DNA of 64,000 bases, from NCBI GenBank assembly GCA_045635585.1, contig JAZTWA010000001.1, forward strand, positions 28 through 64,027, written 5' to 3'. This DNA comes from Candidatus Enterousia sp. GTDB taxonomy: Bacteria > Pseudomonadota > Alphaproteobacteria > Rs-D84. The translations under genes and the position numbers were made by a program. Numbering within the stretch: position 1 is the first letter of the stretch; the number at the start of each line of letters is the position of its first letter. Positions 1-64,000 of this stretch are shown in pieces. The notes beneath the pieces are model-generated. The model was not told the DNA's origin, searched no databases, and saw nothing but the letters and a program-made list of their open reading frames with translations.

Positions 1-102
1 GAGCGGGAGCCACCCTCTGTTCCATCCCGAACCAGACAGGGAAACCCCGTATCGCCGATGGTACTTTGGCTTAAGCCACGGAAGAGTAGGTCGTCGCCAG
101 AA
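1..102 (+). rRNA. rrf: 5S rRNA, 3' portion (5' end lies outside the window)
   Basis: Sequence ...CCATCCCGAACC..GAAACCCCGTATCGCCGATGGTAC...GAAGAGTAGGTCGTCGCCAG matches the universal 5S core (helix IV/V and the closing helix I strand). A terminator follows. Confidence 0.85.
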
Positions 103-136
103 TAAATCCAGTTAATGATGTAAAAACCGAATTTAA

Positions 137-158
137 CCGCCCTTTTGGGCGGTTTTTT
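137..158 (+). terminator. Rho-independent terminator after 5S rRNA
   Basis: Hairpin CCGCCC-TTTT-GGGCGG followed by a T-run. Confidence 0.8.
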
Positions 159-202
159 GTTGCATTAATTTTAAAATACCCAAAAACAAAAAGAGGTGCG
201 TT

Positions 203-808
203 ATGTGGTCAGCATTAAGGGCCAAGGCAAGAGCGGTTAAAAGCAGCAGATGTAAAAATTTGATTGCGGTTTTAGAAGAGCCTGCAGACCCCAAGAATAT
301 AGGTGCTGTTATTCGTAATATTAATGCACTGGGGGTGGAAAAATTATATATTATTGACCCAAATAATATTATTCCAGCCACATGGGATCGCATACGTGAA
401 AATAAAACATTACAAAAAACGTCCGTAGGGGCTGTAAAGTGGACCTTTGTTAAGAAATTTAAATCAACCGAAGAATGTATCGCGCACCTTGAAAAGAATA
501 AATATGTATCTGTTGTTACATCACCGCATATCAAGGGACGTACAAATGTTGTATTACAACATGGTGATTTTACACAAAAGCGTCTGGCTGTTTGGTTCGG
601 TAATGAGGCACGTGGTATAAGTGATACAGCTGTTGAACATAGTATTGCGTGTGTCAGTATCGAAATGTGTGGTATCATAGAAAGTTTTAATTTGGCTGTA
701 TCAACGGGGATTGTTTTATATGAAATCACAAAACAGCGTCGCGTTTATCAGAATACACATACATGCGGTCGAAAAAAAGACCCCTCTGTTGTGCCGGTCA
801 AAAAGTAA
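203..808 (+). CDS. SpoU/TrmH-family RNA 2'-O-methyltransferase
   Basis: The three SpoU motifs are present: PKNIGAVIRNINALG, WFGNEARGIS, and IEMCGIIESFNLAVSTGIVLYE. Confidence 0.85.
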   Translation: MWSALRAKARAVKSSRCKNLIAVLEEPADPKNIGAVIRNINALGVEKLYIIDPNNIIPATWDRIRENKTLQKTSVGAVKWTFVKKFKSTEECIAHLEKNKYVSVVTSPHIKGRTNVVLQHGDFTQKRLAVWFGNEARGISDTAVEHSIACVSIEMCGIIESFNLAVSTGIVLYEITKQRRVYQNTHTCGRKKDPSVVPVKK

Positions 809-822
809 TGCTTTTAAAACGC

Positions 823-843
823 CGCCCTTTTGGGCGATTTTTT
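823..843 (+). terminator. Rho-independent terminator
   Basis: Hairpin CGCCC-TTTT-GGGCG followed by a T-run. It lies inside the 5' extension of track ORF 763..1152, which argues for the later ATG at 895. Confidence 0.7.
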
Positions 844-894
844 ATAAAGCGTCATGGGCTTGCGTTTATATTTTTATTTTATTATAATTTTACT

Positions 895-1152
895 ATGATA
901 ATACTAAAAGAATATAAAAATAAATTAGGAAATGTTTTATTAATTAAAACTTCAGAAATCAGTTATAGTTCTGTTCGTCGGATAAATATGCCAAATAAAT
1001 ATACTGTTCTTGTGGTTCAATATTTACCTGATAAGAAATATGGTAAATTTTATAGTTTTACAGATATAGATTCGGCCCAAAAGTTTTATAATATGATTAC
1101 ACGATTTTTTGTGCCGCAAAATTTGCATAAAATATCAAATAAAGTACGCTGA
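895..1152 (+). CDS. Hypothetical small protein (85 aa)
   Basis: ORF trimmed to the first ATG after the upstream terminator. Weak similarity in pattern to the next ORF (K-Y...N-V-L...SE; ...FYNMI vs ...MYECI). No known motif. Confidence 0.4.
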   Translation: MIILKEYKNKLGNVLLIKTSEISYSSVRRINMPNKYTVLVVQYLPDKKYGKFYSFTDIDSAQKFYNMITRFFVPQNLHKISNKVR

Positions 1153-1222
1153 ATAGGATGCTTTTTTATTGTATAATTATTTATACTGTGTTACATTTAT
1201 TTTTACGTTTGGAGAATTATTT

Positions 1223-1498
1223 ATGCAGAAAATTATAAAATCATATACAGATGAAAAAAACGAAGTTTTTTTATTCCAATACAGTGAATATTGGGGGGTA
1301 ACATTACGCATGTGCTTGGATAATCATTCTGCATCATATAAAGTATGCGACAAATTAAACCAGACGACCGCGATGAATATGTATGAATGTATTTTAAAGC
1401 GTCTGAGCACGAATGCACATACACAAAACGTCACAAAAAACAATGTTCCTGAAATAATGCCAAAGTTTTGTGAAATGATTAATGAAAATACAAAATAA
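1223..1498 (+). CDS. Hypothetical small protein (91 aa)
   Basis: ATG preceded by GGAGA. Possible distant paralog of 895..1152. Confidence 0.4.
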   Translation: MQKIIKSYTDEKNEVFLFQYSEYWGVTLRMCLDNHSASYKVCDKLNQTTAMNMYECILKRLSTNAHTQNVTKNNVPEIMPKFCEMINENTK

Positions 1499-1501
1499 TA
1501 T

Positions 1502-1978
1502 TTATTGAATAAAAAACTTTGTTGTCTTGCCAATCAGAAACGCCAATATAGATACAGTTGCACATATTACCAGCATTTCAATAGTATTTTTCCAGAACGG
1601 TCGATTGGTCATCCAGCTGATACAATAGTTACACATAAGTATAATTAGTGCCGCGATAATTATCGTTATAAAAAAAGCCTTTTCTGTATTTGATACAAAA
1701 ATATACGGCGCAATTAATAATATGCATGTTACAAGATATGCTATACCAGTGAAAAATCCAGCCAATATTGCATTGTTTTTGTTCGTTGTTTTTTCGGCCA
1801 GATAGCTTGATGCCGCCATAGATAGGCCAGCCGCCACAGATGCGATTATTGCAGATAATATAATGGATGTTCTGTTTGTAAATGTGAACGTCAGGCCTGC
1901 GATTAAACCAGTTAAAGAAACCAACGCATCATGTGTTCCCAATACAATTGCACCAGAATATGTATGTTTTTCTTTCAT
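1502..1978 (-). CDS. VIT1/CCC1-like membrane protein (short form)
   Basis: N-terminal GTHDALVSLTGLIAGL, followed by several hydrophobic helices typical of the VIT family. Confidence 0.55.
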   Translation of the reverse strand: MKEKHTYSGAIVLGTHDALVSLTGLIAGLTFTFTNRTSIILSAIIASVAAGLSMAASSYLAEKTTNKNNAILAGFFTGIAYLVTCILLIAPYIFVSNTEKAFFITIIIAALIILMCNYCISWMTNRPFWKNTIEMLVICATVSILAFLIGKTTKFFIQ

Positions 1979-2088
1979 AAAAAAACTTTATCACATAAAT
2001 CAGAATTACCACCACAGGAACAAAAACATAAAAGAAAAAAACTAAATGTTTGCAATGGGGCATTTTTTATCGTAAAATTCATGCTGTT

Positions 2089-4128
2089 ATGAAGTTTAAA
2101 AAAATTATTCGAATATTTCTTAATTTGTTTTTCTGGTCTTTTGTCGTTGGGATTGCGACATTGGCGGTTTTGATATTAATTCATGGCAACAATTTACCTG
2201 ATTATAAAAAGTTGGCAACATATGCGCCACCGGTTGCGACGCGTCTGTATGCGTCTGATGGTTCATTGTTGATAGAATATGCCGAAGAAAGACGTGTTTT
2301 TATTGATTACGAAGATTTGCCGCCTCAATTGGTGAACGCATTTATCGCGGCCGAAGACCAAAATTTTTGGACACACCCTGGGATTGATTTCCAAGGGGTA
2401 ATTCGCGCGGCTGCAAACAATGCGATGCGTATGATTGGATATAATACGACATTATCTGGTGCGTCAACTATTACACAACAGGTTGCCAAGAACTTCTTTT
2501 TAACATCTGAACGCACAATATCTCGGAAAATCAAAGAAGCGATATTGGCACTTCGACTAGAGCGCAGTTTTTCCAAGGAACATATTTTAACATTGTATTT
2601 GAATCAGATATTTTTAGGTGCGCGTGCATATGGTGTTGGGTCTGCGGCATTAATGTATTTTAATAAACCTGTGTCTGAATTATCTTTGGCCCAGTGTGCG
2701 TTTTTGGCATCTTTGCCCAAGGCACCAAACAATCGTTCGCGTGCGGTTGAACGTCGTAATTATGTTTTGCGCCGTATGGTTGAAGAAGGCTTTATTACCC
2801 AAGCCGAAGCGGATATTGCGGTCGCTGAAGAATTGAATATCAACAGTGGTTTTACCGCACAAATGGAAGAAGATTTTCAGTATTTTGCCGAAGATGTTCG
2901 TCGCCAGTTATTGGGTTCGTTGGGACGTGAAGTTTTATATAATCAGGGATTGTATATCAAAACAACAATTGTTCCTGAATTACAGCGTGCTGCGTCTGCC
3001 GCATTGAAGAAAGAATTAGATGCATATAATGCTGGGCGCAGTGATAAATTACAGGGCGCGATTATTGCAATGAATCCACATACGGGTCGAATTGTTGCAA
3101 TGGCAGGCGGTTATTCATTCAAGGACAGTTCATTTAATCGTGCAACCCAGGCATATCGTCAAATTGGCTCTACGATAAAGCCGTTTGTTTATTTGGCGGC
3201 ATTGGAACGCGGGTACAGTCCACAAACAATGATTCTGGATGCGCCAATTGTTGGTTGGCGTGAAGATGATACGCTTTGGAAGCCTGAAAATTATGATAAA
3301 AAATTCTTGGGTGATGTGCCGTTACGATTGTCATTGGAAACATCGCGAAATGTTCCAACTGTACGATTGGTTGAACAGATTGGAACCCAGAATGCGATTG
3401 AAGTGGCTCAGCGTTTTGGTGTATATCCATCACAAATGTCAAATATGAATTTGTCTATGGCATTGGGGTCGGGTGAAACAACATTGGAAAAATTGGTTTT
3501 GGGATATTCGGCCTTTATTAATGGTGGTCGTGCGATTCAACCAAAATTAGTTGATTATATAGAAGATAGATATGGACGTGTGATTGATGGTACTGCCACC
3601 CAGATTCTTGAATGGTCAGATGATTTGTTGCCACCAGAAACAGTCGTTGATTCCGAACCTTTGTCGGATCCGCAAAGTTTGTATCAAATGGTGTCTATAT
3701 TACAGGGTGCGGTTGAACGCGGTACGGGCAAGCAGGCGCGTGTTGCGGGACATACAATTGCGGGGAAAACTGGAACAACCAATGATGTCAAAGATGTATG
3801 GTTTGTTGGTTTTTCTAAAAACTTGATTGCGGGTGTTTATCTGGGATTTGATACACCAAAGTCCTTGGGACGTGGTGCAGGGTCGCATATGGCAGCACGT
3901 GTGTTTGCAGATTTTATGACAACGGCATTGGCAAATGAAAAAAATCAGCCCTTTTCTGTGCCCGATGGAATGACATTTATGCGCGTTAATCGTCGCAGTG
4001 GCGCATCTGCATCTGCAGACCCAAATGGTACGATTATCCAAGAAGTGTTTAAATCGGGTCAAACACCTAATCCTGCGCCGAAAAAAACAGTGCCCGAAAC
4101 AACGGCGGTTGTTGGCGGTGTATTTTAA
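2089..4128 (+). CDS. mrcA: Penicillin-binding protein 1A (bifunctional transglycosylase/transpeptidase)
   Basis: GT51 motifs: AAEDQNFWTHPGID, GASTITQQVAKN, RKIKEA. Transpeptidase motifs: STIKP and KTGTTND. N-terminal TM anchor. Start moved to MKFKK. Confidence 0.9.
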   Translation: MKFKKIIRIFLNLFFWSFVVGIATLAVLILIHGNNLPDYKKLATYAPPVATRLYASDGSLLIEYAEERRVFIDYEDLPPQLVNAFIAAEDQNFWTHPGIDFQGVIRAAANNAMRMIGYNTTLSGASTITQQVAKNFFLTSERTISRKIKEAILALRLERSFSKEHILTLYLNQIFLGARAYGVGSAALMYFNKPVSELSLAQCAFLASLPKAPNNRSRAVERRNYVLRRMVEEGFITQAEADIAVAEELNINSGFTAQMEEDFQYFAEDVRRQLLGSLGREVLYNQGLYIKTTIVPELQRAASAALKKELDAYNAGRSDKLQGAIIAMNPHTGRIVAMAGGYSFKDSSFNRATQAYRQIGSTIKPFVYLAALERGYSPQTMILDAPIVGWREDDTLWKPENYDKKFLGDVPLRLSLETSRNVPTVRLVEQIGTQNAIEVAQRFGVYPSQMSNMNLSMALGSGETTLEKLVLGYSAFINGGRAIQPKLVDYIEDRYGRVIDGTATQILEWSDDLLPPETVVDSEPLSDPQSLYQMVSILQGAVERGTGKQARVAGHTIAGKTGTTNDVKDVWFVGFSKNLIAGVYLGFDTPKSLGRGAGSHMAARVFADFMTTALANEKNQPFSVPDGMTFMRVNRRSGASASADPNGTIIQEVFKSGQTPNPAPKKTVPETTAVVGGVF

Positions 4129-4195
4129 TTCTTATAATAACATTTGTTTATAAAAAGTTTTGTGATAAAATGTCAGCATAAAGAAAGGATTTTTT

Positions 4196-5284
4196 ATGCT
4201 GACCGAATATTTTTTTGAACATGGATTAACATTTTTTGCCAGTGGTTGGACCCAGTTTGCGGGTGCGTTTTTTGTGGCATTTGCTATTATGCTTTTGTTT
4301 GGACGTCCCTTTATTGCCGCGATGCGTGCATTACAGAAAAAAGGGCAGCCAATCAGTGAAAATGTACCACAATCCCACGTGGTCAAGGCTGGTACGCCAA
4401 CAATGGGTGGTGTTCTGATAATATTTGCCATATTGTGTGGCAGTTTGCTGTTTATGCCATTAAATAATTTATCAGGTTGGTTGGCATTAATGTCGTTGGT
4501 TATGTTTGGCACATTGGGATTTGTTGATGATTATAAAAAAGTTGTGTCTCAATCGAAAAAAGCATCAAATGGTTTATCACCATTGACTCGTCTTGTTGTC
4601 GAAGGTATCTTTGTTGTAATATTGGCATATTTAATTAATCAAACAATGCCGCCGTATATTCCTGAATATTCTTTGGCAATTGGTGCGGGAATTATTTTGC
4701 CTTTGGGCTTTTGGTATTATGTGTTTGCGTATTTTGTCATTTGTGGCAGTGCGAACGCAACAAATATCACAGATGGTTTGGATGGAATGTTGTCTAAATT
4801 GTATTTGCCTGTGTTGGTTGTTTTGGTTGTTGCGCTTTATGGTGCAACCCGTATTGGCTTTATGGATACTGTGATGTTCTTGCCAACGGCCAGTGGTCTG
4901 TATGCGGTACTTGGTGCGGTGTTTGGCGCGGTATTAGGATTTTTGTGGTATAATTCAAAGCCGGCATCAATATTTATGGGTGACGTTGGTTCTTTGGCTT
5001 TGGGTGGTTTTATGGGAACCGTTGCAATGTTATTAAAGTCCGAAATTATTATGGGTATTGCGGCCGGTATGATGGTGTTGATTTTATTATCGTCATTTGC
5101 TCAGACAATGTACTTCAAAATTACGCGTCATCTCACAGGAACTGGTCGTCGCATATTTTTGCGCGCTCCATTACATCATCATTTTGAAGAATTGGGTTGG
5201 ACCGAAACAAAAATTGTTGAAAGATTCTTTATCTTGTCGATATTGTTTTCGGGATTGGCATTGGTTTTATTAAAATTTGCATAA
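4196..5284 (+). CDS. mraY: Phospho-N-acetylmuramoyl-pentapeptide transferase
   Basis: KxGTPTMGG, NATNITDGLDGM, FMGDVGSLALGG and APLHHHFE motifs. Polytopic membrane protein. Confidence 0.95.
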   Translation: MLTEYFFEHGLTFFASGWTQFAGAFFVAFAIMLLFGRPFIAAMRALQKKGQPISENVPQSHVVKAGTPTMGGVLIIFAILCGSLLFMPLNNLSGWLALMSLVMFGTLGFVDDYKKVVSQSKKASNGLSPLTRLVVEGIFVVILAYLINQTMPPYIPEYSLAIGAGIILPLGFWYYVFAYFVICGSANATNITDGLDGMLSKLYLPVLVVLVVALYGATRIGFMDTVMFLPTASGLYAVLGAVFGAVLGFLWYNSKPASIFMGDVGSLALGGFMGTVAMLLKSEIIMGIAAGMMVLILLSSFAQTMYFKITRHLTGTGRRIFLRAPLHHHFEELGWTETKIVERFFILSILFSGLALVLLKFA

Positions 5285-6437
5285 AGAAAAAAATATGTTC
5301 AAGCGCAGTGAAGAAAGTAAATTAACCAGTTGGTATTTTGAAATTGACAGACGTCTATTAGGATGTGTTCTGTTGATGATTTTGTTGTCTGTGGTGTTTG
5401 CGTTGTCTGCGGGTTCTGTTGCGGCTGAACGTATTGGTATGCCATGGCACTTCTTTTTGGTCAAAGCAATACCTTTTTATTTAATGGGACTGCTGATTTT
5501 GTTTGGAACCAGTTTTCTTAATAAAAAACAAGTATTATTATTGGCTGGGTTAAACTTGGCATTTGGATTGGCGTTATTGCCGATAACGGTTGTTGCGCCA
5601 CATATGATAAATAATTCTGCGCGCTTTGTGTCGTTTGGTTTTGCGAATGTCATGCCGTCGGATATTATGAAGCCTGGCTTTATAATATTAACGGCATATT
5701 TTTTATCCAAGATGAAAGAACGTTATGGTTCGAATATATTCTTTAATAAAGAATCATGGCGTTTTGATACGTGGTTAAGTTGGGCTTATTATATGCCATT
5801 GTTTTTGTTGGTTGTTTTTATAATATTTAATCACCCTGACTTGGGCAGTGCGATGTTGTATTTGTTGGTGTTTTCTGCCATGATTTTTATTGCGGGTTTA
5901 CCATTGATTTGTGTTCCTGTATTGGTGGGGGCGGGTCTTTTGATGTTGGTTGTTGCGTTTTTTACATTGGGACACGTTCATCGTCGTATAATTGCATTTT
6001 TTACAGGTTCAGGCGATACGTACCAAGTTGATAATTCTGTCGATTCAATTCGTCATGGTGGTTTGTTGGGTGCGGGTGATGACGCGTTTGTGAAACAATA
6101 TTTGCCCGACGTTCATACAGATTTTATCTTTGCGGCCATTGCCGAAGATTTGGGCGCAATATTGGCATGTGGATTATTGGTATTGCTGTTTTATGTATTT
6201 CGTCGTTTGATAACAAATGCGACCAACGCGCGCGATTTGTTTGTTTTGTATGCAACGGGTGGTACGGCCGCATTATTTGGAACACAGATATGTTTTAATA
6301 TGATGACAACATTAAATTTATTCGCCCCAAAGGGTATGACATTACCATTTATATCATATGGTGGCAGTTCTTTGTTGGCATATTGTTTGCTGTTTGGAAT
6401 GGTGTTGGCATTAATACGTGAAGACAAATGGAAATAA
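5277..6437 (+). CDS. ftsW: SEDS-family peptidoglycan polymerase FtsW (alternative start at 5295)
   Basis: Ten-TM-like profile; TDFIFAAIAEDLG and LPFISYGGSS motifs; position between mraY and murG. Confidence 0.85.
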   Translation: MHKEKNMFKRSEESKLTSWYFEIDRRLLGCVLLMILLSVVFALSAGSVAAERIGMPWHFFLVKAIPFYLMGLLILFGTSFLNKKQVLLLAGLNLAFGLALLPITVVAPHMINNSARFVSFGFANVMPSDIMKPGFIILTAYFLSKMKERYGSNIFFNKESWRFDTWLSWAYYMPLFLLVVFIIFNHPDLGSAMLYLLVFSAMIFIAGLPLICVPVLVGAGLLMLVVAFFTLGHVHRRIIAFFTGSGDTYQVDNSVDSIRHGGLLGAGDDAFVKQYLPDVHTDFIFAAIAEDLGAILACGLLVLLFYVFRRLITNATNARDLFVLYATGGTAALFGTQICFNMMTTLNLFAPKGMTLPFISYGGSSLLAYCLLFGMVLALIREDKWK

Positions 6438-6457
6438 AACAAAAAAGGAAATGTGTT

Positions 6458-7501
6458 ATGAAAATATGGATTGCAACAGGTGGTACAGGTGGACATGTCT
6501 ATCCTGCATTAAGTGTTGTTCAAGAATTGGTTGCGCGTGGTCATCGTGTAACAGTATCTTGTGATGGTCGTGTGCGTGAAATGGTTTTACGTGGTTGTCC
6601 ATCGGGTGTAAAAATTGTTCATGTTTGGGCATCTGGTGTTGGGGCCAAAAGTCGTATAAAGCAAATGTGTGCATTGTTCAAAATTGGTATGTCGTCATTG
6701 GCATTATCTTTGCGCTTTATGTTATTTCGTCCCGAACGAGTTGTTGCATTTGGTGGCTATGCATCTGTTCCGGCGGTTTTTGCGGCACATCTGTGGCATG
6801 TGCCAACATTTTTGCATGAACAAAATGCGGCAATTGGTCGTGCGAACCGATTTGCAATGCGCTGGGTTAAAACCTTGATGACCAGTTTTCCAACAGTTTC
6901 TGGTGTTCCAAATTCTTTGACACGTGTTGTTTATACGGGGTTGCCTGTTCGCCATGAATTTGTAGAAGTCGCTGGCACGCCTTTGCCAAATGCAAATCGT
7001 TTGCTGGTAACAGGTGGTTCTTTGGGGGCGCAAATCCTAGATGATGTTGTACCCGCGGCGATTGCATCTATGAAAAATAAAAAAATATTTGTTACGCATC
7101 AAACGCGCCCAGAAAATGTAACGCGTTTGCAACATTTTTATGCGGAAAATAAAATCCACGCAAATGTATTGTCGTTTGTACACGATATGGCGGGTGCGAT
7201 TGCTGGTGCCGATTTGGTAATTGGGCGCAGCGGTGCCAGTACGGTTGTTGAATTGCAAACGGTTGGTCGTCCTGCGATATTTGTGCCTTTGGCGATAAAT
7301 CCCGACCAGGCGGCAAATGCGGCATGTTTTGCAAAAACAGGTGGTGGTTTTTCGGTTGAACAATCACAGTTTACCCCGCGTTGGTTGTCTGCGACATTAA
7401 CAGAATTGTTTGATAATCCGTCGCGCTTATCTAAAATGGCGACCAAGGCATTGCAAAAAAATGATGCTGTCAGATTAATTGCAGATGAAATAACTAAATA
7501 A
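6458..7501 (+). CDS. murG: UDP-GlcNAc:lipid I GlcNAc transferase
   Basis: N-terminal ATGGTGGHVYPA; GGSLGA; RSGASTVVEL. Start chosen at MKIWIATGG, preceded by AAGGA. Confidence 0.95.
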   Translation: MKIWIATGGTGGHVYPALSVVQELVARGHRVTVSCDGRVREMVLRGCPSGVKIVHVWASGVGAKSRIKQMCALFKIGMSSLALSLRFMLFRPERVVAFGGYASVPAVFAAHLWHVPTFLHEQNAAIGRANRFAMRWVKTLMTSFPTVSGVPNSLTRVVYTGLPVRHEFVEVAGTPLPNANRLLVTGGSLGAQILDDVVPAAIASMKNKKIFVTHQTRPENVTRLQHFYAENKIHANVLSFVHDMAGAIAGADLVIGRSGASTVVELQTVGRPAIFVPLAINPDQAANAACFAKTGGGFSVEQSQFTPRWLSATLTELFDNPSRLSKMATKALQKNDAVRLIADEITK

Positions 7502-7504
7502 AAA

Positions 7505-7526
7505 ATCTGGGAAACCAGATTTTTTA
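7505..7526 (+). terminator. Rho-independent terminator after murG
   Basis: Hairpin ATCTGG-GAAA-CCAGAT followed by a T-run. Confidence 0.65.
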
Positions 7527-7586
7527 TTTTTGTGCTTGCGTGCGATTCGTGATTTGTTCTATGATAACAATGGAAGGAAAGGAAAC

Positions 7587-8891
7587 ATGCATCGTATTGC
7601 GATATCATTGTTATCAATTTTTGTTGTATTTCCGGCGGTTGCGGGTGTTGCGTTGCCGGTTGTAAATATTGCGTCTGGGGGTGTGTCTGCACGTGATGCA
7701 TTTGGCGAAGGTGTAAAAAACACGTCTGTCAAAACATCACGGCATGATGTGTCGAATGATGCAAAAACCCGTACGCGTCGTGTGGTTGCACGTTCGGCAA
7801 CCCCTGTTAAATCTGTTCCGGTTGCGCCAACAAAACAAGATGTTGTGTCGGGCGAATCGATTGTTGCGCGTGCCGATGTTTTGTCGCCACGTCGTCCGCG
7901 TGCGGATTTGTGGGCGAAAAGTGACAATGCGTTACGCATGCCAATGCCGGATGAATTTTCTGTAATACGTAATGATAGTTTGTTGCCCGAAGAAAGTATC
8001 GATGCTGTATCTGTTGCATCGGTAAAACCACTTGTAAAACCTGTGGTAAATGATGATATTGATACAACCCCTGTAAAACCATCTGAATTAGATACGCAAA
8101 TTGCACGCTTGGTTGAAATGCAAAAACGTGCAGATGCCAGTGTGCGTACCGTTACACCACGTATTGCAACTGTGCAAAATGATGACTTGGAAAATTCACG
8201 TGTATCTGTTTCTGATAAGGTGCCAGAAACTGTTGCTGATGTATCTTTGCGTCGTTTAGTTGTCCCGATGGATGATGATGTTGTTGTGCGCAGTGTTGAA
8301 AAAAATAAATCCCCACGTATTGTTGCGGTTCGTGATGATATGACAAAAATGTCGCCGTCCCAATTACGTCAGGCGTTCAGAAAAACATTCTTGTCTGAAA
8401 ATAAACATTTATCTACATATTCGATTGATGATTCCTATGATGTGGCCAGTGATATGTCCACATCGATTCAGGGCTTTACTGCAAAGAGTGATTTGTCCGA
8501 AGGTACGGGAATTCGTCCATTGGAAATAAAAATTAAATTCAGAAACGATGATTCTGCACTGTCGCGTGAAAACTATAATTTGCTAACTGAATATGCGGGT
8601 ATTGTTGTTAATAAACCAACGCGTGCGATTCAGGTTGCGATTCCGCAGTATATGACCCAAACATCTGATGGGCGTAAATTGGCGGCACGTCGTTTGGCAA
8701 TTGTGGAACAGGTTTTGACAGACAATGGTGTGTCGCAACAAAGGATTGTTCCTGTATTGTCCCAGCGTGAAGAATCTGGTTTTGTCCTGCGCATAATTTC
8801 TGGTGATCAATACGAAACATTGACGCAGCAACATCGTAACATTTTTGGTGATACTGTTGGCAAGAAAACATACAAAAGTATGACGTGGTAA
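7587..8891 (+). CDS. Secreted hypothetical protein, possibly with a degenerate OmpA/MotB-like C-terminal region
   Basis: Signal peptide MHRIAISLLSIFVVFPAVAG. Long low-complexity V/S/P/D-rich middle. C-terminus RKLAARRLAIVEQVLTDNGVSQQRIVP resembles the OmpA-like peptidoglycan-binding core only loosely. Confidence 0.5.
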   Translation: MHRIAISLLSIFVVFPAVAGVALPVVNIASGGVSARDAFGEGVKNTSVKTSRHDVSNDAKTRTRRVVARSATPVKSVPVAPTKQDVVSGESIVARADVLSPRRPRADLWAKSDNALRMPMPDEFSVIRNDSLLPEESIDAVSVASVKPLVKPVVNDDIDTTPVKPSELDTQIARLVEMQKRADASVRTVTPRIATVQNDDLENSRVSVSDKVPETVADVSLRRLVVPMDDDVVVRSVEKNKSPRIVAVRDDMTKMSPSQLRQAFRKTFLSENKHLSTYSIDDSYDVASDMSTSIQGFTAKSDLSEGTGIRPLEIKIKFRNDDSALSRENYNLLTEYAGIVVNKPTRAIQVAIPQYMTQTSDGRKLAARRLAIVEQVLTDNGVSQQRIVPVLSQREESGFVLRIISGDQYETLTQQHRNIFGDTVGKKTYKSMTW

Positions 8892-9607
8892 AATTTTTCA
8901 AATTATTGATTGGGTTTCTGTTTCCACCGGTGTGTCCTTTATGTGATACGCCGGTTTCAACACATGGTGAACTATGTGGTGATTGTTGGGTTTCTTTTAA
9001 CTGGATTGATGGTTCTTTTTGTAAACGATGTGGTTATCCATTTGTATCTGATATTGAATTAGATGAAAATGTTTTATGTCCGGTTTGTGCATCTGATAAA
9101 TGTGAATTGGACTGGATACGTTGTGCATGTGTTTATGATGATATGTCGCGTTCTGCGATGTTGCCATTCAAGCATGGTGGACGTGTTGGATATGCGCGTT
9201 TTATGTCACGTGCAATGATTTGGGCATTGCGGGATATTGATGTTGATGTAGATATTGTAATGCCTGTGCCGCTGGCAAATCGTCGTCTGTTCAAACGTGG
9301 TTATAATCAGGCAACGCTTTTGGCGCGTCCGATTGCGCATGTTCTGGGTGTGTCACTGGATGTTGATTCTGTTCGCAGAAAATATCGTGAAGATATGGGA
9401 CATAAGAACGCGCGTGAACGTGCAAGGAATATCCATGGTGTGTTTTCTGTAATCCGTCCTGATAAAATTCGTGGCAAAAAGATTTTGTTGGTTGATGATG
9501 TTATGACAACTGGTGTGACATTTTCAGAATTGCGTAATGCGTTGGTTGATGCAGGTGCCACCGCGGTATATGGCGTAACTTTCTGTCGTGTTGCGCGTGG
9601 AATTTAA
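8885..9607 (+). CDS. comF: ComF-family phosphoribosyltransferase-domain protein
   Basis: N-terminal Cys-cluster (CPLCD...CGDCW...CKRCG...CPVC) and PRTase motif ILLVDDVMTTGVT. Confidence 0.8.
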   Translation: MVKFFKLLIGFLFPPVCPLCDTPVSTHGELCGDCWVSFNWIDGSFCKRCGYPFVSDIELDENVLCPVCASDKCELDWIRCACVYDDMSRSAMLPFKHGGRVGYARFMSRAMIWALRDIDVDVDIVMPVPLANRRLFKRGYNQATLLARPIAHVLGVSLDVDSVRRKYREDMGHKNARERARNIHGVFSVIRPDKIRGKKILLVDDVMTTGVTFSELRNALVDAGATAVYGVTFCRVARGI

Positions 9608-9972
9608 TTTAATCTGATATTTTCTTGTGTTTTTTTCTTCAGTATATCATAAAAGTTATTATTCATTTCTTGGAATATAATTTTGTTTGAACATAATTTG
9701 AACAAATCTAAAATATCTTGTTCGTTTGCAGAATATATTTTTTTATTCGAAGGAATTAATACTTCTGTTAATGTGGTGTCTTCGATAGCAATGATGTAAT
9801 GTATAAAACGGATGTTGCCCATTATAACTGTTGTATAAAACATCAGTACCAGCATTCGATCGTCGTCCAAAATAACAGAGTATTCTTTGCTGTCATTAAT
9901 AGGATCGTACATCACAGAAACAGGATGTTTTTGTATTTGATCTTTGCAAAAATTATATACTTTTTTATCCAT
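9604..9972 (-). CDS. Hypothetical protein (122 aa)
   Basis: Long ORF in a very AT-rich stretch. No recognisable motif. Confidence 0.35.
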   Translation of the reverse strand: MDKKVYNFCKDQIQKHPVSVMYDPINDSKEYSVILDDDRMLVLMFYTTVIMGNIRFIHYIIAIEDTTLTEVLIPSNKKIYSANEQDILDLFKLCSNKIIFQEMNNNFYDILKKKTQENIRLN

Positions 9973-9977
9973 GATAA

Positions 9978-18237: not shown

Positions 18238-20970
18238 ATGTCAGAAAATATGAATGAAGTTAACGAAGTACGTGTTCCACAGTCGTCTTTGGAACATGAA
18301 ATGCGTACCAGTTTCTTGGATTACGCGATGTCGGTTATTGTTGATCGTGCGTTGCCTGATGTGCGTGACGGTTGTAAACCTGTGCATCGCAGAATTTTGT
18401 ACGTTATGAATGATGTTGCACCTGCGACCAAGCCGACGGTTAAATCCGCGCGTATTGTTGGTGATGTTATGGGTAAATATCACCCCCATGGTGATAGTTC
18501 TATTTATGAAGCGATGGTGCGTATGGGCCAAGATTTTTCTATGGGTGAAATGCTGGTCCAGGGTCAAGGTAACTTTGGTTCGCGTGACGGGGACAAGGCT
18601 GCGGCGATGCGTTATACCGAAGCGCGCTTGTCCAAACTGGGTGCTTCCTTGATGGATGATATGGACAAAGATACGGTTGATTGGCAGCCAAACTTTGATG
18701 GTTCGTTACAAGAACCGGTTGTATTACCTGCGAAATTTCCTAACTTTTTGATAAACGGTGGTTCTGGTATTGCGGTTGGTATGGCGACAAATGTTCCGAC
18801 ATATAACTTGGGCGAAGTTTGTAATGGAATTTTGGCGGTGCTGGATAATCGCGATTTGTCGGATGATGAGTTGTTTAGTATTATACCTGGACCTGATTTT
18901 CCAACAGGTGCGATGATTATGGGGCGTGCCGGCGCATACAAAGCGCATACAACTGGTCGTGGTTCGATAATTATTCGTTCAAAAACACACATCGAAGATT
19001 TTCGTGATCATCAGGCGATTATTGTTGATGAATTGCCGTATCAGGTAAACAAGGCGCAAATGATTGTAAAAATCGCCGAATTGATAAAAGATAAGCGTAT
19101 CGAAGGCATTTCTGAAATTCGTGACGAATCATCCAAAGAAGGCTTGCGTGTTGTTATTGAATTAAAGCGTGATGCGATTGCTGATGTTGTATTGAATCAT
19201 TTGTTTCAATACACAGAAATGCAGACCAGTTTCCCTGTAAATATGATGGCATTAAATCGTGGCCGTCCAATGTTGTTTAATGTGCGTGGTGTATTGGATG
19301 CATTTATTGATTTTCGTGCCGAAGTAATTCGTCGTCGAACAATCTTTGATTTGAACAAGGCGCGTAATCGTGCGCATACTTTGTTGGGGTTGTCTGTTGC
19401 GGTTGGTAATTTGGATGAAGTTATCGAATTAATTAAATCCAGTCCAAATCCCGAAGCAGCTCGCGAAGCGTTGGTTGCGCGTGGTTGGCGTGCGTCCGAT
19501 ATTGAATCTTATATTCAATTAATTGATGATCCAAATACGGAATACAAAGATGGTATGTTCTATATGTCCGAAGATCAGGCACGTGCAATTTTGGAATTGC
19601 AGTTGCATCGCTTGACGGGTCTGGAACGGGACAAGATACACGATGATTTAACAAATTTGGGTGCAACAATTCGTGATTTGTTGGATATTTTGGGCAGTCA
19701 TGAACGTATAATCCAAATTATTCGTGATGAAACAATTGCTGTTCGTGACAATTGGGCGTCGCCACGTCGTACAGAAATTTCTGATGCGGAAATTGATATC
19801 GATATCGAAGATTTGATTGCGCGTGAAGATATGGTTGTAACGGTATCTAATACTGGTTATATTAAACGTGTTGCGCTGGATACATATCGTGCACAAAAAC
19901 GTGGTGGTAAAGGCCGTAACGCGATGTCAACCAAAGAAGACGATTATGTCGTTCAGGTATTTGTTGCAAATACACATACCCCATTACTGTTCTTCAGTTC
20001 ACGTGGTCTGTGCTATAAATTAAAAACATATAAATTACCCGAAGCGGCCGCTGCGGCCAAGGGGCGTCCATTGGTAAATCTGTTGCCGCTGGAAAATGGC
20101 GAAACGATAACCGCAATATTACCGGTGCCCGAAGAAGATGTTGCACGTGCGGCTGAATCTGGTCAGGAACAATTCTTGATGTTTGCGACGGCATCTGGAA
20201 CAGTTCGTCGTAATCGTATGTCTGATTTTGATTCGATTCGTGCAAATGGTAAAATTGCAATGAAGTTGGACGAAGGCGACAGTTTGATTTCCGTATTGCC
20301 ATGTACCGAAGATCAAGATGTATTCTTGGCGACGTATCGTGGTCGTGCAATTCGTTTCCCTGTGCCTGAAATTCGTGTTTTTGCGGGCCGTAATTCAACC
20401 GGGGTTCGCGGGTTGACATTGGGGGGCGATGACAGAATTATCGGAATGGCAATGTTAAATCGTGGCGAAGCAGACAGTGCGGTGCGTGCGGCATATATTA
20501 AACAATCGCGTGCGGCACGTCGTGCGGAAACCGGAATCGAAGAAGAAGCGGATGCAGAAGAAGAAGCGACAACACTGGTTTTGGATGATGCAAAAATGGC
20601 AGAAATGGCCGCGCGTGAAGAATTTATCTTGACGATTTCTGAAAACGGCTTTGGTAAAAGAACCAGTTCGTATGAATATCGTTTAACGCATCGTGGTGGT
20701 GGTGGTTTTGCCAACATCAAATTGGGTGGCAAGAATACTGCTGTGGCCGGTTCTTTCCCTGTAACCGATGACCAAGATATTATTATGGTAACGGATGGTG
20801 GAAAAATTATTCGTACACCTGTGAATGATGTCCGTATTGCTGGTCGTTCAACCGCGGGTGTAACATTATTCCGTACGGCTGAAAATGAAAAGGTTGTGTC
20901 TGCAATATCTATCGAAGGTGCGTCCGAAGAAGAAACGCCTGAAGAATCGACGGATGTTGTATCTGAATAA
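18238..20970 (+). CDS. gyrA: DNA gyrase subunit A
   Basis: [17 protein letters not shown], active-site region [14 protein letters not shown]-type [13 protein letters not shown], and C-terminal beta-pinwheel repeats. Confidence 0.97.
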
Positions 20971-20990
20971 ATGAAAACTGGGGTATAGGC

Positions 20991-21365
20991 ATGGAAAATT
21001 CAAATGAATACTTTTTGTCGATAAACGAAGTGTCCAAGCGGCTTTCTGTGCCTGCACATACATTGCGTTATTGGGAAAAGCAATTCCCAATGGCGATACG
21101 GCCAACAACTGGTGCGGGCGGTCGTCGATATTATCGTGCCGAAACGGTTGCGCGTTTGACGGTTATTCGTGATTTGTTGTACAAGCATGGTATGACAATT
21201 GCAGGGGTAAAAAAATTATTACGTGATGGCAATTTGCCGGCCACCACAGAAGAACTTCTGGCAAATGTATCGATATCTGAAGGGGCGATTGGCTCGGTGG
21301 CGACATCTGATGATTTAGATGCGGTGATTGGATTACTGCAAACGGCCAAAAATATATTGGAATAA
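20991..21365 (+). CDS. MerR-family transcriptional regulator
   Basis: HTH LSINEVSKRLSVPAHTLRYWEKQF...GGRRYY. Confidence 0.85.
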   Translation: MENSNEYFLSINEVSKRLSVPAHTLRYWEKQFPMAIRPTTGAGGRRYYRAETVARLTVIRDLLYKHGMTIAGVKKLLRDGNLPATTEELLANVSISEGAIGSVATSDDLDAVIGLLQTAKNILE

Positions 21366-21370
21366 AAAAA

Positions 21371-21392
21371 ACCGGCAAATGCCGGTTTTTTT
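21371..21392. terminator. Bidirectional terminator
   Basis: ACCGGC-AAAT-GCCGGT flanked by A- and T-runs, between convergent genes. Confidence 0.8.
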
Positions 21393-21393
21393 A

Positions 21394-21846
21394 TTAACGT
21401 GATTTTCTGCTATTGATAGAATCTTGCTCTAAAATATGCACGCGCTTTGCACTCAAATCATACATTTTTCGCGCTTCTTCGATTTCTGGACAATCTGCAA
21501 TATATTTTTCTCTTAATTCTTCTTTTTTTGCAACAATCGCTCTGTCCAAAGAATCGATTCTTGGTTCCATATGATTGTATGCTTCTGGGTTTTGGCGATG
21601 AATTTTGATTAAAGAATCTAATTCTTTATATTCTGGATATGTCTTGATTTTGCTGTCTGCATTTTGTTTGGCGAATTCGTATGCGTTGTCCAGTGTGCGT
21701 TCGGCAAACTTTAATTTGGTGCGCGCATCATCTAAATCGCGTTGAATAAAATGTCCTTTTTTGAATTGCAGTGCGCAGAACAATAATACCGCAGAACAAA
21801 AAGCGGATAACATAACAATACGTTCAAATTTATTTTGGTTGTTCAT
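21394..21846 (-). CDS. Membrane-anchored hypothetical protein (150 aa)
   Basis: Start at MNNQNKF, preceded by AAAGGA. One N-terminal TM helix; the rest is charged and predicted helical. Confidence 0.5.
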   Translation of the reverse strand: MNNQNKFERIVMLSAFCSAVLLFCALQFKKGHFIQRDLDDARTKLKFAERTLDNAYEFAKQNADSKIKTYPEYKELDSLIKIHRQNPEAYNHMEPRIDSLDRAIVAKKEELREKYIADCPEIEEARKMYDLSAKRVHILEQDSINSRKSR

Positions 21847-21927
21847 AAAAAATCCTTTGTTATAATTTTTTCGGAAGGATGGTAGCACAAATATTTCGAT
21901 TGTCAACAAAATAGAGCGTCAATTTTC

Positions 21928-21964
21928 GCACGACCAAGCACAGAACTGGCAGTCCCAACGGGAA
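21928..21964 (-). repeat. 37-bp duplicate of the tRNA-Glu 3' end plus its downstream flank
   Basis: GCACGACCAAGCACAGAACTGGCAGTCCCAACGGGAA is identical to 22044..22080. Confidence 0.9.
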
Positions 21965-22043
21965 ACCGAATGAATAAAAACCCCATGAGTTGCGTTATTA
22001 GCAACGAATGGCTGGTTTGCGTCAAGAGATTCGCCGTTGTCCA

Positions 22044-22080
22044 GCACGACCAAGCACAGAACTGGCAGTCCCAACGGGAA
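22044..22080 (-). repeat. 37-bp repeat copy overlapping the intact tRNA-Glu 3' end
   Basis: Identical to 21928..21964. Covers 18 nt of the tRNA and 19 nt of flank. Confidence 0.9.
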
Positions 22081-22137
22081 TCGAACCCGTCTTCCCAGAA
22101 TGAGAATCTGGTGTCCTAACCGATAGACGATGGGACC
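22063..22137 (-). tRNA. tRNA-Glu (anticodon CTC), CCA encoded
   Basis: Reverse strand GGTCCCATCGTCTATCGGTTAGGACACCAGATTCTCATTCTGGGAAGACGGGTTCGATTCCCGTTGGGACTGCCA. It folds as a cloverleaf with anticodon loop TTCTCAT. Confidence 0.85.
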
Positions 22138-22224
22138 GTATGAGTTACTGTCCCAGTATTACATAAAAAGAAATAGAATTTCAAATGAAAGTTTTCCTTG
22201 CGCCAAATAAATTTGTTCATTAGT

Positions 22225-22971
22225 ATGCTTTACAACATGGCTGGATCAATACGCAGATTTTTTTCAAATATTGTTTGTGGCTTTATTGCAAATAAAGACA
22301 CGCGTAAACGCGTTCGTGTTATCTTAAATTCTGATATGTTGTCTGCCTTGCGTTTTATCCGTCGAAATACCGGATTGAAATTAACCAAGATAAAAACATT
22401 TGTTGGTTATCAGGCGCGAAATTTGTTAATCAGTGTCAATGATAAATATGTTTTTAAATTTCCGCTTCGTCGTTCGAATTCACGTGAATTAACATTGCGT
22501 GAACAGCGTGTTGTTGATGTGTTTGCGCGTATATCACCAATCTATGTACCGTCTGTTATGGTTTTTGAACATCGTGGTGAATTGGTGCGTCGTTATGAAT
22601 TTATTCGTGGTACACAATTACGCCAGGTGCCATTGGATATTGCCATGGCGAATATTGATAAATTGGCATCACAAATCGCGCAATTTTTATTCACAGTGGG
22701 TATGTCGGATCCTGATGAATTGCGTGATTTAAAACCGTCGCCCGATGCGGTGCCTGGGTATATGTATGGTTGGTTCCAAGGTGATATTTGTGATAACTTT
22801 TTTATTGATACGACAACAATGGAAATTGTTGCGTTTATTGATTGGGAAGATTGTATATTTGGTGATTTTTCAGATTGTGTATATGGGCATAAATGCAGTC
22901 CACAACGTGAATTAATGGCGGCGGTTGGACGTGAATATGATAAACTGTGGTCTATGTATCATGATGCGTAA
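22225..22971 (+). CDS. APH-like phosphotransferase/kinase family protein (start could be 22237)
   Basis: C-terminal FIDWEDCIFGDFSDC resembles the aminoglycoside/choline-kinase family IDWE..GxGD motif. The rest fits a kinase-fold length. Confidence 0.55.
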   Translation: MLYNMAGSIRRFFSNIVCGFIANKDTRKRVRVILNSDMLSALRFIRRNTGLKLTKIKTFVGYQARNLLISVNDKYVFKFPLRRSNSRELTLREQRVVDVFARISPIYVPSVMVFEHRGELVRRYEFIRGTQLRQVPLDIAMANIDKLASQIAQFLFTVGMSDPDELRDLKPSPDAVPGYMYGWFQGDICDNFFIDTTTMEIVAFIDWEDCIFGDFSDCVYGHKCSPQRELMAAVGREYDKLWSMYHDA

Positions 22972-22972
22972 A

Positions 22973-22995
22973 AATGCCTAATTAGGCATTTTTTT
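22973..22995. terminator. Bidirectional terminator
   Basis: Palindrome AATGCCTAATTAGGCATT flanked by A- and T-runs, between convergent genes. Confidence 0.7.
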
Positions 22996-23752
22996 ACTTT
23001 GTGTTATTTATGCCGTTTAGAAGAATTGCTGATTCTTGATTTTTAAGCATCTCGGTTATTTTTATGCGTGTGTCCCTGCGTTTTGTGTTTGCATTTATTT
23101 CCAGTGGATTTTCATCATACAGTTGCAAATCATGTTGTGGGTTTACATAAAACATTTGTGCGTCCTGATTTGTATCTGGATCAATAATACTGATTGATGG
23201 AATGAACATATCTATAAAATGTGTAAGTTCATGTTTTAAATCCATCAAAAAGAATACGGCACTCTTTTGGTAAAATGGATGCTGAAAGTTTATATACAAA
23301 GTTCCGTCACGTGATACACCCATCATTGCACCTGGGATGTTTCTGTCTTGTGTTTCAAGATTTGGAATACTATTAATAATATCCTCTTTGAATGCGGTAT
23401 CAATGGTGTTGTTGGTGTATTTATATTTACTGCCATCGCGATTGTGTAGTTGGACACGATTTTGTAAAATATCATCTTTGATATTATGTATAAAAACCTT
23501 TACGATTTTATCAGTGATAGATATTTTGTCCGCGACTGATTTGGAATCCCAATTATAAAAACTGCCAAATATAGATTTGTCATTACATGCATCAACAAGT
23601 CTTTGTAATAAGTATTCCGAAAATTTTTCTGCGGCATCTGCATCCAGTTTTTTACGAAAAACATCATTTTTTGCCCGCGTCAGTTTGTTCCATTTTTCAG
23701 TGGATTCCATCGCTTCAAGCATTTCAATCATTTTGTTGTGCGAATTATTCAT
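22994..23752 (-). CDS. Hypothetical protein with an HExxH motif (252 aa), no signal peptide
   Basis: LKHELTHFID (HExxH), with a downstream acidic stretch DENPLEINA. Its start lies 3 nt after the stop of the upstream ORF. Confidence 0.55.
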   Translation of the reverse strand: MNNSHNKMIEMLEAMESTEKWNKLTRAKNDVFRKKLDADAAEKFSEYLLQRLVDACNDKSIFGSFYNWDSKSVADKISITDKIVKVFIHNIKDDILQNRVQLHNRDGSKYKYTNNTIDTAFKEDIINSIPNLETQDRNIPGAMMGVSRDGTLYINFQHPFYQKSAVFFLMDLKHELTHFIDMFIPSISIIDPDTNQDAQMFYVNPQHDLQLYDENPLEINANTKRRDTRIKITEMLKNQESAILLNGINNTK

Positions 23753-23755
23753 CGT

Positions 23756-24484
23756 TTATCTTCTTTTTTTACTGTAACGGGCCAGAAATTTATTTATTTG
23801 CGAATTGTTTTCGGGCTGAATATTTTGTTTGTTTTCTATTTTTGTAATATTTGTAATTTTTTGTCTGTTTTTTGTTTTAACGGCGTACAGATTTTGGTTT
23901 TCGCCATTACCCAAGAAAACTTCTTTTAATAAATTGTCATAATTTTTTCGGAAATCTTTATTAGCATGATATAAAAAGTTAGAAATACGCTCGACGATTC
24001 CCGAATGGCTGTTGGGGGTGAATTCTTTCAGACGTGAAAATTTACCGTTTACAGATAACTGTAATGTTTTATTGTCGTTTGTTGTAATTTTAATGTCATC
24101 AAAATTTATGTCATTATTTTTTGCGGCGTCTAAAATCATATCGAACAGAAAATCTTGCATTGCTTCGTAATCCAGTTGCCAATCTGGATACTTAACATCG
24201 TTATAATCAATTTTACATTCTGCAATATATGCGTGCTTTTCTGGGTTGTGTTCCCATGTGTCTTGCATATCTTTTATGTGATTTTGCGTTGCCTGAACAT
24301 TGGTAAAGAAATAATATCCATTACTTTGGCCACCCAAAGCATTTTGTGATGGGTTAAAGTACCCAGTTGTTTTGATTTTATTAAATGCTGCATCATCTAT
24401 GGGTGTGATAACGTGATACAAAGTAATTTGTTTTGCTTTTATCTTATTTGTCGCGGACTTTAACTTTTCTGTTGTGGTATTCAT
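23756..24484 (-). CDS. Hypothetical protein (242 aa), no signal peptide
   Basis: Long ORF with a basic C-terminal tail, tightly coupled to 22994..23752. No known motif. Confidence 0.5.
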   Translation of the reverse strand: MNTTTEKLKSATNKIKAKQITLYHVITPIDDAAFNKIKTTGYFNPSQNALGGQSNGYYFFTNVQATQNHIKDMQDTWEHNPEKHAYIAECKIDYNDVKYPDWQLDYEAMQDFLFDMILDAAKNNDINFDDIKITTNDNKTLQLSVNGKFSRLKEFTPNSHSGIVERISNFLYHANKDFRKNYDNLLKEVFLGNGENQNLYAVKTKNRQKITNITKIENKQNIQPENNSQINKFLARYSKKRR

Positions 24485-24615
24485 TTTTAATGTTTTTTGT
24501 TTGTTTTATTTTGACCAAAATTATAGCAAAAAAAAGCTTAAAAGTCCAGTTCTGTTGAAAAAAGTAATTTTTAAGGAATAGGCTCTATTGTGCAATTCGT
24601 GATGTATAGCAAAAT

Positions 24616-24680
24616 AAAAATGCCCCATGTGGGCATTGTTTTATTCTGGTTGGGGTGTGCGGGCAAAACGCGAACCGAGT
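24616..24680 (-). repeat. Duplicate of the tRNA-Gln 3' end plus terminator hairpin (40 bp perfect, then a decayed tRNA remnant)
   Basis: 24616..24655 AAAAATGCCCCATGTGGGCATTGTTTTATTCTGGTTGGGG is identical to 26264..26303. The next ~25 nt still resemble the tRNA (..GCGG..CGAACC..). Confidence 0.9.
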
Positions 24681-24681
24681 T

Positions 24682-26007
24682 TTACATGTCTTTTCCAGTT
24701 GTTTGTCGTTGTAAAACCATTTCGTTTTGTAAGTATTGTATAATCCCTTGTGGTTGAATAATTTTGTTGTCGCCAGTCTGACCGTTTGATACAGCGGTTT
24801 GTTGTGCAATTTCAAAAAAATGATGCGGTGTCAGATTTGGCGCAACCTGTTTTGCTAATGCATAAACCCCAACTAAATACGGTGTTGACCACGACATGCC
24901 AGAATTTGCTCCGCAATATATATAATCGTCGTTACTTTGGTTTCCGGCGATTGTTCGGCCGCCAGCAGGAACTAACAGGTGTTCGTGCAAATTGTCTTTA
25001 TTTTTCTTCCAAAATCCCACTTCATAAGATTGTATGTCGTCGGGGTTAGAATTCATTTTTCTATCTATTGTTATGAAATTTGCCTTGTCTCCATAAAAAC
25101 GTTCTGAGTCCGTTGTTAAAACCATAACACCGCTGTCAATTAATTGTTTTATTAGTTTCGTGCTTTCTGGGTCTGTACCTAGCATTCCCCAGCTAATTGA
25201 TACGGCAGATATTTTTTTGTCTTGCGGTAATCTGGCGTTCATAAACAAGATTTTACGTAATGCTTTGGCACGATGCGTAAAGTATATTTCTGTTTTTACG
25301 GAAAAAGCCTGTTCTTTTATATCTGGTGGTAAATTTGCAATAATTTGGTTTATTTTATGGCTAAATTCTTCGTCTATTTGATGTCTGTTATTAAGTATGT
25401 CCTTTATTGTTTCATCAAAATCCATATCTTTCGGAAAATATTGTCGCAATACTTTTTGAAAATTCTCATCGGCAAGTGTTCTTTTTATTTTTGTTGCGTT
25501 TGCTGCGAAATAAACAATTTTTGCATCTGGTGCAACGCCAACAGTTTTACCTGCTAATAAACTTGATACTGCCGTCCCATGAATTTGTGCTTCTAGATGT
25601 TCAGGATATCCATTTGATTCATAGTGAATTATGTTGTCTTTTATTTCGCTGTGTTCTGTATTTAATGGCTGGTCTATAATCGCAACGGTTATACCTTTTC
25701 CTGTAATTCCCATTGCATGCAAGTCGCCGATACTTAGTCCCGGGACTTTGCCGTTTTCTAAAACCTGTTCTGGATTAAATCCATCTGGCATTTTATCGAT
25801 AGTTGGAAATTTTGTTTTGCTGTTAAATCTTATGTATGGTAGCTTTTCACCAGCATTGGAAAAGTCAACTTCAGATGCATCGCCATATAAAACAAAAGAT
25901 TGTGAATCTAATTTTGTATCGGTATCAAATTCTGGAATCCGAATGTCGTTTATTGCAATCGGTTTTGCGCCCTTGTTTTTCTTAAATACTGTCAGAAAAT
26001 CCTGCAT
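24682..26007 (-). CDS. Subtilisin-like (S8) serine protease, no signal peptide
   Basis: Catalytic triad contexts ITVAIIDQP (Asp), HGTAVSSLLAG (His) and GMSWSTPYLVGVYAL (Ser). Confidence 0.8.
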   Translation of the reverse strand: MQDFLTVFKKNKGAKPIAINDIRIPEFDTDTKLDSQSFVLYGDASEVDFSNAGEKLPYIRFNSKTKFPTIDKMPDGFNPEQVLENGKVPGLSIGDLHAMGITGKGITVAIIDQPLNTEHSEIKDNIIHYESNGYPEHLEAQIHGTAVSSLLAGKTVGVAPDAKIVYFAANATKIKRTLADENFQKVLRQYFPKDMDFDETIKDILNNRHQIDEEFSHKINQIIANLPPDIKEQAFSVKTEIYFTHRAKALRKILFMNARLPQDKKISAVSISWGMLGTDPESTKLIKQLIDSGVMVLTTDSERFYGDKANFITIDRKMNSNPDDIQSYEVGFWKKNKDNLHEHLLVPAGGRTIAGNQSNDDYIYCGANSGMSWSTPYLVGVYALAKQVAPNLTPHHFFEIAQQTAVSNGQTGDNKIIQPQGIIQYLQNEMVLQRQTTGKDM

Positions 26008-26263
26008 AATGCAACCTCCGCGTATGTTGGTTTATAATTATACCATATATATAGTTCTTGCTGAATGAAAATCAATGCGTTATGCTGGCCGACCACAACC
26101 ATTTTGAATAAAAAGACCAGTTAGAGCAGTTTTTTATTAGTTTTACAATATTATTGCTGGTTCGAATGTTTTTAGTGATTTATTGTTAGTTCGAAAGTGT
26201 TGATAATAACATAATTTTTCTAATTTTAACTTTCGAACTCGTCAAACACTTGTGTTTCAAACA

Positions 26264-26303
26264 AAAAATGCCCCATGTGGGCATTGTTTTATTCTGGTTG
26301 GGG
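26264..26303 (-). repeat. 40-bp repeat copy: terminator hairpin plus the 3' end of the intact tRNA-Gln
   Basis: Identical to 24616..24655. The hairpin AATGCCC-CATGT-GGGCATT is followed by a T-run on the minus strand. Confidence 0.9.
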
Positions 26304-26368
26304 CGCACGGATTCGAACCATGATAAAGAGAACCAAAATCTCTTGTCCTACCATTAGACGACACCCCA
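26295..26368 (-). tRNA. tRNA-Gln (anticodon TTG), CCA encoded
   Basis: Reverse strand TGGGGTGTCGTCTAATGGTAGGACAAGAGATTTTGGTTCTCTTTATCATGGTTCGAATCCGTGCGCCCCAACCA. It folds as a cloverleaf and resembles the E. coli tRNA-Gln pattern. Confidence 0.88.
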
Positions 26369-26417
26369 ATTGCGTCAGTGATTATAAACATATTTTAATA
26401 AAAAGCAATAATATTTT

Positions 26418-27029
26418 TTATCTGCTTCGCATTTTATATTGTGTCTGATTATTTATTTTGTCTTGGGTTTTATCAAATTCAATTTGGGCGCGCGTGCGAA
26501 TATTGTGTTGAATCAAGAATTCTTCTTGGCTCAATATATATTTTTGTTGGCCGGCTGAATCCAGTGATGCGATTTCGCGTCCGCGCATTGTTGAAAAGAA
26601 ATCCGGTTTATATCCGTATTCCCATGACAGACGAATTCTGTCGCCGTCCCACAGACATGCGGAAACGCCATTTGGTGCGTTTTGTCCAATTGTGTGTTTG
26701 GCGACGGCATCCAATATTTGTTCGGTGTCTGACTTTGATAATTGTGGATAGTGCATTGATAAAAATTTTTGACCAACTGGAACGGCGTCTGGTCCGTGAT
26801 TTACACACCATGCGTCATTTGTTCTGGCGCAATCGTGCAGTGCTGCCGCCAATATTGCGGGTAATGGATCTTGGTTTATGTGTTGTGCAATATCAATTGC
26901 AAACATTGCAACCTGAATAGTATGTGATAGGCCATGATAACCATATCGAGACTGGTTGGTTACGTATTCGATTTTTGGTAAGATGTCATCAAAGAATAGT
27001 TTTGTGTATTTTATTCGAATGTTTGACAT
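26418..27029 (-). CDS. HD-domain phosphohydrolase family protein
   Basis: GLSHTIQV...AAALHDCAR gives the H...HD signature. Confidence 0.65.
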   Translation of the reverse strand: MSNIRIKYTKLFFDDILPKIEYVTNQSRYGYHGLSHTIQVAMFAIDIAQHINQDPLPAILAAALHDCARTNDAWCVNHGPDAVPVGQKFLSMHYPQLSKSDTEQILDAVAKHTIGQNAPNGVSACLWDGDRIRLSWEYGYKPDFFSTMRGREIASLDSAGQQKYILSQEEFLIQHNIRTRAQIEFDKTQDKINNQTQYKMRSR

Positions 27030-27056
27030 TTTTTATTCTTTTTTATGATTTTCTAC

Positions 27057-27085
27057 TTGAAATAATATTTGTTAAAATATATAAT
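27057..27085 (+). promoter_or_regulatory. Candidate sigma70-type promoter for the marR-efflux operon
   Basis: TTGAAA, 17 nt, TATAAT, about 50 nt upstream of the marR ATG. Confidence 0.45.
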
Positions 27086-27138
27086 AATTAAGTTTTTTAA
27101 CAATTTTTCTGACCAAACCTATTATACAGGAGTTAAAA

Positions 27139-27588
27139 ATGGCGCGCAAGGAATTTGTTGCACTTTTGGAAAATAATATTTGGACATTGGACCGCATGGC
27201 GGACAAGGTTAGTTTTGAACGTGTTGAAAAAACGGGCTATCCGCGTCAGTTAATGTCAATTTTGGTGCGTTTACACAATGGTGGGCGGGCCAAGTTAAAA
27301 GATATTGCGCGTCGCGAACATGTGTCTGCGCCAAATTTGTGTGCGGCGTTTCGCAAACTGGAACACGATGGTTTGGTTATTCGTACCACTGATGACGAAG
27401 ATAGACGAAATACGTGGTATTGTGTATCACCGTCGGGGGCAGAATTGGCAATCCAGGCCATGGATTTATTTCGTGTTGGAATTGAACGTTTGTTCGCAAA
27501 TTTGACACCAGCAGATGAAAAGCGTCTGACGGATGCATTGCGTACAATGCAAGAGGTTTTAGATAATGTGGAGTTGAATAATGCATAA
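27139..27588 (+). CDS. MarR-family transcriptional regulator
   Basis: Winged-HTH region LKDIARREHVSAPNLCAAFRKLEHDGLVIRTTDDEDRRN. Overlaps the next gene by 8 nt. Confidence 0.85.
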   Translation: MARKEFVALLENNIWTLDRMADKVSFERVEKTGYPRQLMSILVRLHNGGRAKLKDIARREHVSAPNLCAAFRKLEHDGLVIRTTDDEDRRNTWYCVSPSGAELAIQAMDLFRVGIERLFANLTPADEKRLTDALRTMQEVLDNVELNNA

Positions 27589-28924
27589 AATAAATATGTT
27601 TAATATTAAAAGTATATTTTCGTCGCTGATGATGTGTTTTTGTATGGCGTCTGGTGCGTCTGCGATGGATTTGTCTTTGTCTGATGCGGTTTCACGTATT
27701 GTGAATGAATCGCATGATTTAAAAAAGGCCGATGCTAATCTAAAACGTGCCGAAGCATCATTGGATGCCGCCAATGCCAGTCGTTGGTTCACGTTGGAAG
27801 GTACTGCATCATATATGAATTTGGTCAATGTCGAAAATCCATCTGAATCCAGACGTATTGAATTGCCACCGGCATTGGGGGGAATTATTTCTGAATCTTT
27901 AAAAGACCAGTCTGTGTCGATTACGATTCCAAATAATATTTTCCAAGCAGGACTGACCCTGACGCAACCAATTTATACATTTGGTAAAATTGGTAACGCG
28001 GTTAAATCTGTTCGTTCTGCAATCAAAGTGGCACAATCATCACATGAAATTACTTTGCGTGAAGTAAAATATGCCGCAGCTGATTTATATTGGACAGCAA
28101 AGATGACCGATGAAATTGTAGCGTTGGCAAAAAATGATTTGAAAAATGCGCGTGCTGCGAAAAATAGTTTAACTGCGGCGGGACGTGCAAATCGCAGTAA
28201 TTTGTTAAAGATTGAATCAGATATTGCGACCAAAGAAATAAATGTTTCTGATGCCGAATTTAATCGTGATACAGCATATCGTATGTTAAAAATCATGGCT
28301 GGTATCGATTTGGATCAAGAAATAACATTAACAGAAAAATTCCCAGAAACATTTTCTGCGATTTCTGGGGAAAAGTTAAAAAGTACGCCACAGTGGGAAT
28401 TATTGGGTGAACAGGTAAATATGTATGAACGTTTGGCGCGTTCAAAGCGTGCGGGTGCATATCCAACATTGGCGGCAACTGCATCATATACATATTCAAC
28501 AATGTCAGATGATATTGGGCATTTGTTCGATAAATCTGGTGGCCAGTCTGCATCGTGGGGATTGGCATTACAGGTGCCAATTTTCAGTGGTGGCGTTAAT
28601 CGTGCAAATGCAACAATCGAAGCCATGAATGCTGTCGCGGCGCGCGAAGATTTGGCCCAGTCAAAAAAGATAACAACAGAACAGTATGATAACGCAATAA
28701 AATCATATAATCATTTGCGCGAAAACTTGTCTACTTTGAAAAATGCACGCGATTTGGCAAGCAAGACATATCAGTTATCGCAAAATCGATTTGCGTCTGG
28801 TCAAACATCTGCGGTTGAATTGGCAGATGTATCGGCTGGCCTATATCAATTGGATATGGCGTTGTTAAATACAAAATACAAAATATTAATGTCTGCAGAA
28901 TCAATAAAAAAGTTGGGTGAATAA
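27581..28924 (+). CDS. TolC-family outer-membrane efflux protein
   Basis: Signal peptide. Two-repeat coiled-coil/beta architecture. LSLSDAV...A.A..W.L.G.ASY and FSGG motifs. Confidence 0.85.
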   Translation: MHKINMFNIKSIFSSLMMCFCMASGASAMDLSLSDAVSRIVNESHDLKKADANLKRAEASLDAANASRWFTLEGTASYMNLVNVENPSESRRIELPPALGGIISESLKDQSVSITIPNNIFQAGLTLTQPIYTFGKIGNAVKSVRSAIKVAQSSHEITLREVKYAAADLYWTAKMTDEIVALAKNDLKNARAAKNSLTAAGRANRSNLLKIESDIATKEINVSDAEFNRDTAYRMLKIMAGIDLDQEITLTEKFPETFSAISGEKLKSTPQWELLGEQVNMYERLARSKRAGAYPTLAATASYTYSTMSDDIGHLFDKSGGQSASWGLALQVPIFSGGVNRANATIEAMNAVAAREDLAQSKKITTEQYDNAIKSYNHLRENLSTLKNARDLASKTYQLSQNRFASGQTSAVELADVSAGLYQLDMALLNTKYKILMSAESIKKLGE

Positions 28925-28926
28925 AA

Positions 28927-29526
28927 ATGGAAAAAGTAAAACAAACATTAAATAAATCAAAAATAAAGCATGTGTTTTTTGTGGCGCTGGTTGTGCTGTT
29001 AATTGGTTGGTGCGTATTCCGTTTTGCGGCCGTTGCATCTGAAAATGCGCGTTATGTATTCAATGCGTCGCGTGTTGCTGCGGATGTTGGTATGCCAATT
29101 GATGCGGTGGTCATGGCGCATAACAATGGTGTTTTATATGAACCATTGGCAATAAAGAATAATCGTGCATATGTGTCTGGCGCACGTGCAAAAAATCTTT
29201 ATGTCGGCCAAAAAATAGGTAACGGTAAAATTGTATCCGTATCAAAAAATATTGATTTAGATTCTGGAATGTATCTTGTTCGTACATCTGGTGTATCTGA
29301 TGGTGTTGCGTTTGCAGAATTTTCAGCCAATGGACATTTTGTTCCATTGTATGCAATAAATTCAAATGTGGTAATGATTGTTGAAAATGGTGTTGTCACA
29401 CCACGTAATATCGAAATTGCACGTCAAGATTCAGAAAACGCATATATAAAATCTGGATTGTCTGATGGTGATGTTGTTATCTTGTCGCATGTAAATGCTG
29501 GTGACAAAGTCCAAATTAAAAAATAA
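28927..29526 (+). CDS. Short (199 aa) membrane-anchored periplasmic adaptor-like protein
   Basis: Located in the adaptor position between the TolC and RND genes. N-terminal TM anchor. The C-terminus GLSDGDVVILS..NAGDKV resembles the distal beta-barrel end of HlyD/MFP proteins. There is no room for the coiled-coil hairpin. Confidence 0.55.
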   Translation: MEKVKQTLNKSKIKHVFFVALVVLLIGWCVFRFAAVASENARYVFNASRVAADVGMPIDAVVMAHNNGVLYEPLAIKNNRAYVSGARAKNLYVGQKIGNGKIVSVSKNIDLDSGMYLVRTSGVSDGVAFAEFSANGHFVPLYAINSNVVMIVENGVVTPRNIEIARQDSENAYIKSGLSDGDVVILSHVNAGDKVQIKK

Positions 29527-29557
29527 ATTATGGTCCAAATAAAAAAGGTGATTTGAT

Positions 29558-32500
29558 ATGTTGAAATTCTTTGTTCGCAGACCAATAACAACATTGATGT
29601 TTGTTTTGTTGTGGGTTGTATTGGGATTTGTGTCTTTCCCAAATATGAATATTGAACGTACACCCGCGTTGGATTTTCCGATGGTAACGGCGACATTTAT
29701 TTACCCGGGTGCCGCGCCCCAAGAACTAGAATCGCAAATCGTAAAACGTGCCGAAGATGCAATGGCCGAAGTTTCTGAATTAAAGAAAATTACATCATAT
29801 TTGTATGAAAACAGTGCGATGGTAATGGCGGAATTTAATTTGGGTGTCAATGTTAACGACAAGGCAAATGAAGTAAAGACAAAATTGGATTCTTTGATTT
29901 CAGAATTCCCGTCTGATATGGAAAATCCAATGGTTGAAAAGTTAAATCCTTTGCAACAATCTGTGGTTGATATTGTTATTCGTGGGGCTAATGCGCGTGA
30001 TTTGGAAGAATATGTTGATGATGTTCTATCAACAAAAATTACGGGTATTTCTGGTGTGGCCAGTGTGTCTGTATTTGGTGGTCGTGAACGTGCAATTCGT
30101 ATTGCATTAAATCCAGATTCTATGGCGGCCCAAGGTGTAACGATTATGGATGTTGTATCTGCATTGGGGGCGCATAATTTGAATGTTCCAGGTGGAAAAA
30201 TAGAAACATCTGCATCGTCATCAAATGTACGCTTTATCGGAGAATTTGCATCGATTGATGAAATTGCAAATCTGCGTTTAACAACTGTCGAAGGAAATAA
30301 TTTTCTTTTATCTGATATTGCAACAATTACAGATGCGGCACGTGATATTGAAAATGGTGCGCGTTATAACGGTGAACCTGTGGTGGTTGCATCTGTGGTC
30401 AAGGCATCAGATGGAAATGCCATAAATATTTCCCGCGCATTGCATGAACGTATGCCCGAATTCCAGACAGATATTCAATCACGTTTTCCAAATGCAGAAA
30501 TGTTAATTGCGGCAGATTCATCGATTGCAATTTCTGATGAAACAGACAGTACTATTAATGGTATTGTTTTGGGTGTATTGTTAACTATCTTGGTGCTGTT
30601 GGCATTTACGCGTAATTGGCGTTCAACAATTATTGCTGGTGTTGTAATTCCTGCGTCATTGATTGCCGGCTTTTTCTTTATGGATGCGAACAACTTTACA
30701 ATCAATGCATTAACATTGTTGGCATATTCATCTGCATTAGGTACATTGGTATCGAATGCGATTATTTTGATAGAATCTGCACTGCAAGAAATGCATGATG
30801 GTAAAAATCCAGAAGATGCTGCGATTGATGGTACAAAAAAAGTTGCTGTTTCTGTATTGGCTGGTGTTGGTACAAACGTCGTGGTGTTTTTGCCATTGGC
30901 GTTTATGGGTGGAATCGTTGGCCAGTTCATGGTTCAATTTGGTATGACAGTTGTGTATCTAACATTGTTGTCTTTGATGTTTTCTTTCACATTAACGCCA
31001 ATGATGATTGCAAAATTCTTACGTCTGACAGGAAATAAACAAAAGAACACGAATAAAGCCGCAAAAAAATCTAAATTGTCCACCACCAGTTGGTTGCGTC
31101 GTTGGTATGATTTTCAATCTGCGCACCCATGGCGTGTTATTGGAATGGTATTTGTTCTGTTTATTGGTTCTACAACGTTAATGCGCTTTGTTGGGAATGA
31201 ATTTTCACCGTCCACAGACGCGAATGAAATAACAATTACTGCACGTGCCCCAATGGGTTCGACGTATGAAAAATCAGAATCAATTGCGATACAAATTGAA
31301 GAACGTCTAAAACAATTTGACGAAGTTGCTGCTACGACTGTTAAAATCGGCGATCAAGGATTACAGAATATCGATATTACGGTTGAATTGGTTGATGTGT
31401 CTGAACGTAATATTTCTGATAAATTATTGGCCCAGAAAATATTGCCAACAATTGCGGATATTGCAGATGCAGAAATTCAAATTCGTGCAGGTGAAGCGCA
31501 ATCGGCAGGTTCTTCTTCGGATTTGGTGTTGAATATTTTTGGGCCTGATGATGCAAAACGTGAAGCATATGCCGCCAAGATTATTGATATTGTAAATCAA
31601 ATCCCCGAAGTGCAATCTGCGGTTCGTGCACAGCAGTTGCCTGCGATGGAAACACAATTTATTCCTGATCAAGAAAAAATGAATTTCTGGGGTGTCCAGA
31701 ACGCATACGCGGGTACAACATTGCGTACCGCCTTGTACGGTAATGACGATTACAAGTACAAGGAAAATGGCGAAGAATACCCAATCGTTTTGGAAATTGC
31801 AAAACCATTTAAGACAGCTGCATTGTTTGATAATGTCTATGTGAATTCTCAAAAGGGTATGGTGCCATTGTCGTCGTTGGGCGAAATAAAAATGGAACGC
31901 GCAACACCTGATATCCGTCGTGAAAATAAAAATCGTTTAACCGAAGTAAATATTAACATTGGTAAATCCACAATGGGGCCTGTACAGTCAAAAATCCAAT
32001 CAGAATTGGACAATATTGATTGGGAATATGGATATTATGCTGAATTTGGTGGCATGTCAGAACATCAGGCGGAAAGCGCACGTGAAATTGGTCGTGCCTT
32101 TTTGTTGGCGACAATATTAACGTTTATGTTGTTGGCGGCAATATTGAATTCTTTGGCACATCCGTTTACAATTGCAACATCAATTTTGACCAGTTTTATT
32201 GGTGTGTTTGTTATGATGTTCTTGTCTGGTGCAACAATGAATATTGGGGCGATGTTGGCATTTGTTATGTTGGTTGGTTTGGTTGTTAATAATAATATTT
32301 TGGTTTTGGAACCGACGATAAATCGTGTGAATTCTGGCGAAAATATGTATGATGCATTATGGGCAGAATTGTCTGATAAAAAGAATATGGTATTAATGAC
32401 ATCAATTGCCGTTGTTGCCGGTATGGTTCCACAATTGTGGTCTATTGATGGTATGAAGGTTGCAATGGGTGCGGTTATGATTGGTGGTATGTTGGCCAGT

Positions 32501-32584
32501 TTATTATTTACATTTACATTAACGCCTGCATTGTTCTTCTTGATTGAACGTGCGCGTCGTTGGAAACCACGATTCAAAAAATAA
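29558..32584 (+). CDS. RND-family efflux transporter (AcrB/HAE1-like)
   Basis: 1008 aa. N-terminal FFVRRPITTLMFVLL. 12-TM / two large periplasmic loop organisation. Confidence 0.9.
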   Translation: MLKFFVRRPITTLMFVLLWVVLGFVSFPNMNIERTPALDFPMVTATFIYPGAAPQELESQIVKRAEDAMAEVSELKKITSYLYENSAMVMAEFNLGVNVNDKANEVKTKLDSLISEFPSDMENPMVEKLNPLQQSVVDIVIRGANARDLEEYVDDVLSTKITGISGVASVSVFGGRERAIRIALNPDSMAAQGVTIMDVVSALGAHNLNVPGGKIETSASSSNVRFIGEFASIDEIANLRLTTVEGNNFLLSDIATITDAARDIENGARYNGEPVVVASVVKASDGNAINISRALHERMPEFQTDIQSRFPNAEMLIAADSSIAISDETDSTINGIVLGVLLTILVLLAFTRNWRSTIIAGVVIPASLIAGFFFMDANNFTINALTLLAYSSALGTLVSNAIILIESALQEMHDGKNPEDAAIDGTKKVAVSVLAGVGTNVVVFLPLAFMGGIVGQFMVQFGMTVVYLTLLSLMFSFTLTPMMIAKFLRLTGNKQKNTNKAAKKSKLSTTSWLRRWYDFQSAHPWRVIGMVFVLFIGSTTLMRFVGNEFSPSTDANEITITARAPMGSTYEKSESIAIQIEERLKQFDEVAATTVKIGDQGLQNIDITVELVDVSERNISDKLLAQKILPTIADIADAEIQIRAGEAQSAGSSSDLVLNIFGPDDAKREAYAAKIIDIVNQIPEVQSAVRAQQLPAMETQFIPDQEKMNFWGVQNAYAGTTLRTALYGNDDYKYKENGEEYPIVLEIAKPFKTAALFDNVYVNSQKGMVPLSSLGEIKMERATPDIRRENKNRLTEVNINIGKSTMGPVQSKIQSELDNIDWEYGYYAEFGGMSEHQAESAREIGRAFLLATILTFMLLAAILNSLAHPFTIATSILTSFIGVFVMMFLSGATMNIGAMLAFVMLVGLVVNNNILVLEPTINRVNSGENMYDALWAELSDKKNMVLMTSIAVVAGMVPQLWSIDGMKVAMGAVMIGGMLASLLFTFTLTPALFFLIERARRWKPRFKK

Positions 32585-32591
32585 GAAAATG

Positions 32592-32614
32592 CCCACCACA
32601 TGGTGGGTTTTTTT
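32592..32614 (+). terminator. Rho-independent terminator of the efflux operon
   Basis: CCCACCA-CA-TGGTGGG followed by a T-run. Confidence 0.8.
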
Positions 32615-32683
32615 AATATTGTTTGCGCAAAGAAAAAATATTGTTATAATCTGTCTGGTTAATAAATAAAGGATAAAATTAAT

Positions 32684-33280
32684 ATGTTAAAAAAGACAGA
32701 TGTTGTTTTATTTGATTTTGATGGCACATTATCTGGCGGCGATTCGAATGTTGAATTTGCGCGTTATTGTTTCAAGCATAGTGTTCGTCCATGGCTTTTT
32801 TTGCCATTGATCGGTGTATGCTGCATTGTGCGTTTATTTAATCGTGATGGTATCTGGTGGCGTGAAAATATTCGTCGCTTTATTACACCAAAAATGGTAC
32901 GTAAATTTGCACCTGCATTTATCAAGTTACATAAACGTAATCGCTTTGGTTGGGCCAAAGAACGTGTTCAGTCTGAACGTGATGCGGGTAACAAAGTTAT
33001 AATGGTTTCGGCCAGTCCGGATTACCTGTTGCCTGCATTAATTCGTGATATGAAATTTGATGCGGTATTTTGTTCTGTAACTGAAAAGACAAAACCATGG
33101 AAGTATAAATTTCTATGTTGGGGTACGAATAAGGTATATGCGATGGACGAATGGGCCAAAGAACATGGATTTATTCCACGTGTTGTGCGTGCATATTCGG
33201 ACAGTAAATCTGATTTGCCAATGATGGAAATTGCCGCAGAGCAGGTCTGGATAAATCCGCATACTGGGATGCGAAAATAA
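32684..33280 (+). CDS. HAD-superfamily (subfamily IB-like) hydrolase
   Basis: Motif I LFDFDGTL, MVSASP, and motif IV YSDSKSDLPMM. Confidence 0.75.
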   Translation: MLKKTDVVLFDFDGTLSGGDSNVEFARYCFKHSVRPWLFLPLIGVCCIVRLFNRDGIWWRENIRRFITPKMVRKFAPAFIKLHKRNRFGWAKERVQSERDAGNKVIMVSASPDYLLPALIRDMKFDAVFCSVTEKTKPWKYKFLCWGTNKVYAMDEWAKEHGFIPRVVRAYSDSKSDLPMMEIAAEQVWINPHTGMRK

Positions 33281-33320
33281 TCCGAATGATAAATATTGAT
33301 AAATATGTTATGGTGTTTCT

Positions 33321-33584
33321 ATGGCAATCATAGAAACACTTTTTGATGTAATCAGTGCCAGCACCGGTGCAATATTTGGTGCGATATTTGCATTTTATTT
33401 AAATCGTCGTCGCAATCGTCGTATGCTGAATCAACAGGTTGTCAGTCGACAAGAATTGGCGCGTATCAAAGAAGAAAATGAACGTCTGTTGACACAAATC
33501 AAAGAAAAAGAAAATCTGATATTGAAAATGCAGATGCAATTATTGGAAACAGGAACCGGTTACAAACGAAAAAAGAAAAAATAA
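33321..33584 (+). CDS. Small membrane-anchored coiled-coil protein (87 aa)
   Basis: N-terminal hydrophobic helix, then a heptad-like charged region and a KKKKK tail. The start codon sits inside an 11-bp perfect hairpin (see findings). Confidence 0.4.
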   Translation: MAIIETLFDVISASTGAIFGAIFAFYLNRRRNRRMLNQQVVSRQELARIKEENERLLTQIKEKENLILKMQMQLLETGTGYKRKKKK

Positions 33585-33641
33585 AACAGTGGCAAACACA
33601 TCTTTTTGATATATAATTCATTCGATTAAATGGGGGTGCAA

Positions 33642-34865
33642 ATGAATTATATTGTTGCGGCTGTGTGCTTTGTTGTTGGGGCGCTTATTGGTTATCTGCT
33701 TCGTACAAATTCTGCATCTAAAACGGATGCAAAAGTAATCCAGTTGGATACAATTGCCAAACAATTGCGATCTGAAAATGATGGTCTGCGTGTAAAGTGT
33801 GAACTTTTATTGTCGGAATCGGCTGCGCGCGCCAAAGAAATCGAAGTTTTGACAAATGTTCGCGAAAAAATGTTAAATGATTTTCGCGCTGTTTCCAATG
33901 AATTGATTGAAAAACAAAAAGAATCTGTTGTTGGTACACAAAAGACCGTTTTATTGCCGGTTCAAGAAGAAATGCAAAAATTAAAAGACGGTTTTGATAA
34001 ACGTGTCCAAGAAATGTTGAAAAATTCTGCAGAAAATAAAACCAGTATTGATGAACAAATCAAAAATATGAAAGAACATAGTGAAAAGTTACAACACGAA
34101 GCGGCTAATCTGGCCAATGCGTTGCGTAATAAAAAGACCCAAGGGTGTTGGGGTGAAACATATTTGGAAAATGTTTTGCAGATGTTGGGGTTTATTGAAA
34201 ATGTTGACTATACCAAGGAAGAATTTTTCCACAGTGATGATGGTGATATTCGTCCTGACTTTATTTTAAATTTGCCAAATAATAAACGCATAATCATTGA
34301 TTCCAAGGTGTCATTGGAAAGTTATTTGAATTATGAAAATGCCGAAACAGACACAGAACGTGAAAAATACGCAGATGAATTTATTCGTGCCACCGAAAAT
34401 CATATAAATAAATTAGGGGCCAAAGATTATCAGAAAAAGGTCAAAGATTCTGGATTGGATTATGTATTTATGTTTATGCCATTGGAATCTGCGTATATAT
34501 TGGCTATGCGTCGCAAGCCTGAATTATATGCTGGGGCCCAGAATAAGAATGTGGCCCTAATTACATCGTCGCTATTGTTTCCGATTTTAAAAACGGTTGA
34601 AATGTTGCTGAAATTATCCAAACAAAATGAAAATATATCCGAAGTTGTTGAAATGGTGAATAAATTATATGAAAAATATGTTGGCTTTACCGAAAATTTT
34701 GCTAGTATCGGGAAAAGTTTGGACAGTGCGCAAAAAACATATGATCGTGCATTGGGACAATTAACCAGTGGTTCTGGCAATCTGTCTGGCTGGTTTGAAA
34801 AAATAAAACGTAAAAGCGGTATAACAACAAACAAGAACATAGCATTGGAATTCAAAGATGAATAA
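33642..34865 (+). CDS. rmuC: DNA recombination protein RmuC (alternative start 33630)
   Basis: N-terminal TM, long coiled coil, RPDFILNLPNNKRIIIDSKVSLESY nuclease-like core, and FMFMPLESAY. Confidence 0.85.
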   Translation: MNYIVAAVCFVVGALIGYLLRTNSASKTDAKVIQLDTIAKQLRSENDGLRVKCELLLSESAARAKEIEVLTNVREKMLNDFRAVSNELIEKQKESVVGTQKTVLLPVQEEMQKLKDGFDKRVQEMLKNSAENKTSIDEQIKNMKEHSEKLQHEAANLANALRNKKTQGCWGETYLENVLQMLGFIENVDYTKEEFFHSDDGDIRPDFILNLPNNKRIIIDSKVSLESYLNYENAETDTEREKYADEFIRATENHINKLGAKDYQKKVKDSGLDYVFMFMPLESAYILAMRRKPELYAGAQNKNVALITSSLLFPILKTVEMLLKLSKQNENISEVVEMVNKLYEKYVGFTENFASIGKSLDSAQKTYDRALGQLTSGSGNLSGWFEKIKRKSGITTNKNIALEFKDE

Positions 34866-35364
34866 ATTGCAAATGAAATTATGCGGTGATTTGGTTTTGC
34901 GTACGGTATGTGCGCCTGTGGATAATATTACGCCTGAATTGCTGATGACAATGGATGAAATGGTTGAAATGATGCGTGCGCAAAATGGTGTTGGCTTGGC
35001 CGCACCCCAGGTTGGTATTTTGTCGCGATTTTTGGTTATGATGGATCCAGATACTGAAACGATATATCGCATGATTAACCCAAAAATCATATCGTATGAT
35101 TCGCAAACATGTACCATGGAAGAAGGCTGCTTGTCTGTGTTGGGAAATGATGGTTTGCCGGTATATGCAAACGTTACCCGTCCACAAAGTGTTGTTGTTG
35201 AATGGACTGATGAACATGGTGAAACAAAAATGGCACAAATGTCTGGTTTGCCGGCCCGTATTGTTCAGCATGAAACAGATCATTTGGATGGTAAATTATT
35301 TGTTGATTATTTGTCACCAGTTCGTCGTGAAATGCTAATGCGCAAGGTAAGGAAGCGTAAATGA
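34858..35364 (+). CDS. def: Peptide deformylase
   Basis: GVGLAAPQ, EGCLSV and QHETDHLDG motifs. Confidence 0.95.
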   Translation: MNKLQMKLCGDLVLRTVCAPVDNITPELLMTMDEMVEMMRAQNGVGLAAPQVGILSRFLVMMDPDTETIYRMINPKIISYDSQTCTMEEGCLSVLGNDGLPVYANVTRPQSVVVEWTDEHGETKMAQMSGLPARIVQHETDHLDGKLFVDYLSPVRREMLMRKVRKRK

Positions 35365-36167
35365 AATTGGTATTAATGGGAACAAATGCGTTTGTTGTTC
35401 CAATCTTTGATGCAATTTTAAATGCGGGTCATGAAATTATGGCGGTGTTTACGCGTGCGCCAAAACCTGCGGGTCGCAAAAAGGTTTTAACACCATCGCC
35501 GGTGCATATCTGGGCAAATGAAAAGAATTTACCTGTTTATACAAATATTGCAGATTATAATTTTTCACCTGATATGGTTGTTGTAATATCTTATGGTGTG
35601 ATATTGCGTGACAATGTGTTGAAATCGGCGCCATGTGTAAATATTCACCCCAGTTTGTTACCAAAATATCGTGGTCCATCGCCAATACGTACTGCGATTT
35701 ATAATGGTGATACTGAATCTGGTGTTTGTTTGATGAAAATTGTGCCAGAATTGGATGCGGGTGATATTATTGAATGTCGTAAATTCGATATCAGAATTGA
35801 TGATACAAATGATACGGTCGAAGAACGTGTATCACAAATTGCATCAGATATGATGGTTGCGTATTTATCCAATCCTGCAATATATGTTGCCCAGTCACAA
35901 TCTGGTGATGTTTGTTTGTCGCGCAAATGGACGGGCGACGATGAAATTATTGATTGGTCGCGTTCTGCATATGAAATACACAATCAGGTGCGTGCGTTGG
36001 GATGTGGGCGTACCAAGATAAACGGCGTTGATATAAAAATACTGCAAACGCGTTTAGATAATGATAAACTGGAAATTCTTACTGTTCAACCGTCGGGTAA
36101 ACGTCCAATGGATTGGCAAAGTTTTAAAAATGGTCTGCGTGGTGCAGAAATAATAATAGGGGAATAA
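35361..36167 (+). CDS. fmt: Methionyl-tRNA formyltransferase (short, 268 aa)
   Basis: NIHPSLLPKYRGPSPI and ELDAGDI. Overlaps def by 4 nt. Confidence 0.88.
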   Translation: MKLVLMGTNAFVVPIFDAILNAGHEIMAVFTRAPKPAGRKKVLTPSPVHIWANEKNLPVYTNIADYNFSPDMVVVISYGVILRDNVLKSAPCVNIHPSLLPKYRGPSPIRTAIYNGDTESGVCLMKIVPELDAGDIIECRKFDIRIDDTNDTVEERVSQIASDMMVAYLSNPAIYVAQSQSGDVCLSRKWTGDDEIIDWSRSAYEIHNQVRALGCGRTKINGVDIKILQTRLDNDKLEILTVQPSGKRPMDWQSFKNGLRGAEIIIGE

Positions 36168-36172
36168 AAATT

Positions 36173-36391
36173 ATGGAAATTATAGATTATCAAGAATGTT
36201 GCGATTGTGAATCATGTAACAAGAAATCATGTGTCAAGGTCCAAGAATGTCGTAACTGTGTATCATACAAAGATAATGCATGCTTTTATGGTGTGCCATT
36301 TTTTGTAAAGTTGTTTGGACCATCAAAAACCAACGAAAATGCATGGTGCAATCGTTTCAAATTGGTAAATAAAAATCAAAAGTCTCGTTAA
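36173..36391 (+). CDS. Small Cys-rich hypothetical protein (72 aa)
   Basis: 9 Cys, including CCDCESCNKKSCVKVQECRNC. Packed between fmt and truA with gaps of 5 nt and 1 nt. Confidence 0.45.
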   Translation: MEIIDYQECCDCESCNKKSCVKVQECRNCVSYKDNACFYGVPFFVKLFGPSKTNENAWCNRFKLVNKNQKSR

Positions 36392-36392
36392 A

Positions 36393-37124
36393 ATGACACG
36401 ATATCGGGTAAATCTTGAATATGATGGAACAAATCTAATTGGTTGGCAAGAAAATCGCCAAGGTCCATCTGTTCAATCTGTTGTCAAAGATGCAATTGAA
36501 AAATTTTGTGGTGCGCGCCCCGATGTTGTTGGGGCGGGGCGTACTGATGCGGGGGTGCATGCAATTTCTATGGTTGCACACTTTGATATTGATGGTGAAC
36601 ATAGTGCGCAAACTGTAATGCGTGCGTTGAATTTTTATTTGGTTGGCATGCCTGTGGCTGTGACTGATTGTGAAATTGCAAGTGATGAATTTCATGCGCG
36701 TTTTGATTGTGTTGCACGTCATTATCGTTATGTGGTTTTAAATCGTGGTGCATCGCCTGTGTTGCAAAAGAATCGTGTTTATTGGGTTCCGCGCAGATTA
36801 AATATTGATGCGATGCGTGCTGCCGCGGACAGATTGATTGGCAATCATGATTTTACCAGTTTTCGTGCATCAGAATGTCAGGCAAAGTCGCCGGTAAAAA
36901 CGTTGGATAAAATCGAAATTATTACAGATGGTGATATGATATATTTTGATTTTTCTGCGCGTTCATTTTTACATCATATGGTGCGTAATATTGTTGGAAC
37001 CTTGGTTGAAATTGGTTTGGGTAAACCATATGATATTGATGAAATTTTGAATGCAAAAAATCGCAGTGCTGCGGGACCAACGGCGCCATCTGCGGGATTG
37101 TATTTCGTTCGTGCAGATTATTAA
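36393..37124 (+). CDS. truA: tRNA pseudouridine(38-40) synthase
   Basis: GAGRTDAGVHA catalytic Asp motif; RSFLHHMVRNIVG. Confidence 0.93.
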   Translation: MTRYRVNLEYDGTNLIGWQENRQGPSVQSVVKDAIEKFCGARPDVVGAGRTDAGVHAISMVAHFDIDGEHSAQTVMRALNFYLVGMPVAVTDCEIASDEFHARFDCVARHYRYVVLNRGASPVLQKNRVYWVPRRLNIDAMRAAADRLIGNHDFTSFRASECQAKSPVKTLDKIEIITDGDMIYFDFSARSFLHHMVRNIVGTLVEIGLGKPYDIDEILNAKNRSAAGPTAPSAGLYFVRADY

Positions 37125-39061
37125 TGCCAACGTCGATTGTTTGGAATATATTTTATACGTCCACTGGGGTATATAACAAATCCATTGCGCAAAATTTTGT
37201 CGTCGCATTTTGATGATGTGATATCAAAATAAGAAACAATATAGTCAATATCAGGATTGTTGCATAAATCAACAATATTGTTCATCAGTGGAACAAATTT
37301 TTGAATATATACTAAATGCCAATTTTCTGTTTTGAAATCATATATGCCTTTATCGTGTTTAATACGTATGTTTTTGGTGTTTGTATCTTGACCATGGAAT
37401 TTCTTCCATGTATCAAAAGCAAAGTAATGATTTGATGCGCGCGATTTGTTAAATTTTATTGTATTATCAGAATCTATAAACGCAATCAATTCATGGTCAT
37501 GCGTCACCATAAATATTGGTTTTATGTTTGTGCAAACAATCGTAATTGCGATTGCTTGCAAGATAGAAAATAAAATATAGTTTATCTTAATTCTGATTGG
37601 TCGAATTAATATCAAAGACATAAATCCGATTATTGAAATTATAATTGCAGAATTGGGTATGTGTGGAATATTCAGTGTTGCATATGGCAAATCAGTAATA
37701 TTCTTTGCAATTTGTAAAGTTACATCATAAATACTGCTTGCAAATTTTATCGGTGCAAACAAACCCATGGTTGCCGCAATAACACCAATCATTACCAGTG
37801 GCATAATTGCCAATGAAAATATTGGTAATAATATTATGTTGCCAATAATTGAATATATCGGTATTGCGCCAAAATGTGCTGCAACAAAAGGCAAAGTAAA
37901 CAGTGTCGCCACGAAAGTGGTTAATATCATTGCATATATGATTCTAAATATTTTGTTCTTTGGCATTTTGGGTTTGATAACACTGTACAACCAAACCAAT
38001 CCAAATACTGCGGCAAAAGACAATTGAAATCCCGCTTGCATGACATAATGTGGATTAATCAGAAAGATGATACAAAATACCAATGCAACATTACGCAGCG
38101 ATATGGCCGTACGTCCAAATATAAATGCCATAAATACCAAAGTTGTCATTAAAAATGCCCGCATTGTTGCCACATCAATTCCGGATAAAAATAAATAAAA
38201 TATTAAACCAACCCATGCGCAAATTGTTGCAGGTACACGTGCGGGCAACCTGCGTGTTATATATGGAATTGAACGAAATATCAGCATGAATATAGTAAAT
38301 AACCAACCGCCTACCAGCGTCATATGAAAACCACTGATTGACCAAACGTGTCCAATGCCCACCGCGGTCCATATTTCTTTGTCTGATTTTGGGATTACAT
38401 TTTTGTATCCTAATACCAATCCATCAACCAAGAAAGAATCTGATAATTTATGTAAATTATTTCTTAAATCATTTACGAATCTAAATTTTTGTTTGTGTTC
38501 CAAAACATCTATTGCTGTAACATACCCTGTTGCGGTCAGATTGTTAAAATACGCCCATCGTGCATAGTCAAATTCATCTGGTACATATGATTTAGTTGGT
38601 TGAAATAAATTTATATTTGTTCGAATTTTATCGCCAATATTTGGTGCGACAAGCCCGTCACCCAAAGATACACGCACAAGTGTATTCTTGCTTTCCGCGT
38701 TAATTTCATTTGCATCAATTGATAAATATAATCTGGTGCCTTTATCGGTATAATCAGTTGATACCACATCTGCAATTAATTCCAAATTGTGTACATCGTG
38801 TTTTAATTTGGGTGTATCAATAAAATTTGTAAATGTTGCCGCATAAAAGAAACCAAACAGCATTAACATTATTGCACGCACCAAATATGGAATACGTGGA
38901 ATCCAAATACAAATTGCCAATATTAACGTGATAACGTATTTAAATTGTAAATCGGGTTCATGACCCATTGTAAAATACAACGCTGCGCCCATTGCTATTA
39001 AAAAAGGCACATATAAAAACACATTTTGAATCTGATTGTTAAACCATTTGCGCATACCCAA
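37121..39061 (-). CDS. comEC: ComEC/Rec2-family DNA internalisation channel protein
   Basis: 646 aa polytopic membrane protein with the ComEC competence-domain pattern (...GISGFHMTLVGG...). Confidence 0.8.
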   Translation of the reverse strand: MGMRKWFNNQIQNVFLYVPFLIAMGAALYFTMGHEPDLQFKYVITLILAICIWIPRIPYLVRAIMLMLFGFFYAATFTNFIDTPKLKHDVHNLELIADVVSTDYTDKGTRLYLSIDANEINAESKNTLVRVSLGDGLVAPNIGDKIRTNINLFQPTKSYVPDEFDYARWAYFNNLTATGYVTAIDVLEHKQKFRFVNDLRNNLHKLSDSFLVDGLVLGYKNVIPKSDKEIWTAVGIGHVWSISGFHMTLVGGWLFTIFMLIFRSIPYITRRLPARVPATICAWVGLIFYLFLSGIDVATMRAFLMTTLVFMAFIFGRTAISLRNVALVFCIIFLINPHYVMQAGFQLSFAAVFGLVWLYSVIKPKMPKNKIFRIIYAMILTTFVATLFTLPFVAAHFGAIPIYSIIGNIILLPIFSLAIMPLVMIGVIAATMGLFAPIKFASSIYDVTLQIAKNITDLPYATLNIPHIPNSAIIISIIGFMSLILIRPIRIKINYILFSILQAIAITIVCTNIKPIFMVTHDHELIAFIDSDNTIKFNKSRASNHYFAFDTWKKFHGQDTNTKNIRIKHDKGIYDFKTENWHLVYIQKFVPLMNNIVDLCNNPDIDYIVSYFDITSSKCDDKILRNGFVIYPSGRIKYIPNNRRWH

Positions 39062-39099
39062 AGTATAGGGATTTAATCAAATATAACGCAATTAAAATT

Positions 39100-39414
39100 T
39101 TAATGTCCGAAAATAAAAGAATTATCACGTGAAATTTCAATAATCGCATCAATATCGTCGTTGTCAGATGTTTTTTGTCTTTTGGTTTTTCCGCAAATTT
39201 CACATTTGTGCGTAATAATAAATTTATCGCCATCTGCTTCGACAGAAATTGGTCGCATCATACCGCCACATGTTGCGGCCCTGTCGCCTGGATTGTTATC
39301 AACATGGCGCGACCACAGACACTTTGGACAGTGATTTGTATATCCATTTCCATGAACAACTGCGCCACAGTGGGCGCAGTTAAAATCTTCAACAGTTTTT
39401 GTAAAACCTTTCAT
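39100..39414 (-). CDS. RNHCP-domain zinc-ribbon protein
   Basis: FNCAHCG...YTNHCPKCLWSRHVD...THKCEICG. Confidence 0.7.
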   Translation of the reverse strand: MKGFTKTVEDFNCAHCGAVVHGNGYTNHCPKCLWSRHVDNNPGDRAATCGGMMRPISVEADGDKFIITHKCEICGKTKRQKTSDNDDIDAIIEISRDNSFIFGH

Positions 39415-39662
39415 TATATCCCCAGTGCATTACGATACATCTGTGTTAATTCGTCTGCTTCGTCTAATTCATCTGGGTCCAATTTGCGCAGACGTATCAT
39501 CTGGCGAATATATTTTGGGTCAAACCCAGCAGACTTTGCTTCGCTATAAATTTCTTTGATATCAGCGGCGATTGCGGCGGAATCTTCGTTTAATTTTTCA
39601 ATACGTTCAATAATGCTGACCAATTGTTGGTTGTCAATTGCACCATGATTTGCTTGTTTCAT
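39414..39662 (-). CDS. gapR: DUF2312/UPF0335 protein (GapR-like nucleoid-associated protein)
   Basis: QLVSIIERIEKLNEDSAAIAADIKEIYSEAKSAGFDPKYIRQMIRLRKLD...LTQMYRNALGI aligns closely with the alphaproteobacterial GapR/DUF2312 consensus. Confidence 0.8.
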   Translation of the reverse strand: MKQANHGAIDNQQLVSIIERIEKLNEDSAAIAADIKEIYSEAKSAGFDPKYIRQMIRLRKLDPDELDEADELTQMYRNALGI

Positions 39663-39741
39663 TTCTGTTTTCCCCTTGTTTATTTTTCAACTTTATGATA
39701 TATCATAAAACGTAAAAATCAAGAAATTATAGAAGGGAAAA

Positions 39742-41112
39742 ATGAAAAGATATACCAAGATTACTGCATCAATTGGACCAAAGTGTTCTGATCGTGAAAC
39801 ATTAACCAAAATGATACGTGCCGGTGTTAACATGTGTCGCTTGAATTTCAGTCATGATACCGGTAATGTCCAAGGTGAAAAGATTGATTTAATTCGTTCA
39901 ATATCTACAGAATTAGAAACACCTGTGGCAATTGTTGTTGACCTTCAGGGGCCCAAACATCGCATTGGTAATTTTGAAACCGAAGACAAATATCCACTTG
40001 TTATTGGGCAACGCTTTACATTTGATTCTAATCCCACCCCTGGCGATTCGACACGCGTATATTTGCCTGATACAGATGTTCTGTCGTCATTACGCGTTGG
40101 TGATAGAATATTGTTAAACGATGGAAAAATTGAAATGCGTGTTGATGTGGCCACACCCGAACGTGTTGATGCAACGGTTGTACGTGGGACAGAAATTTGG
40201 TCGCGTCGCGGTTTTAATTTGCCAGATACAGAAATTGCAACATCTGTTTTGACCCACAAAGACAGAATGGATTTGGAATACGCAATTACTAAAAAACCAG
40301 ATTATGTTGCGATATCTTTTGTGCAAAAACCCGAAGATATTGCCGAAGTGCGTGACTTTATTACCGCACGCACATCACACCCAATAAAGATTATTGCAAA
40401 AATCGAACGTCCAAATGCTGTTTCACGTATTTCTGAAATTGCAGCGGCATCTGATGGTATAATGATTGCGCGTGGCGACTTGGCGGTCGAAGTTCCATAT
40501 GCATCTGTTCCTGCAATTTCACGTTATATTATTCGCGAATGTCGTAAAATGAACAAACCGGTAATTGTTGCAACACAAATGTTGTCATCGATGGTGGACA
40601 GTGAATTTCCAACACGTGCGGAAATAACCGATGTTGCGACATCTGCATATTTACGTGCGGATTCCACTATGACATCCGAAGAAACAACAATTGGGATTAA
40701 TCCTGTCAATGTCATTGAAACGATGGCAAATATTCTTTCACATGCAGACATGGATTCAATTGCCAATCCATATGATTGGTCGCGTGTTGAAAATGTGCCT
40801 GAAAACGATTGGTCGCGTTCTGTTGCATCAATGGCATATTTGAATCGTGCATCTGCAATTGTTGTGTTTGCGCGTGATACAGATGCGGCGGTTCAAATAT
40901 CGTGCCGCAAACCCGATATTCCTGTAATTGCGATATGCAATGAATCTGTTGTCGCGAACCAGTTGTGTTTATCACGTGGTGTATTTCCAATTTATGCACC
41001 TGAATTATTCGGTATGCGCGATGCATTTAATGCGGTCCGTCAATTTGATATAAATGTTGGAAAGTTAGTTATCGTTGATGAAGAAAAAATAAGTCTTCGA
41101 ATATTAGACTAA
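39742..41112 (+). CDS. pyk: Pyruvate kinase
   Basis: CRLNFSH, IIAKIE, MIARGDLAVEVP and ATQMLSSM motifs. Confidence 0.93.
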   Translation: MKRYTKITASIGPKCSDRETLTKMIRAGVNMCRLNFSHDTGNVQGEKIDLIRSISTELETPVAIVVDLQGPKHRIGNFETEDKYPLVIGQRFTFDSNPTPGDSTRVYLPDTDVLSSLRVGDRILLNDGKIEMRVDVATPERVDATVVRGTEIWSRRGFNLPDTEIATSVLTHKDRMDLEYAITKKPDYVAISFVQKPEDIAEVRDFITARTSHPIKIIAKIERPNAVSRISEIAAASDGIMIARGDLAVEVPYASVPAISRYIIRECRKMNKPVIVATQMLSSMVDSEFPTRAEITDVATSAYLRADSTMTSEETTIGINPVNVIETMANILSHADMDSIANPYDWSRVENVPENDWSRSVASMAYLNRASAIVVFARDTDAAVQISCRKPDIPVIAICNESVVANQLCLSRGVFPIYAPELFGMRDAFNAVRQFDINVGKLVIVDEEKISLRILD

Positions 41113-41115
41113 AAA

Positions 41116-41138
41116 ATCCCCATATTTGGGGATTTTTT
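41116..41138. terminator. Bidirectional terminator between pyk and the Stealth gene
   Basis: AATCCCC-ATATTT-GGGGATT flanked by A- and T-runs. Confidence 0.75.
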
Positions 41139-42141
41139 ATTTTTCAAATTCGCATTTTTTTGGAAATCTTGAATTTAAAAAAGAATAATTGTTTAATCGA
41201 TTTTCTTCTGTTGAATTTATAGAATCGTTTATACAAAATATTGGTGGTTTTTGATTCTGTAAATTTGATAGTATTGCATCAGTACAATAAACAGGCGAAT
41301 TTTTAATACTATGCCAATATATTGTATTGTATAAAAAATTAATTAAACGGTTTTTTGTACGTTTTTTATTTCTAGCGCGTATAAATACTGATTTGCCAAA
41401 GATTTTATCAAATAAACTAAATATAGTCCGTTGAATTTCATTATTTTGGCGAAAGCGATTGGATAACTGTGCGTCGATACACCCAGTTATCAAAGGGTGT
41501 TTTCTGCATCTGTTCCATGTTGATTTACGATAAGGGTCGATTCCATGTGACGGCATATATTTATACAATTTCTTACCAAATACGTCATAAATTTTTCTTT
41601 GTGACACAAAGATACATTGTTGATAATCATTTTTTCGAACAATATATCGTTCGATGTTTTTGTAATTGCCTCGTCTTTTATTGTATCTGAATTTTGCACG
41701 TCCGCGTCTATCAAAAAAGAAGTCAGGATTTAATTCGCGGTTAAAAAAAGTATCATCATTTGCCAAGATGAAATATTCGCCCAACGCCTTGATGTTTCCG
41801 ATACACATTTCGATATTTGTTGAATTAAAAGTTGGTAATGCGTGTAACGGCATAATATCTTTGTGTGGCACAATTGTGATTTTAGGATGATTCACATTCA
41901 ACCATTTTGGTATTTGATTAAATCCGGTAATTATAAAAATATGATTTATCCATGGAACACATTCTGCGACACTTCTCAAAGAATATTTTAATTCATCATT
42001 ATCTCGCCATCGTGCATTTGATGTTGCACTGTGTGACAAGTTTGTTTTGGTACATGTAAATTCCAACCATTTTTGTTTTTCTTGTATCCATTGTGGGTCA
42101 TTACTATCAACCCACAGATACACCAAGTCAATTTTGTTCAT
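41137..42141 (-). CDS. Stealth-family hexose-1-phosphoryl transferase-like protein
   Basis: CR1 IDLVYLWVDSNDPQW and CR2 RDNDELKYSLRSVAECVPWINHIFIIT. Start trimmed to MNKIDL. Confidence 0.8.
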   Translation of the reverse strand: MNKIDLVYLWVDSNDPQWIQEKQKWLEFTCTKTNLSHSATSNARWRDNDELKYSLRSVAECVPWINHIFIITGFNQIPKWLNVNHPKITIVPHKDIMPLHALPTFNSTNIEMCIGNIKALGEYFILANDDTFFNRELNPDFFFDRRGRAKFRYNKRRGNYKNIERYIVRKNDYQQCIFVSQRKIYDVFGKKLYKYMPSHGIDPYRKSTWNRCRKHPLITGCIDAQLSNRFRQNNEIQRTIFSLFDKIFGKSVFIRARNKKRTKNRLINFLYNTIYWHSIKNSPVYCTDAILSNLQNQKPPIFCINDSINSTEENRLNNYSFLNSRFPKKCEFEK

Positions 42142-42429
42142 TTTATATCCCTTTTTATACCAACAAAAAAACCGTCGAAATATTGACGGTCGGGTATTTC
42201 CAAGGTCACAAAACAAATGACTCTGTGGTTTTTGGTTTAACCTATTGTATCACCACAGATACCCGACCATATCCAGTCAGGTATATCAACGTACATACTG
42301 CACGTGACAAATTCATTTTTTTACGATGTTGAATTTTTGTTTTCATCGTGTTTTGCGGATCTTGGGAATCCGGAACCTTATACTATATAAAAGATTCAAC
42401 ACGTATTATGAAGTATAAAAAAAGAAAAT

Positions 42430-42777
42430 TCAACCCCATGTTGCAATTAAATGTTTATAAAGTGCATTTGGTGTTTGAATACAAATATTTTGTATCTTTG
42501 CGGCATGCTTTGTAAATTGTACGCATGTTTTTGCGCGATATGTTTTTATGTCCTGTGGCATATCATGTTTCAGATACACAAATTTCCATCCATGTTGTTT
42601 CAGTATTTGGATATCACGCATTTTCAGATGAATTTCTTCAATTTTTTTATATCGAATAAATTGCAGCATAATAATTTCGTCTGGTTTTACCATAATTGGG
42701 GCACAATGTTTTAAATTTTTGCAAAAAATATTTGGTAATAATTTCGAAGTATTTTCAGCAAATGCAATAATAATCAT
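42430..42777 (-). CDS. Hypothetical protein (115 aa)
   Basis: ORF only. No motif. Confidence 0.35.
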   Translation of the reverse strand: MIIIAFAENTSKLLPNIFCKNLKHCAPIMVKPDEIIMLQFIRYKKIEEIHLKMRDIQILKQHGWKFVYLKHDMPQDIKTYRAKTCVQFTKHAAKIQNICIQTPNALYKHLIATWG

Positions 42778-42828
42778 AATTTATATCCTTTGTTTTTAAT
42801 GTGGGCGCAAATGCGCCCACGTAATTTT

Positions 42829-43170
42829 TTAATCAATCCAACCACGTTGTTTTGCAGCGTTTTCGATTGCTTCCATTGCATAACGCCATTGTGCGGCGGC
42901 GCGATTTTCTTGCCAAATATGCTGGTGTGGGGCGCGTCTTTTATCGCCAAAGTCTTTCATAATTTGCAATTGTTCATCAGTTAGTTTCCCGGATAAATAT
43001 AACTTTGTAATCATTGTTTCAACATCCAAAACTTCGCATGGTCTGCGTGTTGCATTTGCGCGAATCCTTGTCAGGTTATTATGCATTGCTTTGGAATACA
43101 AGAACCAGAACCACATTTGTTCTGCGGATTGAAATTTTTCTGTGATATTTATTGGCATTACTGATGTCAT
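42829..43170 (-). CDS. Hypothetical protein (113 aa)
   Basis: Start at MTSVMPIN, preceded by AAGGAGAAAG. No motif recognised. Confidence 0.45.
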   Translation of the reverse strand: MTSVMPINITEKFQSAEQMWFWFLYSKAMHNNLTRIRANATRRPCEVLDVETMITKLYLSGKLTDEQLQIMKDFGDKRRAPHQHIWQENRAAAQWRYAMEAIENAAKQRGWID

Positions 43171-43365
43171 TTTTCTTTCTCCTTTTAAGTTATATTTTTT
43201 TGTTTTATGCATATTTGATATATAGACTAAGAAAAGATTCCTTGTGAAATATTACAACCATTGGTTGAATCTCGAATCGAAAAACTGAATCGAAGCGCGT
43301 TTTAACATTGTTGTACGCGAATCGGTATTTTTTCCTATTTCTTGTTTTTATATCGATATAATTAA

Positions 43366-43392
43366 TAAAAAAAGTGCGCAAAAAATGCGCAC
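43366..43392 (-). terminator. Second rho-independent terminator downstream of the virB10-like gene
   Basis: On the minus strand: GTGCGCA-TTTTT-TGCGCAC followed by a T-run. Confidence 0.6.
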
Positions 43393-43447
43393 AATATATG
43401 GATATGTTTTATATATTATTTAAATCCTTTTGGTTTGTATTGTTTAT

Positions 43448-43470
43448 TAAAAAACCCGCCATTGGCGGGT
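43448..43470 (-). terminator. Rho-independent terminator directly after the virB10-like gene
   Basis: On the minus strand: CCCGCC-AAT-GGCGGG followed by TTTTTT. Confidence 0.75.
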
Positions 43471-43475
43471 TAAAT

Positions 43476-45917
43476 TTATTCTGCGTTTACCACAATCGGT
43501 GGGAAACAGTCGCCACCACCTTCGGGGCAACAATTGAAACCCATTTCACCCATATCAGTAAATATTTCACCGGCGCAGCAACCATTTGCATCTGGCATTG
43601 AACCGTCTAAGCATGTTAATACTTCTTCTGCTGGGGCAACTTCATCTGCGACTGGTGTGTCAAATGGATTTACAACATATCCTTCATCGTCATATGTAAT
43701 ACCAATCATTTCATCATATGCGGCTTGCTGTTCTTCTGTTCGATCACCTTCGGTGCCATATGTATCTTGATACTTTTTAACCTCGCTTTGATGATATGCA
43801 TCTTGCTGTATCTGTGTTTTCGATTGATAGTTCAAAGATTCACAGAATGTCTTTAATGAGCGATAATCGTATCCGCCACACTGATTTCCTGTGCATTCGG
43901 CTTTGACGCGCCATAAATCCTTAGAGTCTTGTTCACAATAATCAGTCATATTAAATGAACGTGCCTGACCAACCCAATCTGAACCGCTTCTATCAACCGT
44001 CACTTTATCCATAACAGAGTTATAGTCAAATCTTCTTTGTCCCCTTGATCTGTTTGCATACTTTTCAACATAGCATTTCTTTGATTCATCTGTGCATGCA
44101 ACAATTAAGTCTTCTGGCGAATAAACGGTTATACGTGTTCCTGCGGCGATTGTAAATGGTGGCACTGTGTTATCCATCATATCAACCATTAATTTTTGTG
44201 CAATTTGATTCCATGTTGTAATAATTTCATTTTTCGCCAATTCTGATGAACGCATTGTACCACTTTGAACAACAGTATTATTGTCCAAATCAATTTGGTT
44301 AACAAATGCATCACTGATTGGTGCGATCAAGTTTATCGCTGCGGGCACCATCGCTGTAATCATTGGCATAAAGAATTGTTCGATGTAATCTGTACTGCCG
44401 CGACCTGGGACACCAACGCGTCCTTGGCTATCACCTGAATATGGTTGGCTGCCTTCAGAGTTAAAATTAAATTCAACACCATCTGGTCTGATAAATTGAT
44501 ACCAATTAATTTCCATACGTCCAATTGATTTATATGGCCCCGGCAAATTACCCGTAACATATCCCAGCATCAGTGTTCCAGCGGGGATAATAATATTGCG
44601 CCCATTATCAGAATATACGTTCCTATCAACCGTTGCGCGTACTGGTAATGGCTTGCCTTTTTCGTAAACATCTGCGTCGGCGCGAACGTCGGATACAATT
44701 GTGGCCGGAATTGGTTTGAATTGACGTAAAACAAAACTTCTATCATATGGCTGTGACGCAACAATAGCGGTATCATCACCCGATGTTCCGCGGAATTCGG
44801 ATTCTTCGTCGCGTTTTTTTAATATGTCTTCACCGCCATCCATCCCACGTAACATACCACCGCTGTCAGATGGGGTGTCCAATTGAACGGCACGATTAAC
44901 TGTTTTTACCGCAGGCGCATTACTAAGTTGTGGCAACACACCCGATGAAATGGCCGAATAACCAATATGTTCTGCATCTGTTCCGATTTTTTTACCACTT
45001 TTGTCTGTGATAATACCATTATCTGGGTTGTATGTTCCGGCGGGTTCGTTGCATTCTGTATCCGAAAAAGGATGGTATTTGTACGCACCACCCGATGGTT
45101 TTATCCAACCAATTTGTTTGCCCGAATTTCCATATGCAGGAAAAGCAAAGTCGGAACAAGTTTCAACGGGTCTGACATAATTATCCACTGGTTCTTCTTG
45201 GAATTTAACCGACGGTGCCAATGATTCTAATTCGCGTTTAATGTTTTGTTTTGTCGAAGATACTGTTACCGGTTCTGGTTCTTCGTATTCGTATTCGTAT
45301 TCATCTATTTCTGGTTCTTTAATTTGTTCTGATTTTACCATTGGTTCTGCAACCGGTTCTGGCTGTTTTACTGGTTCTGGAACCACAACCGGTTCTGGTT
45401 TTTGTTCTACAACAGGCAATGTTGCACCCAATGTTACAACGATTTTTGATGTTTTGTTCATTGAATCAGATTCATCTGCATCATGCCATTGTATGTTAAC
45501 TGGAACCTGTGTAATACCCAATGCCGCGGTGGGTGCAAATGACATCGCCACATTACAAGACAATTCATCGTTTATCTGGCCCATGCCAACACATGTATCT
45601 GTAACAGAAAAACCATTAACATCAGATTCTGTGCCCACAGAAACTATTTTTATTGGCGCGCTGGCAGTGATTTTAACGGTTGTTTTTTCAGAGTTACCAA
45701 CCACCACATCGCCCCAGTTAATCATATCGGGTGCAATATTTATTTCGATTGGTGCCTTAGCCACAATCTGTGGTTTTGAATCATCGTTTCCCAAAACCAA
45801 GATTAATAAAATAATCACAACAACAAACGCCACAACCATCAGCAACCATTGAATATGCTTTGGCGTATTTTTGCGCATTTCAGCAAATTGTTGTTTTAAT
45901 TTTTTCATATCACACAT
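43476..45917 (-). CDS. virB10: VirB10/TrbI-like T4SS core protein with extra domains (813 aa; alternative start 45908)
   Basis: N-terminal TM anchor. Pro-rich linker PEPVVVPEPVKQPEPVAEP. TrbI/VirB10 core: IIIPAGTLMLGYV...GRMEINWYQFIRPDGVEF...GRVGVPGRGSTDYIEQFF...PPFTIAAGTRITVYSPEDL. Plus an N-proximal beta-rich module and a ~200-aa Cys-rich tail. Confidence 0.8.
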   Translation of the reverse strand: MCDMKKLKQQFAEMRKNTPKHIQWLLMVVAFVVVIILLILVLGNDDSKPQIVAKAPIEINIAPDMINWGDVVVGNSEKTTVKITASAPIKIVSVGTESDVNGFSVTDTCVGMGQINDELSCNVAMSFAPTAALGITQVPVNIQWHDADESDSMNKTSKIVVTLGATLPVVEQKPEPVVVPEPVKQPEPVAEPMVKSEQIKEPEIDEYEYEYEEPEPVTVSSTKQNIKRELESLAPSVKFQEEPVDNYVRPVETCSDFAFPAYGNSGKQIGWIKPSGGAYKYHPFSDTECNEPAGTYNPDNGIITDKSGKKIGTDAEHIGYSAISSGVLPQLSNAPAVKTVNRAVQLDTPSDSGGMLRGMDGGEDILKKRDEESEFRGTSGDDTAIVASQPYDRSFVLRQFKPIPATIVSDVRADADVYEKGKPLPVRATVDRNVYSDNGRNIIIPAGTLMLGYVTGNLPGPYKSIGRMEINWYQFIRPDGVEFNFNSEGSQPYSGDSQGRVGVPGRGSTDYIEQFFMPMITAMVPAAINLIAPISDAFVNQIDLDNNTVVQSGTMRSSELAKNEIITTWNQIAQKLMVDMMDNTVPPFTIAAGTRITVYSPEDLIVACTDESKKCYVEKYANRSRGQRRFDYNSVMDKVTVDRSGSDWVGQARSFNMTDYCEQDSKDLWRVKAECTGNQCGGYDYRSLKTFCESLNYQSKTQIQQDAYHQSEVKKYQDTYGTEGDRTEEQQAAYDEMIGITYDDEGYVVNPFDTPVADEVAPAEEVLTCLDGSMPDANGCCAGEIFTDMGEMGFNCCPEGGGDCFPPIVVNAE

Positions 45918-45967
45918 CCCAAAATAAATGTTTTATATTATCCCGATATATCAATGTATCAGAATTT

Positions 45968-47491
45968 TTACTGCATTCTGACGACACTGCAACTGGTACC
46001 ACTGAATTTTAATAATTTATCACACAGTGTTTGTGCAGTTTCGATATTTGCCAATGGTCCAATGCGCAAACGATATTGACGTGCTGCGGATGATGTAGAA
46101 CCCAAATCGCCAACACCTTGTTCGTCAACCGCAAAGAATACCATGTTTTTATATGGTGTTAACAGACCTTGTCCTTCTTCACCACTAAATTTCGCCAACA
46201 GATTCGCCCAATAATCGTCCAATGCCTTGACAGACGTATCTGATGCTAATTCAACAGCAACCCCTGATTGATTACTGGATATCAATGGGATATTTGTTTG
46301 TGGTAAATATGCGCCTGCGGTATTTCTTTGTGCGGGCAACATGTTTACAACACTACCTGAACCAGACGTTGGCATTGTTTGTGGTACTGTGAAACCGGCC
46401 GGCATATAATAACCTGCGCCTGTCGATTGGTTAACATTGCCCGATACGCCTGAATAAATTGGTGTTCCTGTGTATGGCATGCCCATGCTCATTGCGGCCA
46501 TGCTATCTGTGTATGCAATATTGCTAAGTGATTGACCTGACAGCATGCTTTGTGCAACATTTGCTTCGGCCAATGCCATCACAGATGCAGTATCTGCAAT
46601 CAAGAATGGTTTTTCACGTTTTTTGATGCATACAATTCTTTGACCACTACGCAGAACCATGTCGCCCACCGCTTCAACAATTAATAATCTGCCGTCTTCA
46701 CCATCTGTTCTGAATCCAACCGGTGATTCCCCACCTTCGACCAACAATGATACAACAGGACGTTGGGTCATTGCGATAACCTTGTCGCCAAAGTCAATAT
46801 ATGTAAATATTCTGTCGCGCCATACGCGTTCTGGGGCGATTACATAGTCGTCTGGATTTGGAACAAAAATATCCAAGTCAAATCTGAATTCTGATGGATC
46901 AATTTTCATTGATTTAATCCATCCGTAATCTTCGCCGTCAACACCAACCGTATTGGACTTTGTGGCCGCTTTTTTAAAGATTGAACCCGCGGCGCCAGTT
47001 GACTTTGCGGTGGCTACATTTGGTAATGCAGCGTTCCCATCCAGTGTTATATCCACCTGTGAATATGTGATTTCACTGGAATTTGATGGTTCTGCGCGCA
47101 GATAAAATATGTATTTGTTGCCCGATGCGCCCGTAACAATCATATTGGTATCAGAACCTTGGTTCGAAGTTTGTGGGGACAAGAACATTGTTCTGTCACC
47201 TTGGGTTGCATCAATATCGAATTGAGCTTGGTCGCCGACGACGATATCTGCAATTTGTTCGCCGTTTGGTAACGTCAACATCGTAACCATACCATTACGT
47301 AACTTGATTGGTAAAACAGAACCCGACGACCATGCCAACTGGGCATATCCTGGTTTAAGGCTGCCGGCGGCCATGTTCGCGGTTGGATTATCCCATGCTT
47401 CTTGAATGCCAACTGCATATGCTGGCAATGCCAAAATGCTGGTCAAACATAATGTAATAAAATTAAATCTGAATGCTTTTACAAAACTCAT
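45968..47491 (-). CDS. virB9: VirB9/TrbG/CagX-like T4SS core protein with a SPOR-like C-terminal domain (507 aa)
   Basis: Signal peptide. N-domain LPNGEQIADIVVGD...TNMIVTGASGNKYIFYLRA. C-domain PERVWRDRIFTYIDFGDK...LLIVEAVGDMVLRSGQRIVCIKK. Tail QYRLRIGPLANIETAQTLCDKLLKFSGTSCSVV resembles SPOR. Confidence 0.8.
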   Translation of the reverse strand: MSFVKAFRFNFITLCLTSILALPAYAVGIQEAWDNPTANMAAGSLKPGYAQLAWSSGSVLPIKLRNGMVTMLTLPNGEQIADIVVGDQAQFDIDATQGDRTMFLSPQTSNQGSDTNMIVTGASGNKYIFYLRAEPSNSSEITYSQVDITLDGNAALPNVATAKSTGAAGSIFKKAATKSNTVGVDGEDYGWIKSMKIDPSEFRFDLDIFVPNPDDYVIAPERVWRDRIFTYIDFGDKVIAMTQRPVVSLLVEGGESPVGFRTDGEDGRLLIVEAVGDMVLRSGQRIVCIKKREKPFLIADTASVMALAEANVAQSMLSGQSLSNIAYTDSMAAMSMGMPYTGTPIYSGVSGNVNQSTGAGYYMPAGFTVPQTMPTSGSGSVVNMLPAQRNTAGAYLPQTNIPLISSNQSGVAVELASDTSVKALDDYWANLLAKFSGEEGQGLLTPYKNMVFFAVDEQGVGDLGSTSSAARQYRLRIGPLANIETAQTLCDKLLKFSGTSCSVVRMQ

Positions 47492-47524
47492 ATCTATCCT
47501 TCCATTCTTTTTGCGTTCTTATAT

Positions 47525-48205
47525 TTATGGCAAGAAACCTGTATCCAATGGGTCGCCGTTATCAGACAAGATTTCGTATCCTGTTACGTGCAACCCCAAC
47601 GGGTTGTCAATGCGATCGGCCCATTTTACGCGAACGTCATCGTTTTGCCCCAATTTTATTTTTATTGTATAATCTTTTGGGCTGGTTGGTCCAGTGTTAT
47701 CTTCACAAAAATAGCGAATTTTTACCTGATATACATCTTGTTGTCTTGATTCAGATACCAATTTCATTGGTTGCTTGTCCAAGAATCCGACGTTGCATCT
47801 GAAATCAAAGTTTGGCATACCACTCATCATCGCGTTAAACATTTGTGTGTCTGCAAATTGTGCATACACGTCATTTGTTGACCAGTTTTTTACGATTCCG
47901 CTTTCTGTGCCCCATTTTTTCTGCATAACCTTTGCGTTTGTCAGAACTTCATTACGTGCACGAACATATTCGCGAATAAAGGCCCCTTTGTAAATGTCCA
48001 GATTTTCGTCTTGGGGCGGCATTTCGACCAGTTTTATGTCTTGGTTGTCGCGTACTTCGGTCGTCAAGAAAAAAACCTGGGGTCTGTTCAACGGAAACAT
48101 ATTTGTTATTGTTAATACCAATACGCCCAAAACAACAACCGCACTTGCTAACACAAATGTCATCAGTCTGGATATTAAAATTGGCGGTTCTACGCGGTTT
48201 TGCAC
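47525..48205 (-). CDS. virB8: VirB8/TrbF-like bitopic T4SS protein (226 aa, GTG start)
   Basis: GTG at 48203..48205, preceded by AAGGAGAGG. One TM helix. FIREYVRARNE, and the conserved NPxG motif in RIDNPLGLHVTGYEI. The longer track ORF would overlap tRNA-Trp. Confidence 0.8.
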   Translation of the reverse strand: MQNRVEPPILISRLMTFVLASAVVVLGVLVLTITNMFPLNRPQVFFLTTEVRDNQDIKLVEMPPQDENLDIYKGAFIREYVRARNEVLTNAKVMQKKWGTESGIVKNWSTNDVYAQFADTQMFNAMMSGMPNFDFRCNVGFLDKQPMKLVSESRQQDVYQVKIRYFCEDNTGPTSPKDYTIKIKLGQNDDVRVKWADRIDNPLGLHVTGYEILSDNGDPLDTGFLP

Positions 48206-48230
48206 GAATTCCTCTCCTTGTGTTAAAGTG

Positions 48231-48260
48231 ATTGTAGAAAAAAACACACCACCTGCGCAA
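48231..48260 (-). promoter_or_regulatory. Candidate promoter of the virB8-9-10-like operon
   Basis: On the minus strand: TTGCGC, 18 nt, TACAAT, just upstream of the RBS. Confidence 0.3.
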
Positions 48261-48422
48261 GAAAAAATTTGCAAAATCAAAATCCTAAATATAAAAAGGT
48301 GTTTTAAAATGTTCTTGCGCAAAGAAATGAAAAATATTATAATATTTCCGCTTGCTTTTTTGTATTGGTGTGCTATCCTTTCGCAGACTATGTGGTGGTA
48401 TATCATATATGCAACAGGCAAC

Positions 48423-48496
48423 AGGGGCATAGTTCAACGGTAGAATATCGGTCTCCAAAACCGCGGATGAGGGTTCGATTCCTTCTGCCCCTGCCA
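48423..48496 (+). tRNA. tRNA-Trp (anticodon CCA)
   Basis: AGGGGCATAGTTCAACGGTAGAATATCGGTCTCCAAAACCGCGGATGAGGGTTCGATTCCTTCTGCCCCTGCCA is close to E. coli tRNA-Trp. Canonical position upstream of secE-nusG. Confidence 0.92.
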
Positions 48497-48574
48497 GATT
48501 TTGAAAGTCGCGCGTTTGTTGTGTTTTATGGCGATTGCATGGTTTGGTTAATTACGTAATTATTGGGCAAAAAA

Positions 48575-48754
48575 ATGAAAAAAGTGCTGGATTTTTTTAA
48601 GTCAGTTCGCAGTGAGTGGTTCAAGGTTGTTTGGCCTTCACGTGATAGTGTTATTCGTGCAACAATCATGATTTTGGTGTTTTCTGGGCTTGCGGCACTG
48701 TTCTTTTTTGTTGTGGATAGTATTTTAAACGCGATTGTTGGTTGGATTTTCTAA
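48575..48754 (+). CDS. secE: Preprotein translocase subunit SecE
   Basis: FFKSVRSEWFKVVWPSRDSVIRATIMILVF single-TM SecE pattern. Synteny tRNA-Trp-secE-nusG. Confidence 0.9.
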   Translation: MKKVLDFFKSVRSEWFKVVWPSRDSVIRATIMILVFSGLAALFFFVVDSILNAIVGWIF

Positions 48755-48777
48755 AATAGACAATAGGGGAAAGTGTC

Positions 48778-49311
48778 ATGGAAGAAAAAATGCAGTGGTT
48801 TGTTGTAAATGTTCATACCAGTTGTGAAGACAAGGTTGCGCGTGGTTTGCGTGAACAAATTGATAAGCGCAGATTGAATGCTTTGTTTGGTGAAATCTTG
48901 GTTCCAACACGCGAAGTTACAGAGATCAAAGCGGGAAAACGTGTTAAGACTGAAAAGAAGTTTTTTCCTGGATATATTGTTGTTCAAATGGTTTTGAATA
49001 ATGAAACGTTTACATTGGTTAAACAAATTCCCCAGGTTGTAATGTTCTTGGGTGCAAAGAATAAACCAATCGCGGTCAGCGAAGAAGAAGCGCGTCGTCT
49101 GATGAAACAGGTTGAAGAAGGTTCTGTTGTTGCAGATGATGTTGAATACGAAGTTGGACAAGAAGTTCATGTTATCGATGGTCCATTTGCTGGCTTTAAT
49201 GGCGTTGTATCCGAAGTTGACAATGTAAAACAAAAGATGGTTGTTACGATTTTGGTATTTGGTCGTGAAACATCTGTTGCGTTGGAATTTGAACAGGTTG
49301 AAAGGGTATAA
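48778..49311 (+). CDS. nusG: Transcription termination/antitermination factor NusG
   Basis: WFVVNVHTSCEDKV NGN domain and C-terminal KOW domain (VHVIDGPFAGFNGVVSEVD). Confidence 0.95.
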   Translation: MEEKMQWFVVNVHTSCEDKVARGLREQIDKRRLNALFGEILVPTREVTEIKAGKRVKTEKKFFPGYIVVQMVLNNETFTLVKQIPQVVMFLGAKNKPIAVSEEEARRLMKQVEEGSVVADDVEYEVGQEVHVIDGPFAGFNGVVSEVDNVKQKMVVTILVFGRETSVALEFEQVERV

Positions 49312-49312
49312 T

Positions 49313-49444
49313 ATGCAAAAGTTGCTGTCGTTTTCTGATAGTCTTGCAAAAGAAAAAGTAGAGATACCAGAAAAATATCGTGCGTATTTGGAAGAATGCT
49401 GGGATGAGGCAAGAAAAAACAAATACGTGCTTGGCAAGAGCTAG
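49313..49444 (+). CDS. Possible small ORF (43 aa) coupled to the nusG stop
   Basis: ATG lies 1 nt after the nusG stop codon: MQKLLSFSDSLAKEKVEIPEKYRAYLEECWDEARKNKYVLGKS. No motif. Confidence 0.25.
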   Translation: MQKLLSFSDSLAKEKVEIPEKYRAYLEECWDEARKNKYVLGKS

Positions 49445-49456
49445 GGGGTAAGCAGA

Positions 49457-49639
49457 TTGTGTATTAAATTGGGTGGTCGTGCCAAGGATGGATTGCGACT
49501 GGTAAGAACAGAAGACGGTAAAATAAAAGTTGAATGTTCTGAGTATTATGTAACAAGTTTATATGCAAGGTATTGTCTTGTAAAAAAGTATAGAGAGATT
49601 ATACATAAGTCTGTGTTAGAACAGATGAAACGAAAATAA
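49457..49639 (+). CDS. Possible small ORF (60 aa, TTG start)
   Basis: Preceded by GGGGGTAAG. Basic protein. No motif. Confidence 0.25.
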   Translation: MCIKLGGRAKDGLRLVRTEDGKIKVECSEYYVTSLYARYCLVKKYREIIHKSVLEQMKRK

Positions 49640-49756
49640 AAAAGTTTTTTGTGGTTTTTTGAAAAAGTTTCTATAAAATCACATCGGTCCGAATGGGCAA
49701 AACGTGGTAGATGTGCCACATCGCACCACGACACACAGAAAAAAATGGAGTGAAAA

Positions 49757-50188
49757 ATGGCAAAAAAAGAAGTAAAGGGAATGGTCAAATTGGTCGTTCC
49801 TGCAAAACAGGCGAATCCTGCACCACCAATTGGTCCTGCATTGGGTGCTAATGGTGTAAATATTGCAGAATTCTGTAAACAGTTTAATGACAGAACAGCT
49901 GATAAAGAACCGGGAATGCCAATTCCATGTATTATCACTGTTTATACAGATCGCAGTTTCGAATTCATTATGAAATTGCCACCTGTGTCATATTACATTA
50001 AAAAAGCATTGAAATTAAAAATTGGTTCCCACAAACCGGGTCGTGATTTTGTTGGTACATTGTCTCAGGCACAATTGAAAGAAATTGCCGAAGCAAAAAT
50101 GCCAGACTTGAATTGCTCTTCCATTGAATCTGCAATGAATATTGTTGCGGGTCAGTGCCGTTCTATGGGTGTAAAGGTGGAGGAATAA
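49757..50188 (+). CDS. rplK: 50S ribosomal protein L11
   Basis: [29 protein letters not shown]. Confidence 0.97.
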
Positions 50189-50192
50189 TATC

Positions 50193-50867
50193 ATGAAACT
50201 GACAAAAAAACAGCAAACATGGAAAAACTTGGATATGGACAAAGTGTATTCTTTGGCTGATGCGATTGAAGCATTACGTGAATATACATCCAAGAAATTT
50301 GATGAAACATTGGAAATTGCAATCCGTTTGGGTATCGACGTAACCAAGGCTGACCAAAACATTCGTGGTATGTTATCTTTGCCAAATGGCACTGGTAAAT
50401 CTGTTCGCGTTGCTGTATTTACTGCAAACGCCCAGGACGAAGCGAAAAAAGCGGGTGCAGACGTTGTTGGTGGCGAAGAATTGATTGATTCTGTTGCTGC
50501 GGGTAATATCAACTTTGATCGCGTAATTGCGACACCAGATATGATGCCAAAAATGTCAAAAATTGCACGCGTTTTGGGTCCAAAAGGTTTGATGCCGAAT
50601 CCAAAATTGGGTACTGTAACAAACAATGTTGCTGATGCCGTTGCAACTGCCAAGGCTGGCCAGATTGAATATCGTGCGGAAAAGAAAGGTATTATCCACG
50701 CAGGTATTGGTAAAATGTCATTTGAAACCGCAAAATTGGTTGAAAATGCGAATGCCTTGATTGATCAGTTGAAAAAGGTAAAGCCAGCAGCTGCCAAAGG
50801 TCAATATATATTGGGTATTTCTGTTGCAACAACACAGGGCCCAGGTCTTAAGGTAGATGCAAAATAA
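50193..50867 (+). CDS. rplA: 50S ribosomal protein L1
   Basis: FDETLEIAIRLGIDVTKADQNIRG...LGPKGLMPNPK. Confidence 0.97.
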   Translation: MKLTKKQQTWKNLDMDKVYSLADAIEALREYTSKKFDETLEIAIRLGIDVTKADQNIRGMLSLPNGTGKSVRVAVFTANAQDEAKKAGADVVGGEELIDSVAAGNINFDRVIATPDMMPKMSKIARVLGPKGLMPNPKLGTVTNNVADAVATAKAGQIEYRAEKKGIIHAGIGKMSFETAKLVENANALIDQLKKVKPAAAKGQYILGISVATTQGPGLKVDAK

Positions 50868-51064
50868 TTTCTGGGGACGGTTGCGTGGAAAATCGCAATC
50901 GTCCCCGATTAAAGATTTCTGTCCAAGACTGATGGTGTGGCGCAATCGCTGCTTAATTTCCATCATAGACAAAGAACAAATTCTTTGGGGCAGGAACCAA
51001 AGCCCCACCCAAGGGTAACCTTGGATGGAAAGTTAAACAAAACAGAAGCTTGAAGGAAAAATAG

Positions 51065-51544
51065 ATGAGACGCGAAGAAAAATCAGATTTGATTTCAGCG
51101 TTGCAGTCGTCCCTGAAAGAAGCAAACGGTGTTTTCGTTATTGAAAACCATGGTTTGACTGTAAAAGAATTTGAGGCCTTGCGTAATGAATTGCGCCCAA
51201 TGGTTTCTTTGTTCAAAGTTGTCAAAAACCGTTTGATGAAGTTGGCGTTAAAAGACACCGACTTTGAACCTGTATCTGAAATGATGAAACGTCCAACTGC
51301 GGTTGCTGTTGCAACTGATGGTTTGGCGGTAACCAAGGTATTGGCCAAATTTGCCGAAGAACATCCAAATTTGACAATCGTTGGCGGTAAAATGGATGCA
51401 GACGTTCTGGATCAGGCCGGCATTGTGCAATTATCCAAGCTTCCTTCCCTGTTGGAAATCCGTGCGACAATTGCACGCATATTGGTCGAACCTGGTTCGC
51501 GCATTGCACGTGTTTCAGCAGAGTATGGAAAAAAAGAACAATAA
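51065..51544 (+). CDS. rplJ: 50S ribosomal protein L10
   Basis: Position between rplA and rplL. The GLTVKEFEALRNELR pattern is typical of L10. Confidence 0.9.
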   Translation: MRREEKSDLISALQSSLKEANGVFVIENHGLTVKEFEALRNELRPMVSLFKVVKNRLMKLALKDTDFEPVSEMMKRPTAVAVATDGLAVTKVLAKFAEEHPNLTIVGGKMDADVLDQAGIVQLSKLPSLLEIRATIARILVEPGSRIARVSAEYGKKEQ

Positions 51545-51588
51545 GTATTGCATACGCAATATTATAAACACCGTATAGGAGTAATAAA

Positions 51589-51957
51589 ATGGCAGACATT
51601 CAAAAATTAGTTGAAGAATTGTCAAAATTGACTGTTTTGGAAGCAGTTGAACTGTCCAAAGCATTGGAAGAAACATGGGGCGTTAGCGCGGCTGCAGCTG
51701 TTGCAGTTGCTGCTGGTCCTGCTGCTGCATCTGCTGCAGAAGAAAAGACAGAATTTGATGTTGTCTTGGTCGAAGCAGGCGCAGGTAAATTGGCTGTTAT
51801 CAAGGCTGTAAAAGAAGCAACTGGTTTAGGTTTGAGCGAAGCAAAAGCTTTGGTTGAATCTGCACCAAAGGCTGTTAAAGAAGCATTGTCAAAAGACGAA
51901 GCTGAAAAATTGAAAGCCACATTAGAAGCAGCTGGTGCCAAAGTTGAATTGAAATAA
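51589..51957 (+). CDS. rplL: 50S ribosomal protein L7/L12
   Basis: Ala-rich hinge, then [24 protein letters not shown]...[19 protein letters not shown]. Confidence 0.97.
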
Positions 51958-52019
51958 TTCATCGATTGGAACCGTCTGGTTCTGAAAAAATAAGTCATAT
52001 TAAATATGACAAAAACGCC

Positions 52020-52047
52020 GCCCGCGTGGGAAAATTCCCATGCGGGC
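52020..52047 (+). promoter_or_regulatory. Strong hairpin in the rplL-rpoB intergenic region (attenuator-like)
   Basis: GCCCGCGTGGGAA..TTCCCATGCGGGC, ~12-13 bp stem, no T-run. The position is analogous to the known rplL-rpoB attenuator of enterobacteria. Confidence 0.4.
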
Positions 52048-52136
52048 ACAAAGGCGTAAAAAGATATAAAGAATAAAAACGGTATATCAATATCGTTTGT
52101 TTGCACAAAAACGCACAGAAAAAAGGATTAAAACCG

Positions 52137-55100
52137 ATGGCAGTTATCCAGAAAATTAGAAAATCTTTTGGTAAAAGTTTTTTGCAAACTCCGCTTCCTG
52201 ATTTAGTTGAAATTCAATATAATTCCTACAAAGATTTCTTGCAGGCAGATGTTGAACCACAATCCCGCAAAAACAAGGGATTGCAAAATGTATTCTCTTC
52301 TATGTTCCCAATCAAAGACTATGCCGGCATTGCCGACCTGGAATTTGTGGAATATACATTGGACAAACCTGTGTACAATGTAAAAGAATGCATGTTGCGT
52401 AACATGACATACTCCAGCAAGTTGAAACTGAAGCTGAGATTGATTTTATGGGATGTCGCCGAAGATGGCAAAAAAACTTTGCGCGATATCAAGGAACAAG
52501 AAATATTTATGGGCGAAGTACCATTGATGACAGAACGTGGTAGCTTTATCGCATCAGGTGTTGAACGTGTTATTGTTTCACAGATGCATCGTGCCCAAGG
52601 CGTTGTGTTTGCAACAACCAAAGAATCCAAGATTGCGGGAAATCCGGTTACATATACTGCGCGTATTATCCCAGAACATGGTTCATGGATTGATTTTGAA
52701 GAATCCAAGGGTGTTATCTATGTTCGTATCGACCGTCGCCGCAAGGTGCCTGCAACTGTATTGTTGCGTTGCTTGCCATCCTGCGAAGATGAAAAGAAAT
52801 GGTTGGCGGAACCACGCAAACCATCTATTCGTGGTATGTCAGATACAGAAATCTTGTCCGCGTTTTATAAACGTATCCCATTGTCATTTGATGGCAAATT
52901 GTGGGTTGGTGACACAGAAAGTTTTGAAGGCTTGGATAAATATCGTCTGAATTATGATTTGATTAATCCAAAAGATAAAAAAGTTATTGCATCCAAAGGC
53001 GATCGTTTGAATGCCAAACGTATGAAAAAATTGTTGGATGCGTCCAAGAAATTCGGAATAATGCCTGAAACATTGGTTGGCGAATATCTGTTCGATCCTG
53101 TTATGTCTGGCGACGAAGTTGTATTCCCAGCGGGTACAGAAATCACCGAAGATGTTTTGAATGATTTGGATAAAATGAATGTCAAAGAAATCAGCTTGAT
53201 TTCCATTGACAATGCTACAATTTCTGCGCATATGCGTAATACATTGTTGGCTGACAAGACAACAAATCGCGAAGAAGCATTAATCGAAGTTTATAACATC
53301 ATCCGCCCAGGCGAACGCCCAACACTAGAAGCGGCAATTAATCTGTTTATGCGCCAAGGTTTTGAACCAGCATATTATGATTTGTCTGCGGTTGGTCGTT
53401 TCAAGATGAATAAACGTTTGAAAATTGATTCTGGCAAAAAACCAGAAGATGAACGTTTGTTAACAAAAGCCGACTTTTTGGCGGTCTTGAAAACATTAAC
53501 AAATATTATTGACCGCAAAGATACTGTTGATGATATTGACAATCTGTCAAATCGTCGTGTTCGTACGGTTGGTGAATTGTTGGAACAAAATTTCCGCACA
53601 GGGATGGTTCGTATTGAACGTCTGGTTCGTGAAAGCTTGTCCAGTCCAAATATTGCGAATATGCAACCACAAGATGTAATTAATGTAAAACCATTAATGT
53701 CATTGGTATCTGAATTCTTGGGAACATCACAATTGTCCCAGTTTATGGATGCATATAATCCATTGTCAGAATTGGAACACAAACGTTTGATTTCTGCATT
53801 GGGACCTGGTGGATTAAATCGTGAACGTGCTGGTATTGATGTACGTGACGTTCATCCAACACATTATGGTCGTCTGTGTCCAATTCATACACCTGAAGGT
53901 GCAAATATTGGTTTGATTAACCACTTGTCATCATATGCGCGTGTAAATCCATATGGTTTTATTGAAACACCATACTATGTTGTTGAAAATGGCCGCATTA
54001 CAGACAAAATGGTATATTTGACTGCTGACGAAGAATTGGGTCATAAAATTGCCCAGGGTAACACCCCAACAACCAAAGATGGTATTTTATCAGAAGATAC
54101 CGTAACTGCGCGTGTTGACGGTGAATTTACTATGGTTGCCAAAGAAGAAATTGACTTAATCGACGTTGAACCACGTCAGGTGGTATCTATTGCAACAGGT
54201 TTGATTCCATTCGTTGAAAACGACGACGCGAACCGTGCATTGATGGGTTCAAACATGCAACGTCAGGGTGTTCCATTATTGCGTGTTCAGGCGCCATTGG
54301 TCGGAACGGGTATTGAACGCGAAGTTGCGCGTGATTCCCGTACGGGTAAGGTTGCAAAACACAGTGGTATTGTTGAATCTGTTGATGCAAATCGTATTGT
54401 TGTAAAATGTATGAACAGTCGCAACGTTGTAACGGGTGTTGATATTTATAACTTGGAAAAATTTGAACGTTCCAACAGTGAAACGATTATCCACCAAAAA
54501 CCATTGGTCAAGGTTGGCGATCGTATTTCTGCGGGTGACATTATCGCGGACGGTTCTTCTATGAACTATGGCGAATTGGCATTGGGTCGCAACGTATTGG
54601 TTGCATTTATGCCATGGCGCGGTTACAACTATGAAGACTCTATCGTTATATCTGAAAAGATATCACGCGATGACGTATTCACATCTGTAAAAATTGTTGA
54701 AAAAGAATTCAAGGTACGTGATACCCAGTTGGGACCAGAAGCTTTGACACGCGATATTCCAAATGTTGGTGAAGAAGCATTAAAGAATCTGGACGAATCT
54801 GGTATTATCTATGTTGGTGCACGCGTAAAACAGGGCGATATTTTGATTGGTCGTGTATCACCAAAATCCGAAACATTGCTGACCCCAGAAGAAGCATTGT
54901 TGCGTAATATCTTTGGTGAAAAAGCATTGAACGTCAAAGACACATCATTGCGTGTTGGGCCAAATGAAGAAGGTACGGTTATCGGTGTAAACGTCTTGAC
55001 ACGTCATGGTGTTAAAAAAGACGAACGCACCCAGATGATTGAATTGCAAAAGATTGAAAAAATTAACAAAGACCGCGAAGAAGAAATTGCAATTATCGAA

Positions 55101-64000: not shown

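Follow-up and report, generated by a model that had tools for sequence, protein, structure and literature searches.

The segment of a tRNA gene from the T-loop or T-stem to the 3' end is the usual att site of tRNA-integrating elements, and cis-mobilisable elements (CIMEs) are integrase-less derivatives of genomic islands in tRNA genes. Repeats of tRNA 3' ends are also found in the tRNA-linked repeats (TLRs) of E. coli K-12 (Egan and Landy 1978; Rudd 1999), which immediately follow a tRNA or rRNA gene, end in 18–19 nt that copy the 3' end of that upstream gene and occur as one to five units per locus (PMC8144298). The TLRs, which include the tyrT repeats and RtT RNA (Rfam RF00391), are non-coding, and their function is unexplained (PMC8144298). 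Here we analyze a 64,000-nt stretch of Candidatus Enterousia sp. (the window; GCA_045635585.1, contig JAZTWA010000001.1, forward strand 28 to 64,027), for which the genome coordinate on this contig (C1) is the window position +27. The original prediction had described a single accessory islet bounded by two repeated tRNA ends. We think it rather likely that this description runs together a partly conserved gene neighborhood and two distinct tRNA-linked repeat structures, namely a structured unit behind tRNA-Glu(CUC) and an exchange slot behind tRNA-Gln(UUG).

Both tRNA genes, tRNA-Glu(CUC) at 22063..22137 (minus strand; ARAGORN; Rfam tRNA, 56.4 bits) and tRNA-Gln(UUG), the anchor of the slot, at 26295..26368 (minus strand; ARAGORN; Rfam tRNA, 57.7 bits), were recovered where they had been predicted, as were the four ORFs between them (22198-22971 on the plus strand; 22994-23752, 23756-24484 and 24682-26007 on the minus strand) and the perfect 37- and 40-nt tail-plus-flank repeats. 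Chance would be excluded as the source of perfect 37–40-mers occurring twice in 64 kb because of the factor 4^-37. With both tRNA genes on the minus strand, the 3' ends are directed towards lower coordinates. The 3' end of tRNA-Glu (22063) therefore faces away from the four genes, and its repeat (21928-21964 and 22044-22080; 37 nt, 100% identity, spacing 116) falls outside the interval with the four genes, on the side of p171 and MerR. The repeat of tRNA-Gln (24603-24662 and 26251-26310; 60 nt, 87% identity, spacing 1648), with its perfect 40-nt core at 24616-24655 and 26264-26303, is inside the interval and brackets the S8 gene only. A single islet enclosed by the two repeats does not fit this geometry.

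The unit behind tRNA-Glu is 116 nt long (21947..22062, minus strand) and is delimited by the 37-nt repeat, a match of 125 bits to covariance model R1 at C1:21974-22089 and covariation. Its leader takes up 19 nt (22044-22062) and its folded core 79 nt (21965-22043); the remaining 18 nt, TTCCCGTTGGGACTGCCA (21947-21964), repeat the tail of tRNA-Glu, and all three parts are on the minus strand. Comparison of the units of 15 genomes identified the next 19 nt (21928..21946, minus strand) as the leader, and only the leader, of a second unit, beyond which lies unrelated sequence carrying the p171 promoter; the perfect repeat measures 37 nt rather than 18 nt because this truncated second unit adds its 19-nt leader. 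The start of the unit mimics the T-stem 5' strand, and the core sits between this mimic and the tail, with a predicted fold made of a helix closed by the T-stem mimic and a long hairpin with the loop TAATAAC. An Rfam search returned no family matching the unit, the E. coli RtT family (RF00391) included.

To place the unit in its genus, we counted units with a spacing of 115–118 nt in 15 of 151 Candidatus Enterousia genomes and matches to model R1 in 57 of 150, although these relatives are kin and the genome counts are not independent. The core family follows tRNA-Glu(CUC), tRNA-Gly(UCC) or tRNA-Gly(CCC), the Gly contexts being a weaker class of R1 matches. At 27 of 30 loci the 18-nt tail is identical to that of the upstream tRNA or unit, and eight different 18-mers are involved. 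From one to three tandem units occur per locus, and second units are often partial: 46 nt are retained in genome G075, G006 and G024 have a complete one, and in G120 the second copy continues to the end of the stretch examined. The covariation was strong. Among 15 sequences, 99.4% of the cells were paired with 6 compensatory pairs, a result that 0 of 500 shuffles equaled, and among 33 distinct sequences 98.3% were paired with 9 compensatory pairs, again equaled in 0 of 500 shuffles, and a covariation score of 0.375 (compared with 0.125 shuffled and ≤0.105 slid), the alignment (A5) having been fitted to the model, which favors the structure. In all three tRNA contexts, the 33 distinct sequences share an invariant 17-nt hairpin; the closing-helix pair 27-106 is not formed in 10 of the 32 sequences that were scored. 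Taken together, these comparative data show the unit to be a conserved element, folded as predicted, whose tail tracks the upstream tRNA. We propose that the unit would be co-transcribed with the tRNA and that the machinery maturing the tRNA 3' end would then release it as a small structured RNA. Tail copies may recombine or undergo gene conversion with one another, which would keep the tail matched to the tRNA and expand or contract the array.

Repeats of this kind are also found elsewhere in the genome, in which ARAGORN calls about 45 tRNAs. Perfect tail-plus-flank repeats lie behind five of them (Glu-ctc, Gln-ttg, Cys, Lys-ctt and Lys-ttt), a sixth case, Glu-ttc, was pieced together over two contig ends, and a homologous core of ~125 nt is common to three of the inserts (nhmmer E 1e-14 to 1e-16). 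As regards the idea of the original prediction that the leaderless proteases and kinases may be effectors, the genome contains VirB10-like and VirD4-like genes, but VirB4 (PF03135) was not found in it.

The identities proposed for the four genes held, and their N-termini showed no hydrophobic leader when judged by eye. The gene next to tRNA-Glu (22198..22971, plus strand) encodes an APH-like kinase (Pfam APH, E 2.8e-7), and homologs adjoin tRNA-Glu in G071 (64%), G075 (41%), G072 (40%), G050 (63%) and the strains L110 and L111; on this comparative evidence, it is a resident of the locus and not a cassette. The following gene (22994..23752, minus strand) encodes a lineage-specific protein of 252 aa with an HExxH motif, of which H174, E175 and H178 are invariant in 14 homologs. 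It has no Pfam family, and its AF2 model (pLDDT 85.8) gave weak fold matches to minigluzincins and to the BlaR1 protease domain. Its neighbor p242 (23756..24484, minus strand), a conserved protein with 55 homologs of ~242 aa, likewise has no Pfam family and no significant PDB match for its AF2 model (pLDDT 85.1). p242 comes directly after the slot in four other contigs (L110-L113), and G072 has a 77% homolog of the HExxH protein beside p242 in the same region. It appears from these relatives that p242, and in some of them the HExxH protein, are residents of the locus rather than parts of one imported block. The accessory character claimed for the whole region thus stands behind tRNA-Gln, where content is variable, but not for the APH-like gene and p242, which are kept in relatives. 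Relatives with the same genes at the locus are part of what the original prediction had itself named as evidence against it. Nor does composition set the region apart: in GC3 and codon usage, where a deviation had been looked for, all four genes are within the range of the genome.

Behind tRNA-Gln, the slot runs from a terminator through a ~260-nt platform ending in a promoter to one ORF, a tail-like sequence and a copy of the terminator. The proximal repeat copy (26251..26310, minus strand; repeat search and terminator scan) comprises the true 3' end of tRNA-Gln (26295-26310) and a terminator hairpin (26267-26285). It is followed by the conserved platform (26102..26250, minus strand; BLAST and alignment), which has three TTCGAA-containing motifs, two of them forming an 11-nt inverted pair. 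Next, the tRNA-Gln tail recurs in inverted and degenerate form (26077..26101, no strand assigned; GCGTTATGCTGGCCGACCACAACCA on the plus strand), and such an inverted tail-like end is present in 20 of 21 aligned platform copies. The 5' UTR and promoter of the slot (26008..26076, minus strand), with the extended -10 box TGGTATAAT at 26037-26045, were delimited by aligning G000, L110 and L111. The present cargo is the S8 protease gene (24682..26007, minus strand). The distal repeat copy (24603..24662, minus strand; repeat search, 40-nt perfect core, terminator scan), which ends the slot, holds a tRNA-Gln tail-like sequence (24647-24662, the last 9 nt exact) and a duplicate of the tRNA-Gln terminator hairpin (24619-24637). 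The sequence TGGTTGGGGTGTGCGGGCAAAACGC at 24647..24671 (no strand assigned) is complementary to 26077-26101 at 19 of 25 positions, and the promoter and S8 ORF are flanked by the two arms of this imperfect inverted repeat. In strain L110 the equivalent inverted pair extends over 45 nt at 76%.

The platform has BLAST matches in 53 of 151 genomes of the genus, with up to five matching pieces per genome. In relatives, copies of it alternate with single genes to form arrays behind tRNA-Gln(UUG) and tRNA-Gln(CUG), and the content of the stretch behind tRNA-Gln varies by species over 3.4 to ~21 kb. Strains L110 and L111 are collinear at 97–99% identity except for 1410 bp with the S8 gene in the former, which in L111 is replaced by 973 bp with an APH-like gene. 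In G000, L110 and L111 the swapped segment begins immediately after the -10 box and ends immediately after the stop codon, ahead of GTTCGCG. Besides S8 and APH-like genes, slot cargo in relatives includes a Pol-beta nucleotidyltransferase, an RNase T-like exonuclease, a P-loop kinase, methyltransferases, GNAT, an ankyrin-repeat protein and unknowns, each cargo gene having one orientation wherever it is seen. These comparisons support the view of an accessory hotspot of variable content behind tRNA-Gln, and we infer that genes would be exchanged there by recombination within the conserved boundary modules, with DNA from related strains.

The S8 protein (Pfam Peptidase_S8, E 1.7e-12) has as its best solved relatives the intracellular subtilisins 7y6m and 7xr8, a weak match (E 7.6e-8) in which the Asp, His and Ser motifs align and ~95 aa (167-261) between the His and Ser regions remain unaligned. 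Intracellular subtilisins are known to have no signal peptides, and the S8 protein resembles them in these motifs and in showing, by eye, no hydrophobic leader at its N-terminus. In other species, a homolog with 90% aa identity is found behind tRNA-Thr, bracketed by tail, terminator and flank, and one of 42–56% behind tRNA-Tyr, where a 40-nt repeat has 97.5% identity; the homolog in G023 has an N-terminal hydrophobic segment.

The original prediction read the repeats as integration scars, left when elements with an integrase inserted at the 3' ends of the two tRNA genes and then lost the integrase and most cargo. The blocks of identity do run from the T-loop or T-stem through the tRNA 3' end, and the genome does hold such islands: tRNA-Pro(tgg) has a 25-nt repeat 11.2 kb away and an integrase-like ORF beside it, tRNA-Pro(ggg) has a 20-nt repeat 10.2 kb away, and more tyrosine recombinases are found near tRNAs elsewhere. 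The predicted lack of an integrase in the four-gene interval was confirmed, but the lack of any recombinase within 21300-27100 (Pfam families; recombinase positions) counts against scars, as do the ordinary composition of the genes and the edges of the S8/APH-like swap, which coincide with the -10 box and stop codon rather than with the tail copies. Moreover, 15 genomes have kept the 116-nt unit and show compensatory changes in it, the same core stands at three different tRNAs with the local tail each time, and a T-stem 5'-strand mimic followed by core and tail would not be an attR layout. For the Glu unit the scar interpretation is largely refuted, and overall we consider it very improbable. 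Neutral tandem duplication, by slippage or unequal crossing-over behind tRNA genes, would leave repeats without function. It would account for unit numbers of one to three, for the frequency of partial second units and for the perfect 37-nt repeat of the window through a truncated second unit. A neutral copy, however, would not be expected to keep the 17-nt hairpin and 9 compensatory pairs across 33 sequences in three tRNA contexts, nor to recur at six tRNAs of one genome; covariation in the aligned sequences contradicts this explanation, which we regard as scarcely credible.

We also considered a site-specific, tRNA-anchored cassette or homing system of integron-like layout, in which an enzyme encoded elsewhere, a recombinase or homing nuclease, would recognize the tail-bearing modules as recombination sites and insert folded cores and single-gene cassettes at tRNA T-loops or 3' ends. 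One core family occurring at several tRNAs, each time with a matching tail, the S8 gene at tRNA-Gln, tRNA-Thr and tRNA-Tyr, always within a tail-plus-terminator bracket, and the alternation of platform and gene in the arrays of relatives would all suit such a system. Two further features could point to a site-specific enzyme, namely the inverted, tail-like arms that flank the promoter and ORF and, in G091, an 88-nt core that sits within the T-loop of a complete copy of tRNA-Gly(ccc). Against this, the integron integrase is absent, the search with TIGR02249 yielding Xer-like matches only, below the cut-off, and the three GIY-YIG matches are on contigs C24, C12 and C18 with none on that of the window, the 113-aa ORF on C24 being 6.6 kb from the nearest called tRNA. 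The constant orientation of cargo genes gives no sign of inversion, and the L110/L111 swap is equally explained by homologous recombination in the 97–99% identical flanks. A dedicated system of this kind therefore seems to us doubtful, and we favor a structured unit behind tRNA-Glu and an exchange slot behind tRNA-Gln.

Each of the known systems resembles the locus in part. Like integron arrays, the slot and its relatives have single-gene cassettes parted by imperfectly palindromic modules, a resident promoter in the first slot and kinase, nucleotidyltransferase and acetyltransferase cargo, whereas IntI is lacking here, the modules derive from a tRNA tail and terminator rather than attC, cassettes occur in both orientations and the array is anchored at a tRNA gene. 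Tail-derived direct repeats at the far end of variable DNA, and a hotspot of strain-variable content at a tRNA 3' end, are shared with tRNA islands and CIMEs, but here there is no integrase, the short unit is a conserved, predicted folded element, swap edges lie at promoter and stop codon, and the spacings are 116 bp and 1.6 kb as opposed to 8–12 kb in the real islands of this genome. With the E. coli TLRs, the Glu unit shares its position directly after a tRNA, the 18-nt tail copy and an array of one to three units. The host here is an alphaproteobacterium, however, and the core is distinct, with its T-stem-mimic helix and TAATAAC-loop hairpin and neither a sequence nor a covariance-model match to RF00391, so that the unit behind tRNA-Glu is like the TLRs in architecture and not by homology. 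At tRNA-Gln the difference is of another kind, in that a protein-coding gene, exchanged between strains, lies between the two copies of the tail-plus-terminator repeat.

Two tRNA genes called by ARAGORN, tRNA-Glu(ctc) at 22063-22137 (-) and tRNA-Gln(ttg) at 26295-26368 (-), enclose four ORFs: an APH-like gene (22198-22971, +; Pfam APH, E 2.8e-7), a 252-aa protein without a family in which the HExxH motif is invariant (HExxH252; 22994-23752, -), a 242-aa protein, likewise without a family (p242; 23756-24484, -), and a subtilisin-like protease (S8; 24682-26007, -; Pfam Peptidase_S8, E 1.7e-12). The 3' end of tRNA-Glu is repeated perfectly over 37 nt (21928-21964 and 22044-22080, spacing 116), and that of tRNA-Gln over 60 nt at 87% with a 40-nt perfect core (24603-24662 and 26251-26310, spacing 1648). 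The tRNAs, the four genes and both repeats of the original prediction are borne out by the ARAGORN, ORF and repeat coordinates, but its interpretation as one decayed islet that had lost its integrase is not, as the Glu repeat is a folded element resembling the tRNA-linked repeats (TLRs) of Escherichia coli and the Gln repeat frames a slot for a single gene. Since each tRNA is read in the direction of falling coordinates, the copied tRNA-Glu end falls beyond the four-gene interval, on the side of MerR and of p171, the ORF on the far side of the Glu repeat; the copy of the tRNA-Gln end sits between p242 and S8 and hence brackets the protease gene alone.

Nor are the four genes kept or lost as a block among relatives, where the APH-like gene beside tRNA-Glu and p242 are retained and S8 alone varies. 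The framework GyrA, MerR, (p171), tRNA-Glu, APH-like, variable DNA, tRNA-Gln, HD, MarR and OEP is retained in three comparison genomes, with a variable part of 3.4 kb in G071, 9.5 kb in G075 and ~21 kb in G072. Composition likewise gives no support to an acquired block, since all four genes fall inside the genome range (GC3 at the 15th-30th percentile, codon-usage distance at the 16th-80th); total GC is low only for p242 (2nd percentile) and HExxH252 (4th percentile). The source assembly comprises 0.93 Mb in 28 contigs (39.6% GC, 92% complete), with the window on contig C1. A direct repeat of the tRNA 3' part does stand at the distal end, as in a tRNA island, and a search for an integrase at the tRNA-proximal end gave no PF00589 match on contig C1 and none in the ORFs of 21300-27100.

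The Glu repeat belongs to a 116-nt unit (21947-22062, -) that begins at the base directly after the CCA of tRNA-Glu, on the same strand, and the 37-nt repeat is made up of the 18-nt copied tail of this unit and the opening 19 nt of a second, truncated one. The unit occurs behind tRNA-Glu(ctc) in 15 of 151 genomes of the genus, at a spacing of 115-118 nt and with 1-2 full units; the window holds 1.16 units, G006 and G024 two full ones and G124 three, and in G120 a second copy reaches the edge of the stretch examined. As unrelated flank follows the second tail copy in several genomes, the constant feature is a core ending in the 18-nt tRNA tail. The consensus fold combines a closing helix, the 3' side of which is supplied by the copied T-stem 3' strand, with a long hairpin bearing an invariant GTTGC-TAATAAC-GCAAC. 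This structure is well supported by compensatory changes: across the 15 sequences 99.4% of cells are paired with 6 compensatory pairs, a score reached by none of 500 shuffles and with slid controls at ~0. With 33 distinct sequences, in an alignment that was fitted to the covariance model and so favors the structure, 98.3% of cells are paired with 9 compensatory pairs, and the covariation score is 0.375 versus 0.125 for shuffled and ≤0.105 for slid controls; one pair of the closing helix, 27-106, does not form in 10 of the 32 sequences scored. Pairing of the 19-nt leader with the copied acceptor strand was considered and discarded, there being no consistent complement and no covariation.

The covariance model built on the unit, R1, matches 57 of 150 genomes, and at the 15 loci of its weaker class that we inspected the unit stands behind tRNA-Gly(tcc), tRNA-Gly(ccc) or an earlier unit with a Gly(ccc) tail. 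The 18-nt end of the unit reproduces that of the tRNA or unit directly upstream without a mismatch at 27 of 30 loci (18/18 in the window), and these matches carry 8 different 18-mer tails, three acceptor-stem variants of tRNA-Glu among them. Searched against Rfam, the sequence returned only tRNAs and chance matches at E ≤ 1, and no family matched the Glu unit. The unit is interrupted at the same core stretch, after GCAAAC, in G072 (locus L027, 1057-1130) and G067, and in G072 ~8 kb with a DNA-methylase-like ORF lie between tRNA-Glu and MerR; the shared break point, together with this insert, suggests that the folded core may be a target for larger insertions.

Each tRNA of the source assembly (ARAGORN lists ~45), together with its flanks, was searched by BLAST against the whole assembly. 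Perfect repeats of the 3' end plus flank were found at five tRNAs, Glu(ctc), Gln(ttg), Cys, Lys(ctt) and Lys(ttt), and a sixth case, Glu(ttc), was reconstructed by joining an end of C23 to an end of C13. The tail repeats are spaced 116-195 nt apart at these tRNAs, the exception being tRNA-Gln at 1648 nt. Tail-bearing units of 180-195 nt lie behind Lys(ctt) (C12:106851-107172), Lys(ttt) (C28:134-424), Glu(ttc) (C23 end and C13 end) and Cys (C5:89996-90298), and the inserts behind the two Lys tRNAs and Glu(ttc) have in common a ~125-nt homologous core (nhmmer E 1e-14 to 1e-16), after which comes, in each case, the tail of the insert's own tRNA. This core starts with GGTTCG, a mimic of the T-arm, and ends with GGGAAT. 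A single model for all cores was abandoned in favor of two families, as the Lys/Glu(ttc)/Gln type and the Glu(ctc)/Gly type align only at these two motifs. Larger repeat pairs, of the classical island type, include those at the 3' ends of tRNA-Pro(tgg) (25 nt, 11.2 kb apart, C6:327-11574), where a 642-aa ORF with a weak integrase domain adjoins the tRNA, and of tRNA-Pro(ggg) (20 nt, 10.2 kb apart, C11:45772-56082); in size and content they are a different class from the tail units. The genome also carries a tmRNA of the permuted, two-piece type (C26:4785-5138) with the tag AANDNVRLAMAA, which fits an alphaproteobacterium.

The key comparison for the Gln repeat was between two contigs, L110 and L111, that carry an identical p242 homologue. 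They are collinear at 97-99% identity, except that 1410 bp with S8 in L110 are replaced by 973 bp with a 312-aa APH-like gene in L111. The non-homologous segment starts just after an extended -10 box, TGGTATAAT (26037-26045 in the window), and ends just after the stop codon, ahead of a shared GTTCGCG... sequence and a copy of the tail plus terminator. The Gln repeat frames a resident promoter-and-terminator slot, in which a single gene is exchanged between strains. The ~260 nt from the tRNA-Gln terminator to the slot ORF, which we call the platform, are conserved in the source genome, L110, L111 and G071; BLAST matches to them occur in 53 of 151 genomes, with ≤5 matching pieces per genome, and the platform alternates with single genes behind both tRNA-Gln(ttg) and tRNA-Gln(ctg). 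Cargo of these arrays includes the S8 protease, APH-like kinases, a Pol-beta-type nucleotidyltransferase, an RNase T-like exonuclease, a P-loop kinase, SAM methyltransferases, a GNAT protein, a 366-aa ankyrin-repeat protein and proteins without a known family, and a sodium:solute symporter gene stands at the end of one array. Behind tRNA-Gln(ctg) of the source genome (C11:6528-7261) come a terminator, a truncated platform with the first TTCGAA motif and a single opposite-strand gene for a 180-aa 'LYHGS' protein, which is array cargo also in G085 and G070.

At its end the platform carries the tRNA-Gln tail in inverted and degenerate form, so that promoter and ORF are flanked by inverted tail-like arms, which in the window lie at 24647-24671 and 26077-26101 (19/25 complementary) and in L110 extend over 45 nt at 76%. 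The modules between cassette genes are imperfect palindromes built from tRNA tail and terminator. Inversion of a cassette flanked in this way was set aside, as every cargo gene has one orientation wherever seen. The platform has three TTCGAA motifs, and two of them, within 26150-26250, form an exact 11-nt inverted pair, AGTTCGAAAGT and ACTTTCGAACT, ~37 nt apart. The pair is nearly invariant in 21 aligned platform copies and could be a protein-binding site or a hairpin.

The closest homologues of the S8 protease are in public records of Candidatus Enterousia sp. or Alphaproteobacteria metagenome-assembled genomes (MAGs), and homologues of the gene stand at other tRNAs. In MAG KG228-117, a protease of 90% identity comes straight after tRNA-Thr(tgt). 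It is enclosed, along with a second ORF on the opposite strand, by repeats that comprise the tRNA-Thr tail, its terminator and flanking sequence (31 nt, 93.5%, and 66 nt, 89%; spacing ~2350). A tRNA-Thr-specific module of tail, terminator and ~150 nt ending in CTGTGATGCAAAGTGTGATGC occurs 2-3 times and brackets single genes (L071 2756-5301, from KG228-117, and L072 1404-2977); it is a second module family with the layout of the tRNA-Gln platform. A 42-56% homologue in G023 follows one short tail-bearing unit behind tRNA-Gly/tRNA-Tyr, and on its far side the tRNA-Tyr tail and terminator recur as a 40-nt copy (97.5%). In MAG bin.98, the interval from tRNA-Gln to tRNA-Glu holds an 80% homologue, preceded by a tail-bearing unit of 173 nt. 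Besides the ORF, the protease loci have only the promoter region near the -10 box in common. In G040, which belongs to another genus and family, a 31% homologue stands between rplT and pheS (L033, G040:C1:193500-202000, 3785-4895), flanked by a 27-nt duplication that takes in the ribosome-binding site and initial codons of pheS, so that the protease ORF opens with the start of pheS (MID...).

The protease itself scores above the cut-off for Pfam PF00082 (47.7 bits), and its Asp-His-Ser triad, in the family order, aligns to 7y6m through IIDQP, HGT and GMSWSTP. Its best solved relatives are the intracellular subtilisins 7y6m and 7xr8, and intracellular subtilisins are normally without a signal peptide. 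p242 has 55 homologues of the same length and stands directly after the slot in four other contigs; HExxH252 has 14 homologues. Both gave confident AF2 models (pLDDT 85.1 and 85.8, respectively), neither of which matched a PDB fold at E ≤ 0.001. Weak matches, to be taken as leads only, include the ADP-ribosyltransferases EcPltA, ParT and DarT for p242 (probability 0.10-0.14) and minigluzincins for HExxH252 (up to 0.51). A relationship of p242 to the 'LYHGS' cassette protein through a shared YHG motif was rejected at an hhalign probability of 0.3%. PADLOC, run on six proteins, gave no credible defence match, the best being a generic subtilase model (E 9e-6), and NCBIfam gave nothing above its cut-off. 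Among T4SS components, the contig of the window encodes a VirB10-like protein and C5 a VirD4-like one; the 92%-complete assembly yielded no match to VirB4 (PF03135).

The Glu unit is most likely co-transcribed with its tRNA and would be released by tRNA 3'-end processing; the tails would be kept identical, the number of units altered and cargo exchanged through recombination between the repeated modules, namely tail, terminator and platform. A site-specific enzyme acting on the tail modules is a less likely reading, suggested by the presence of the same cores and the same protease gene at different tRNAs, by the placing of promoter and ORF between inverted tail-like arms, and by a full tRNA-Gly(ccc) copy in G091 with a core inside its T-loop. 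However, a search for an integron integrase with TIGR02249 gave only Xer-like matches below the cut-off, on other contigs, and the three GIY-YIG matches in the genome (C24, C12 and C18) all lie off the window's contig. We consider it rather unlikely that the tail modules are the recombination sites of a tRNA-anchored, integron-like cassette system, or of a T-loop-homing mobile element, whose enzyme is encoded elsewhere; if true, such a system would be how small folded RNAs and single genes come to stand behind many tRNAs, and the origin of the long-unexplained tRNA-linked repeats would be accounted for. A GIY-YIG homing nuclease beside the units was dismissed, as the small ORF on C24 (C24:12988-13212, 113 aa) is free-standing and adjoins no tRNA, with 6.6 kb separating it from the closest one called there. 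In G091 (L096, G091:C46:3349-6462, reverse complement ~1370-1560), the ~88-nt core in the tRNA-Gly(ccc) copy is of the Gln/Lys type and stands between TTCGA and TCCC, with an R1-type unit after it; the interrupted copy is not called by ARAGORN, and an intact tRNA-Gly(ccc) lies ~0.8 kb beyond.

The slot is a sign of gene flux at tRNA genes by a route that has no integrase in the locus, in bacteria with genomes of ~0.9 Mb. The tail-plus-terminator repeat frames single-gene exchange between close strains, and among the genes seen are a protease, kinases, enzymes that transfer nucleotidyl, methyl or acetyl groups, and an ankyrin-repeat protein. For annotation, such repeats should not automatically count as island scars.

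Unlike an integron, the slot arrays have no intI integrase adjoining. The Glu unit resembles the TLRs of E. coli, which have been known since 1978, still without a function or origin. Ten loci hold 22 of these repeats in total, with one to five at each, and their final 18-19 bp match the tRNA or rRNA gene upstream exactly (PMC8144298). The Glu unit likewise lies directly downstream of a tRNA on the same strand, ends in an 18-nt copy of the upstream tRNA 3' end and occurs in tandem, with one to three units per locus. The likeness is architectural, as the covariance model of the RtT RNA (RF00391) has no match at E ≤ 1 in window 21300-26500 or at four other loci of the source genome. The Glu repeat belongs to a new family of folded, TLR-like elements, a second family unrelated to that of E. 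coli, in uncultured gut Alphaproteobacteria. Its many diverged copies, clear compensatory changes and tails that track the upstream tRNA make the structure testable and open it to comparison in a way that the copies in E. coli do not.

Follow-up and report, generated by a model that had tools for sequence, protein, structure and literature searches.

The segment at positions 24647–26303 of the window, by which we mean the whole 64,000-nt stretch analysed here (Candidatus Enterousia sp., GCA_045635585.1, contig JAZTWA010000001.1, positions 28–64,027, forward strand), is probably a non-autonomous, single-gene integrative cassette that was inserted at the 3′ end of tRNA-Gln(UUG) by a large serine recombinase (LSR) acting in trans. 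It belongs to a cassette family that is spread through the Candidatus Enterousia-like genus, carries varied cargo and occurs in arrays behind tRNA-Gln. Bacterial genomes as small as 0.9 Mb are commonly assumed to leave gene flux little room. At this site a tRNA gene appears to act as a dock for single accessory genes, which can be added and stacked there and exchanged between species.

A direct repeat anchored on tRNA-Gln

A sequence-only reading of the window had claimed a 40-bp perfect direct repeat, AAAAATGCCCCATGTGGGCATTGTTTTATTCTGGTTGGGG, and both copies are exact (Table 1). By searching the genome of this gut bacterium (28 contigs, 927,910 bp; 0.93 Mb) we found these two copies only, which disposes of the concern that the repeat is a dispersed terminator element. 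The count remained at two when up to three mismatches were allowed (0 expected, 100 shuffles), and sub-pieces of 13–17 nt gave no extra copies anywhere in the 927,910-bp genome. The similarity of the two copies reaches 46 nt with two mismatches, and about 60 nt more loosely.

The copy nearer to the tRNA gene overlaps the 3′ end of the intact tRNA-Gln, as had been proposed: given the placement of the tRNA by ARAGORN and Rfam, it covers the last 9 nt (CCCCAACCA) and 31 nt downstream. At both copies this downstream part is a terminator-like hairpin with a 7-bp stem, followed by a T-run. The distal terminator doubles as that of the protease gene, and the proximal one ends the tRNA transcript. Rfam finds two tRNAs and no other known RNA family. 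The tRNA-Gln(UUG) sequence is 100% identical across most genomes of the genus, and its T-arm and acceptor 3′ strand read GTTCG-N13-CAACCA.

Similarly shaped hairpins follow many tRNAs, as a dispersed terminator would. Finding two copies genome-wide where none are expected nevertheless argues against this and against a chance repeat, while an assembly artefact is countered by the repeat being below the usual assembly k-mer length. Were the distal copy what remains of a tandem second tRNA-Gln, the module upstream of it should not be conserved at four tRNAs with a fixed, 5-nt longer spacing. Each of these explanations is almost certainly wrong.

Table 1. Coordinates of the features discussed (window positions unless a contig is named).
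Feature	Position	Strand	Remarks
Flank ATTTTGCTATACATCACGAATTGCAC	24585–24615	−	Homologous to start of short (~170-nt) tRNA-Gln-linked element (L089, L030, L032, L026)
Distal repeat copy	24616–24655	−	9-mer 24647–24655; terminator hairpin 24619–24637
Right-end module, putative attP-type (P) half-site mimicking tRNA T-arm	24656–24681	−	GTTCG 24675–24671, then 15 nt to 9-mer
Cargo, 441-aa S8 subtilisin-like serine protease	24682–26007	−	Sole long ORF between repeat copies
Putative extended −10 promoter element TGGTATAAT	26037–26045	−	Read from sequence; RBS GGAGG 26015–26019
Inverted copy of common right-end module and 9-mer (GCGTTATGCTGGCCGACCACAACCA)	26077–26101	+	~70 nt upstream of start codon
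Third GGTTCGAATG motif, shared left module	26159–26168		Also in L074, L089, L090
50-bp inverted repeat GTTCGAAAGT-N30-ACTTTCGAAC	26189–26238		Arms genus-invariant, spacer varies
tRNA-proximal repeat copy	26264–26303	−	9-mer CCCCAACCA 26295–26303; terminator hairpin 26267–26285 and T-run
tRNA-Gln(UUG), intact, CCA encoded	26295/26298–26368	−	ARAGORN; Rfam tRNA 57.7 bits
Intact LSR at tRNA-Pro(GGG), same inverted-repeat arms	Contig C11: 45837–47321

The flank beyond the distal copy matches the start of the short element of relatives, and is therefore a truncated older insert. We considered whether the AATGCCC terminator with the ATTTTGCTATAC flank could be the native empty site and rejected this, since in L089 that flank starts the short element and a tRNA-proximal position is possible. 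Among 35 relatives no truly empty tRNA-Gln site was found.

The cassette recurs with other cargo and in other contexts

The suggestion that a single-gene cassette flanked by att sites lies at the 3′ end of tRNA-Gln gains support from relatives in which the same modules recur with other cargo and the same cassette occurs elsewhere. Behind tRNA-Gln in Enterousia-like genomes, a unit consists of the 9-mer and terminator, the 50-bp inverted repeat, one cargo gene and GTTCG-N18-CAACCA, in that order. The cargo at tRNA-Gln(UUG), compared across 35 relatives, is varied (312 aa in L046, 366 aa in L031, 216 aa in L029, 134 aa in L039), and a left module of ~230 nt that includes the promoter is 84–85% identical in L046 and L031, whose ORFs differ. 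Units are arrayed in L051, L075 and L076, with a tRNA 6–9-mer at each array boundary. Junction identity to the tRNA is 9 nt here and 6 nt (CAACCA) in relatives. A second cassette of the family lies at tRNA-Gln(CUG) in this genome, its cargo being 90% identical in nucleotides to a cassette at tRNA-Gln(UUG) in a species whose core genes are 71–76% identical.

The protease cassette itself was found in other junction contexts on metagenome contigs (L073, 96.5% nucleotide identity; L074, 92%), where homology to the window stops with the last position of the 9-mer at its 3′ end (24647). In L090 a related protease cassette (69% aa identity) lies inside an array and has kept all these modules, among them the right-end GTTCG-N18-CAACCA. 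The neighbours of the cassette differ among L073, L074 and L090, and this presence in three further junction contexts argues for movement. Over ~150 nt upstream of the start codon, about 90% of positions are the same in L090 (compared by eye). The inverted match at 26077–26101 agrees with the right end at 25/25 positions in L073 and 24/25 in L074. In L089 the cassette and the short element stand in the opposite order to that in this genome. The terminator adjoining the protease cassette varies among relatives, and the proximal one in the window is of the type that relatives carry on the separate short element, not the usual cassette type.

Cargo might also be swapped between strains by homologous recombination in conserved flanks, with no site-specific step and with the 40-nt duplication as a by-product. 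The left module shared by cassettes with unrelated cargo is in keeping with such exchange, as are the variable terminator beside the same cassette and the restriction of homology to the ORF in the tRNA-Thr version of the gene (see below). However, the same cassette stands behind Gln(CUG) and Gln(UUG), whose tRNA bodies differ, the tRNA 6–9-mer marks every array boundary, and neither the constant 5-bp offset nor the 25-bp geometry described in the next section is expected, all of which makes this explanation highly improbable.

End modules are shared with large serine recombinase islands

The ~25 nt that follow the first repeat copy had been read as a decayed tRNA body. They are instead a conserved right-end module, GTTCG-N18-CAACCA, common to cassettes and recombinase islands; because the module is conserved at four different tRNAs, with spacing fixed at 5 nt longer, decay of a tRNA does not account for it. 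Right ends of the form GTTCG-N18-C(A/G)ACCA occur in six junctions of LSR-island type and at 13 of 16 cassette right ends, compared with GTTCG-N13-CAACCA in the tRNAs, placing GTTCG 5 bp farther from the junction in the right-end module. At serine integrase sites the motif for the zinc-ribbon domain lies 5 bp inward in attB relative to the 25-bp attP half-site (PMC3783163). The GTTCG offset corresponds to this attP versus attB pattern of serine integrases. No clear P′-type motif is seen rightward of the tRNA junction.

T-arm-like fragments had also been reported upstream of the gene, at 26157–26238. The fragments are real, and they represent the invariant arms of the 50-bp inverted repeat. Arms of 10 nt flank a spacer of 29–30 nt and variable sequence. 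Of 101 genomes of the genus, 40 contain the repeat, and a reversed control pattern gave 0 matches in the genome set. The repeat has the geometry of a symmetric attP. The arms also sit within the C-terminal coding region of LSR genes. That the repeat is a by-product of LSR coding was rejected, given that non-coding cassettes keep the arms unchanged although their spacers have diverged; so was its use as the attP at the tRNA, the repeat being intact in integrated elements and the right half of attL mismatching the right arm.

The 11-mer AGTTCGAAAGT is present five times in the genome, always 57–122 nt behind tRNA-Gln(UUG), tRNA-Gln(CUG) or tRNA-Pro(GGG). At tRNA-Pro(GGG) it belongs to the 3′ end of an ORF of 494 aa that has Resolvase, Recombinase and Zn_ribbon_recom domains, the LSR of Table 1. 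An LSR 99% identical to it is located at tRNA-Pro(UGG) in another genome, and one that is 62% identical at tRNA-Gln (L059). Of 15 LSR-homologue loci in the genus, 12 have the 3′ end of the LSR gene directly against the 3′ end of a full-length tRNA, and a thirteenth (L070) has it against a 3′ fragment of tRNA-Asn; the LSR genes are convergent to the tRNA and overlap its 3′ end. The tRNAs concerned are Pro, Gln, Met, Asn, His and Arg, with an inverted repeat of the same geometry each time. The 9-mer, the right-end module and the inverted-repeat arms are common to the cassette and the LSR islands, and all autonomous elements with the inverted repeat and the GTTCG-N18 end carry an LSR. LSR genes are found only in these larger relatives (C11 here, L057–L069). 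The cassette contains no recombinase gene, its single ORF being the protease, and in the 61 genomes searched for both features, the assemblies of which are incomplete, an LSR homologue (E ≤ 1e-20) was missing from 16 of the 21 with non-LSR inverted repeats.

It is improbable that a tyrosine integrase inserted the cassette, although candidates exist here in the ~600-aa DUF6538 and Phage_integrase proteins by tRNA-Pro(UGG) and tRNA-Leu. Integrases of this kind immediately follow tRNAs, and their ~11-kb islands have tRNA repeats of 19–25 nt at the boundaries; an identity of 6–9 nt would also suit the overlap region of a tyrosine recombinase, and the protease ORF is itself present in tyrosine-integrase islands at tRNA-Thr. 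Yet those islands, and the short elements, use repeats of 14–25 nt, beginning within the T-loop or immediately ahead of it, and differ in their end sequences (right end GGGAAT), no such island was found to contain either the inverted repeat or a GTTCG-N18 right end, and every autonomous element with the cassette modules carries an LSR.

An intracellular-type subtilase as cargo

The single 441-aa S8 protease between the repeats, its Asp, His and Ser contexts and its want of a signal peptide were all borne out. Pfam PF00082 (Peptidase_S8) matches with 47.7 bits (cut-off 21.8), the match spanning only residues 103–169. The predicted triad contexts D (IIDQP), H (HGTAVSS) and S (GMSWSTP) align to the intracellular subtilisins 7y6m and 7xr8; intracellular subtilisins are also the nearest proteins, and the N-terminus has no hydrophobic signal. 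From its sequence the protein would be an ordinary-looking intracellular-type subtilase. A PADLOC search for membership of a defence system returned a weak generic subtilase match only (E = 9e-6).

The protease is present at the tRNA-Gln locus in four species (L013, L089, L090 and the window), with 69–82% aa identity. The ORF alone also occurs in a separate, tyrosine-integrase-linked element family at tRNA-Thr, with homology limited to the ORF, and therefore can move without the cassette ends. In the tRNA-Thr relative L011 the flanks are mobile genes themselves. That two unrelated element families have each captured the protease suggests a benefit, either for the elements or for their host.

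Movement, residence and a possible mechanism

The presence of the protease at one locus in four species, two of them without the right end, fits long residence as well as movement. The sequence-only reading had raised the case of relatives with the protease at this locus and no repeat, and the outcome is mixed: L013 and L089 have no tRNA fragment after the gene, but there the right end has a decayed appearance, and tRNA fragments lie upstream. The cassette might then be a fossil, once integrated by some enzyme and now immobile and vertically inherited, its 40-nt identity maintained or produced by gene conversion between two like terminators 1.6 kb apart. This would agree with the shared locus, with the right ends missing in L013 and L089, with the absence of an LSR from most cassette-bearing genomes and with a proximal terminator of short-element type. 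We regard it as rather doubtful, since the cassette occurs at 92–97% nucleotide identity in differing junction contexts, its order with the short element is swapped relative to L089, the non-coding end modules are better kept than the protein in L090 (~90% of positions against 69% aa identity), and an intact LSR with identical inverted-repeat arms is encoded in this genome.

We infer catalysis by an LSR and the position of the crossover, and the cassette may or may not still be able to move. In the tRNA sense the unit runs from the 9-mer CCCCAACCA through the terminator hairpin, the left module (inverted repeat and promoter) and the S8 protease to GTTCG-N18-CAACCA. A circular form of the cassette would be joined to the tRNA by an LSR supplied in trans, with the crossover inside CAACCA, the last 6 nt of the tRNA. 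The tRNA T-arm would act as an attB-type half-site, and the T-arm-like right-end module as an attP-type half-site. An identity as short as CAACCA fits a 2-bp LSR crossover but is no proof of one. Since a serine-recombinase crossover needs only two identical bases, the 40-nt identity is not predicted; that identity and the proximal terminator of short-element type mean that gene conversion or another breakpoint must be added.

More tentatively, Enterousia-like bacteria may have an integron-like platform that is LSR-driven and tRNA-anchored, where tRNA-Gln and tRNA-Pro would take up, stack and rearrange one-gene cassettes, each with a fixed leader bearing a promoter, a half-site mimicking the T-arm and an inverted repeat of symmetric attP geometry, and where the inverted repeat could be a second recombinase binding or recombination site that allows cassette exchange without a classical attP. 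If it is true that the LSR reads the near-universal T-arm and acceptor end of tRNAs as attB, this explains why one enzyme family is found at at least eight tRNA genes, and such integrases would have a natural landing site in most bacteria.

Comparison with known systems

In staphylococcal SCC elements, Ccr large serine recombinases insert at the 3′ end of rlmH and leave the gene intact; direct repeats mark the boundaries, tandem arrays form, and pseudo-SCC elements without a recombinase need Ccr in trans. The Enterousia cassettes differ in targeting a tRNA rather than a protein gene, in their one-gene units of 1–2 kb, and in lineage and site sequences. CIMEs have at their ends the att sites that belong to an autonomous element, lack recombination genes and arise or persist by tandem accretion with autonomous elements, and were defined for ICEs with tyrosine integrases. 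The cassette shares with CIMEs and pseudo-SCC the junction sequences of an autonomous element and the absence of recombination genes; unlike in CIMEs, the presumed helper is an LSR island, and a conserved left module supplies the cassettes with a promoter. In a classical tyrosine-integrase island the integrase adjoins the tRNA, and a direct repeat of about 15–25 nt or more covers the tRNA 3′ part from the anticodon or T-loop. The cassette departs from this, having 9 nt of tRNA identity and no integrase; such islands exist elsewhere in the genome.

Integron cassettes are single-ORF units arrayed at a fixed platform, each with an imperfect palindrome and with highly variable cargo. The present units have no IntI, attI or attC, but do have their own promoter, a tRNA platform and a repeat with the geometry of a serine-integrase site; the arm GTTCGAAAGT is unlike the attC motif GTTRRRY, and PF00589 matches in the genome lie elsewhere. 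To our knowledge, no described serine-integrase system has an equivalent of the 50-bp inverted repeat that every unit carries.

A likeness in site structure is seen with the LI integrase of the Listeria phage A118 family, which shares a 25-bp attP-type half-site, an outer motif 5 bp closer in attB, a very short crossover identity and the succession of Resolvase, Recombinase and zinc-ribbon domains (PMC3783163). In contrast to the A118-family sites, the Enterousia elements target tRNA genes at the T-arm and acceptor 3′ end, their right halves lack clear symmetry, each element has an extra symmetric, attP-like inverted repeat 60–300 bp inside its tRNA-proximal end, and non-autonomous cassettes outnumber recombinase genes.

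The tycheposons of Prochlorococcus are, like the Enterousia cassettes, cargo elements that insert at tRNA genes in a streamlined genome and leave degenerate remnants, and there too successive integrations shift older elements distally, with partial tRNAs between units (bioRxiv 10.1101/2020.12.28.424599). Of 937 tycheposons, 910 have a tyrosine recombinase and a minority an LSR, and replication genes are often present (bioRxiv 10.1101/2020.12.28.424599). Compared by architecture only, the cassettes are set apart by one-gene units without an integrase or replication module, by a junction identity of 6–9 nt, by a half-site that mimics the tRNA T-arm and by the 50-bp inverted repeat.

The tRNA-Gln(UUG) locus

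The 40-mer AAAAATGCCCCATGTGGGCATTGTTTTATTCTGGTTGGGG is present twice in the window, with no third copy there at up to three mismatches (chance expectation 0), and neither it nor its 13–17-nt pieces occur again in the genome (927,910 bp in 28 contigs, estimated to be ~92% complete). In the tRNA sense the repeat consists of the 9-nt tRNA end CCCCAACCA, with its CCA encoded, followed by GAATAAAAC, the hairpin AATGCCCACATGGGGCATT with a 7-bp stem, and a T-run; a terminator scan scored the hairpin as a terminator at both copies. The protease ORF is preceded by GGAGG and the extended −10 element TGGTATAAT. The sequence-only reading, a 40-mer at two sites carrying the tRNA-Gln 3' end and terminator and bracketing a single protease gene, was accurate. 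Identity over 40 nt, across the whole terminator, requires gene conversion or a breakpoint past the terminator. In relatives, terminators of the proximal type are borne by a short element.

The protein is a subtilase, with a Pfam S8 match above cut-off limited to residues 103–169 and triad contexts that align to the intracellular subtilisins 7y6m and 7xr8; no N-terminal hydrophobic segment was found in it. Hundreds of relatives exist, mostly in alphaproteobacterial MAGs, and PADLOC gave only a weak generic match.

Coordinates of features in the window, on other contigs of this genome (C) and at loci or metagenome contigs of relatives (L)
Feature	Location	Strand	Remarks
40-mer copies	24616-24655; 26264-26303		
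tRNA-Gln(UUG)	26368..26295	minus	
Protease ORF	26007..24682	minus	441 aa; sole long ORF between repeat copies
Inverted right module + 9-nt tRNA end	26077-26101		upstream of cassette promoter
HD-domain gene	26418-27029		203 aa; just upstream of tRNA-Gln
tRNA-Glu(CUC) short-spacing repeat (short element)	21928-21964; 22044-22080		
Other short elements	C5:89996-90241; C12:106851-107115; C28:134-367; C6:139-351; C11:55892-56082		
Recombinase ORF end inside tRNA gene	C11:45837-45848; L058-L069	opposite to tRNA	C11 site outside window
GIY-YIG unit in terminator position	L026 +4690..5010; L045; L031; L074; L075:1024-1269		
tRNA-Thr element family	L087:3400-5990; L011; L012; L085; C25:930-1100 and 2180-2210		C25: degenerate tRNA-Thr junction
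tRNA-Thr terminator copies	L011:5776-5795; 8130-8149		
Partial tRNA-Gln T-arm	L073:1-20		contig start

A unit with conserved ends and variable cargo

For 40 genomes of the genus we retrieved the tRNA-Gln locus; 34 of these, plus L013, could be oriented. The named relatives are Candidatus Enterousia and uncultured Alphaproteobacteria MAGs, and all genomes compared are MAGs. In relatives, tRNA-Gln and tRNA-Glu(CUC) are between 191 and 9483 nt apart, in both orientations, making the locus a hot spot. The 5' side of tRNA-Gln is variable too, since the HD-domain gene is present at L032, L089 and L046 and absent from L013. At ten relative loci a ~125-nt short element is followed by a 14-nt tRNA fragment.

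Other relatives carry units like that of the window, in the order tRNA...CCCCAACCA, terminator, TGTTTGrrAyACAAG..GAGTTCGAAAGT-N30-CACTTTCGAAC, promoter, one gene, (A/G)GTTCGCG..., CCCCAACCA, terminator. The cargo varies by locus (312 aa at L046, 366 aa at L031, 216 aa at L029, 134 aa at L039), and the left module (~230 nt with the promoter) is 84–85% identical between the window and both L046 and L031. L075 is an array of three consecutive units, each closed by the right module and CA-CAACCA; L051 and L076 hold similar arrays. A second unit of this genome lies behind tRNA-Gln(CUG), its cargo 90% identical in nucleotides to the tRNA-Gln(UUG) unit of another genome of the genus, although the two genomes share 71–76% identity in their core genes. 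Separately, a unit with an 81-aa GIY-YIG nuclease-like gene, starting CACTTCGCGTCTGCGACGC..., repeatedly replaces the terminator between the tRNA 9-mer and the inverted repeat.

The protease cassette itself is found in three other contexts. The metagenome contig L073 matches window 26174..24647 at 96.5%, beyond which its terminator differs and is followed by a short element and a GIY-YIG unit, and L074 matches 26257..24647 at 92% with GIY-YIG units on both flanks; in both, homology ends at 24647, the final base of the 9-mer. L090 holds a complete protease unit (69% aa) within an array at tRNA-Gln(UUG). At L089 a short element precedes the cassette (79% aa) on the tRNA side, and the terminator and flank of this element are the same as the sequence after the window's distal 9-mer, indicating that the order of cassette and short element is swapped between the two species. 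The cassette right end lacks the 9-mer at L013 and L089. The start of L073, AATCCGTGCGC fused directly to AATTTTTTCAGTTCGAAAGT, is a tRNA-Gln T-arm minus its last 8 nt and the terminator; the tRNA may be truncated in that strain, or the contig end may be an assembly artefact.

The bare protease ORF, with homology limited to 26009..24679 (91% nt), is also carried by another family of elements, which lies behind tRNA-Thr, adjoins a tyrosine integrase and has a different promoter motif. This third family carries AAACTGTGATGCAAAGTGTGATGC..TGTGGTATAAT ahead of each gene; at L087 an S41 peptidase gene follows the protease by 7 nt, and at L011 the two terminator copies are distinguished by their hairpin loop and inner stem, which are exactly inverted in one relative to the other (GCACCAAACGGTGC and GCACCGTTTGGTGC).

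End geometry and serine recombinase islands

Thirteen of 16 cassette ends read GTTCG-N18-C(A/G)ACCA, as do the distal ends of large serine recombinase (LSR) island-type junctions in five genomes, whereas tRNAs read GTTCG-N13-CAACCA; identity of an element end to the tRNA can be just CAACCA. Serine-integrase sites have a 25-bp attP half-site, and in attB the zinc-ribbon-domain motif lies 5 bp nearer the crossover (PMC3783163). Judged from sequence, the GTTCG spacing of cassette and tRNA is exactly this arrangement. The stretch behind the distal repeat had been taken for a decayed tRNA body; its N18 spacing speaks against that, and because the 5-bp offset matches the published sites it is best read as a putative P-type half-site mimicking a T-arm. 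An inverted copy of the right module also lies upstream of the promoter, so that a ~24-nt inverted repeat encloses promoter and protease ORF; L073 has it in perfect form and L074 and L090 in near-perfect form, and in the window its right side is degraded.

The genome has five copies of the 11-mer AGTTCGAAAGT, all of them 57–122 nt behind tRNA-Gln(UUG), tRNA-Gln(CUG) or tRNA-Pro(GGG). At tRNA-Pro the inverted pair lies within the last ~50 codons of an LSR gene whose stop codon is inside the tRNA. LSR homologues are present in 15 of 61 genomes; at 12 of the 15 loci the 3' end of the gene meets that of a full-length tRNA (Pro, Gln, Met, Asn, His or Arg across the LSR loci), and at a thirteenth (L070) it meets a tRNA-Asn 3' fragment. 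An inverted repeat of 10+30+10 geometry is always present at these tRNA-abutting loci. Since such ORFs terminate inside the opposite-strand tRNA gene, the stop codon is set by integration, and the excised form would have another C-terminus.

The pattern GTTCGAAAGT-N(26-34)-ACTTTCGAAC is found in 40 of 101 genomes, in 1–4 copies each and always with a spacer of 29–30 nt; a reversed control pattern gave no match in the 101. Only the spacer varies in sequence; the arms are invariant. In some clades the arms appear to track the target T-loop, most clearly GTTCAAA for tRNA-Met, a suggestive trend that is not uniform. The repeat has the geometry of a symmetric attP but is intact in integrated elements.

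Repeats at other tRNA ends

When all 45 tRNA genes were scanned, nine had a perfect downstream repeat of their 3' end; that of tRNA-Gln(UUG) scored 46 nt at 95.7% identity. The repeats fall into two groups. Those at short spacing (116–195 nt; Glu(CUC), Cys, Lys(CUU), Lys(UUU)) comprise 17–19 nt of tRNA plus 19–51 nt downstream. Those at island spacing (10–12 kb) are at Pro(UGG) and Leu(UAA), where the island begins with ~600-aa DUF6538 plus Phage_integrase proteins, and at Pro(GGG), where it begins with a 494-aa LSR with Resolvase, Recombinase and Zn_ribbon_recom domains.

A second insert family consists of ~80–130-nt non-coding short elements behind tRNA-Glu, Cys, Lys (twice) and Pro, flanked by 14–20 nt of tRNA 3' end, from the T-loop or just before it, plus terminator. 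Their bodies are homologous at both tRNA-Lys genes and tRNA-Glu(UUC), with the right end ..CATGGGAAT.., and 10 of 35 relatives conserve a related body at tRNA-Gln. These short elements may be what little remains of tyrosine-integrase elements. All five closely spaced repeats of this genome (Glu, Gln, Cys, Lys twice) are perfect through the terminator (37–70 nt), and in relatives the two terminators are usually unlike each other; the cause could be gene conversion, or that one unit integrated more than once and was then truncated.

Mobility and comparison with known systems

The unit has conserved ends, recurs with other cargo and in different contexts, and lies behind different tRNA-Gln genes; LSR islands have the same end modules, and the 5-bp rule holds. 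We propose that an LSR acting in trans would have recombined a circular form of the unit with the tRNA, crossing over within CAACCA, and that new units would enter beside the tRNA, pushing older ones outward. Among the 61 genomes searched for both, 16 of the 21 with non-LSR copies of the inverted repeat lack an LSR homologue, which counts against current mobility, and the protease seems to have resided long at the tRNA-Gln locus in several species.

The earlier suggestion of an att-flanked cassette holds up, in that the cassette fits the definition of a non-autonomous att-flanked element. It has the geometry that defines serine-integrase sites, with catalysis by an LSR putative. Integron cassettes are alike in layout only, and the cassette qualifies neither as one of these nor as a tyrosine-integrase island. 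SCC and pseudo-SCC arrays and CIMEs are among the closest described systems. So too are tycheposons (bioRxiv 10.1101/2020.12.28.424599) and serine-integrase prophage sites (PMC3783163).

What the first reader, a model, noticed from the sequence alone, without database searches (positions are those of the whole stretch)
43366..48260. Self-contained virB8-virB9-virB10-like operon with no ATPase, pilin or VirB6 partner in 64 kb
Three co-oriented, closely spaced genes carry the hallmarks of the T4SS inner/outer-membrane core. VirB8 has one TM helix and the NPxG motif in RIDNPLGLHVTGY. VirB9 has both domain signatures (NMIVTGASGNKYIFYLRA; IFTYIDFGDK...LRSGQRIVCIKK). VirB10 has the TrbI core (IIIPAGTLMLGYV...INWYQFIRPDGVEF...). 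The unit appears transcriptionally closed. A candidate promoter lies just upstream of virB8, next to the divergent tRNA-Trp, and two tandem terminators follow virB10. No VirB4, VirB11, VirD4, VirB6, VirB2/3/5 or relaxase gene is visible anywhere in this window. Three explanations are possible. It may be one piece of a scattered T4SS, as is known for the Rickettsiales vir homolog system. It may be a core scaffold repurposed without its motors. It may be the envelope part of an uptake machine. All three genes are atypically long or decorated, so this is not a textbook copy.
Basis: partly seen in the sequence, partly recalled or inferred. Interest (0 to 1): 0.8.

Follow-up and report, generated by a model that had tools for sequence, protein, structure and literature searches.

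The report
Detached type IV secretion core operon
A tiny-genome gut bacterium (Candidatus Enterousia) keeps a very highly conserved three-gene operon for the envelope-spanning core of a type IV secretion machine, without the motor, pilin and channel genes that sit next to the same core in related bacteria, so either the machine is split across the genome or the core now works without its usual motors.

Summary
Three minus-strand genes encode VirB8 (47525-48205), VirB9 (45968-47491) and VirB10 (43476-45908). They lie between a promoter conserved in 80 species and two hairpin terminators. The window is a contig of Candidatus Enterousia (order Rs-D84, Alphaproteobacteria; gut MAGs under 1 Mb).

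- **Inheritance.** The trio sits at the same chromosomal place (tRNA-Trp/secE/nusG side) in all 80 species loci fetched, out of 202 species with a relative. It is vertically inherited, not a mobile element.
- **Selection.** Purifying selection is extreme. VirB9 residues 195-320 differ by a median of 2 of 126 residues while 39% of third codon positions differ.
- **Decorations.** VirB9 carries a C-terminal SPOR domain on a ~110-residue disordered tether. VirB10 has an ASH/PapD-like sandwich and a Cys-rich tail.
- **Relatives.** Some more distant relatives carry this VirB9-SPOR core in a VirB2-B3-VirB4...VirB7-B8-B9-B10-VirB11 type of locus. One relative has a B2-B6 locus with no B8-B10 after it.
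- **Enterousia.** No ATPase, pilin, VirB6 or VirB7 gene is present in the window or within ±10 kb in 80 species. VirB8 has lost its long cytoplasmic tail.

I could not scan whole genomes. A split, rvh-style system (about 0.5) and an ATPase-less repurposed core (about 0.35) both remain open. It is a new variant of a known kind.

The parts
48231..48260 (-). Candidate sigma-70 promoter of the operon: -35 TTGCGC (48260-48255), 18-nt spacer, -10 TACAAT (48236-48231)
   Evidence: Sequence read. The -10 hexamer and the core of the -35 are at least 90% conserved across 80 Enterousia species loci, the outer -35 bases less so. The simple consensus scan did not list it because only 3 of 6 bases match in the -35.
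47525..48205 (-). VirB8-like gene, 226 aa. It has a 12-residue cytoplasmic tail, one TM helix and a periplasmic VirB8 domain with the NPLG motif. GTG start behind SD GGAGAGG (48217-48211).
   Evidence: Pfam PF04335, E 1e-8. Start defined by sequence and orthologs. Tail length against relatives. The N-terminal 20 residues are the best-conserved part of the protein within the genus.
45968..47491 (-). VirB9-like gene, 507 aa. Layout: signal peptide, VirB9 N-terminal domain (aa 30-150), C-terminal domain (aa 195-292), disordered tether (aa 295-406), SPOR domain (aa 411-505).
   Evidence: Pfam CagX 3e-23 and SPOR 6e-4. AF2 model, pLDDT about 90 in the three folded domains. Foldseek matches 6gyb_B (6e-17), TrwF, DotH and the RlpA SPOR domain 6i09_A, target-normalised TM-score 0.69.
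46532..46909 (-). Near-invariant segment of VirB9 (aa 195-320): the C-terminal (O-layer) domain plus the helix that follows it
   Evidence: Median 2 (maximum 5) amino-acid differences out of 126 across 80 species, while 49 of 126 third codon positions differ. L11 has 8 differences out of 143. Per-block identity is 0.95-1.00.
45977..46261 (-). SPOR (peptidoglycan-binding) domain at the C terminus of VirB9
   Evidence: The domain is also present in distant relatives' VirB9 (full-length alignments; faint PF05036 hit in L081).
43476..45908 (-). VirB10-like gene, 810 aa. Layout: 18-residue cytoplasmic tail, TM helix, ASH/PapD-like beta-sandwich (aa 56-163), Pro/Glu-rich linker, small conserved beta domain (aa 256-310), TrbI barrel with two long antenna helices (aa about 381-601), C-terminal extension ending in a Cys-rich tail.
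   Evidence: Pfam TrbI 1e-16. NCBIfam VirB10 60.9 bits, ComB10 46.4 bits, choice-of-anchor D 26 bits. AF2 model. Foldseek matches VirB10, CagY, TrwE, ComB10 and ASH/MSP domains. One homolog carries PF15780 ASH.
43497..43628 (-). Invariant Cys-rich C-terminal tail of VirB10 (C..DG..PDANGCC.GE.YTDMGE.GFNCCPE.GGDCFPP). It was not found in the VirB10 of non-Enterousia relatives.
   Evidence: Invariant columns C766-P804 in 62 sequences. BLAST alignments to relatives' VirB10 stop by about residue 600-650 of the query.
43374..43471 (-). Two tandem intrinsic-terminator-like hairpins with T-runs after the VirB10 stop (43471-43453 and 43392-43374)
   Evidence: A hairpin plus T-run follows VirB10 in 56 of 80 species.
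48423..48496 (+). tRNA-Trp, the divergent neighbour. It starts the conserved tRNA-Trp-secE-nusG-rplK-rplA-rplJ-rpoB-rpoC block that marks the upstream edge of the operon in nearly all species.

Best explanation
**What it is.** The three genes form a self-contained operon. It encodes the envelope-spanning core of an old, chromosomal, vertically inherited VirB-like type IV secretion system.

**How the parts fit (inferred from the solved R388, pKM101 and X. citri machines, not shown here).**
- VirB10 is anchored in the inner membrane. It crosses the periplasm, and its TrbI barrel and antenna helices form the outer-membrane pore.
- The VirB9 C-terminal domain wraps that barrel (O-layer). The VirB9 N-terminal domain forms the inner layer.
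- VirB9's SPOR domain sits on a flexible tether of about 110 residues. It ties the ring to peptidoglycan and may stand in for the missing VirB7 lipoprotein.
- VirB8 forms the periplasmic arches above the inner membrane.

**History (shown).** In several related Alphaproteobacteria the same VirB9-SPOR core lies with other VirB genes. Across those loci the set is VirB2-VirB3-VirB4-(4-5 unnamed genes)-VirB7-like-VirB8-VirB9-VirB10-VirB11. In Enterousia the core has been detached from that module.

**Mechanism I commit to (inferred, about 0.5).** The core still serves as the channel of a multi-locus T4SS. Its VirB4 motor, pilin and inner-membrane parts would be encoded elsewhere in the roughly 0.9-Mb genome, as in the Rickettsiales rvh system. 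The machine would be used in contact with the partner or host cell on which this metabolically dependent bacterium lives.
For: **Identity of the three proteins.**

**Organism.** Ca. Enterousia / Rs-D84. Genomes are 0.75-1.0 Mb with no biosynthesis of amino acids, nucleotides or lipids, and a partner-dependent life is predicted (PMC12306168).

**Vertical inheritance.** All 80 fetched species loci have the trio, and nearly all show the same order: rpoB...nusG-secE-tRNA-Trp | B8-B9-B10 | X Y | housekeeping genes.

**The operon is functional.**
- VirB9 has 81% median identity across species, close to SecE at 86%.
- Residues 195-320 are more conserved than L11 despite 39% third-position change.
- The promoter and terminators are conserved.

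**Descent from a complete machine.** Full-length VirB9-SPOR relatives at 34-45% identity lie in loci with other VirB genes: L081, L087, L090 and L100. L085 has B7-like-B8-B9-B10-VirB11.

**A split is possible in this family.** L103-L105 have VirB2-B3-VirB4-five genes and then unrelated genes, with no B8-B10.

**Inner-membrane or cytoplasmic partners probably persist.**
- The short cytoplasmic tail plus TM of VirB8 is the best-conserved part of that protein (0.78 against 0.29-0.64 elsewhere).
- The VirB10 tail plus TM (0.58-0.63) is better conserved than its periplasmic ASH domain (0.24-0.43).

**Precedent.** The rvh genes of Rickettsia are vertically inherited in 'an archipelago of five islets' (PMC2653234).
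Against: **No partner gene was found.**
- No VirB4, VirB11, VirD4, VirB2, VirB3, VirB6-like or VirB7-like gene lies in the 64-kb window or within ±10 kb of the trio in 80 species.
- A profile of two relatives' VirB4 found only 380 proteins, against 1130 for VirB9 and 894 for VirB10.
- The best 120 VirB4 hits fall in four clades. The three large ones were sampled and carry their own context, none shown to be Enterousia.
- By calibration, VirB4 is 60-73% identical when VirB9 is 41-47% identical. An Enterousia ortholog should therefore have ranked near the top.

**Signs of lost coupling.**
- Enterousia VirB8 has a 12-residue cytoplasmic tail and lacks the E(R/K)RYLWTARAF motif. Relatives whose locus holds VirB4 or VirB11 have tails of 43-54 residues.
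- In R388 the VirB8 N-terminal tails contact VirB4 (PMC12857230).
- Enterousia VirB8 and VirB10 are only 22-29% and 24-36% identical to relatives', where relatives share 42-48% for VirB8. This suggests a change of constraints.

**Limit.** Whole genomes could not be scanned with the tools left.
Confidence: 0.5

Rival explanations
1. **ATPase-less, repurposed core.** Enterousia, and perhaps its nearest relative with an isolated trio, has lost VirB4, VirB11, the pilin, VirB3/B6 and VirB7. It keeps only the outer-membrane complex plus VirB8. These would form a peptidoglycan-anchored conduit or scaffold across the envelope. It would be passive or powered by another machine, such as type IV pilus ATPases or ComEC-linked uptake. 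It would move material between the bacterium and its partner cell.
For: - No partner genes lie near the trio in 80 species or in the window.
- The VirB4 profile search gave only 380 hits, and every sampled clade belongs to other lineages.
- The VirB8 cytoplasmic tail is cut to 12 residues and the juxtamembrane motif shared by VirB4-linked relatives is lost. That tail binds VirB4 in R388.
- No VirB7-like lipoprotein is present, while relatives have one next to VirB8.
- VirB8 and VirB10 diverged strongly on the Enterousia stem and were then tightly constrained. This is the pattern expected after a change of function.
- The closest non-Enterousia relative (L082: VirB9 42%, VirB10 36%) also has an isolated trio with a short VirB8 tail of about 17 residues.
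Against: - No functional T4SS lacking VirB4 is known to me. This rests on my own knowledge of the field. The 2025 review lists VirD4-less systems, and ComB as also lacking VirB11, but I did not read it for VirB4-less ones (PMC12857230).
- The cytoplasmic tails and TM helices of VirB8 and VirB10 are conserved within the genus, which points to inner-membrane or cytoplasmic partners.
- 260 of the 380 VirB4 hits were not visible to me.
- The ±10 kb flanks plus 64 kb cover only a small part of each genome.
- Scattered T4SS genes are the rule in other small alphaproteobacterial genomes.
Confidence: 0.35
2. **ComB-like DNA-uptake conduit.** This is a reading of function and is compatible with either genetic scenario above. 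The core brings double-stranded DNA across the outer membrane into the periplasm, and ComEC then imports it. This would serve as a nucleotide source for a cell that cannot make nucleotides.
For: - The best solved-structure sequence match of VirB10 is H. pylori ComB10 (2bhv, E 9e-4).
- ComEC (37121-39061) and a ComF-like gene (8885-9607) are in the window.
- In relative L085 the B8-B9-B10-VirB11 cluster has ComM just upstream. ComEC lies downstream, after one oppositely oriented tRNA-synthetase gene.
- No VirD4 or relaxase is seen in any of the related loci. ComB likewise lacks VirD4 and hands DNA to ComEC (PMC12857230).
- Rs-D84 genomes lack nucleotide synthesis.
Against: - NCBIfam scores VirB10 (60.9 bits) above ComB10 (46.4 bits).
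- Relatives have VirB11, which ComB lacks.
- ComEC is near the trio in only 3 of 81 Enterousia sequences, so the linkage is not conserved.
- ComB needs ComB4, and no such gene was found here.
- Relatives carry a type IVb pilus and secretin cluster, which is the more usual DNA-uptake route.
Confidence: 0.15
3. **Decaying remnant or mobile element.** The trio is what is left of a T4SS from a conjugative element (ICE or plasmid) that inserted next to tRNA-Trp.
For: - The cluster lies next to a tRNA gene, a common integration site.
- The set of T4SS genes is incomplete.
Against: - The position is the same in all 80 species loci.
- No integrase, relaxase or repeats were seen in the flanks.
- All three reading frames are intact everywhere.
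- Purifying selection is stronger than on ribosomal protein L11.
- GC content is like the surroundings.
Confidence: 0.02

Closest known systems
Rickettsiales vir homolog (rvh) T4SS
   Same: - A chromosomal, vertically inherited VirB-like system in a small-genome, host-dependent alphaproteobacterium.
- Its genes are dispersed over several loci (PMC2653234).
- The core genes VirB8-9-10 are kept together.
   Different: - In rvh the core operon continues into virB11-virD4. Here two terminators follow VirB10, and no VirB11 or VirD4 is nearby.
- rvh has duplicated VirB4, VirB8 and VirB9 and five VirB6 genes. None of these was seen here.
- A VirB9-SPOR fusion, an ASH domain and a Cys-rich tail on VirB10 are not described for rvh. 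A literature search for VirB9 with SPOR found nothing.
- Sequence relatedness to rvh proteins was not tested.
Minimal P-type (VirB/D4, R388 Trw, pKM101 Tra, X. citri X-T4SS) outer-membrane core complex VirB7-VirB9-VirB10 plus VirB8 arches
   Same: - Both VirB9 domains and the VirB10 barrel with antenna helices have the same folds.
- VirB8 has one TM helix and the NPXG motif.
- The gene order is B8-B9-B10.
   Different: - No VirB7 lipoprotein is present. VirB9 carries its own peptidoglycan-binding SPOR domain.
- VirB10 is about twice the usual length.
- The VirB8 cytoplasmic tail is 12 residues instead of about 40.
- Sequence scores are far below the equivalog cut-offs.
- No ATPase genes are linked.
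Helicobacter pylori ComB DNA-uptake T4SS
   Same: - The comB6-10 operon is separate from comB2-4.
- ComB has no VirD4 and no relaxase, and it works with ComEC.
- ComB10 is the closest solved sequence to this VirB10.
   Different: - ComB has ComB4, ComB2/3, ComB6 and ComB7. None was found here.
- Relatives of the present system have VirB11, which ComB lacks.
- The similarity to ComB10 is marginal (E 9e-4).
Undescribed VirB-like T4SS of uncultured gut and environmental Alphaproteobacteria
   Same: - True homologs: VirB9 with the same NTD-CTD-tether-SPOR layout at 34-45% identity, VirB10 with the ASH-like N-terminal domain, and VirB8.
- This is the family the trio belongs to.
   Different: - Several relatives carry VirB2, VirB3, VirB4 or VirB11 in the same locus as the core (L081, L085, L087, L090, L100). 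They also have a VirB7-like lipoprotein with the ELKxSPCAC motif and a long-tailed VirB8 that is often duplicated. In L090, L100 and L103 a type IVb pilus cluster lies back to back with the T4SS genes.
- Enterousia has none of these next to the trio, and it adds a Cys-rich VirB10 tail.

Membership tests
VirB8 family (PF04335) | Bitopic inner-membrane protein: N-terminal TM helix, periplasmic NTF2-like domain, NPXG motif | tested here: met
   Pfam 35.7 bits against a cut-off of 23.2, covering 5-210 of 213 profile positions. TM helix at residues 9-33. NPLG is present in the sequence. The NCBIfam equivalog scores only 15.9 bits against 188, so it is a family member but not an ortholog of a named VirB8.
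VirB8 family (PF04335) | Cytoplasmic N-terminal tail of about 40 residues, which in R388 contacts VirB4 | tested here: not met
   The tail is 12 residues in Enterousia, against 43-54 in relatives whose locus holds VirB4 or VirB11. The role of the tails in R388 is from PMC12857230.
VirB9 / CagX family (PF03524) | Secreted protein with an N-terminal (I-layer) and a C-terminal (O-layer) beta-sandwich domain | tested here: met
   Pfam 83 bits against a cut-off of 34.2. AF2 pLDDT is about 90 in both domains. Foldseek matches 6gyb_B (6e-17), 8rt6_B, 7o3t_B (target-normalised TM-score 0.77), 2ofq and 2n01.
VirB10 / TrbI family (PF03743) | N-terminal TM anchor, proline-rich periplasmic linker, C-terminal beta-barrel with a two-helix antenna that spans the outer membrane | tested here: met
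   Pfam 61.6 bits against a cut-off of 35. TM helix at residues 19-40 and a Pro/Glu-rich stretch read in the sequence. Helices 507-539 and 554-578 lie inside the barrel region. Foldseek matches VirB10, CagY, TrwE, TraF and ComB10. The antenna helices have low pLDDT in the monomer model.
Complete type IV secretion system (T4ASS) | VirB4-family ATPase (the one universal T4SS component) | tested here: inconclusive
   Absent from the window and from ±10 kb in 80 species. The VirB4 profile search found no hit that I could tie to Enterousia. Whole genomes could not be searched, and 260 lower hits were not listed.
Complete type IV secretion system (T4ASS) | Inner-membrane and pilus parts VirB2, VirB3 and VirB6, and the VirB7 lipoprotein | tested here: inconclusive
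   Not in the window or the flanks (tblastn with relatives' proteins; Pfam). At genome level this is not testable here. One 432-aa multi-TM protein in L032 has a VirB6-like topology by eye, but it has no profile hit.
Complete type IV secretion system (T4ASS) | Coupling protein VirD4 and relaxase (for conjugative or effector systems) | tested here: inconclusive
   None in the window, in the 80 Enterousia loci or in the stretches seen of the relatives' loci. Genome-wide absence was not tested.
Rickettsiales rvh system | virB8-virB9-virB10-virB11-virD4 kept as one operon; duplicated virB4/8/9; several virB6 | tested here: not met
   Two terminators and unrelated genes follow VirB10. There is a single VirB8 and a single VirB9 at the locus. 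This fails as a membership test. The split-genome logic may still apply.
ComB DNA-uptake T4SS | ComB2-4 and ComB6-10 present; no VirD4 or VirB11; works with ComEC | tested here: inconclusive
   ComB10 is the best PDB sequence hit, but NCBIfam gives ComB10 46 bits against a cut-off of 300. ComEC and ComF are present. No ComB4, ComB2/3, ComB6 or ComB7 was found locally.
SPOR domain (PF05036) | An RNP-like beta-alpha-beta-beta-alpha-beta fold of about 75 residues that binds denuded glycan strands | tested here: met
   Pfam 20.5 bits, just under the cut-off of 21. It is above threshold in several orthologs. The AF2 domain 411-505 has pLDDT of about 85. Foldseek matches RlpA SPOR 6i09_A with target-normalised TM-score 0.69. 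Glycan binding itself was not tested.

The most novel reading that the evidence does not exclude
Enterousia has discarded every motor, pilin and inner-membrane channel gene of its ancestral type IV secretion system. It keeps only VirB8-VirB9(SPOR)-VirB10 under selection stronger than on a ribosomal protein. These three would form a free-standing, peptidoglycan-anchored conduit across the cell envelope. It would be passive or driven by a foreign machine, and it would be the route by which this transporter-poor, biosynthesis-poor cell takes DNA or metabolites from its partner. That would be the first T4SS-derived machine working without VirB4.
Probability: 0.33. Interest if true: 0.85.

Novelty: new variant of a known kind. 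Interest (0 to 1): 0.6.

Why it matters
**The organism.** Candidatus Enterousia is a widespread, species-rich, uncultured gut lineage. At least 202 species carry this operon. Its genomes are under 1 Mb and lack most biosynthesis and standard transporters. How it obtains what it needs is unknown (PMC12306168).

**The clue.** This operon is one of the most conserved non-housekeeping loci near the ribosomal and RNA-polymerase gene cluster. It is an obvious candidate for the contact machine. The published genome descriptions I could read do not mention it.

**Consequences.**
- If the rest of the machine is elsewhere, Enterousia becomes a second alphaproteobacterial example of a scattered, vertically inherited T4SS. 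It would carry new accessories (a VirB9-SPOR fusion, and ASH and Cys-rich modules on VirB10).
- If the motors are truly gone, it would overturn the rule that VirB4 is indispensable.

**Testability.** Either way the question can be settled with a one-day profile search of existing near-complete MAGs.

Tried and rejected
1. **Exact look-up of the window's VirB9 and VirB10.** Neither is on record in the assembly index, so I could not walk along the source genome.
2. **Whole-genome scan for VirB4.**
   - The single metagenome-contig scan with a VirB4 alignment failed with a tool error and was still counted.
   - The last protein search, with a VirB4 profile from relatives, returned a top 120 from other lineages.
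3. **Assigning the split VirB4 locus L103 to Enterousia by composition.**
   - Its GC content (0.52) and tetranucleotide distance (0.024) are closest to the high-GC Enterousia loci L069, L076 and L057.
   - That distance lies outside the within-genome range of 0.012-0.019.
   - Its VirB4 is 81% identical to that of L081, which has its own adjacent VirB9.
   - I therefore judged it not assignable.
4. **Source names and accessions of the VirB4 clusters.** They say only 'Alphaproteobacteria bacterium'.
5. **Literature.** There is no paper on T4SS in Enterousia or Rs-D84 and none on VirB9 with SPOR. The 2023 Enterousia paper is not held. The mSphere paper has no supplements held.
6. **The two small downstream ORFs X and Y.** No Pfam, NCBIfam or PDB match, even with profiles. 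They lie behind the terminators and are treated as neighbours, not parts.
7. **Unnamed genes between VirB4 and VirB8 in relatives.** No VirB5 or VirB6 profile hit, so I had no VirB6 probe for Enterousia.
8. **Mobile-element or pseudogene reading.** Rejected on synteny and selection.
9. **Rfam scan of the window.** Only three tRNAs and a 5S fragment. No regulatory RNA at the operon.

Full report
**1. What is there**

The region holds three co-oriented minus-strand genes.
- **Family hits.** Pfam places them above its gathering scores in VirB8 (PF04335, E 1e-8), CagX/VirB9 (PF03524, 3e-23) and TrbI/VirB10 (PF03743, 1e-16). NCBIfam finds the same families, but far below its ortholog cut-offs: 16, 57 and 61 bits against 188, 218 and 220.
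- **Solved sequences.** Against all solved structures by sequence, only VirB10 finds anything. It hits H. pylori ComB10 (E 9e-4), CagY and TrwE. So these are real but strongly diverged members.
- **Refined coordinates.** VirB8 is 47525-48205. It starts at GTG behind GGAGAGG, and orthologs start at the same residue. VirB9 is 45968-47491. VirB10 is 43476-45908.
- **Operon edges.** The gaps between the genes are 33 and about 59 nt. Two hairpin plus T-run terminators follow VirB10. A TTGCGC-18-TACAAT promoter precedes VirB8. Its -10 hexamer and the core of its -35 are at least 90% conserved in 80 species. A terminator-like hairpin follows VirB10 in 56 of 80 species.
- **Verdict on the description.** The one exception is VirB8, which is of ordinary length or shorter.

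**2. Whose genome**

VirB9 has 1130 close homologs. The best 120 are 76-97% identical and about 505-518 aa long.
- A scan of one genome per species found relatives in 202 species. Their titles read 'Candidatus Enterousia sp.', 'Alphaproteobacteria bacterium' or 'uncultured Rickettsiales'. All come from animal or human gut.
- Enterousia (order Rs-D84) has genomes of 0.75-1.0 Mb. It lacks synthesis of amino acids, nucleotides and lipids, lacks respiration and lacks standard transporters. A partner-dependent life is proposed (PMC12306168).
- That paper does not mention a T4SS. I found no paper that does.

**3. Inheritance and selection**

- **Synteny.** All 80 species loci have the trio, and nearly all show the order rpoB-rplL-rplJ-rplA-rplK-nusG-secE-tRNA-Trp | VirB8-VirB9-VirB10 | two small ORFs. 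In most, convergent yidC-lspA-kef-rsmA-recR-dacC follows. No integrase, relaxase or ATPase lies in any flank.
- **Identity to the window (medians).**

| Protein | Median identity |
|---|---|
| VirB9 | 81% |
| VirB8 | 57% |
| VirB10 | 53% |
| SecE | 86% |
| NusG | 90% |
| L11 | 94% |

- **The invariant segment.** VirB9 residues 195-320 cover the O-layer domain and the following helix. They differ by a median of 2 of 126 residues (maximum 5), although 49 of 126 third codon positions differ. L11 differs at 8 of 143 residues.
- **VirB10.** The TrbI domain, a small domain at 256-340 and a Cys-rich tail are conserved. The periplasmic ASH-like domain and the linkers are not.
- **Conclusion.** This is a functional, vertically inherited chromosomal operon. 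It is neither a mobile element nor a remnant.

**4. Anatomy**

- **VirB9 model** (mean pLDDT 70, about 90 in the folded parts). It has the two VirB9 domains, a disordered stretch at 295-406 and a C-terminal alpha/beta domain. Foldseek matches X. citri VirB9 (6e-17), R388 TrwF and DotH. The last domain matches the RlpA SPOR domain (target-normalised TM-score 0.69).
- **VirB10 model** (mean pLDDT 60). It has a confident beta-sandwich at 56-163 that matches ASH/PapD/MSP domains, and a small beta domain at 256-310. The TrbI barrel matches VirB10, CagY, TrwE, TraF and ComB10. Two long helices (507-539, 554-578) sit where the outer-membrane antenna lies.
- **VirB8.** It has one TM helix and the NPLG motif.
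- **VirB7.** No VirB7-like gene is present.

**5. Where it comes from**

An exhaustive search of 50%-identity representatives found 485 related clusters. Several are full-length relatives at 37-49% identity that include the SPOR part. I looked at their contexts.

| Locus (call) | Gene order |
|---|---|
| L081 (43) | VirB4, five genes, VirB8, a 66-aa lipoprotein, VirB8, VirB9, a 2717-aa VirB10, VirB11 |
| L087 (49) | VirB2, VirB3, VirB4, four genes, VirB8, VirB9, VirB10 |
| L090, L100 (54, 55) | The same kind of order, back to back with a type IVb pilus cluster |
| L085 (47) | ComM; lipoprotein-VirB8-VirB9-VirB10-VirB11; a tRNA-synthetase gene on the opposite strand; ComEC |
| L088 (50) | A lipoprotein and other genes, then VirB8, VirB9, one unnamed gene, VirB10, with no ATPase in view |
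| L082/L083 (45, 56) | rpsB-tsf-VirB8-VirB9-VirB10. This is an isolated trio and the closest non-Enterousia relative (VirB9 42%, VirB10 36%) |

- NCBIfam calls the relatives' ATPases VirB4 and VirB11 rather than TrbE and TrbB. These too score below the ortholog cut-offs.
- The small lipoproteins share a lipobox and an ELKxSPCAC motif, so they are VirB7-like.
- The trio therefore descends from a complete VirB-like machine of a so far undescribed alphaproteobacterial family.

**6. Is the rest of the machine elsewhere in Enterousia?**

I could not scan whole genomes. The indirect evidence cuts both ways.

*For a split system:*
- L103-L105 show VirB2-VirB3-VirB4-five genes followed by unrelated genes, with no VirB8-10. 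Splitting does happen in this family.
- The cytoplasmic tail plus TM helix is the most conserved part of VirB8 in Enterousia. In VirB10 it is better conserved than the periplasmic ASH domain. This suggests conserved inner-membrane partners.
- Rickettsia provides the precedent of a vertically inherited, scattered T4SS.

*Against a split system:*
- tblastn with all relatives' components hits only VirB8, VirB9, VirB10 and ComEC in the window and the 80 loci.
- A VirB4 profile found only 380 proteins. Its best 120 fall in four clades, and the three large ones, once sampled, have their own contexts.
- Calibration predicts that an Enterousia VirB4 would be about 55-70% identical to the query and so near the top of the list.
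- Enterousia VirB8 has a 12-residue tail and lacks the E(R/K)RYLWTARAF motif. Relatives whose locus holds VirB4 or VirB11 have tails of 43-54 residues. In R388 these tails contact VirB4 (PMC12857230).
- VirB7 is missing.
- VirB8 and VirB10 diverged far more on the Enterousia stem than among the other lineages.

*Assignment of L103.* Attempts to assign L103 to Enterousia by GC and tetranucleotides were inconclusive. Its VirB4 is 81% identical to that of L081, which argues that it belongs to that lineage instead.

**7. How it most likely works**

*Shown:*
- The three proteins have the folds and topology of the T4SS outer-membrane core and arches.
- The operon is closed, expressed from a conserved promoter-like site, and under very strong selection.

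*Inferred from the solved R388, pKM101 and X. citri machines:*
- VirB10 spans from the inner membrane to an outer-membrane pore.
- VirB9 forms the ring around it.
- The SPOR domain on its long tether fixes the ring to peptidoglycan in place of VirB7.
- VirB8 forms the periplasmic collar.

*My weighting:*
- About 0.5: this channel serves a T4SS whose VirB4, pilin and inner-membrane module lies elsewhere in the genome.
- About 0.35: the motors are gone and the core acts as a conduit or scaffold, either alone or with another machine.
- About 0.15: DNA uptake through ComEC. This reading of function fits either genetic scenario, so these figures are not meant to add to one. It has only circumstantial support.
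- Remnant or mobile-element readings are excluded.

**8. Novelty and score**

- The families are known. The organism-wide role, the detachment from the ATPase module, the VirB9-SPOR fusion, the ASH and Cys-rich decorations of VirB10 and the truncated VirB8 tail are not described in anything I could find.
- I rate it a new variant of a known kind.
- Interest is 0.6. It would be higher if complete-genome searches show that VirB4 is truly absent.

Noticed in passing
window 42829-43170 (-) and 42430-42777 (-): Two small co-oriented ORFs (113 and 115 aa) lie just after the VirB10 terminators. They have no signal peptide or TM helix. They are present in 71 and 65 of 80 Enterousia loci at 67% and 49% median identity. 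The second has invariant C19, H24 and C85. Neither matches any Pfam, NCBIfam or PDB entry, even with profiles.
   Followed up: partly
window 37121-39061 (-) and 8885-9607 (+): ComEC (Competence plus DUF4131 domains) lies 4.4 kb downstream of VirB10. A ComF-like gene (double zinc ribbon plus phosphoribosyltransferase) lies elsewhere in the window. So the inner-membrane DNA-uptake channel is kept in this reduced genome. In relative L085 the T4SS core has ComM just upstream, and ComEC downstream after one tRNA-synthetase gene.
   Followed up: partly
window 14375-17531 (+): Three tandem paralogous genes for signal-peptide proteins (335, 310 and 361 aa) with similar C-terminal ends. No family match.
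   Followed up: partly
window 22063-27029: A low-GC stretch (about 0.355) lies around tRNA-Glu (22063-22137) and tRNA-Gln (26295-26368). It holds an APH-like kinase, two unknown ORFs, a subtilase-like 441-aa protein and an HD-domain protein. It may be a genomic island.
   Followed up: partly
window 41137-42216 (-): A Stealth-family protein (CR1, CR2 and CR4 regions; capsule-type hexose-1-phosphoryl transferase family) sits between the trio region and pyruvate kinase. It is found at this place in only a few of the 80 species loci.
   Followed up: no
window 1-102 (+): A 5S rRNA fragment, cut at its 5' end. The contig starts inside an rRNA operon. The window is almost the whole 64,256-nt NCBI contig that carries an identical VirB10 (P0121).
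   Followed up: no
window 48330-48395 (between tRNA-Trp and the VirB8 promoter): A block of about 65 nt that is at least 90% conserved in 80 species and contains TATTATAAT. It may be the divergent tRNA-Trp/secE promoter or a regulatory site shared with the T4SS operon.
   Followed up: no
L020 15855-18047, L022 6584-10075, L032 15232-17337, L043 16554-18860: Large secreted proteins (701-1163 aa) with an Arg/Ser/Thr-rich N-terminal part and many cysteines (motif C..QY..CMD.FC). They recur in different Enterousia species next to the trio region. No family match.
   Followed up: partly
L022 12127-13440 (also L039): A 437-aa protein with a prepilin-like N terminus and a weak Shufflon_N (PilV, type IVb pilin) match. 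This suggests Enterousia has type IV pilus components. Relatives have a TcpQ-secretin-PilO-ATPase cluster back to back with their T4SS.
   Followed up: partly
L032 20186-21484 (-): A 432-aa protein with a signal peptide and several TM helices. By eye its layout recalls VirB6/TrbL. It has no Pfam or NCBIfam hit and no similarity to the relatives' T4SS proteins. It lies at the very end of the fetched locus, so its neighbours are unseen.
   Followed up: partly
L081 11611-19764 and L085 11563-16086: Relatives' VirB10 proteins are giant (2717 and 1507 aa), with the TrbI domain at the far C-terminal end.
   Followed up: no
L070 (CAVGNU010000001.1): The record is titled 'Bacteroides fragilis isolate ... 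cleanbin_000047' but carries the Enterousia-type locus with 76% VirB9 identity. The bin is probably mislabelled or contaminated.
   Followed up: no

What the first reader, a model, noticed from the sequence alone, without database searches (positions are those of the whole stretch)
43476..45917. VirB10-like protein carries an extra periplasmic beta-rich module and a ~200-aa Cys-rich C-terminal tail
A beta-strand-rich segment lies between the TM anchor and the Pro-rich linker (INIAPDMINWGDVVVGNSEKTTVKITASAPIKIVSVGTESDVNGFSVTDTCVG...VPVNIQWHD). It reads like an Ig-like / PapD-like (ASH-type) sandwich. After the end of the TrbI core (..AGTRITVYSPEDLIV) the protein continues for about 200 residues. 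This extension contains many cysteines (CTDESKKCYVEKY..., CEQDSKDLWRVKAECTGNQCGG..., CLDGSMPDANGCCAGEIFTDMGEMGFNCCPEGGGDC) and an acidic stretch. In canonical systems the VirB10 C-terminal region lines the outer-membrane channel. An extension here could therefore be surface-exposed, acting as an adhesin, a plug or a receptor-binding module. That is inference.
Basis: partly seen in the sequence, partly recalled or inferred. Interest (0 to 1): 0.6.

Follow-up and report, generated by a model that had tools for sequence, protein, structure and literature searches.

The report
VirB10 with three extra disulfide modules
The channel protein (VirB10) of a type IV secretion machine in a tiny-genome gut bacterium (Candidatus Enterousia) carries three extra folded, cysteine-paired modules, and its last 45 or so residues are an undescribed six-cysteine mini-domain that three other envelope proteins of the same bacterium also end with.

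Summary
Window 43476..45917(-) encodes an 813-aa VirB10 (the likely start is Met4, giving 810 aa), directly after virB8 and virB9.

**Modules outside the TrbI core (391-605):**
- **ASH/PapD-like sandwich (55-166):** supported by AlphaFold (pLDDT about 90) and Foldseek.
- **Two-Cys beta module (249-320):**
- **Tail (606-813):** 208 aa, hydrophilic, 12 Cys.

The tail is not a frameshift artefact. It is in frame in every genome searched in the bacterium's family, and its two ends are predicted to fold.

**Terminal six-Cys module:**
- It has no match in Pfam, NCBIfam or the PDB.
- It is present in 92/92 genomes of the family, 0/29 genomes of sister families and 0 of about 397 other Alphaproteobacteria.
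- It also ends three other envelope proteins of this genome, one of them little more than the module.

**Reading:** the surface-adhesin idea is weak. The tail leaves the barrel below the outer membrane and has no membrane-crossing segment. It is most likely a disulfide-stapled periplasmic decoration whose tip is a shared docking module.

This scan reached the same reading earlier on other Enterousia genomes (e1-1373557, e1-1251730).

Verdict: a new variant of a known kind, of moderate interest.

The parts
43476..45917 (-). virB10 ORF, 813 aa as listed. The likely true start is Met4 at 45908, giving 810 aa.
   Evidence: TrbI 61.6 bits, cutoff 35. P0002 and all homologs start at M-K/S-K-L-K-Q-Q-F.
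45789..45848 (-). Inner-membrane anchor helix (residues 24-43), preceded by a short cytoplasmic N-terminus.
   Evidence: It is the most hydrophobic 19-mer of the protein (KD 3.56) and is predicted helical at 20-42.
45420..45755 (-). ASH/PapD-like Ig sandwich (residues 55-166) with Cys pair C109/C121.
   Evidence: AF2 pLDDT is about 90. Foldseek hits 6fvi, 2ys4, 2e6j and MSP. choice_anch_D scores E 1e-5. All 120 homologs have 2 Cys here. The module is also present in VirB10 of the other families of the order.
45174..45419 (-). Pro/Glu-rich variable linker (residues 167-248), the periplasm-spanning spacer.
   Evidence: Mean pairwise identity is 33% and length varies from 55 to 97 aa. pLDDT is below 50.
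44958..45173 (-). Conserved two-Cys beta module (residues 249-320) with motifs CSDFAFPxY, GWIKPxGGAY.FHPFSD and YNPDNGIITD.
   Evidence: Mean pairwise identity is 76% and C254/C289 are invariant. AF2 predicts six short strands at pLDDT 75-89. Pfam has no hit. A shorter version occurs across the order.
44103..44747 (-). TrbI/VirB10 C-terminal barrel domain (residues 391-605). It has no Cys.
   Evidence: Pfam PF03743 covers 402-604. Foldseek matches TrwE 7o3j_A, CagY 6x6s and X. citri 6gyb_C. Mean pairwise identity is 83%.
44175..44390 (-). Antenna projection inside the barrel domain: two helices (510-530 and 558-581) joined by an almost invariant 27-aa loop (NQIDLDNNTVVQSG).
   Evidence: Both helices are predicted. 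Helix 1 is the second most hydrophobic segment of the protein. The loop has 90% mean pairwise identity and a fixed length. The role of the equivalent helices in R388 is taken from PMC9259494.
43818..44102 (-). Proximal tail module (residues 606-700): an alpha/beta fold with 6 Cys here (4, 6 or 8 in homologs) and a W-x-GQ-x-RSF motif.
   Evidence: In the tail-only AF2 model, pLDDT is 82-96 over about 661-700. C608, C661 and C692 are invariant, and the Cys count is always even. No structural match was found.
43617..43817 (-). Variable helical, acidic and Gln-rich spacer with a conserved LGxxY..G.v.NPF hairpin (residues 701-767).
   Evidence: Identity is 26-32%, except 57% for the hairpin. Predicted helices lie at 700-720 and 728-738.
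43494..43616 (-). Terminal six-Cys mini-domain (residues 768-808): C-x10-CC-x14-CC-x6-C-F-P-P, always at the extreme C-terminus.
   Evidence: Mean pairwise identity is 83% and all 6 Cys are invariant. pLDDT is about 85 with a beta-hairpin. The profile A4 match lies at G000:C1:43521-43652, which equals window 43494-43625. Pfam, NCBIfam and PDB give no hit.
43374..43471 (-). Two terminator-like hairpins that close the virB8-virB9-virB10 unit.
   Evidence: One search finds them at 43471-43453 and 43392-43374, both on the minus strand with T-runs.
45968..47491 (-). virB9 (CagX/VirB9 domain plus a C-terminal SPOR-like tail), immediately upstream.
   Evidence: Pfam CagX scores 3.3e-23. SPOR scores 20.5 bits, just under its cutoff of 21.
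47525..48430 (-). virB8, the first gene of the unit.
   Evidence: Pfam VirB8 scores 1.1e-8, at 35.7 bits against a cutoff of 23.2.

Best explanation
This is the VirB10 subunit of a chromosomal VirB/VirD4-type type IV secretion system whose genes are scattered in islands. The system is kept by the whole order Rs-D84, a group of gut Alphaproteobacteria with genomes of about 1 Mb that includes Candidatus Enterousia.

**Shown:**
- The protein has the canonical VirB10 plan: cytoplasmic N-terminus, one inner-membrane helix, a Pro-rich spacer, and a C-terminal barrel with two outer-membrane helices.
- It also has three extra extracytoplasmic modules, each with an even and conserved number of cysteines.
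- The ASH-like sandwich sits next to the inner membrane, and the two-Cys beta module sits before the barrel. Both are conserved across the order.
- The 208-aa tail after the barrel is an innovation of the family.
- The tail's last 45 or so residues are a six-Cys mini-domain that is specific to the family. VirB10 carries it in all 8 genera sampled. In Enterousia it also ends three other envelope proteins: a secreted peptide of about 50 aa, a secreted acidic protein of 269 aa, and a 755-aa inner-membrane protein with a Pro/Glu-rich periplasmic spacer.

**Inferred:**
- The cysteines form disulfides made by the membrane-anchored DsbA-like enzyme.
- The tail stays on the periplasmic side, hanging from the 14-fold O-layer barrel ring under the outer membrane.
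- The tail's tip acts as a docking or assembly module. It binds a common partner near the outer membrane, or the same modules on the other three proteins. That would stiffen the core complex and perhaps recruit lineage-specific accessory proteins.
- The ASH and middle modules probably add extra periplasmic rings, as the enlarged Cag and Dot/Icm machines have.
For: **Identity and context**
- TrbI scores 61.6 bits against a cutoff of 35, with VirB9 and VirB8 adjacent.
- Foldseek matches solved VirB10 C-terminal domains.
- VirB11-like (TIGR02788, 145 bits) and VirD4-like proteins are encoded in this genome.
- VirB3-VirB4 form a separate island in relative G003.
- Among the 41 genomes searched (G000 and 40 relatives), VirB10 is found in 39 and VirB4 in 37.

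**The tail is real**
- The top 120 of 897 homologs cover 99-100% of the query, except two at 68-69%.
- The module sits in ORFs of 770-880 aa without stops.

**Fold**
- The ASH-like module has pLDDT about 90 and the middle module about 85.
- In the tail-only model, tail module A reaches 82-96 and the terminal module about 85.

**Disulfides**
- Cys counts are 2, 2, 0, 4/6/8 and 6 per module in all 120 sequences, never odd.
- A DsbA-like protein with a TM anchor and a CGYC site is encoded at C11:67337-68215.

**Shared module**
- Four carriers occur in G000.
- Stand-alone and multi-copy carriers occur in metagenomes.
- Counts are 92/92 family genomes, 0/29 in the other families of the order and 0 real hits in about 397 other Alphaproteobacteria.
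- VirB10 is the carrier in the sister genera checked.
- The module is as conserved as the barrel, at 83%.

**Topology**
- The tail follows the last barrel strands and is hydrophilic, with a maximum KD of 0.58.
- In R388 only the two C-terminal-domain helices and their loop cross the outer membrane (PMC9259494).
- Two of the other carriers have inner-membrane anchors or Pro/Glu-rich spacers that fit a need to reach the outer membrane.
Against: - No partner of the module has been identified, and nothing here shows binding.
- The AlphaFold models are monomeric. The barrel region has low confidence (pLDDT below 50 over 496-595), so the position of the tail relative to the ring is not modelled.
- Disulfide pairing is inferred from Cys parity and context, not from coordinates or chemistry.
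- The organism is an anaerobe without a detectable DsbB.
- VirB4 is missing from this assembly, which is 92% complete. VirB6 was not detected in 31 genomes of the genus. The completeness of the machine therefore rests partly on relatives and on model sensitivity.
- A free secreted copy of the module could equally point to a function outside the T4SS.
Confidence: 0.6

Rival explanations
1. Surface-exposed adhesin, plug or receptor-binding module. The tail would reach the outside of the cell and contact the partner or host cell that these metabolically dependent bacteria need.
For: - The lineage is predicted to depend on other cells (PMC12306168), so a contact device would make biological sense.
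- Small disulfide-rich domains are typical of extracellular proteins.
- A free secreted copy of the module exists.
- The ASH/choice-of-anchor-D type module is common in surface proteins.
Against: - The tail begins after the last barrel strands, below the outer membrane.
- It has no hydrophobic or amphipathic crossing segment.
- In solved systems only the antenna helices and their loop reach the surface.
- Fourteen tails of 208 aa would have to pass through or around the channel.
- The ASH module sits next to the inner membrane, not at the distal end.
- The terminal module's near-invariance (83% identity) is unlike surface-exposed, host-facing domains, which tend to vary.
Confidence: 0.13
2. 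Metal-binding or redox-sensing tail. The CC...CC doublets of the terminal module would coordinate Zn, Cu or an Fe-S centre, with C769-C804 closing the loop. This would gate or regulate the channel in response to metal or redox state.
For: - Di-Cys motifs in a C-terminal extension can bind zinc with nanomolar affinity (plant HMA4, PMC6255694, found).
- The gut lumen is reducing, and no DsbB was found.
- Four clustered thiols with fixed spacing are invariant.
Against: - Every other Cys in the protein occurs in isolated pairs, which fit disulfides and not metal sites.
- A DsbA-like oxidase is encoded.
- The module has no His or extra acidic ligands in fixed positions other than E784 and D803.
- A weak, non-significant structural echo is to granulin, a disulfide ladder that also uses CC doublets.
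Confidence: 0.12
3. Released peptide. The terminal module would be cleaved off VirB10 and the other carriers, and would act as a secreted cysteine-knot peptide (a signal, toxin or effector), with the carriers serving as precursors.
For: - An 80-aa precursor with a signal peptide would yield little more than the module.
- Metagenomic proteins carry 2-3 tandem copies separated by spacers (P0181 and P0225), as in some polyprotein precursors.
Against: - No conserved cleavage motif precedes the module. The spacer in front of it is the least conserved part of the tail, at 26% identity.
- A structural channel subunit present in 14 copies is an odd precursor.
- The module is always C-terminal in VirB10 and was retained there in all 8 genera sampled.
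Confidence: 0.05
4. Artefact. The tail would be a frameshift fusion of a downstream ORF, or a disordered low-complexity appendage.
For: None was found. Only the middle of the tail (701-767) is variable and acidic or Gln-rich.
Against: - The tail is in frame in hundreds of independent assemblies, including a closed circular genome (L064).
- Cys positions are invariant.
- The fold is predicted at pLDDT 82-96 and about 85.
Confidence: 0.01

Closest known systems
Canonical VirB10/TrbI of minimal VirB/D4 systems (A. tumefaciens VirB10, pKM101 TraF, R388 TrwE, X. citri VirB10)
   Same: It has the same bitopic plan: cytoplasmic N-terminus, one TM helix, a Pro-rich spacer, and a C-terminal TrbI barrel with a two-helix antenna. 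It is also encoded after virB8 and virB9. Pfam TrbI is above cutoff, and Foldseek matches 7o3j_A, 8rt6_A and 6gyb_C.
   Different: - It is roughly twice the length of the canonical proteins.
- It has an ASH-like sandwich after the TM helix, a two-Cys beta module before the barrel, and a 208-aa 12-Cys tail after it.
- The NCBIfam VirB10 equivalog score (60.9 bits) is far below its cutoff of 220.
- The genes are chromosomal and scattered, not a single plasmid operon.
Enlarged VirB10 homologs CagY (H. pylori Cag) and DotG (Legionella Dot/Icm)
   Same: These are VirB10 barrels decorated with large lineage-specific regions that build extra periplasmic rings. CagY chains are the best sequence matches in the PDB and also appear as fold matches (6x6s_AY and 6odi_b).
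   Different: In those proteins the additions lie N-terminal to the barrel, and the barrel ends the protein (from general knowledge of these families). Here a folded Cys-rich tail follows the barrel. There is no repeat region, and no sequence similarity outside the barrel.
Rickettsiales vir homolog (rvh) T4SS
   Same: It is a chromosomal P-type T4SS retained in a reduced alphaproteobacterial genome, with genes split into islands. Here virB3-virB4 lie apart from virB8-10, and virB11 and virD4 lie elsewhere.
   Different: No VirB6 was detected. Gene duplication typical of rvh was not tested. Only one VirB10 per genome was found. The decorations described here are not known from RvhB10 (from memory, not tested).
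ASH / PapD-like / MSP Ig-fold domains (Pfam PF15780; NCBIfam choice-of-anchor D)
   Same: The beta sandwich is about 110 aa. Foldseek gives E 2.3e-5 and a target-normalised TM of 0.60 to the CEP192 ASH domain, and also hits HYDIN and MSP. Weak sequence hits exist.
   Different: The sequence scores are below the family cutoffs for this protein. It has its own conserved Cys pair. Its setting, next to the membrane in a T4SS channel subunit, is not a described one.
Granulin-type stacked beta-hairpin disulfide ladders
   Same: Both are small domains with six or more Cys that include CC doublets and a CCP motif. A beta-hairpin is predicted, and one short alignment to granulin C was found (2jyu, 23 columns, rmsd 3.1).
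   Different: The match is not significant (E 6.4, probability 0.08). The Cys spacing differs (C-x10-CC-x14-CC-x6-C). There is no sequence hit to any PDB chain. This is a lead only.

Membership tests
VirB10/TrbI (Pfam PF03743) | C-terminal TrbI barrel domain scoring above the family's gathering cutoff | tested here: met
   It scores 61.6 bits against a cutoff of 35, covering residues 402-604 and profile positions 7-186 of 188. All 31 aligned homologs match.
VirB10/TrbI (Pfam PF03743) | Bitopic inner-membrane topology with a Pro-rich periplasmic spacer | tested here: met
   There is a single strong hydrophobic helix at 25-43. The Pro/Glu-rich variable segment spans 167-248.
VirB10/TrbI (Pfam PF03743) | Two-helix antenna projection inside the barrel domain | tested here: inconclusive
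   Helices 510-530 and 558-581 are predicted, and helix 1 is hydrophobic. However, model confidence there is below 50, and no multimer model or experiment is available.
VirB10/TrbI (Pfam PF03743) | Encoded next to VirB8 and VirB9 | tested here: met
   VirB9 (CagX, 3.3e-23) and VirB8 (1.1e-8) lie directly upstream on the same strand.
NCBIfam T4SS_VirB10 equivalog (NF038091) | Score above the equivalog cutoff of 220 bits | tested here: not met
   It scores 60.9 bits. The protein is a divergent family member and not an equivalog of the curated set.
Complete VirB/VirD4 T4SS | VirB4 ATPase in the same genome | tested here: inconclusive
   VirB4 was not found in G000, which is 92% complete in 28 contigs. 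It was found, at about 805-830 aa, in 37 of the 41 genomes searched, including same-genus genomes. An assembly gap is the likely cause.
Complete VirB/VirD4 T4SS | VirB11 and VirD4 ATPases | tested here: met
   C11:15002-15997 matches TIGR02788 VirB11 at 2.2e-42. C5:56287-58539 matches VirD4/TraG models at 1e-30 to 1e-42. Both are below the equivalog cutoffs.
Complete VirB/VirD4 T4SS | VirB6/TrbL channel subunit | tested here: not met
   No match reaches the cutoff in G000 or in 30 other genomes of the genus. The model may be too insensitive for a divergent VirB6.
ComB-type DNA-uptake T4SS (NCBIfam ComB10, NF038092) | ComB10 equivalog score, and a system that lacks VirD4 and VirB11 | tested here: not met
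   It scores 46.4 bits against a cutoff of 300. VirD4-like and VirB11-like genes are present. That ComB systems lack these two is from general knowledge.
Conjugative T4SS | A relaxase in the genome | tested here: not met
   There is no PF03432 or PF08751 match in G000. Other relaxase families were not searched.
ASH / PapD-like Ig domain (PF15780; choice-of-anchor D, NF012200) | Fold: a seven- to eight-stranded sandwich of about 110 aa that superposes on ASH/MSP domains | tested here: met
   pLDDT is about 90. Foldseek gives E 2.3e-5 to 6fvi (target-normalised TM 0.60) and also hits 2ys4, 2e6j and 1msp.
ASH / PapD-like Ig domain (PF15780; choice-of-anchor D, NF012200) | Sequence score above the family cutoff | tested here: not met
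   choice_anch_D scores 26 bits against a cutoff of 45. Pfam ASH matches only 2 of 31 homologs, with a best E of 2.1e-5, and does not match this protein.
Granulin-like disulfide ladder | Significant structural or sequence match to granulin modules | tested here: not met
   Foldseek gives E 6.4 over 23 columns. The module profile has no PDB sequence hit at E up to 10.

The most novel reading that the evidence does not exclude
The six-Cys terminal module is an assembly tag. It would bring the three other module-bearing envelope proteins (the roughly 50-aa secreted peptide, the 269-aa acidic protein and the 755-aa inner-membrane protein with a Pro/Glu spacer) onto the VirB10 ring. That would create a lineage-specific, enlarged outer part of the T4SS that Enterousia uses to attach to, or draw material from, the partner cells it depends on. 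The four proteins would then be new T4SS subunits, and the module a new kind of subunit-recruitment domain.
Probability: 0.2. Interest if true: 0.75.

Novelty: new variant of a known kind. Interest (0 to 1): 0.5.

Why it matters
Order Rs-D84, which includes Candidatus Enterousia, is a widespread gut lineage of humans, ruminants and birds. Its genomes are under 1 Mb, it has no respiration and almost no biosynthesis, and it is thought to live off other cells (PMC12306168). How it contacts those cells is unknown, and the paper read here that analyses the lineage's gene content (PMC12306168) does not mention a secretion system.

A type IV secretion core was found in 39 of the 41 genomes searched, so it is one of the few candidate interaction machines. 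Its channel protein has been rebuilt with three extra disulfide-stapled modules.

The six-Cys terminal module is an undescribed domain family with a clean phylogenetic boundary and four carriers per genome. This gives a concrete handle for asking what docks onto the machine. For T4SS structural biology, it would be an example of a folded domain appended after the VirB10 barrel, rather than before it as in CagY and DotG.

Tried and rejected
- **Frameshift or fusion artefact:** rejected. The top 120 of 897 homologs cover 99-100% of the query, except two at 68-69%. The same architecture occurs in 80 genomic loci, including a closed genome, and the 92 family genomes show no stops in the listed matches.
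- **Disordered tail:** rejected for its two ends. Only residues 701-767 are variable.
- **Naming the tail, the middle module or the stand-alone carriers:** Pfam and NCBIfam gave nothing even at E up to 10.
- **Structural analogues of the tail:** Foldseek against PDB and BFVD found nothing below E 0.5. A PDB sequence search with the module profile gave zero hits.
- **VirB4 absence as a real feature of an orphan core:** rejected as the main reading, because 37 of the 41 genomes searched have VirB4 elsewhere.
- **ComB-like DNA uptake:** disfavoured, because VirD4-like and VirB11-like genes are present.
- **Conjugation:** no relaxase of two major families was found.
- **Literature:** no paper on a Cys-rich or C-terminally extended VirB10 was found.
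- **Cys covariation:** my first test used wrong positions (673/678 instead of 675/680). The region-wise parity count from the same call is what I rely on.


Full report
**1.

- Pfam TrbI matches residues 402-604 at 61.6 bits (cutoff 35) and ends at profile position 186 of 188. The last 208 or so residues therefore lie outside the canonical domain.
- The gene follows virB9 (45968..47491; CagX domain plus a SPOR-like end) and virB8 (47525..48430) on the same strand.
- Two terminator-like hairpins close the unit.
- Homologs, and the gene caller's own version (P0002, 810 aa), begin at Met4, so the likely start is 45908.

**2. Where it comes from**

- The window lies in a 0.93-Mb assembly of 28 contigs, 92% complete.
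- Related loci come from Candidatus Enterousia and unnamed gut Alphaproteobacteria MAGs of humans, ruminants, birds and other animals. They include a closed circular genome of 958 kb.
- The literature places Enterousia in order Rs-D84. It describes genomes under 1 Mb, no respiration, minimal biosynthesis, and a presumed partner-dependent lifestyle. PMC12306168, the one paper read here that analyses the lineage's gene content, does not mention a secretion system.

**3. The machine around it**

- Among the 41 genomes searched (G000 and 40 relatives from 10 genera and 6 families), a single VirB10 is present in 39.
- VirB4 is present in 37 of the 41, at a different chromosomal site.
- In relative G003, virB3-virB4 form their own island.
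- This genome lacks a detectable VirB4, most likely because of an assembly gap.
- It does encode a VirB11-like ATPase and a VirD4-like coupling protein on other contigs.
- No VirB6/TrbL match was found in 31 genomes of the genus.
- No relaxase of two main families was found here.

The picture is a chromosomal, scattered VirB/D4-type system. Its layout resembles the Rickettsiales rvh system more than a plasmid conjugation operon or a ComB DNA-uptake system.

**4. Anatomy of the protein**

An alignment of 120 full-length homologs (52-86% identical) and two AlphaFold models give the following modules.

| Residues | Module | Key evidence |
|---|---|---|
| 1-23 | Cytoplasmic N-terminus | Precedes the TM helix |
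| 24-43 | TM helix | KD 3.56 |
| 55-166 | Beta sandwich | pLDDT about 90 |
| 167-248 | Pro/Glu-rich linker | 33% identity, variable length |
| 249-320 | Beta module | 76% identity, invariant C254/C289, pLDDT 75-89 |
| 391-605 | TrbI barrel | 83% identity, no Cys; two helices (510-530, 558-581) joined by a 27-aa loop that is 90% identical |
| 606-700 | Tail module A | 6 Cys, pLDDT up to 96 |
| 701-767 | Spacer | Variable, acidic and Gln-rich, with one conserved hairpin |
| 768-808 | Terminal module | C-x10-CC-x14-CC-x6-C-FPP; 83% identity, six invariant Cys, pLDDT about 85 |

**5.

- Foldseek's best PDB hits are the CEP192 ASH domain (6fvi, E 2.3e-5, target-normalised TM 0.60), HYDIN PapD-like domains and nematode MSP. 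These rank alongside the expected VirB10 barrels from R388, Cag and Xanthomonas.
- Sequence support is weak but consistent. choice-of-anchor D scores E 1e-5, below its cutoff. Pfam ASH matches 2 of 31 homologs.
- Multi-repeat proteins matched this segment in the exhaustive search (P0219 and P0251).

**6. The tail is neither an artefact nor disordered**

- It is in frame in hundreds of independent assemblies.
- Cys counts per module are 2, 2, 0, 4/6/8 and 6 in all 120 sequences, never odd. This is the signature of paired cysteines in an extracytoplasmic protein.
- The genome encodes a membrane-anchored DsbA-like protein with a CGYC site, although no DsbB was found.
- The tail has no recognisable relative. 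Nothing was found in Pfam or NCBIfam. Foldseek found nothing below E 0.5 in the PDB or BFVD.
- The only echo is a non-significant 23-column alignment to granulin C, which is another CC-doublet hairpin ladder.

**7. The tip of the tail is a portable domain**

- Metagenomic proteins with signal peptides carry one to three copies of it, always including one at the extreme C-terminus (P0181, P0225 and P0259).
- This genome has three further carriers:
  - an 80-aa precursor that is essentially a signal peptide plus the module (C12:30168-30410);
  - the adjacent 269-aa secreted acidic protein (C12:29335-30144);
  - a 755-aa protein with a cytoplasmic coiled coil, one TM helix and a long Pro/Glu-rich periplasmic spacer that ends in the module (C16:50824-53091).
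- A 46-position profile of the module finds it in 92 of 92 genomes of the family. Copy number is 2-4, mostly 4, in the genus and 1-2 in sister genera. It finds none in 29 genomes of the other five families of the order.
- It finds nothing real in about 397 other Alphaproteobacteria.
- In the sister genera checked, the carrier is VirB10, so VirB10 is the constant carrier across the family.
- VirB10 proteins of the other families keep the ASH-like and middle modules but have short, Cys-free, acidic or Gly/Tyr-rich tails.
- The two N-terminal additions are therefore order-wide, and the Cys-rich tail is a family-level innovation.

**8. Where the tail probably sits**

- In the R388 structure paper, the outer-membrane-spanning elements are the two helices of the VirB10 C-terminal domain, and their connecting loop reaches the cell surface (PMC9259494).
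- Here the chain returns from those helices into barrel strands (582-605) before the tail starts.
- The tail is hydrophilic throughout, with a maximum KD of 0.58.
- The simplest reading is that fourteen tails hang from the barrel ring on the periplasmic side.
- Surface exposure would need a route through or around the channel, and nothing found here supports one.

**9. Most likely function**

*Shown:* a canonical VirB10 plan with three extra folded, Cys-paired extracytoplasmic modules, and a family-specific terminal module shared by four envelope proteins.

*Inferred:*
- The disulfide-stapled tail decorates and stiffens the outer-membrane core complex.
- Its tip is a docking or assembly module that binds a common partner near the outer membrane, or the same module on the other carriers.
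- Two of the other carriers look built to span the periplasm, which fits this reading.
- The ASH and middle modules probably contribute additional periplasmic rings, by analogy with the enlarged Cag and Dot/Icm machines.

I put this at about 0.6. The rivals are a surface adhesin (0.13), a metal or redox site built from the CC doublets (0.12; di-Cys zinc sites exist, PMC6255694), a released cysteine-knot peptide (0.05) and an artefact (about 0.01).

**10. Relation to earlier notes of this scan**

After forming the reading above, I found that follow-ups on other Enterousia genomes (e1-1373557 and e1-1251730) had reached the same core conclusions. This report adds:
- the family, order and class counts for the module;
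- the finding that VirB10 is its constant carrier;
- the order-wide spread of the ASH and middle modules;
- the Cys-parity test;
- the DsbA-like gene;
- the evidence that motor ATPases exist (VirB4 in relatives, VirB11 and VirD4 here). This bears on the question left open in e1-3218238 and argues against the ComB-like idea of e1-3593327.

**11. Limits**

- The partner of the module is unknown.
- Absences of VirB6, VirB2/5/7 and relaxases rest on profile sensitivity and on incomplete genomes.

**12. Verdict**

This is a new variant of a known kind: a decorated VirB10 with an undescribed six-Cys C-terminal domain family. Interest is moderate, at 0.5.

Noticed in passing
window 44244-44324 (residues 531-557 of VirB10): The 27-aa loop between the two antenna helices, which is the part expected to reach the cell surface, is almost invariant (NQIDLDNNTVVQSG; 90% mean pairwise identity, fixed length). 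It is more conserved than the barrel itself. Other families of the order have different and longer loops. This is an unusual constraint for a surface loop.
   Followed up: partly
window 45968-47491: VirB9 carries a C-terminal extension of about 190 aa that ends in a SPOR-like segment (Pfam SPOR 20.5 bits, cutoff 21). This suggests peptidoglycan anchoring of the core complex.
   Followed up: partly
G000 C12:28592-30410: Directly after lolC/E-like and lolD-like genes lies a three-gene run. It consists of a 247-aa TM protein with repeated Cys pairs, the 269-aa acidic module-bearing protein and the 80-aa module-only precursor. The 269-aa/80-aa pair is adjacent in other genomes of the genus too (for example G041, G042, G052).
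   Followed up: partly
G000 C16:46251-53091: The 755-aa module-bearing protein follows a GcrA-like gene. Upstream, on the other strand, lie two Cys-rich secreted proteins (296 and 303 aa), a 565-aa membrane protein and a small polytopic membrane protein that was not identified.
   Followed up: no
proteins P0174, P0178, P0185, P0192 and others: Metagenomes hold giant VirB10 relatives of 1,900-2,400 aa. Their TrbI domain sits near the C-terminus and is followed by about 100-130 further residues. Tails after the barrel are thus not unique to this family, although these ones were not examined.
   Followed up: no
G000 whole genome: No VirB4 (PF03135, TIGR00929) is present in this 92%-complete assembly, although 37 of the 41 genomes searched have one. 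This is probably an assembly gap rather than a loss.
   Followed up: yes
protein P0171: This is a 382-aa metagenomic protein with an unrelated, signal-less N-terminal region joined to the distal half of the VirB10 tail. It is either an assembly chimera or a genuine domain shuffle.
   Followed up: no
window 37121-39061 and 41137-42216: ComEC (Competence plus DUF4131) and a lone Stealth-family gene lie a few kb downstream of the virB unit, on the same strand.
   Followed up: no
G000 C12:12782-13279: A 165-aa polytopic membrane protein has an N-terminal CPVC motif and a weak VKOR match (E 0.007, below cutoff). It is a possible DsbB substitute in a genome with a DsbA-like gene but no DsbB.
   Followed up: no
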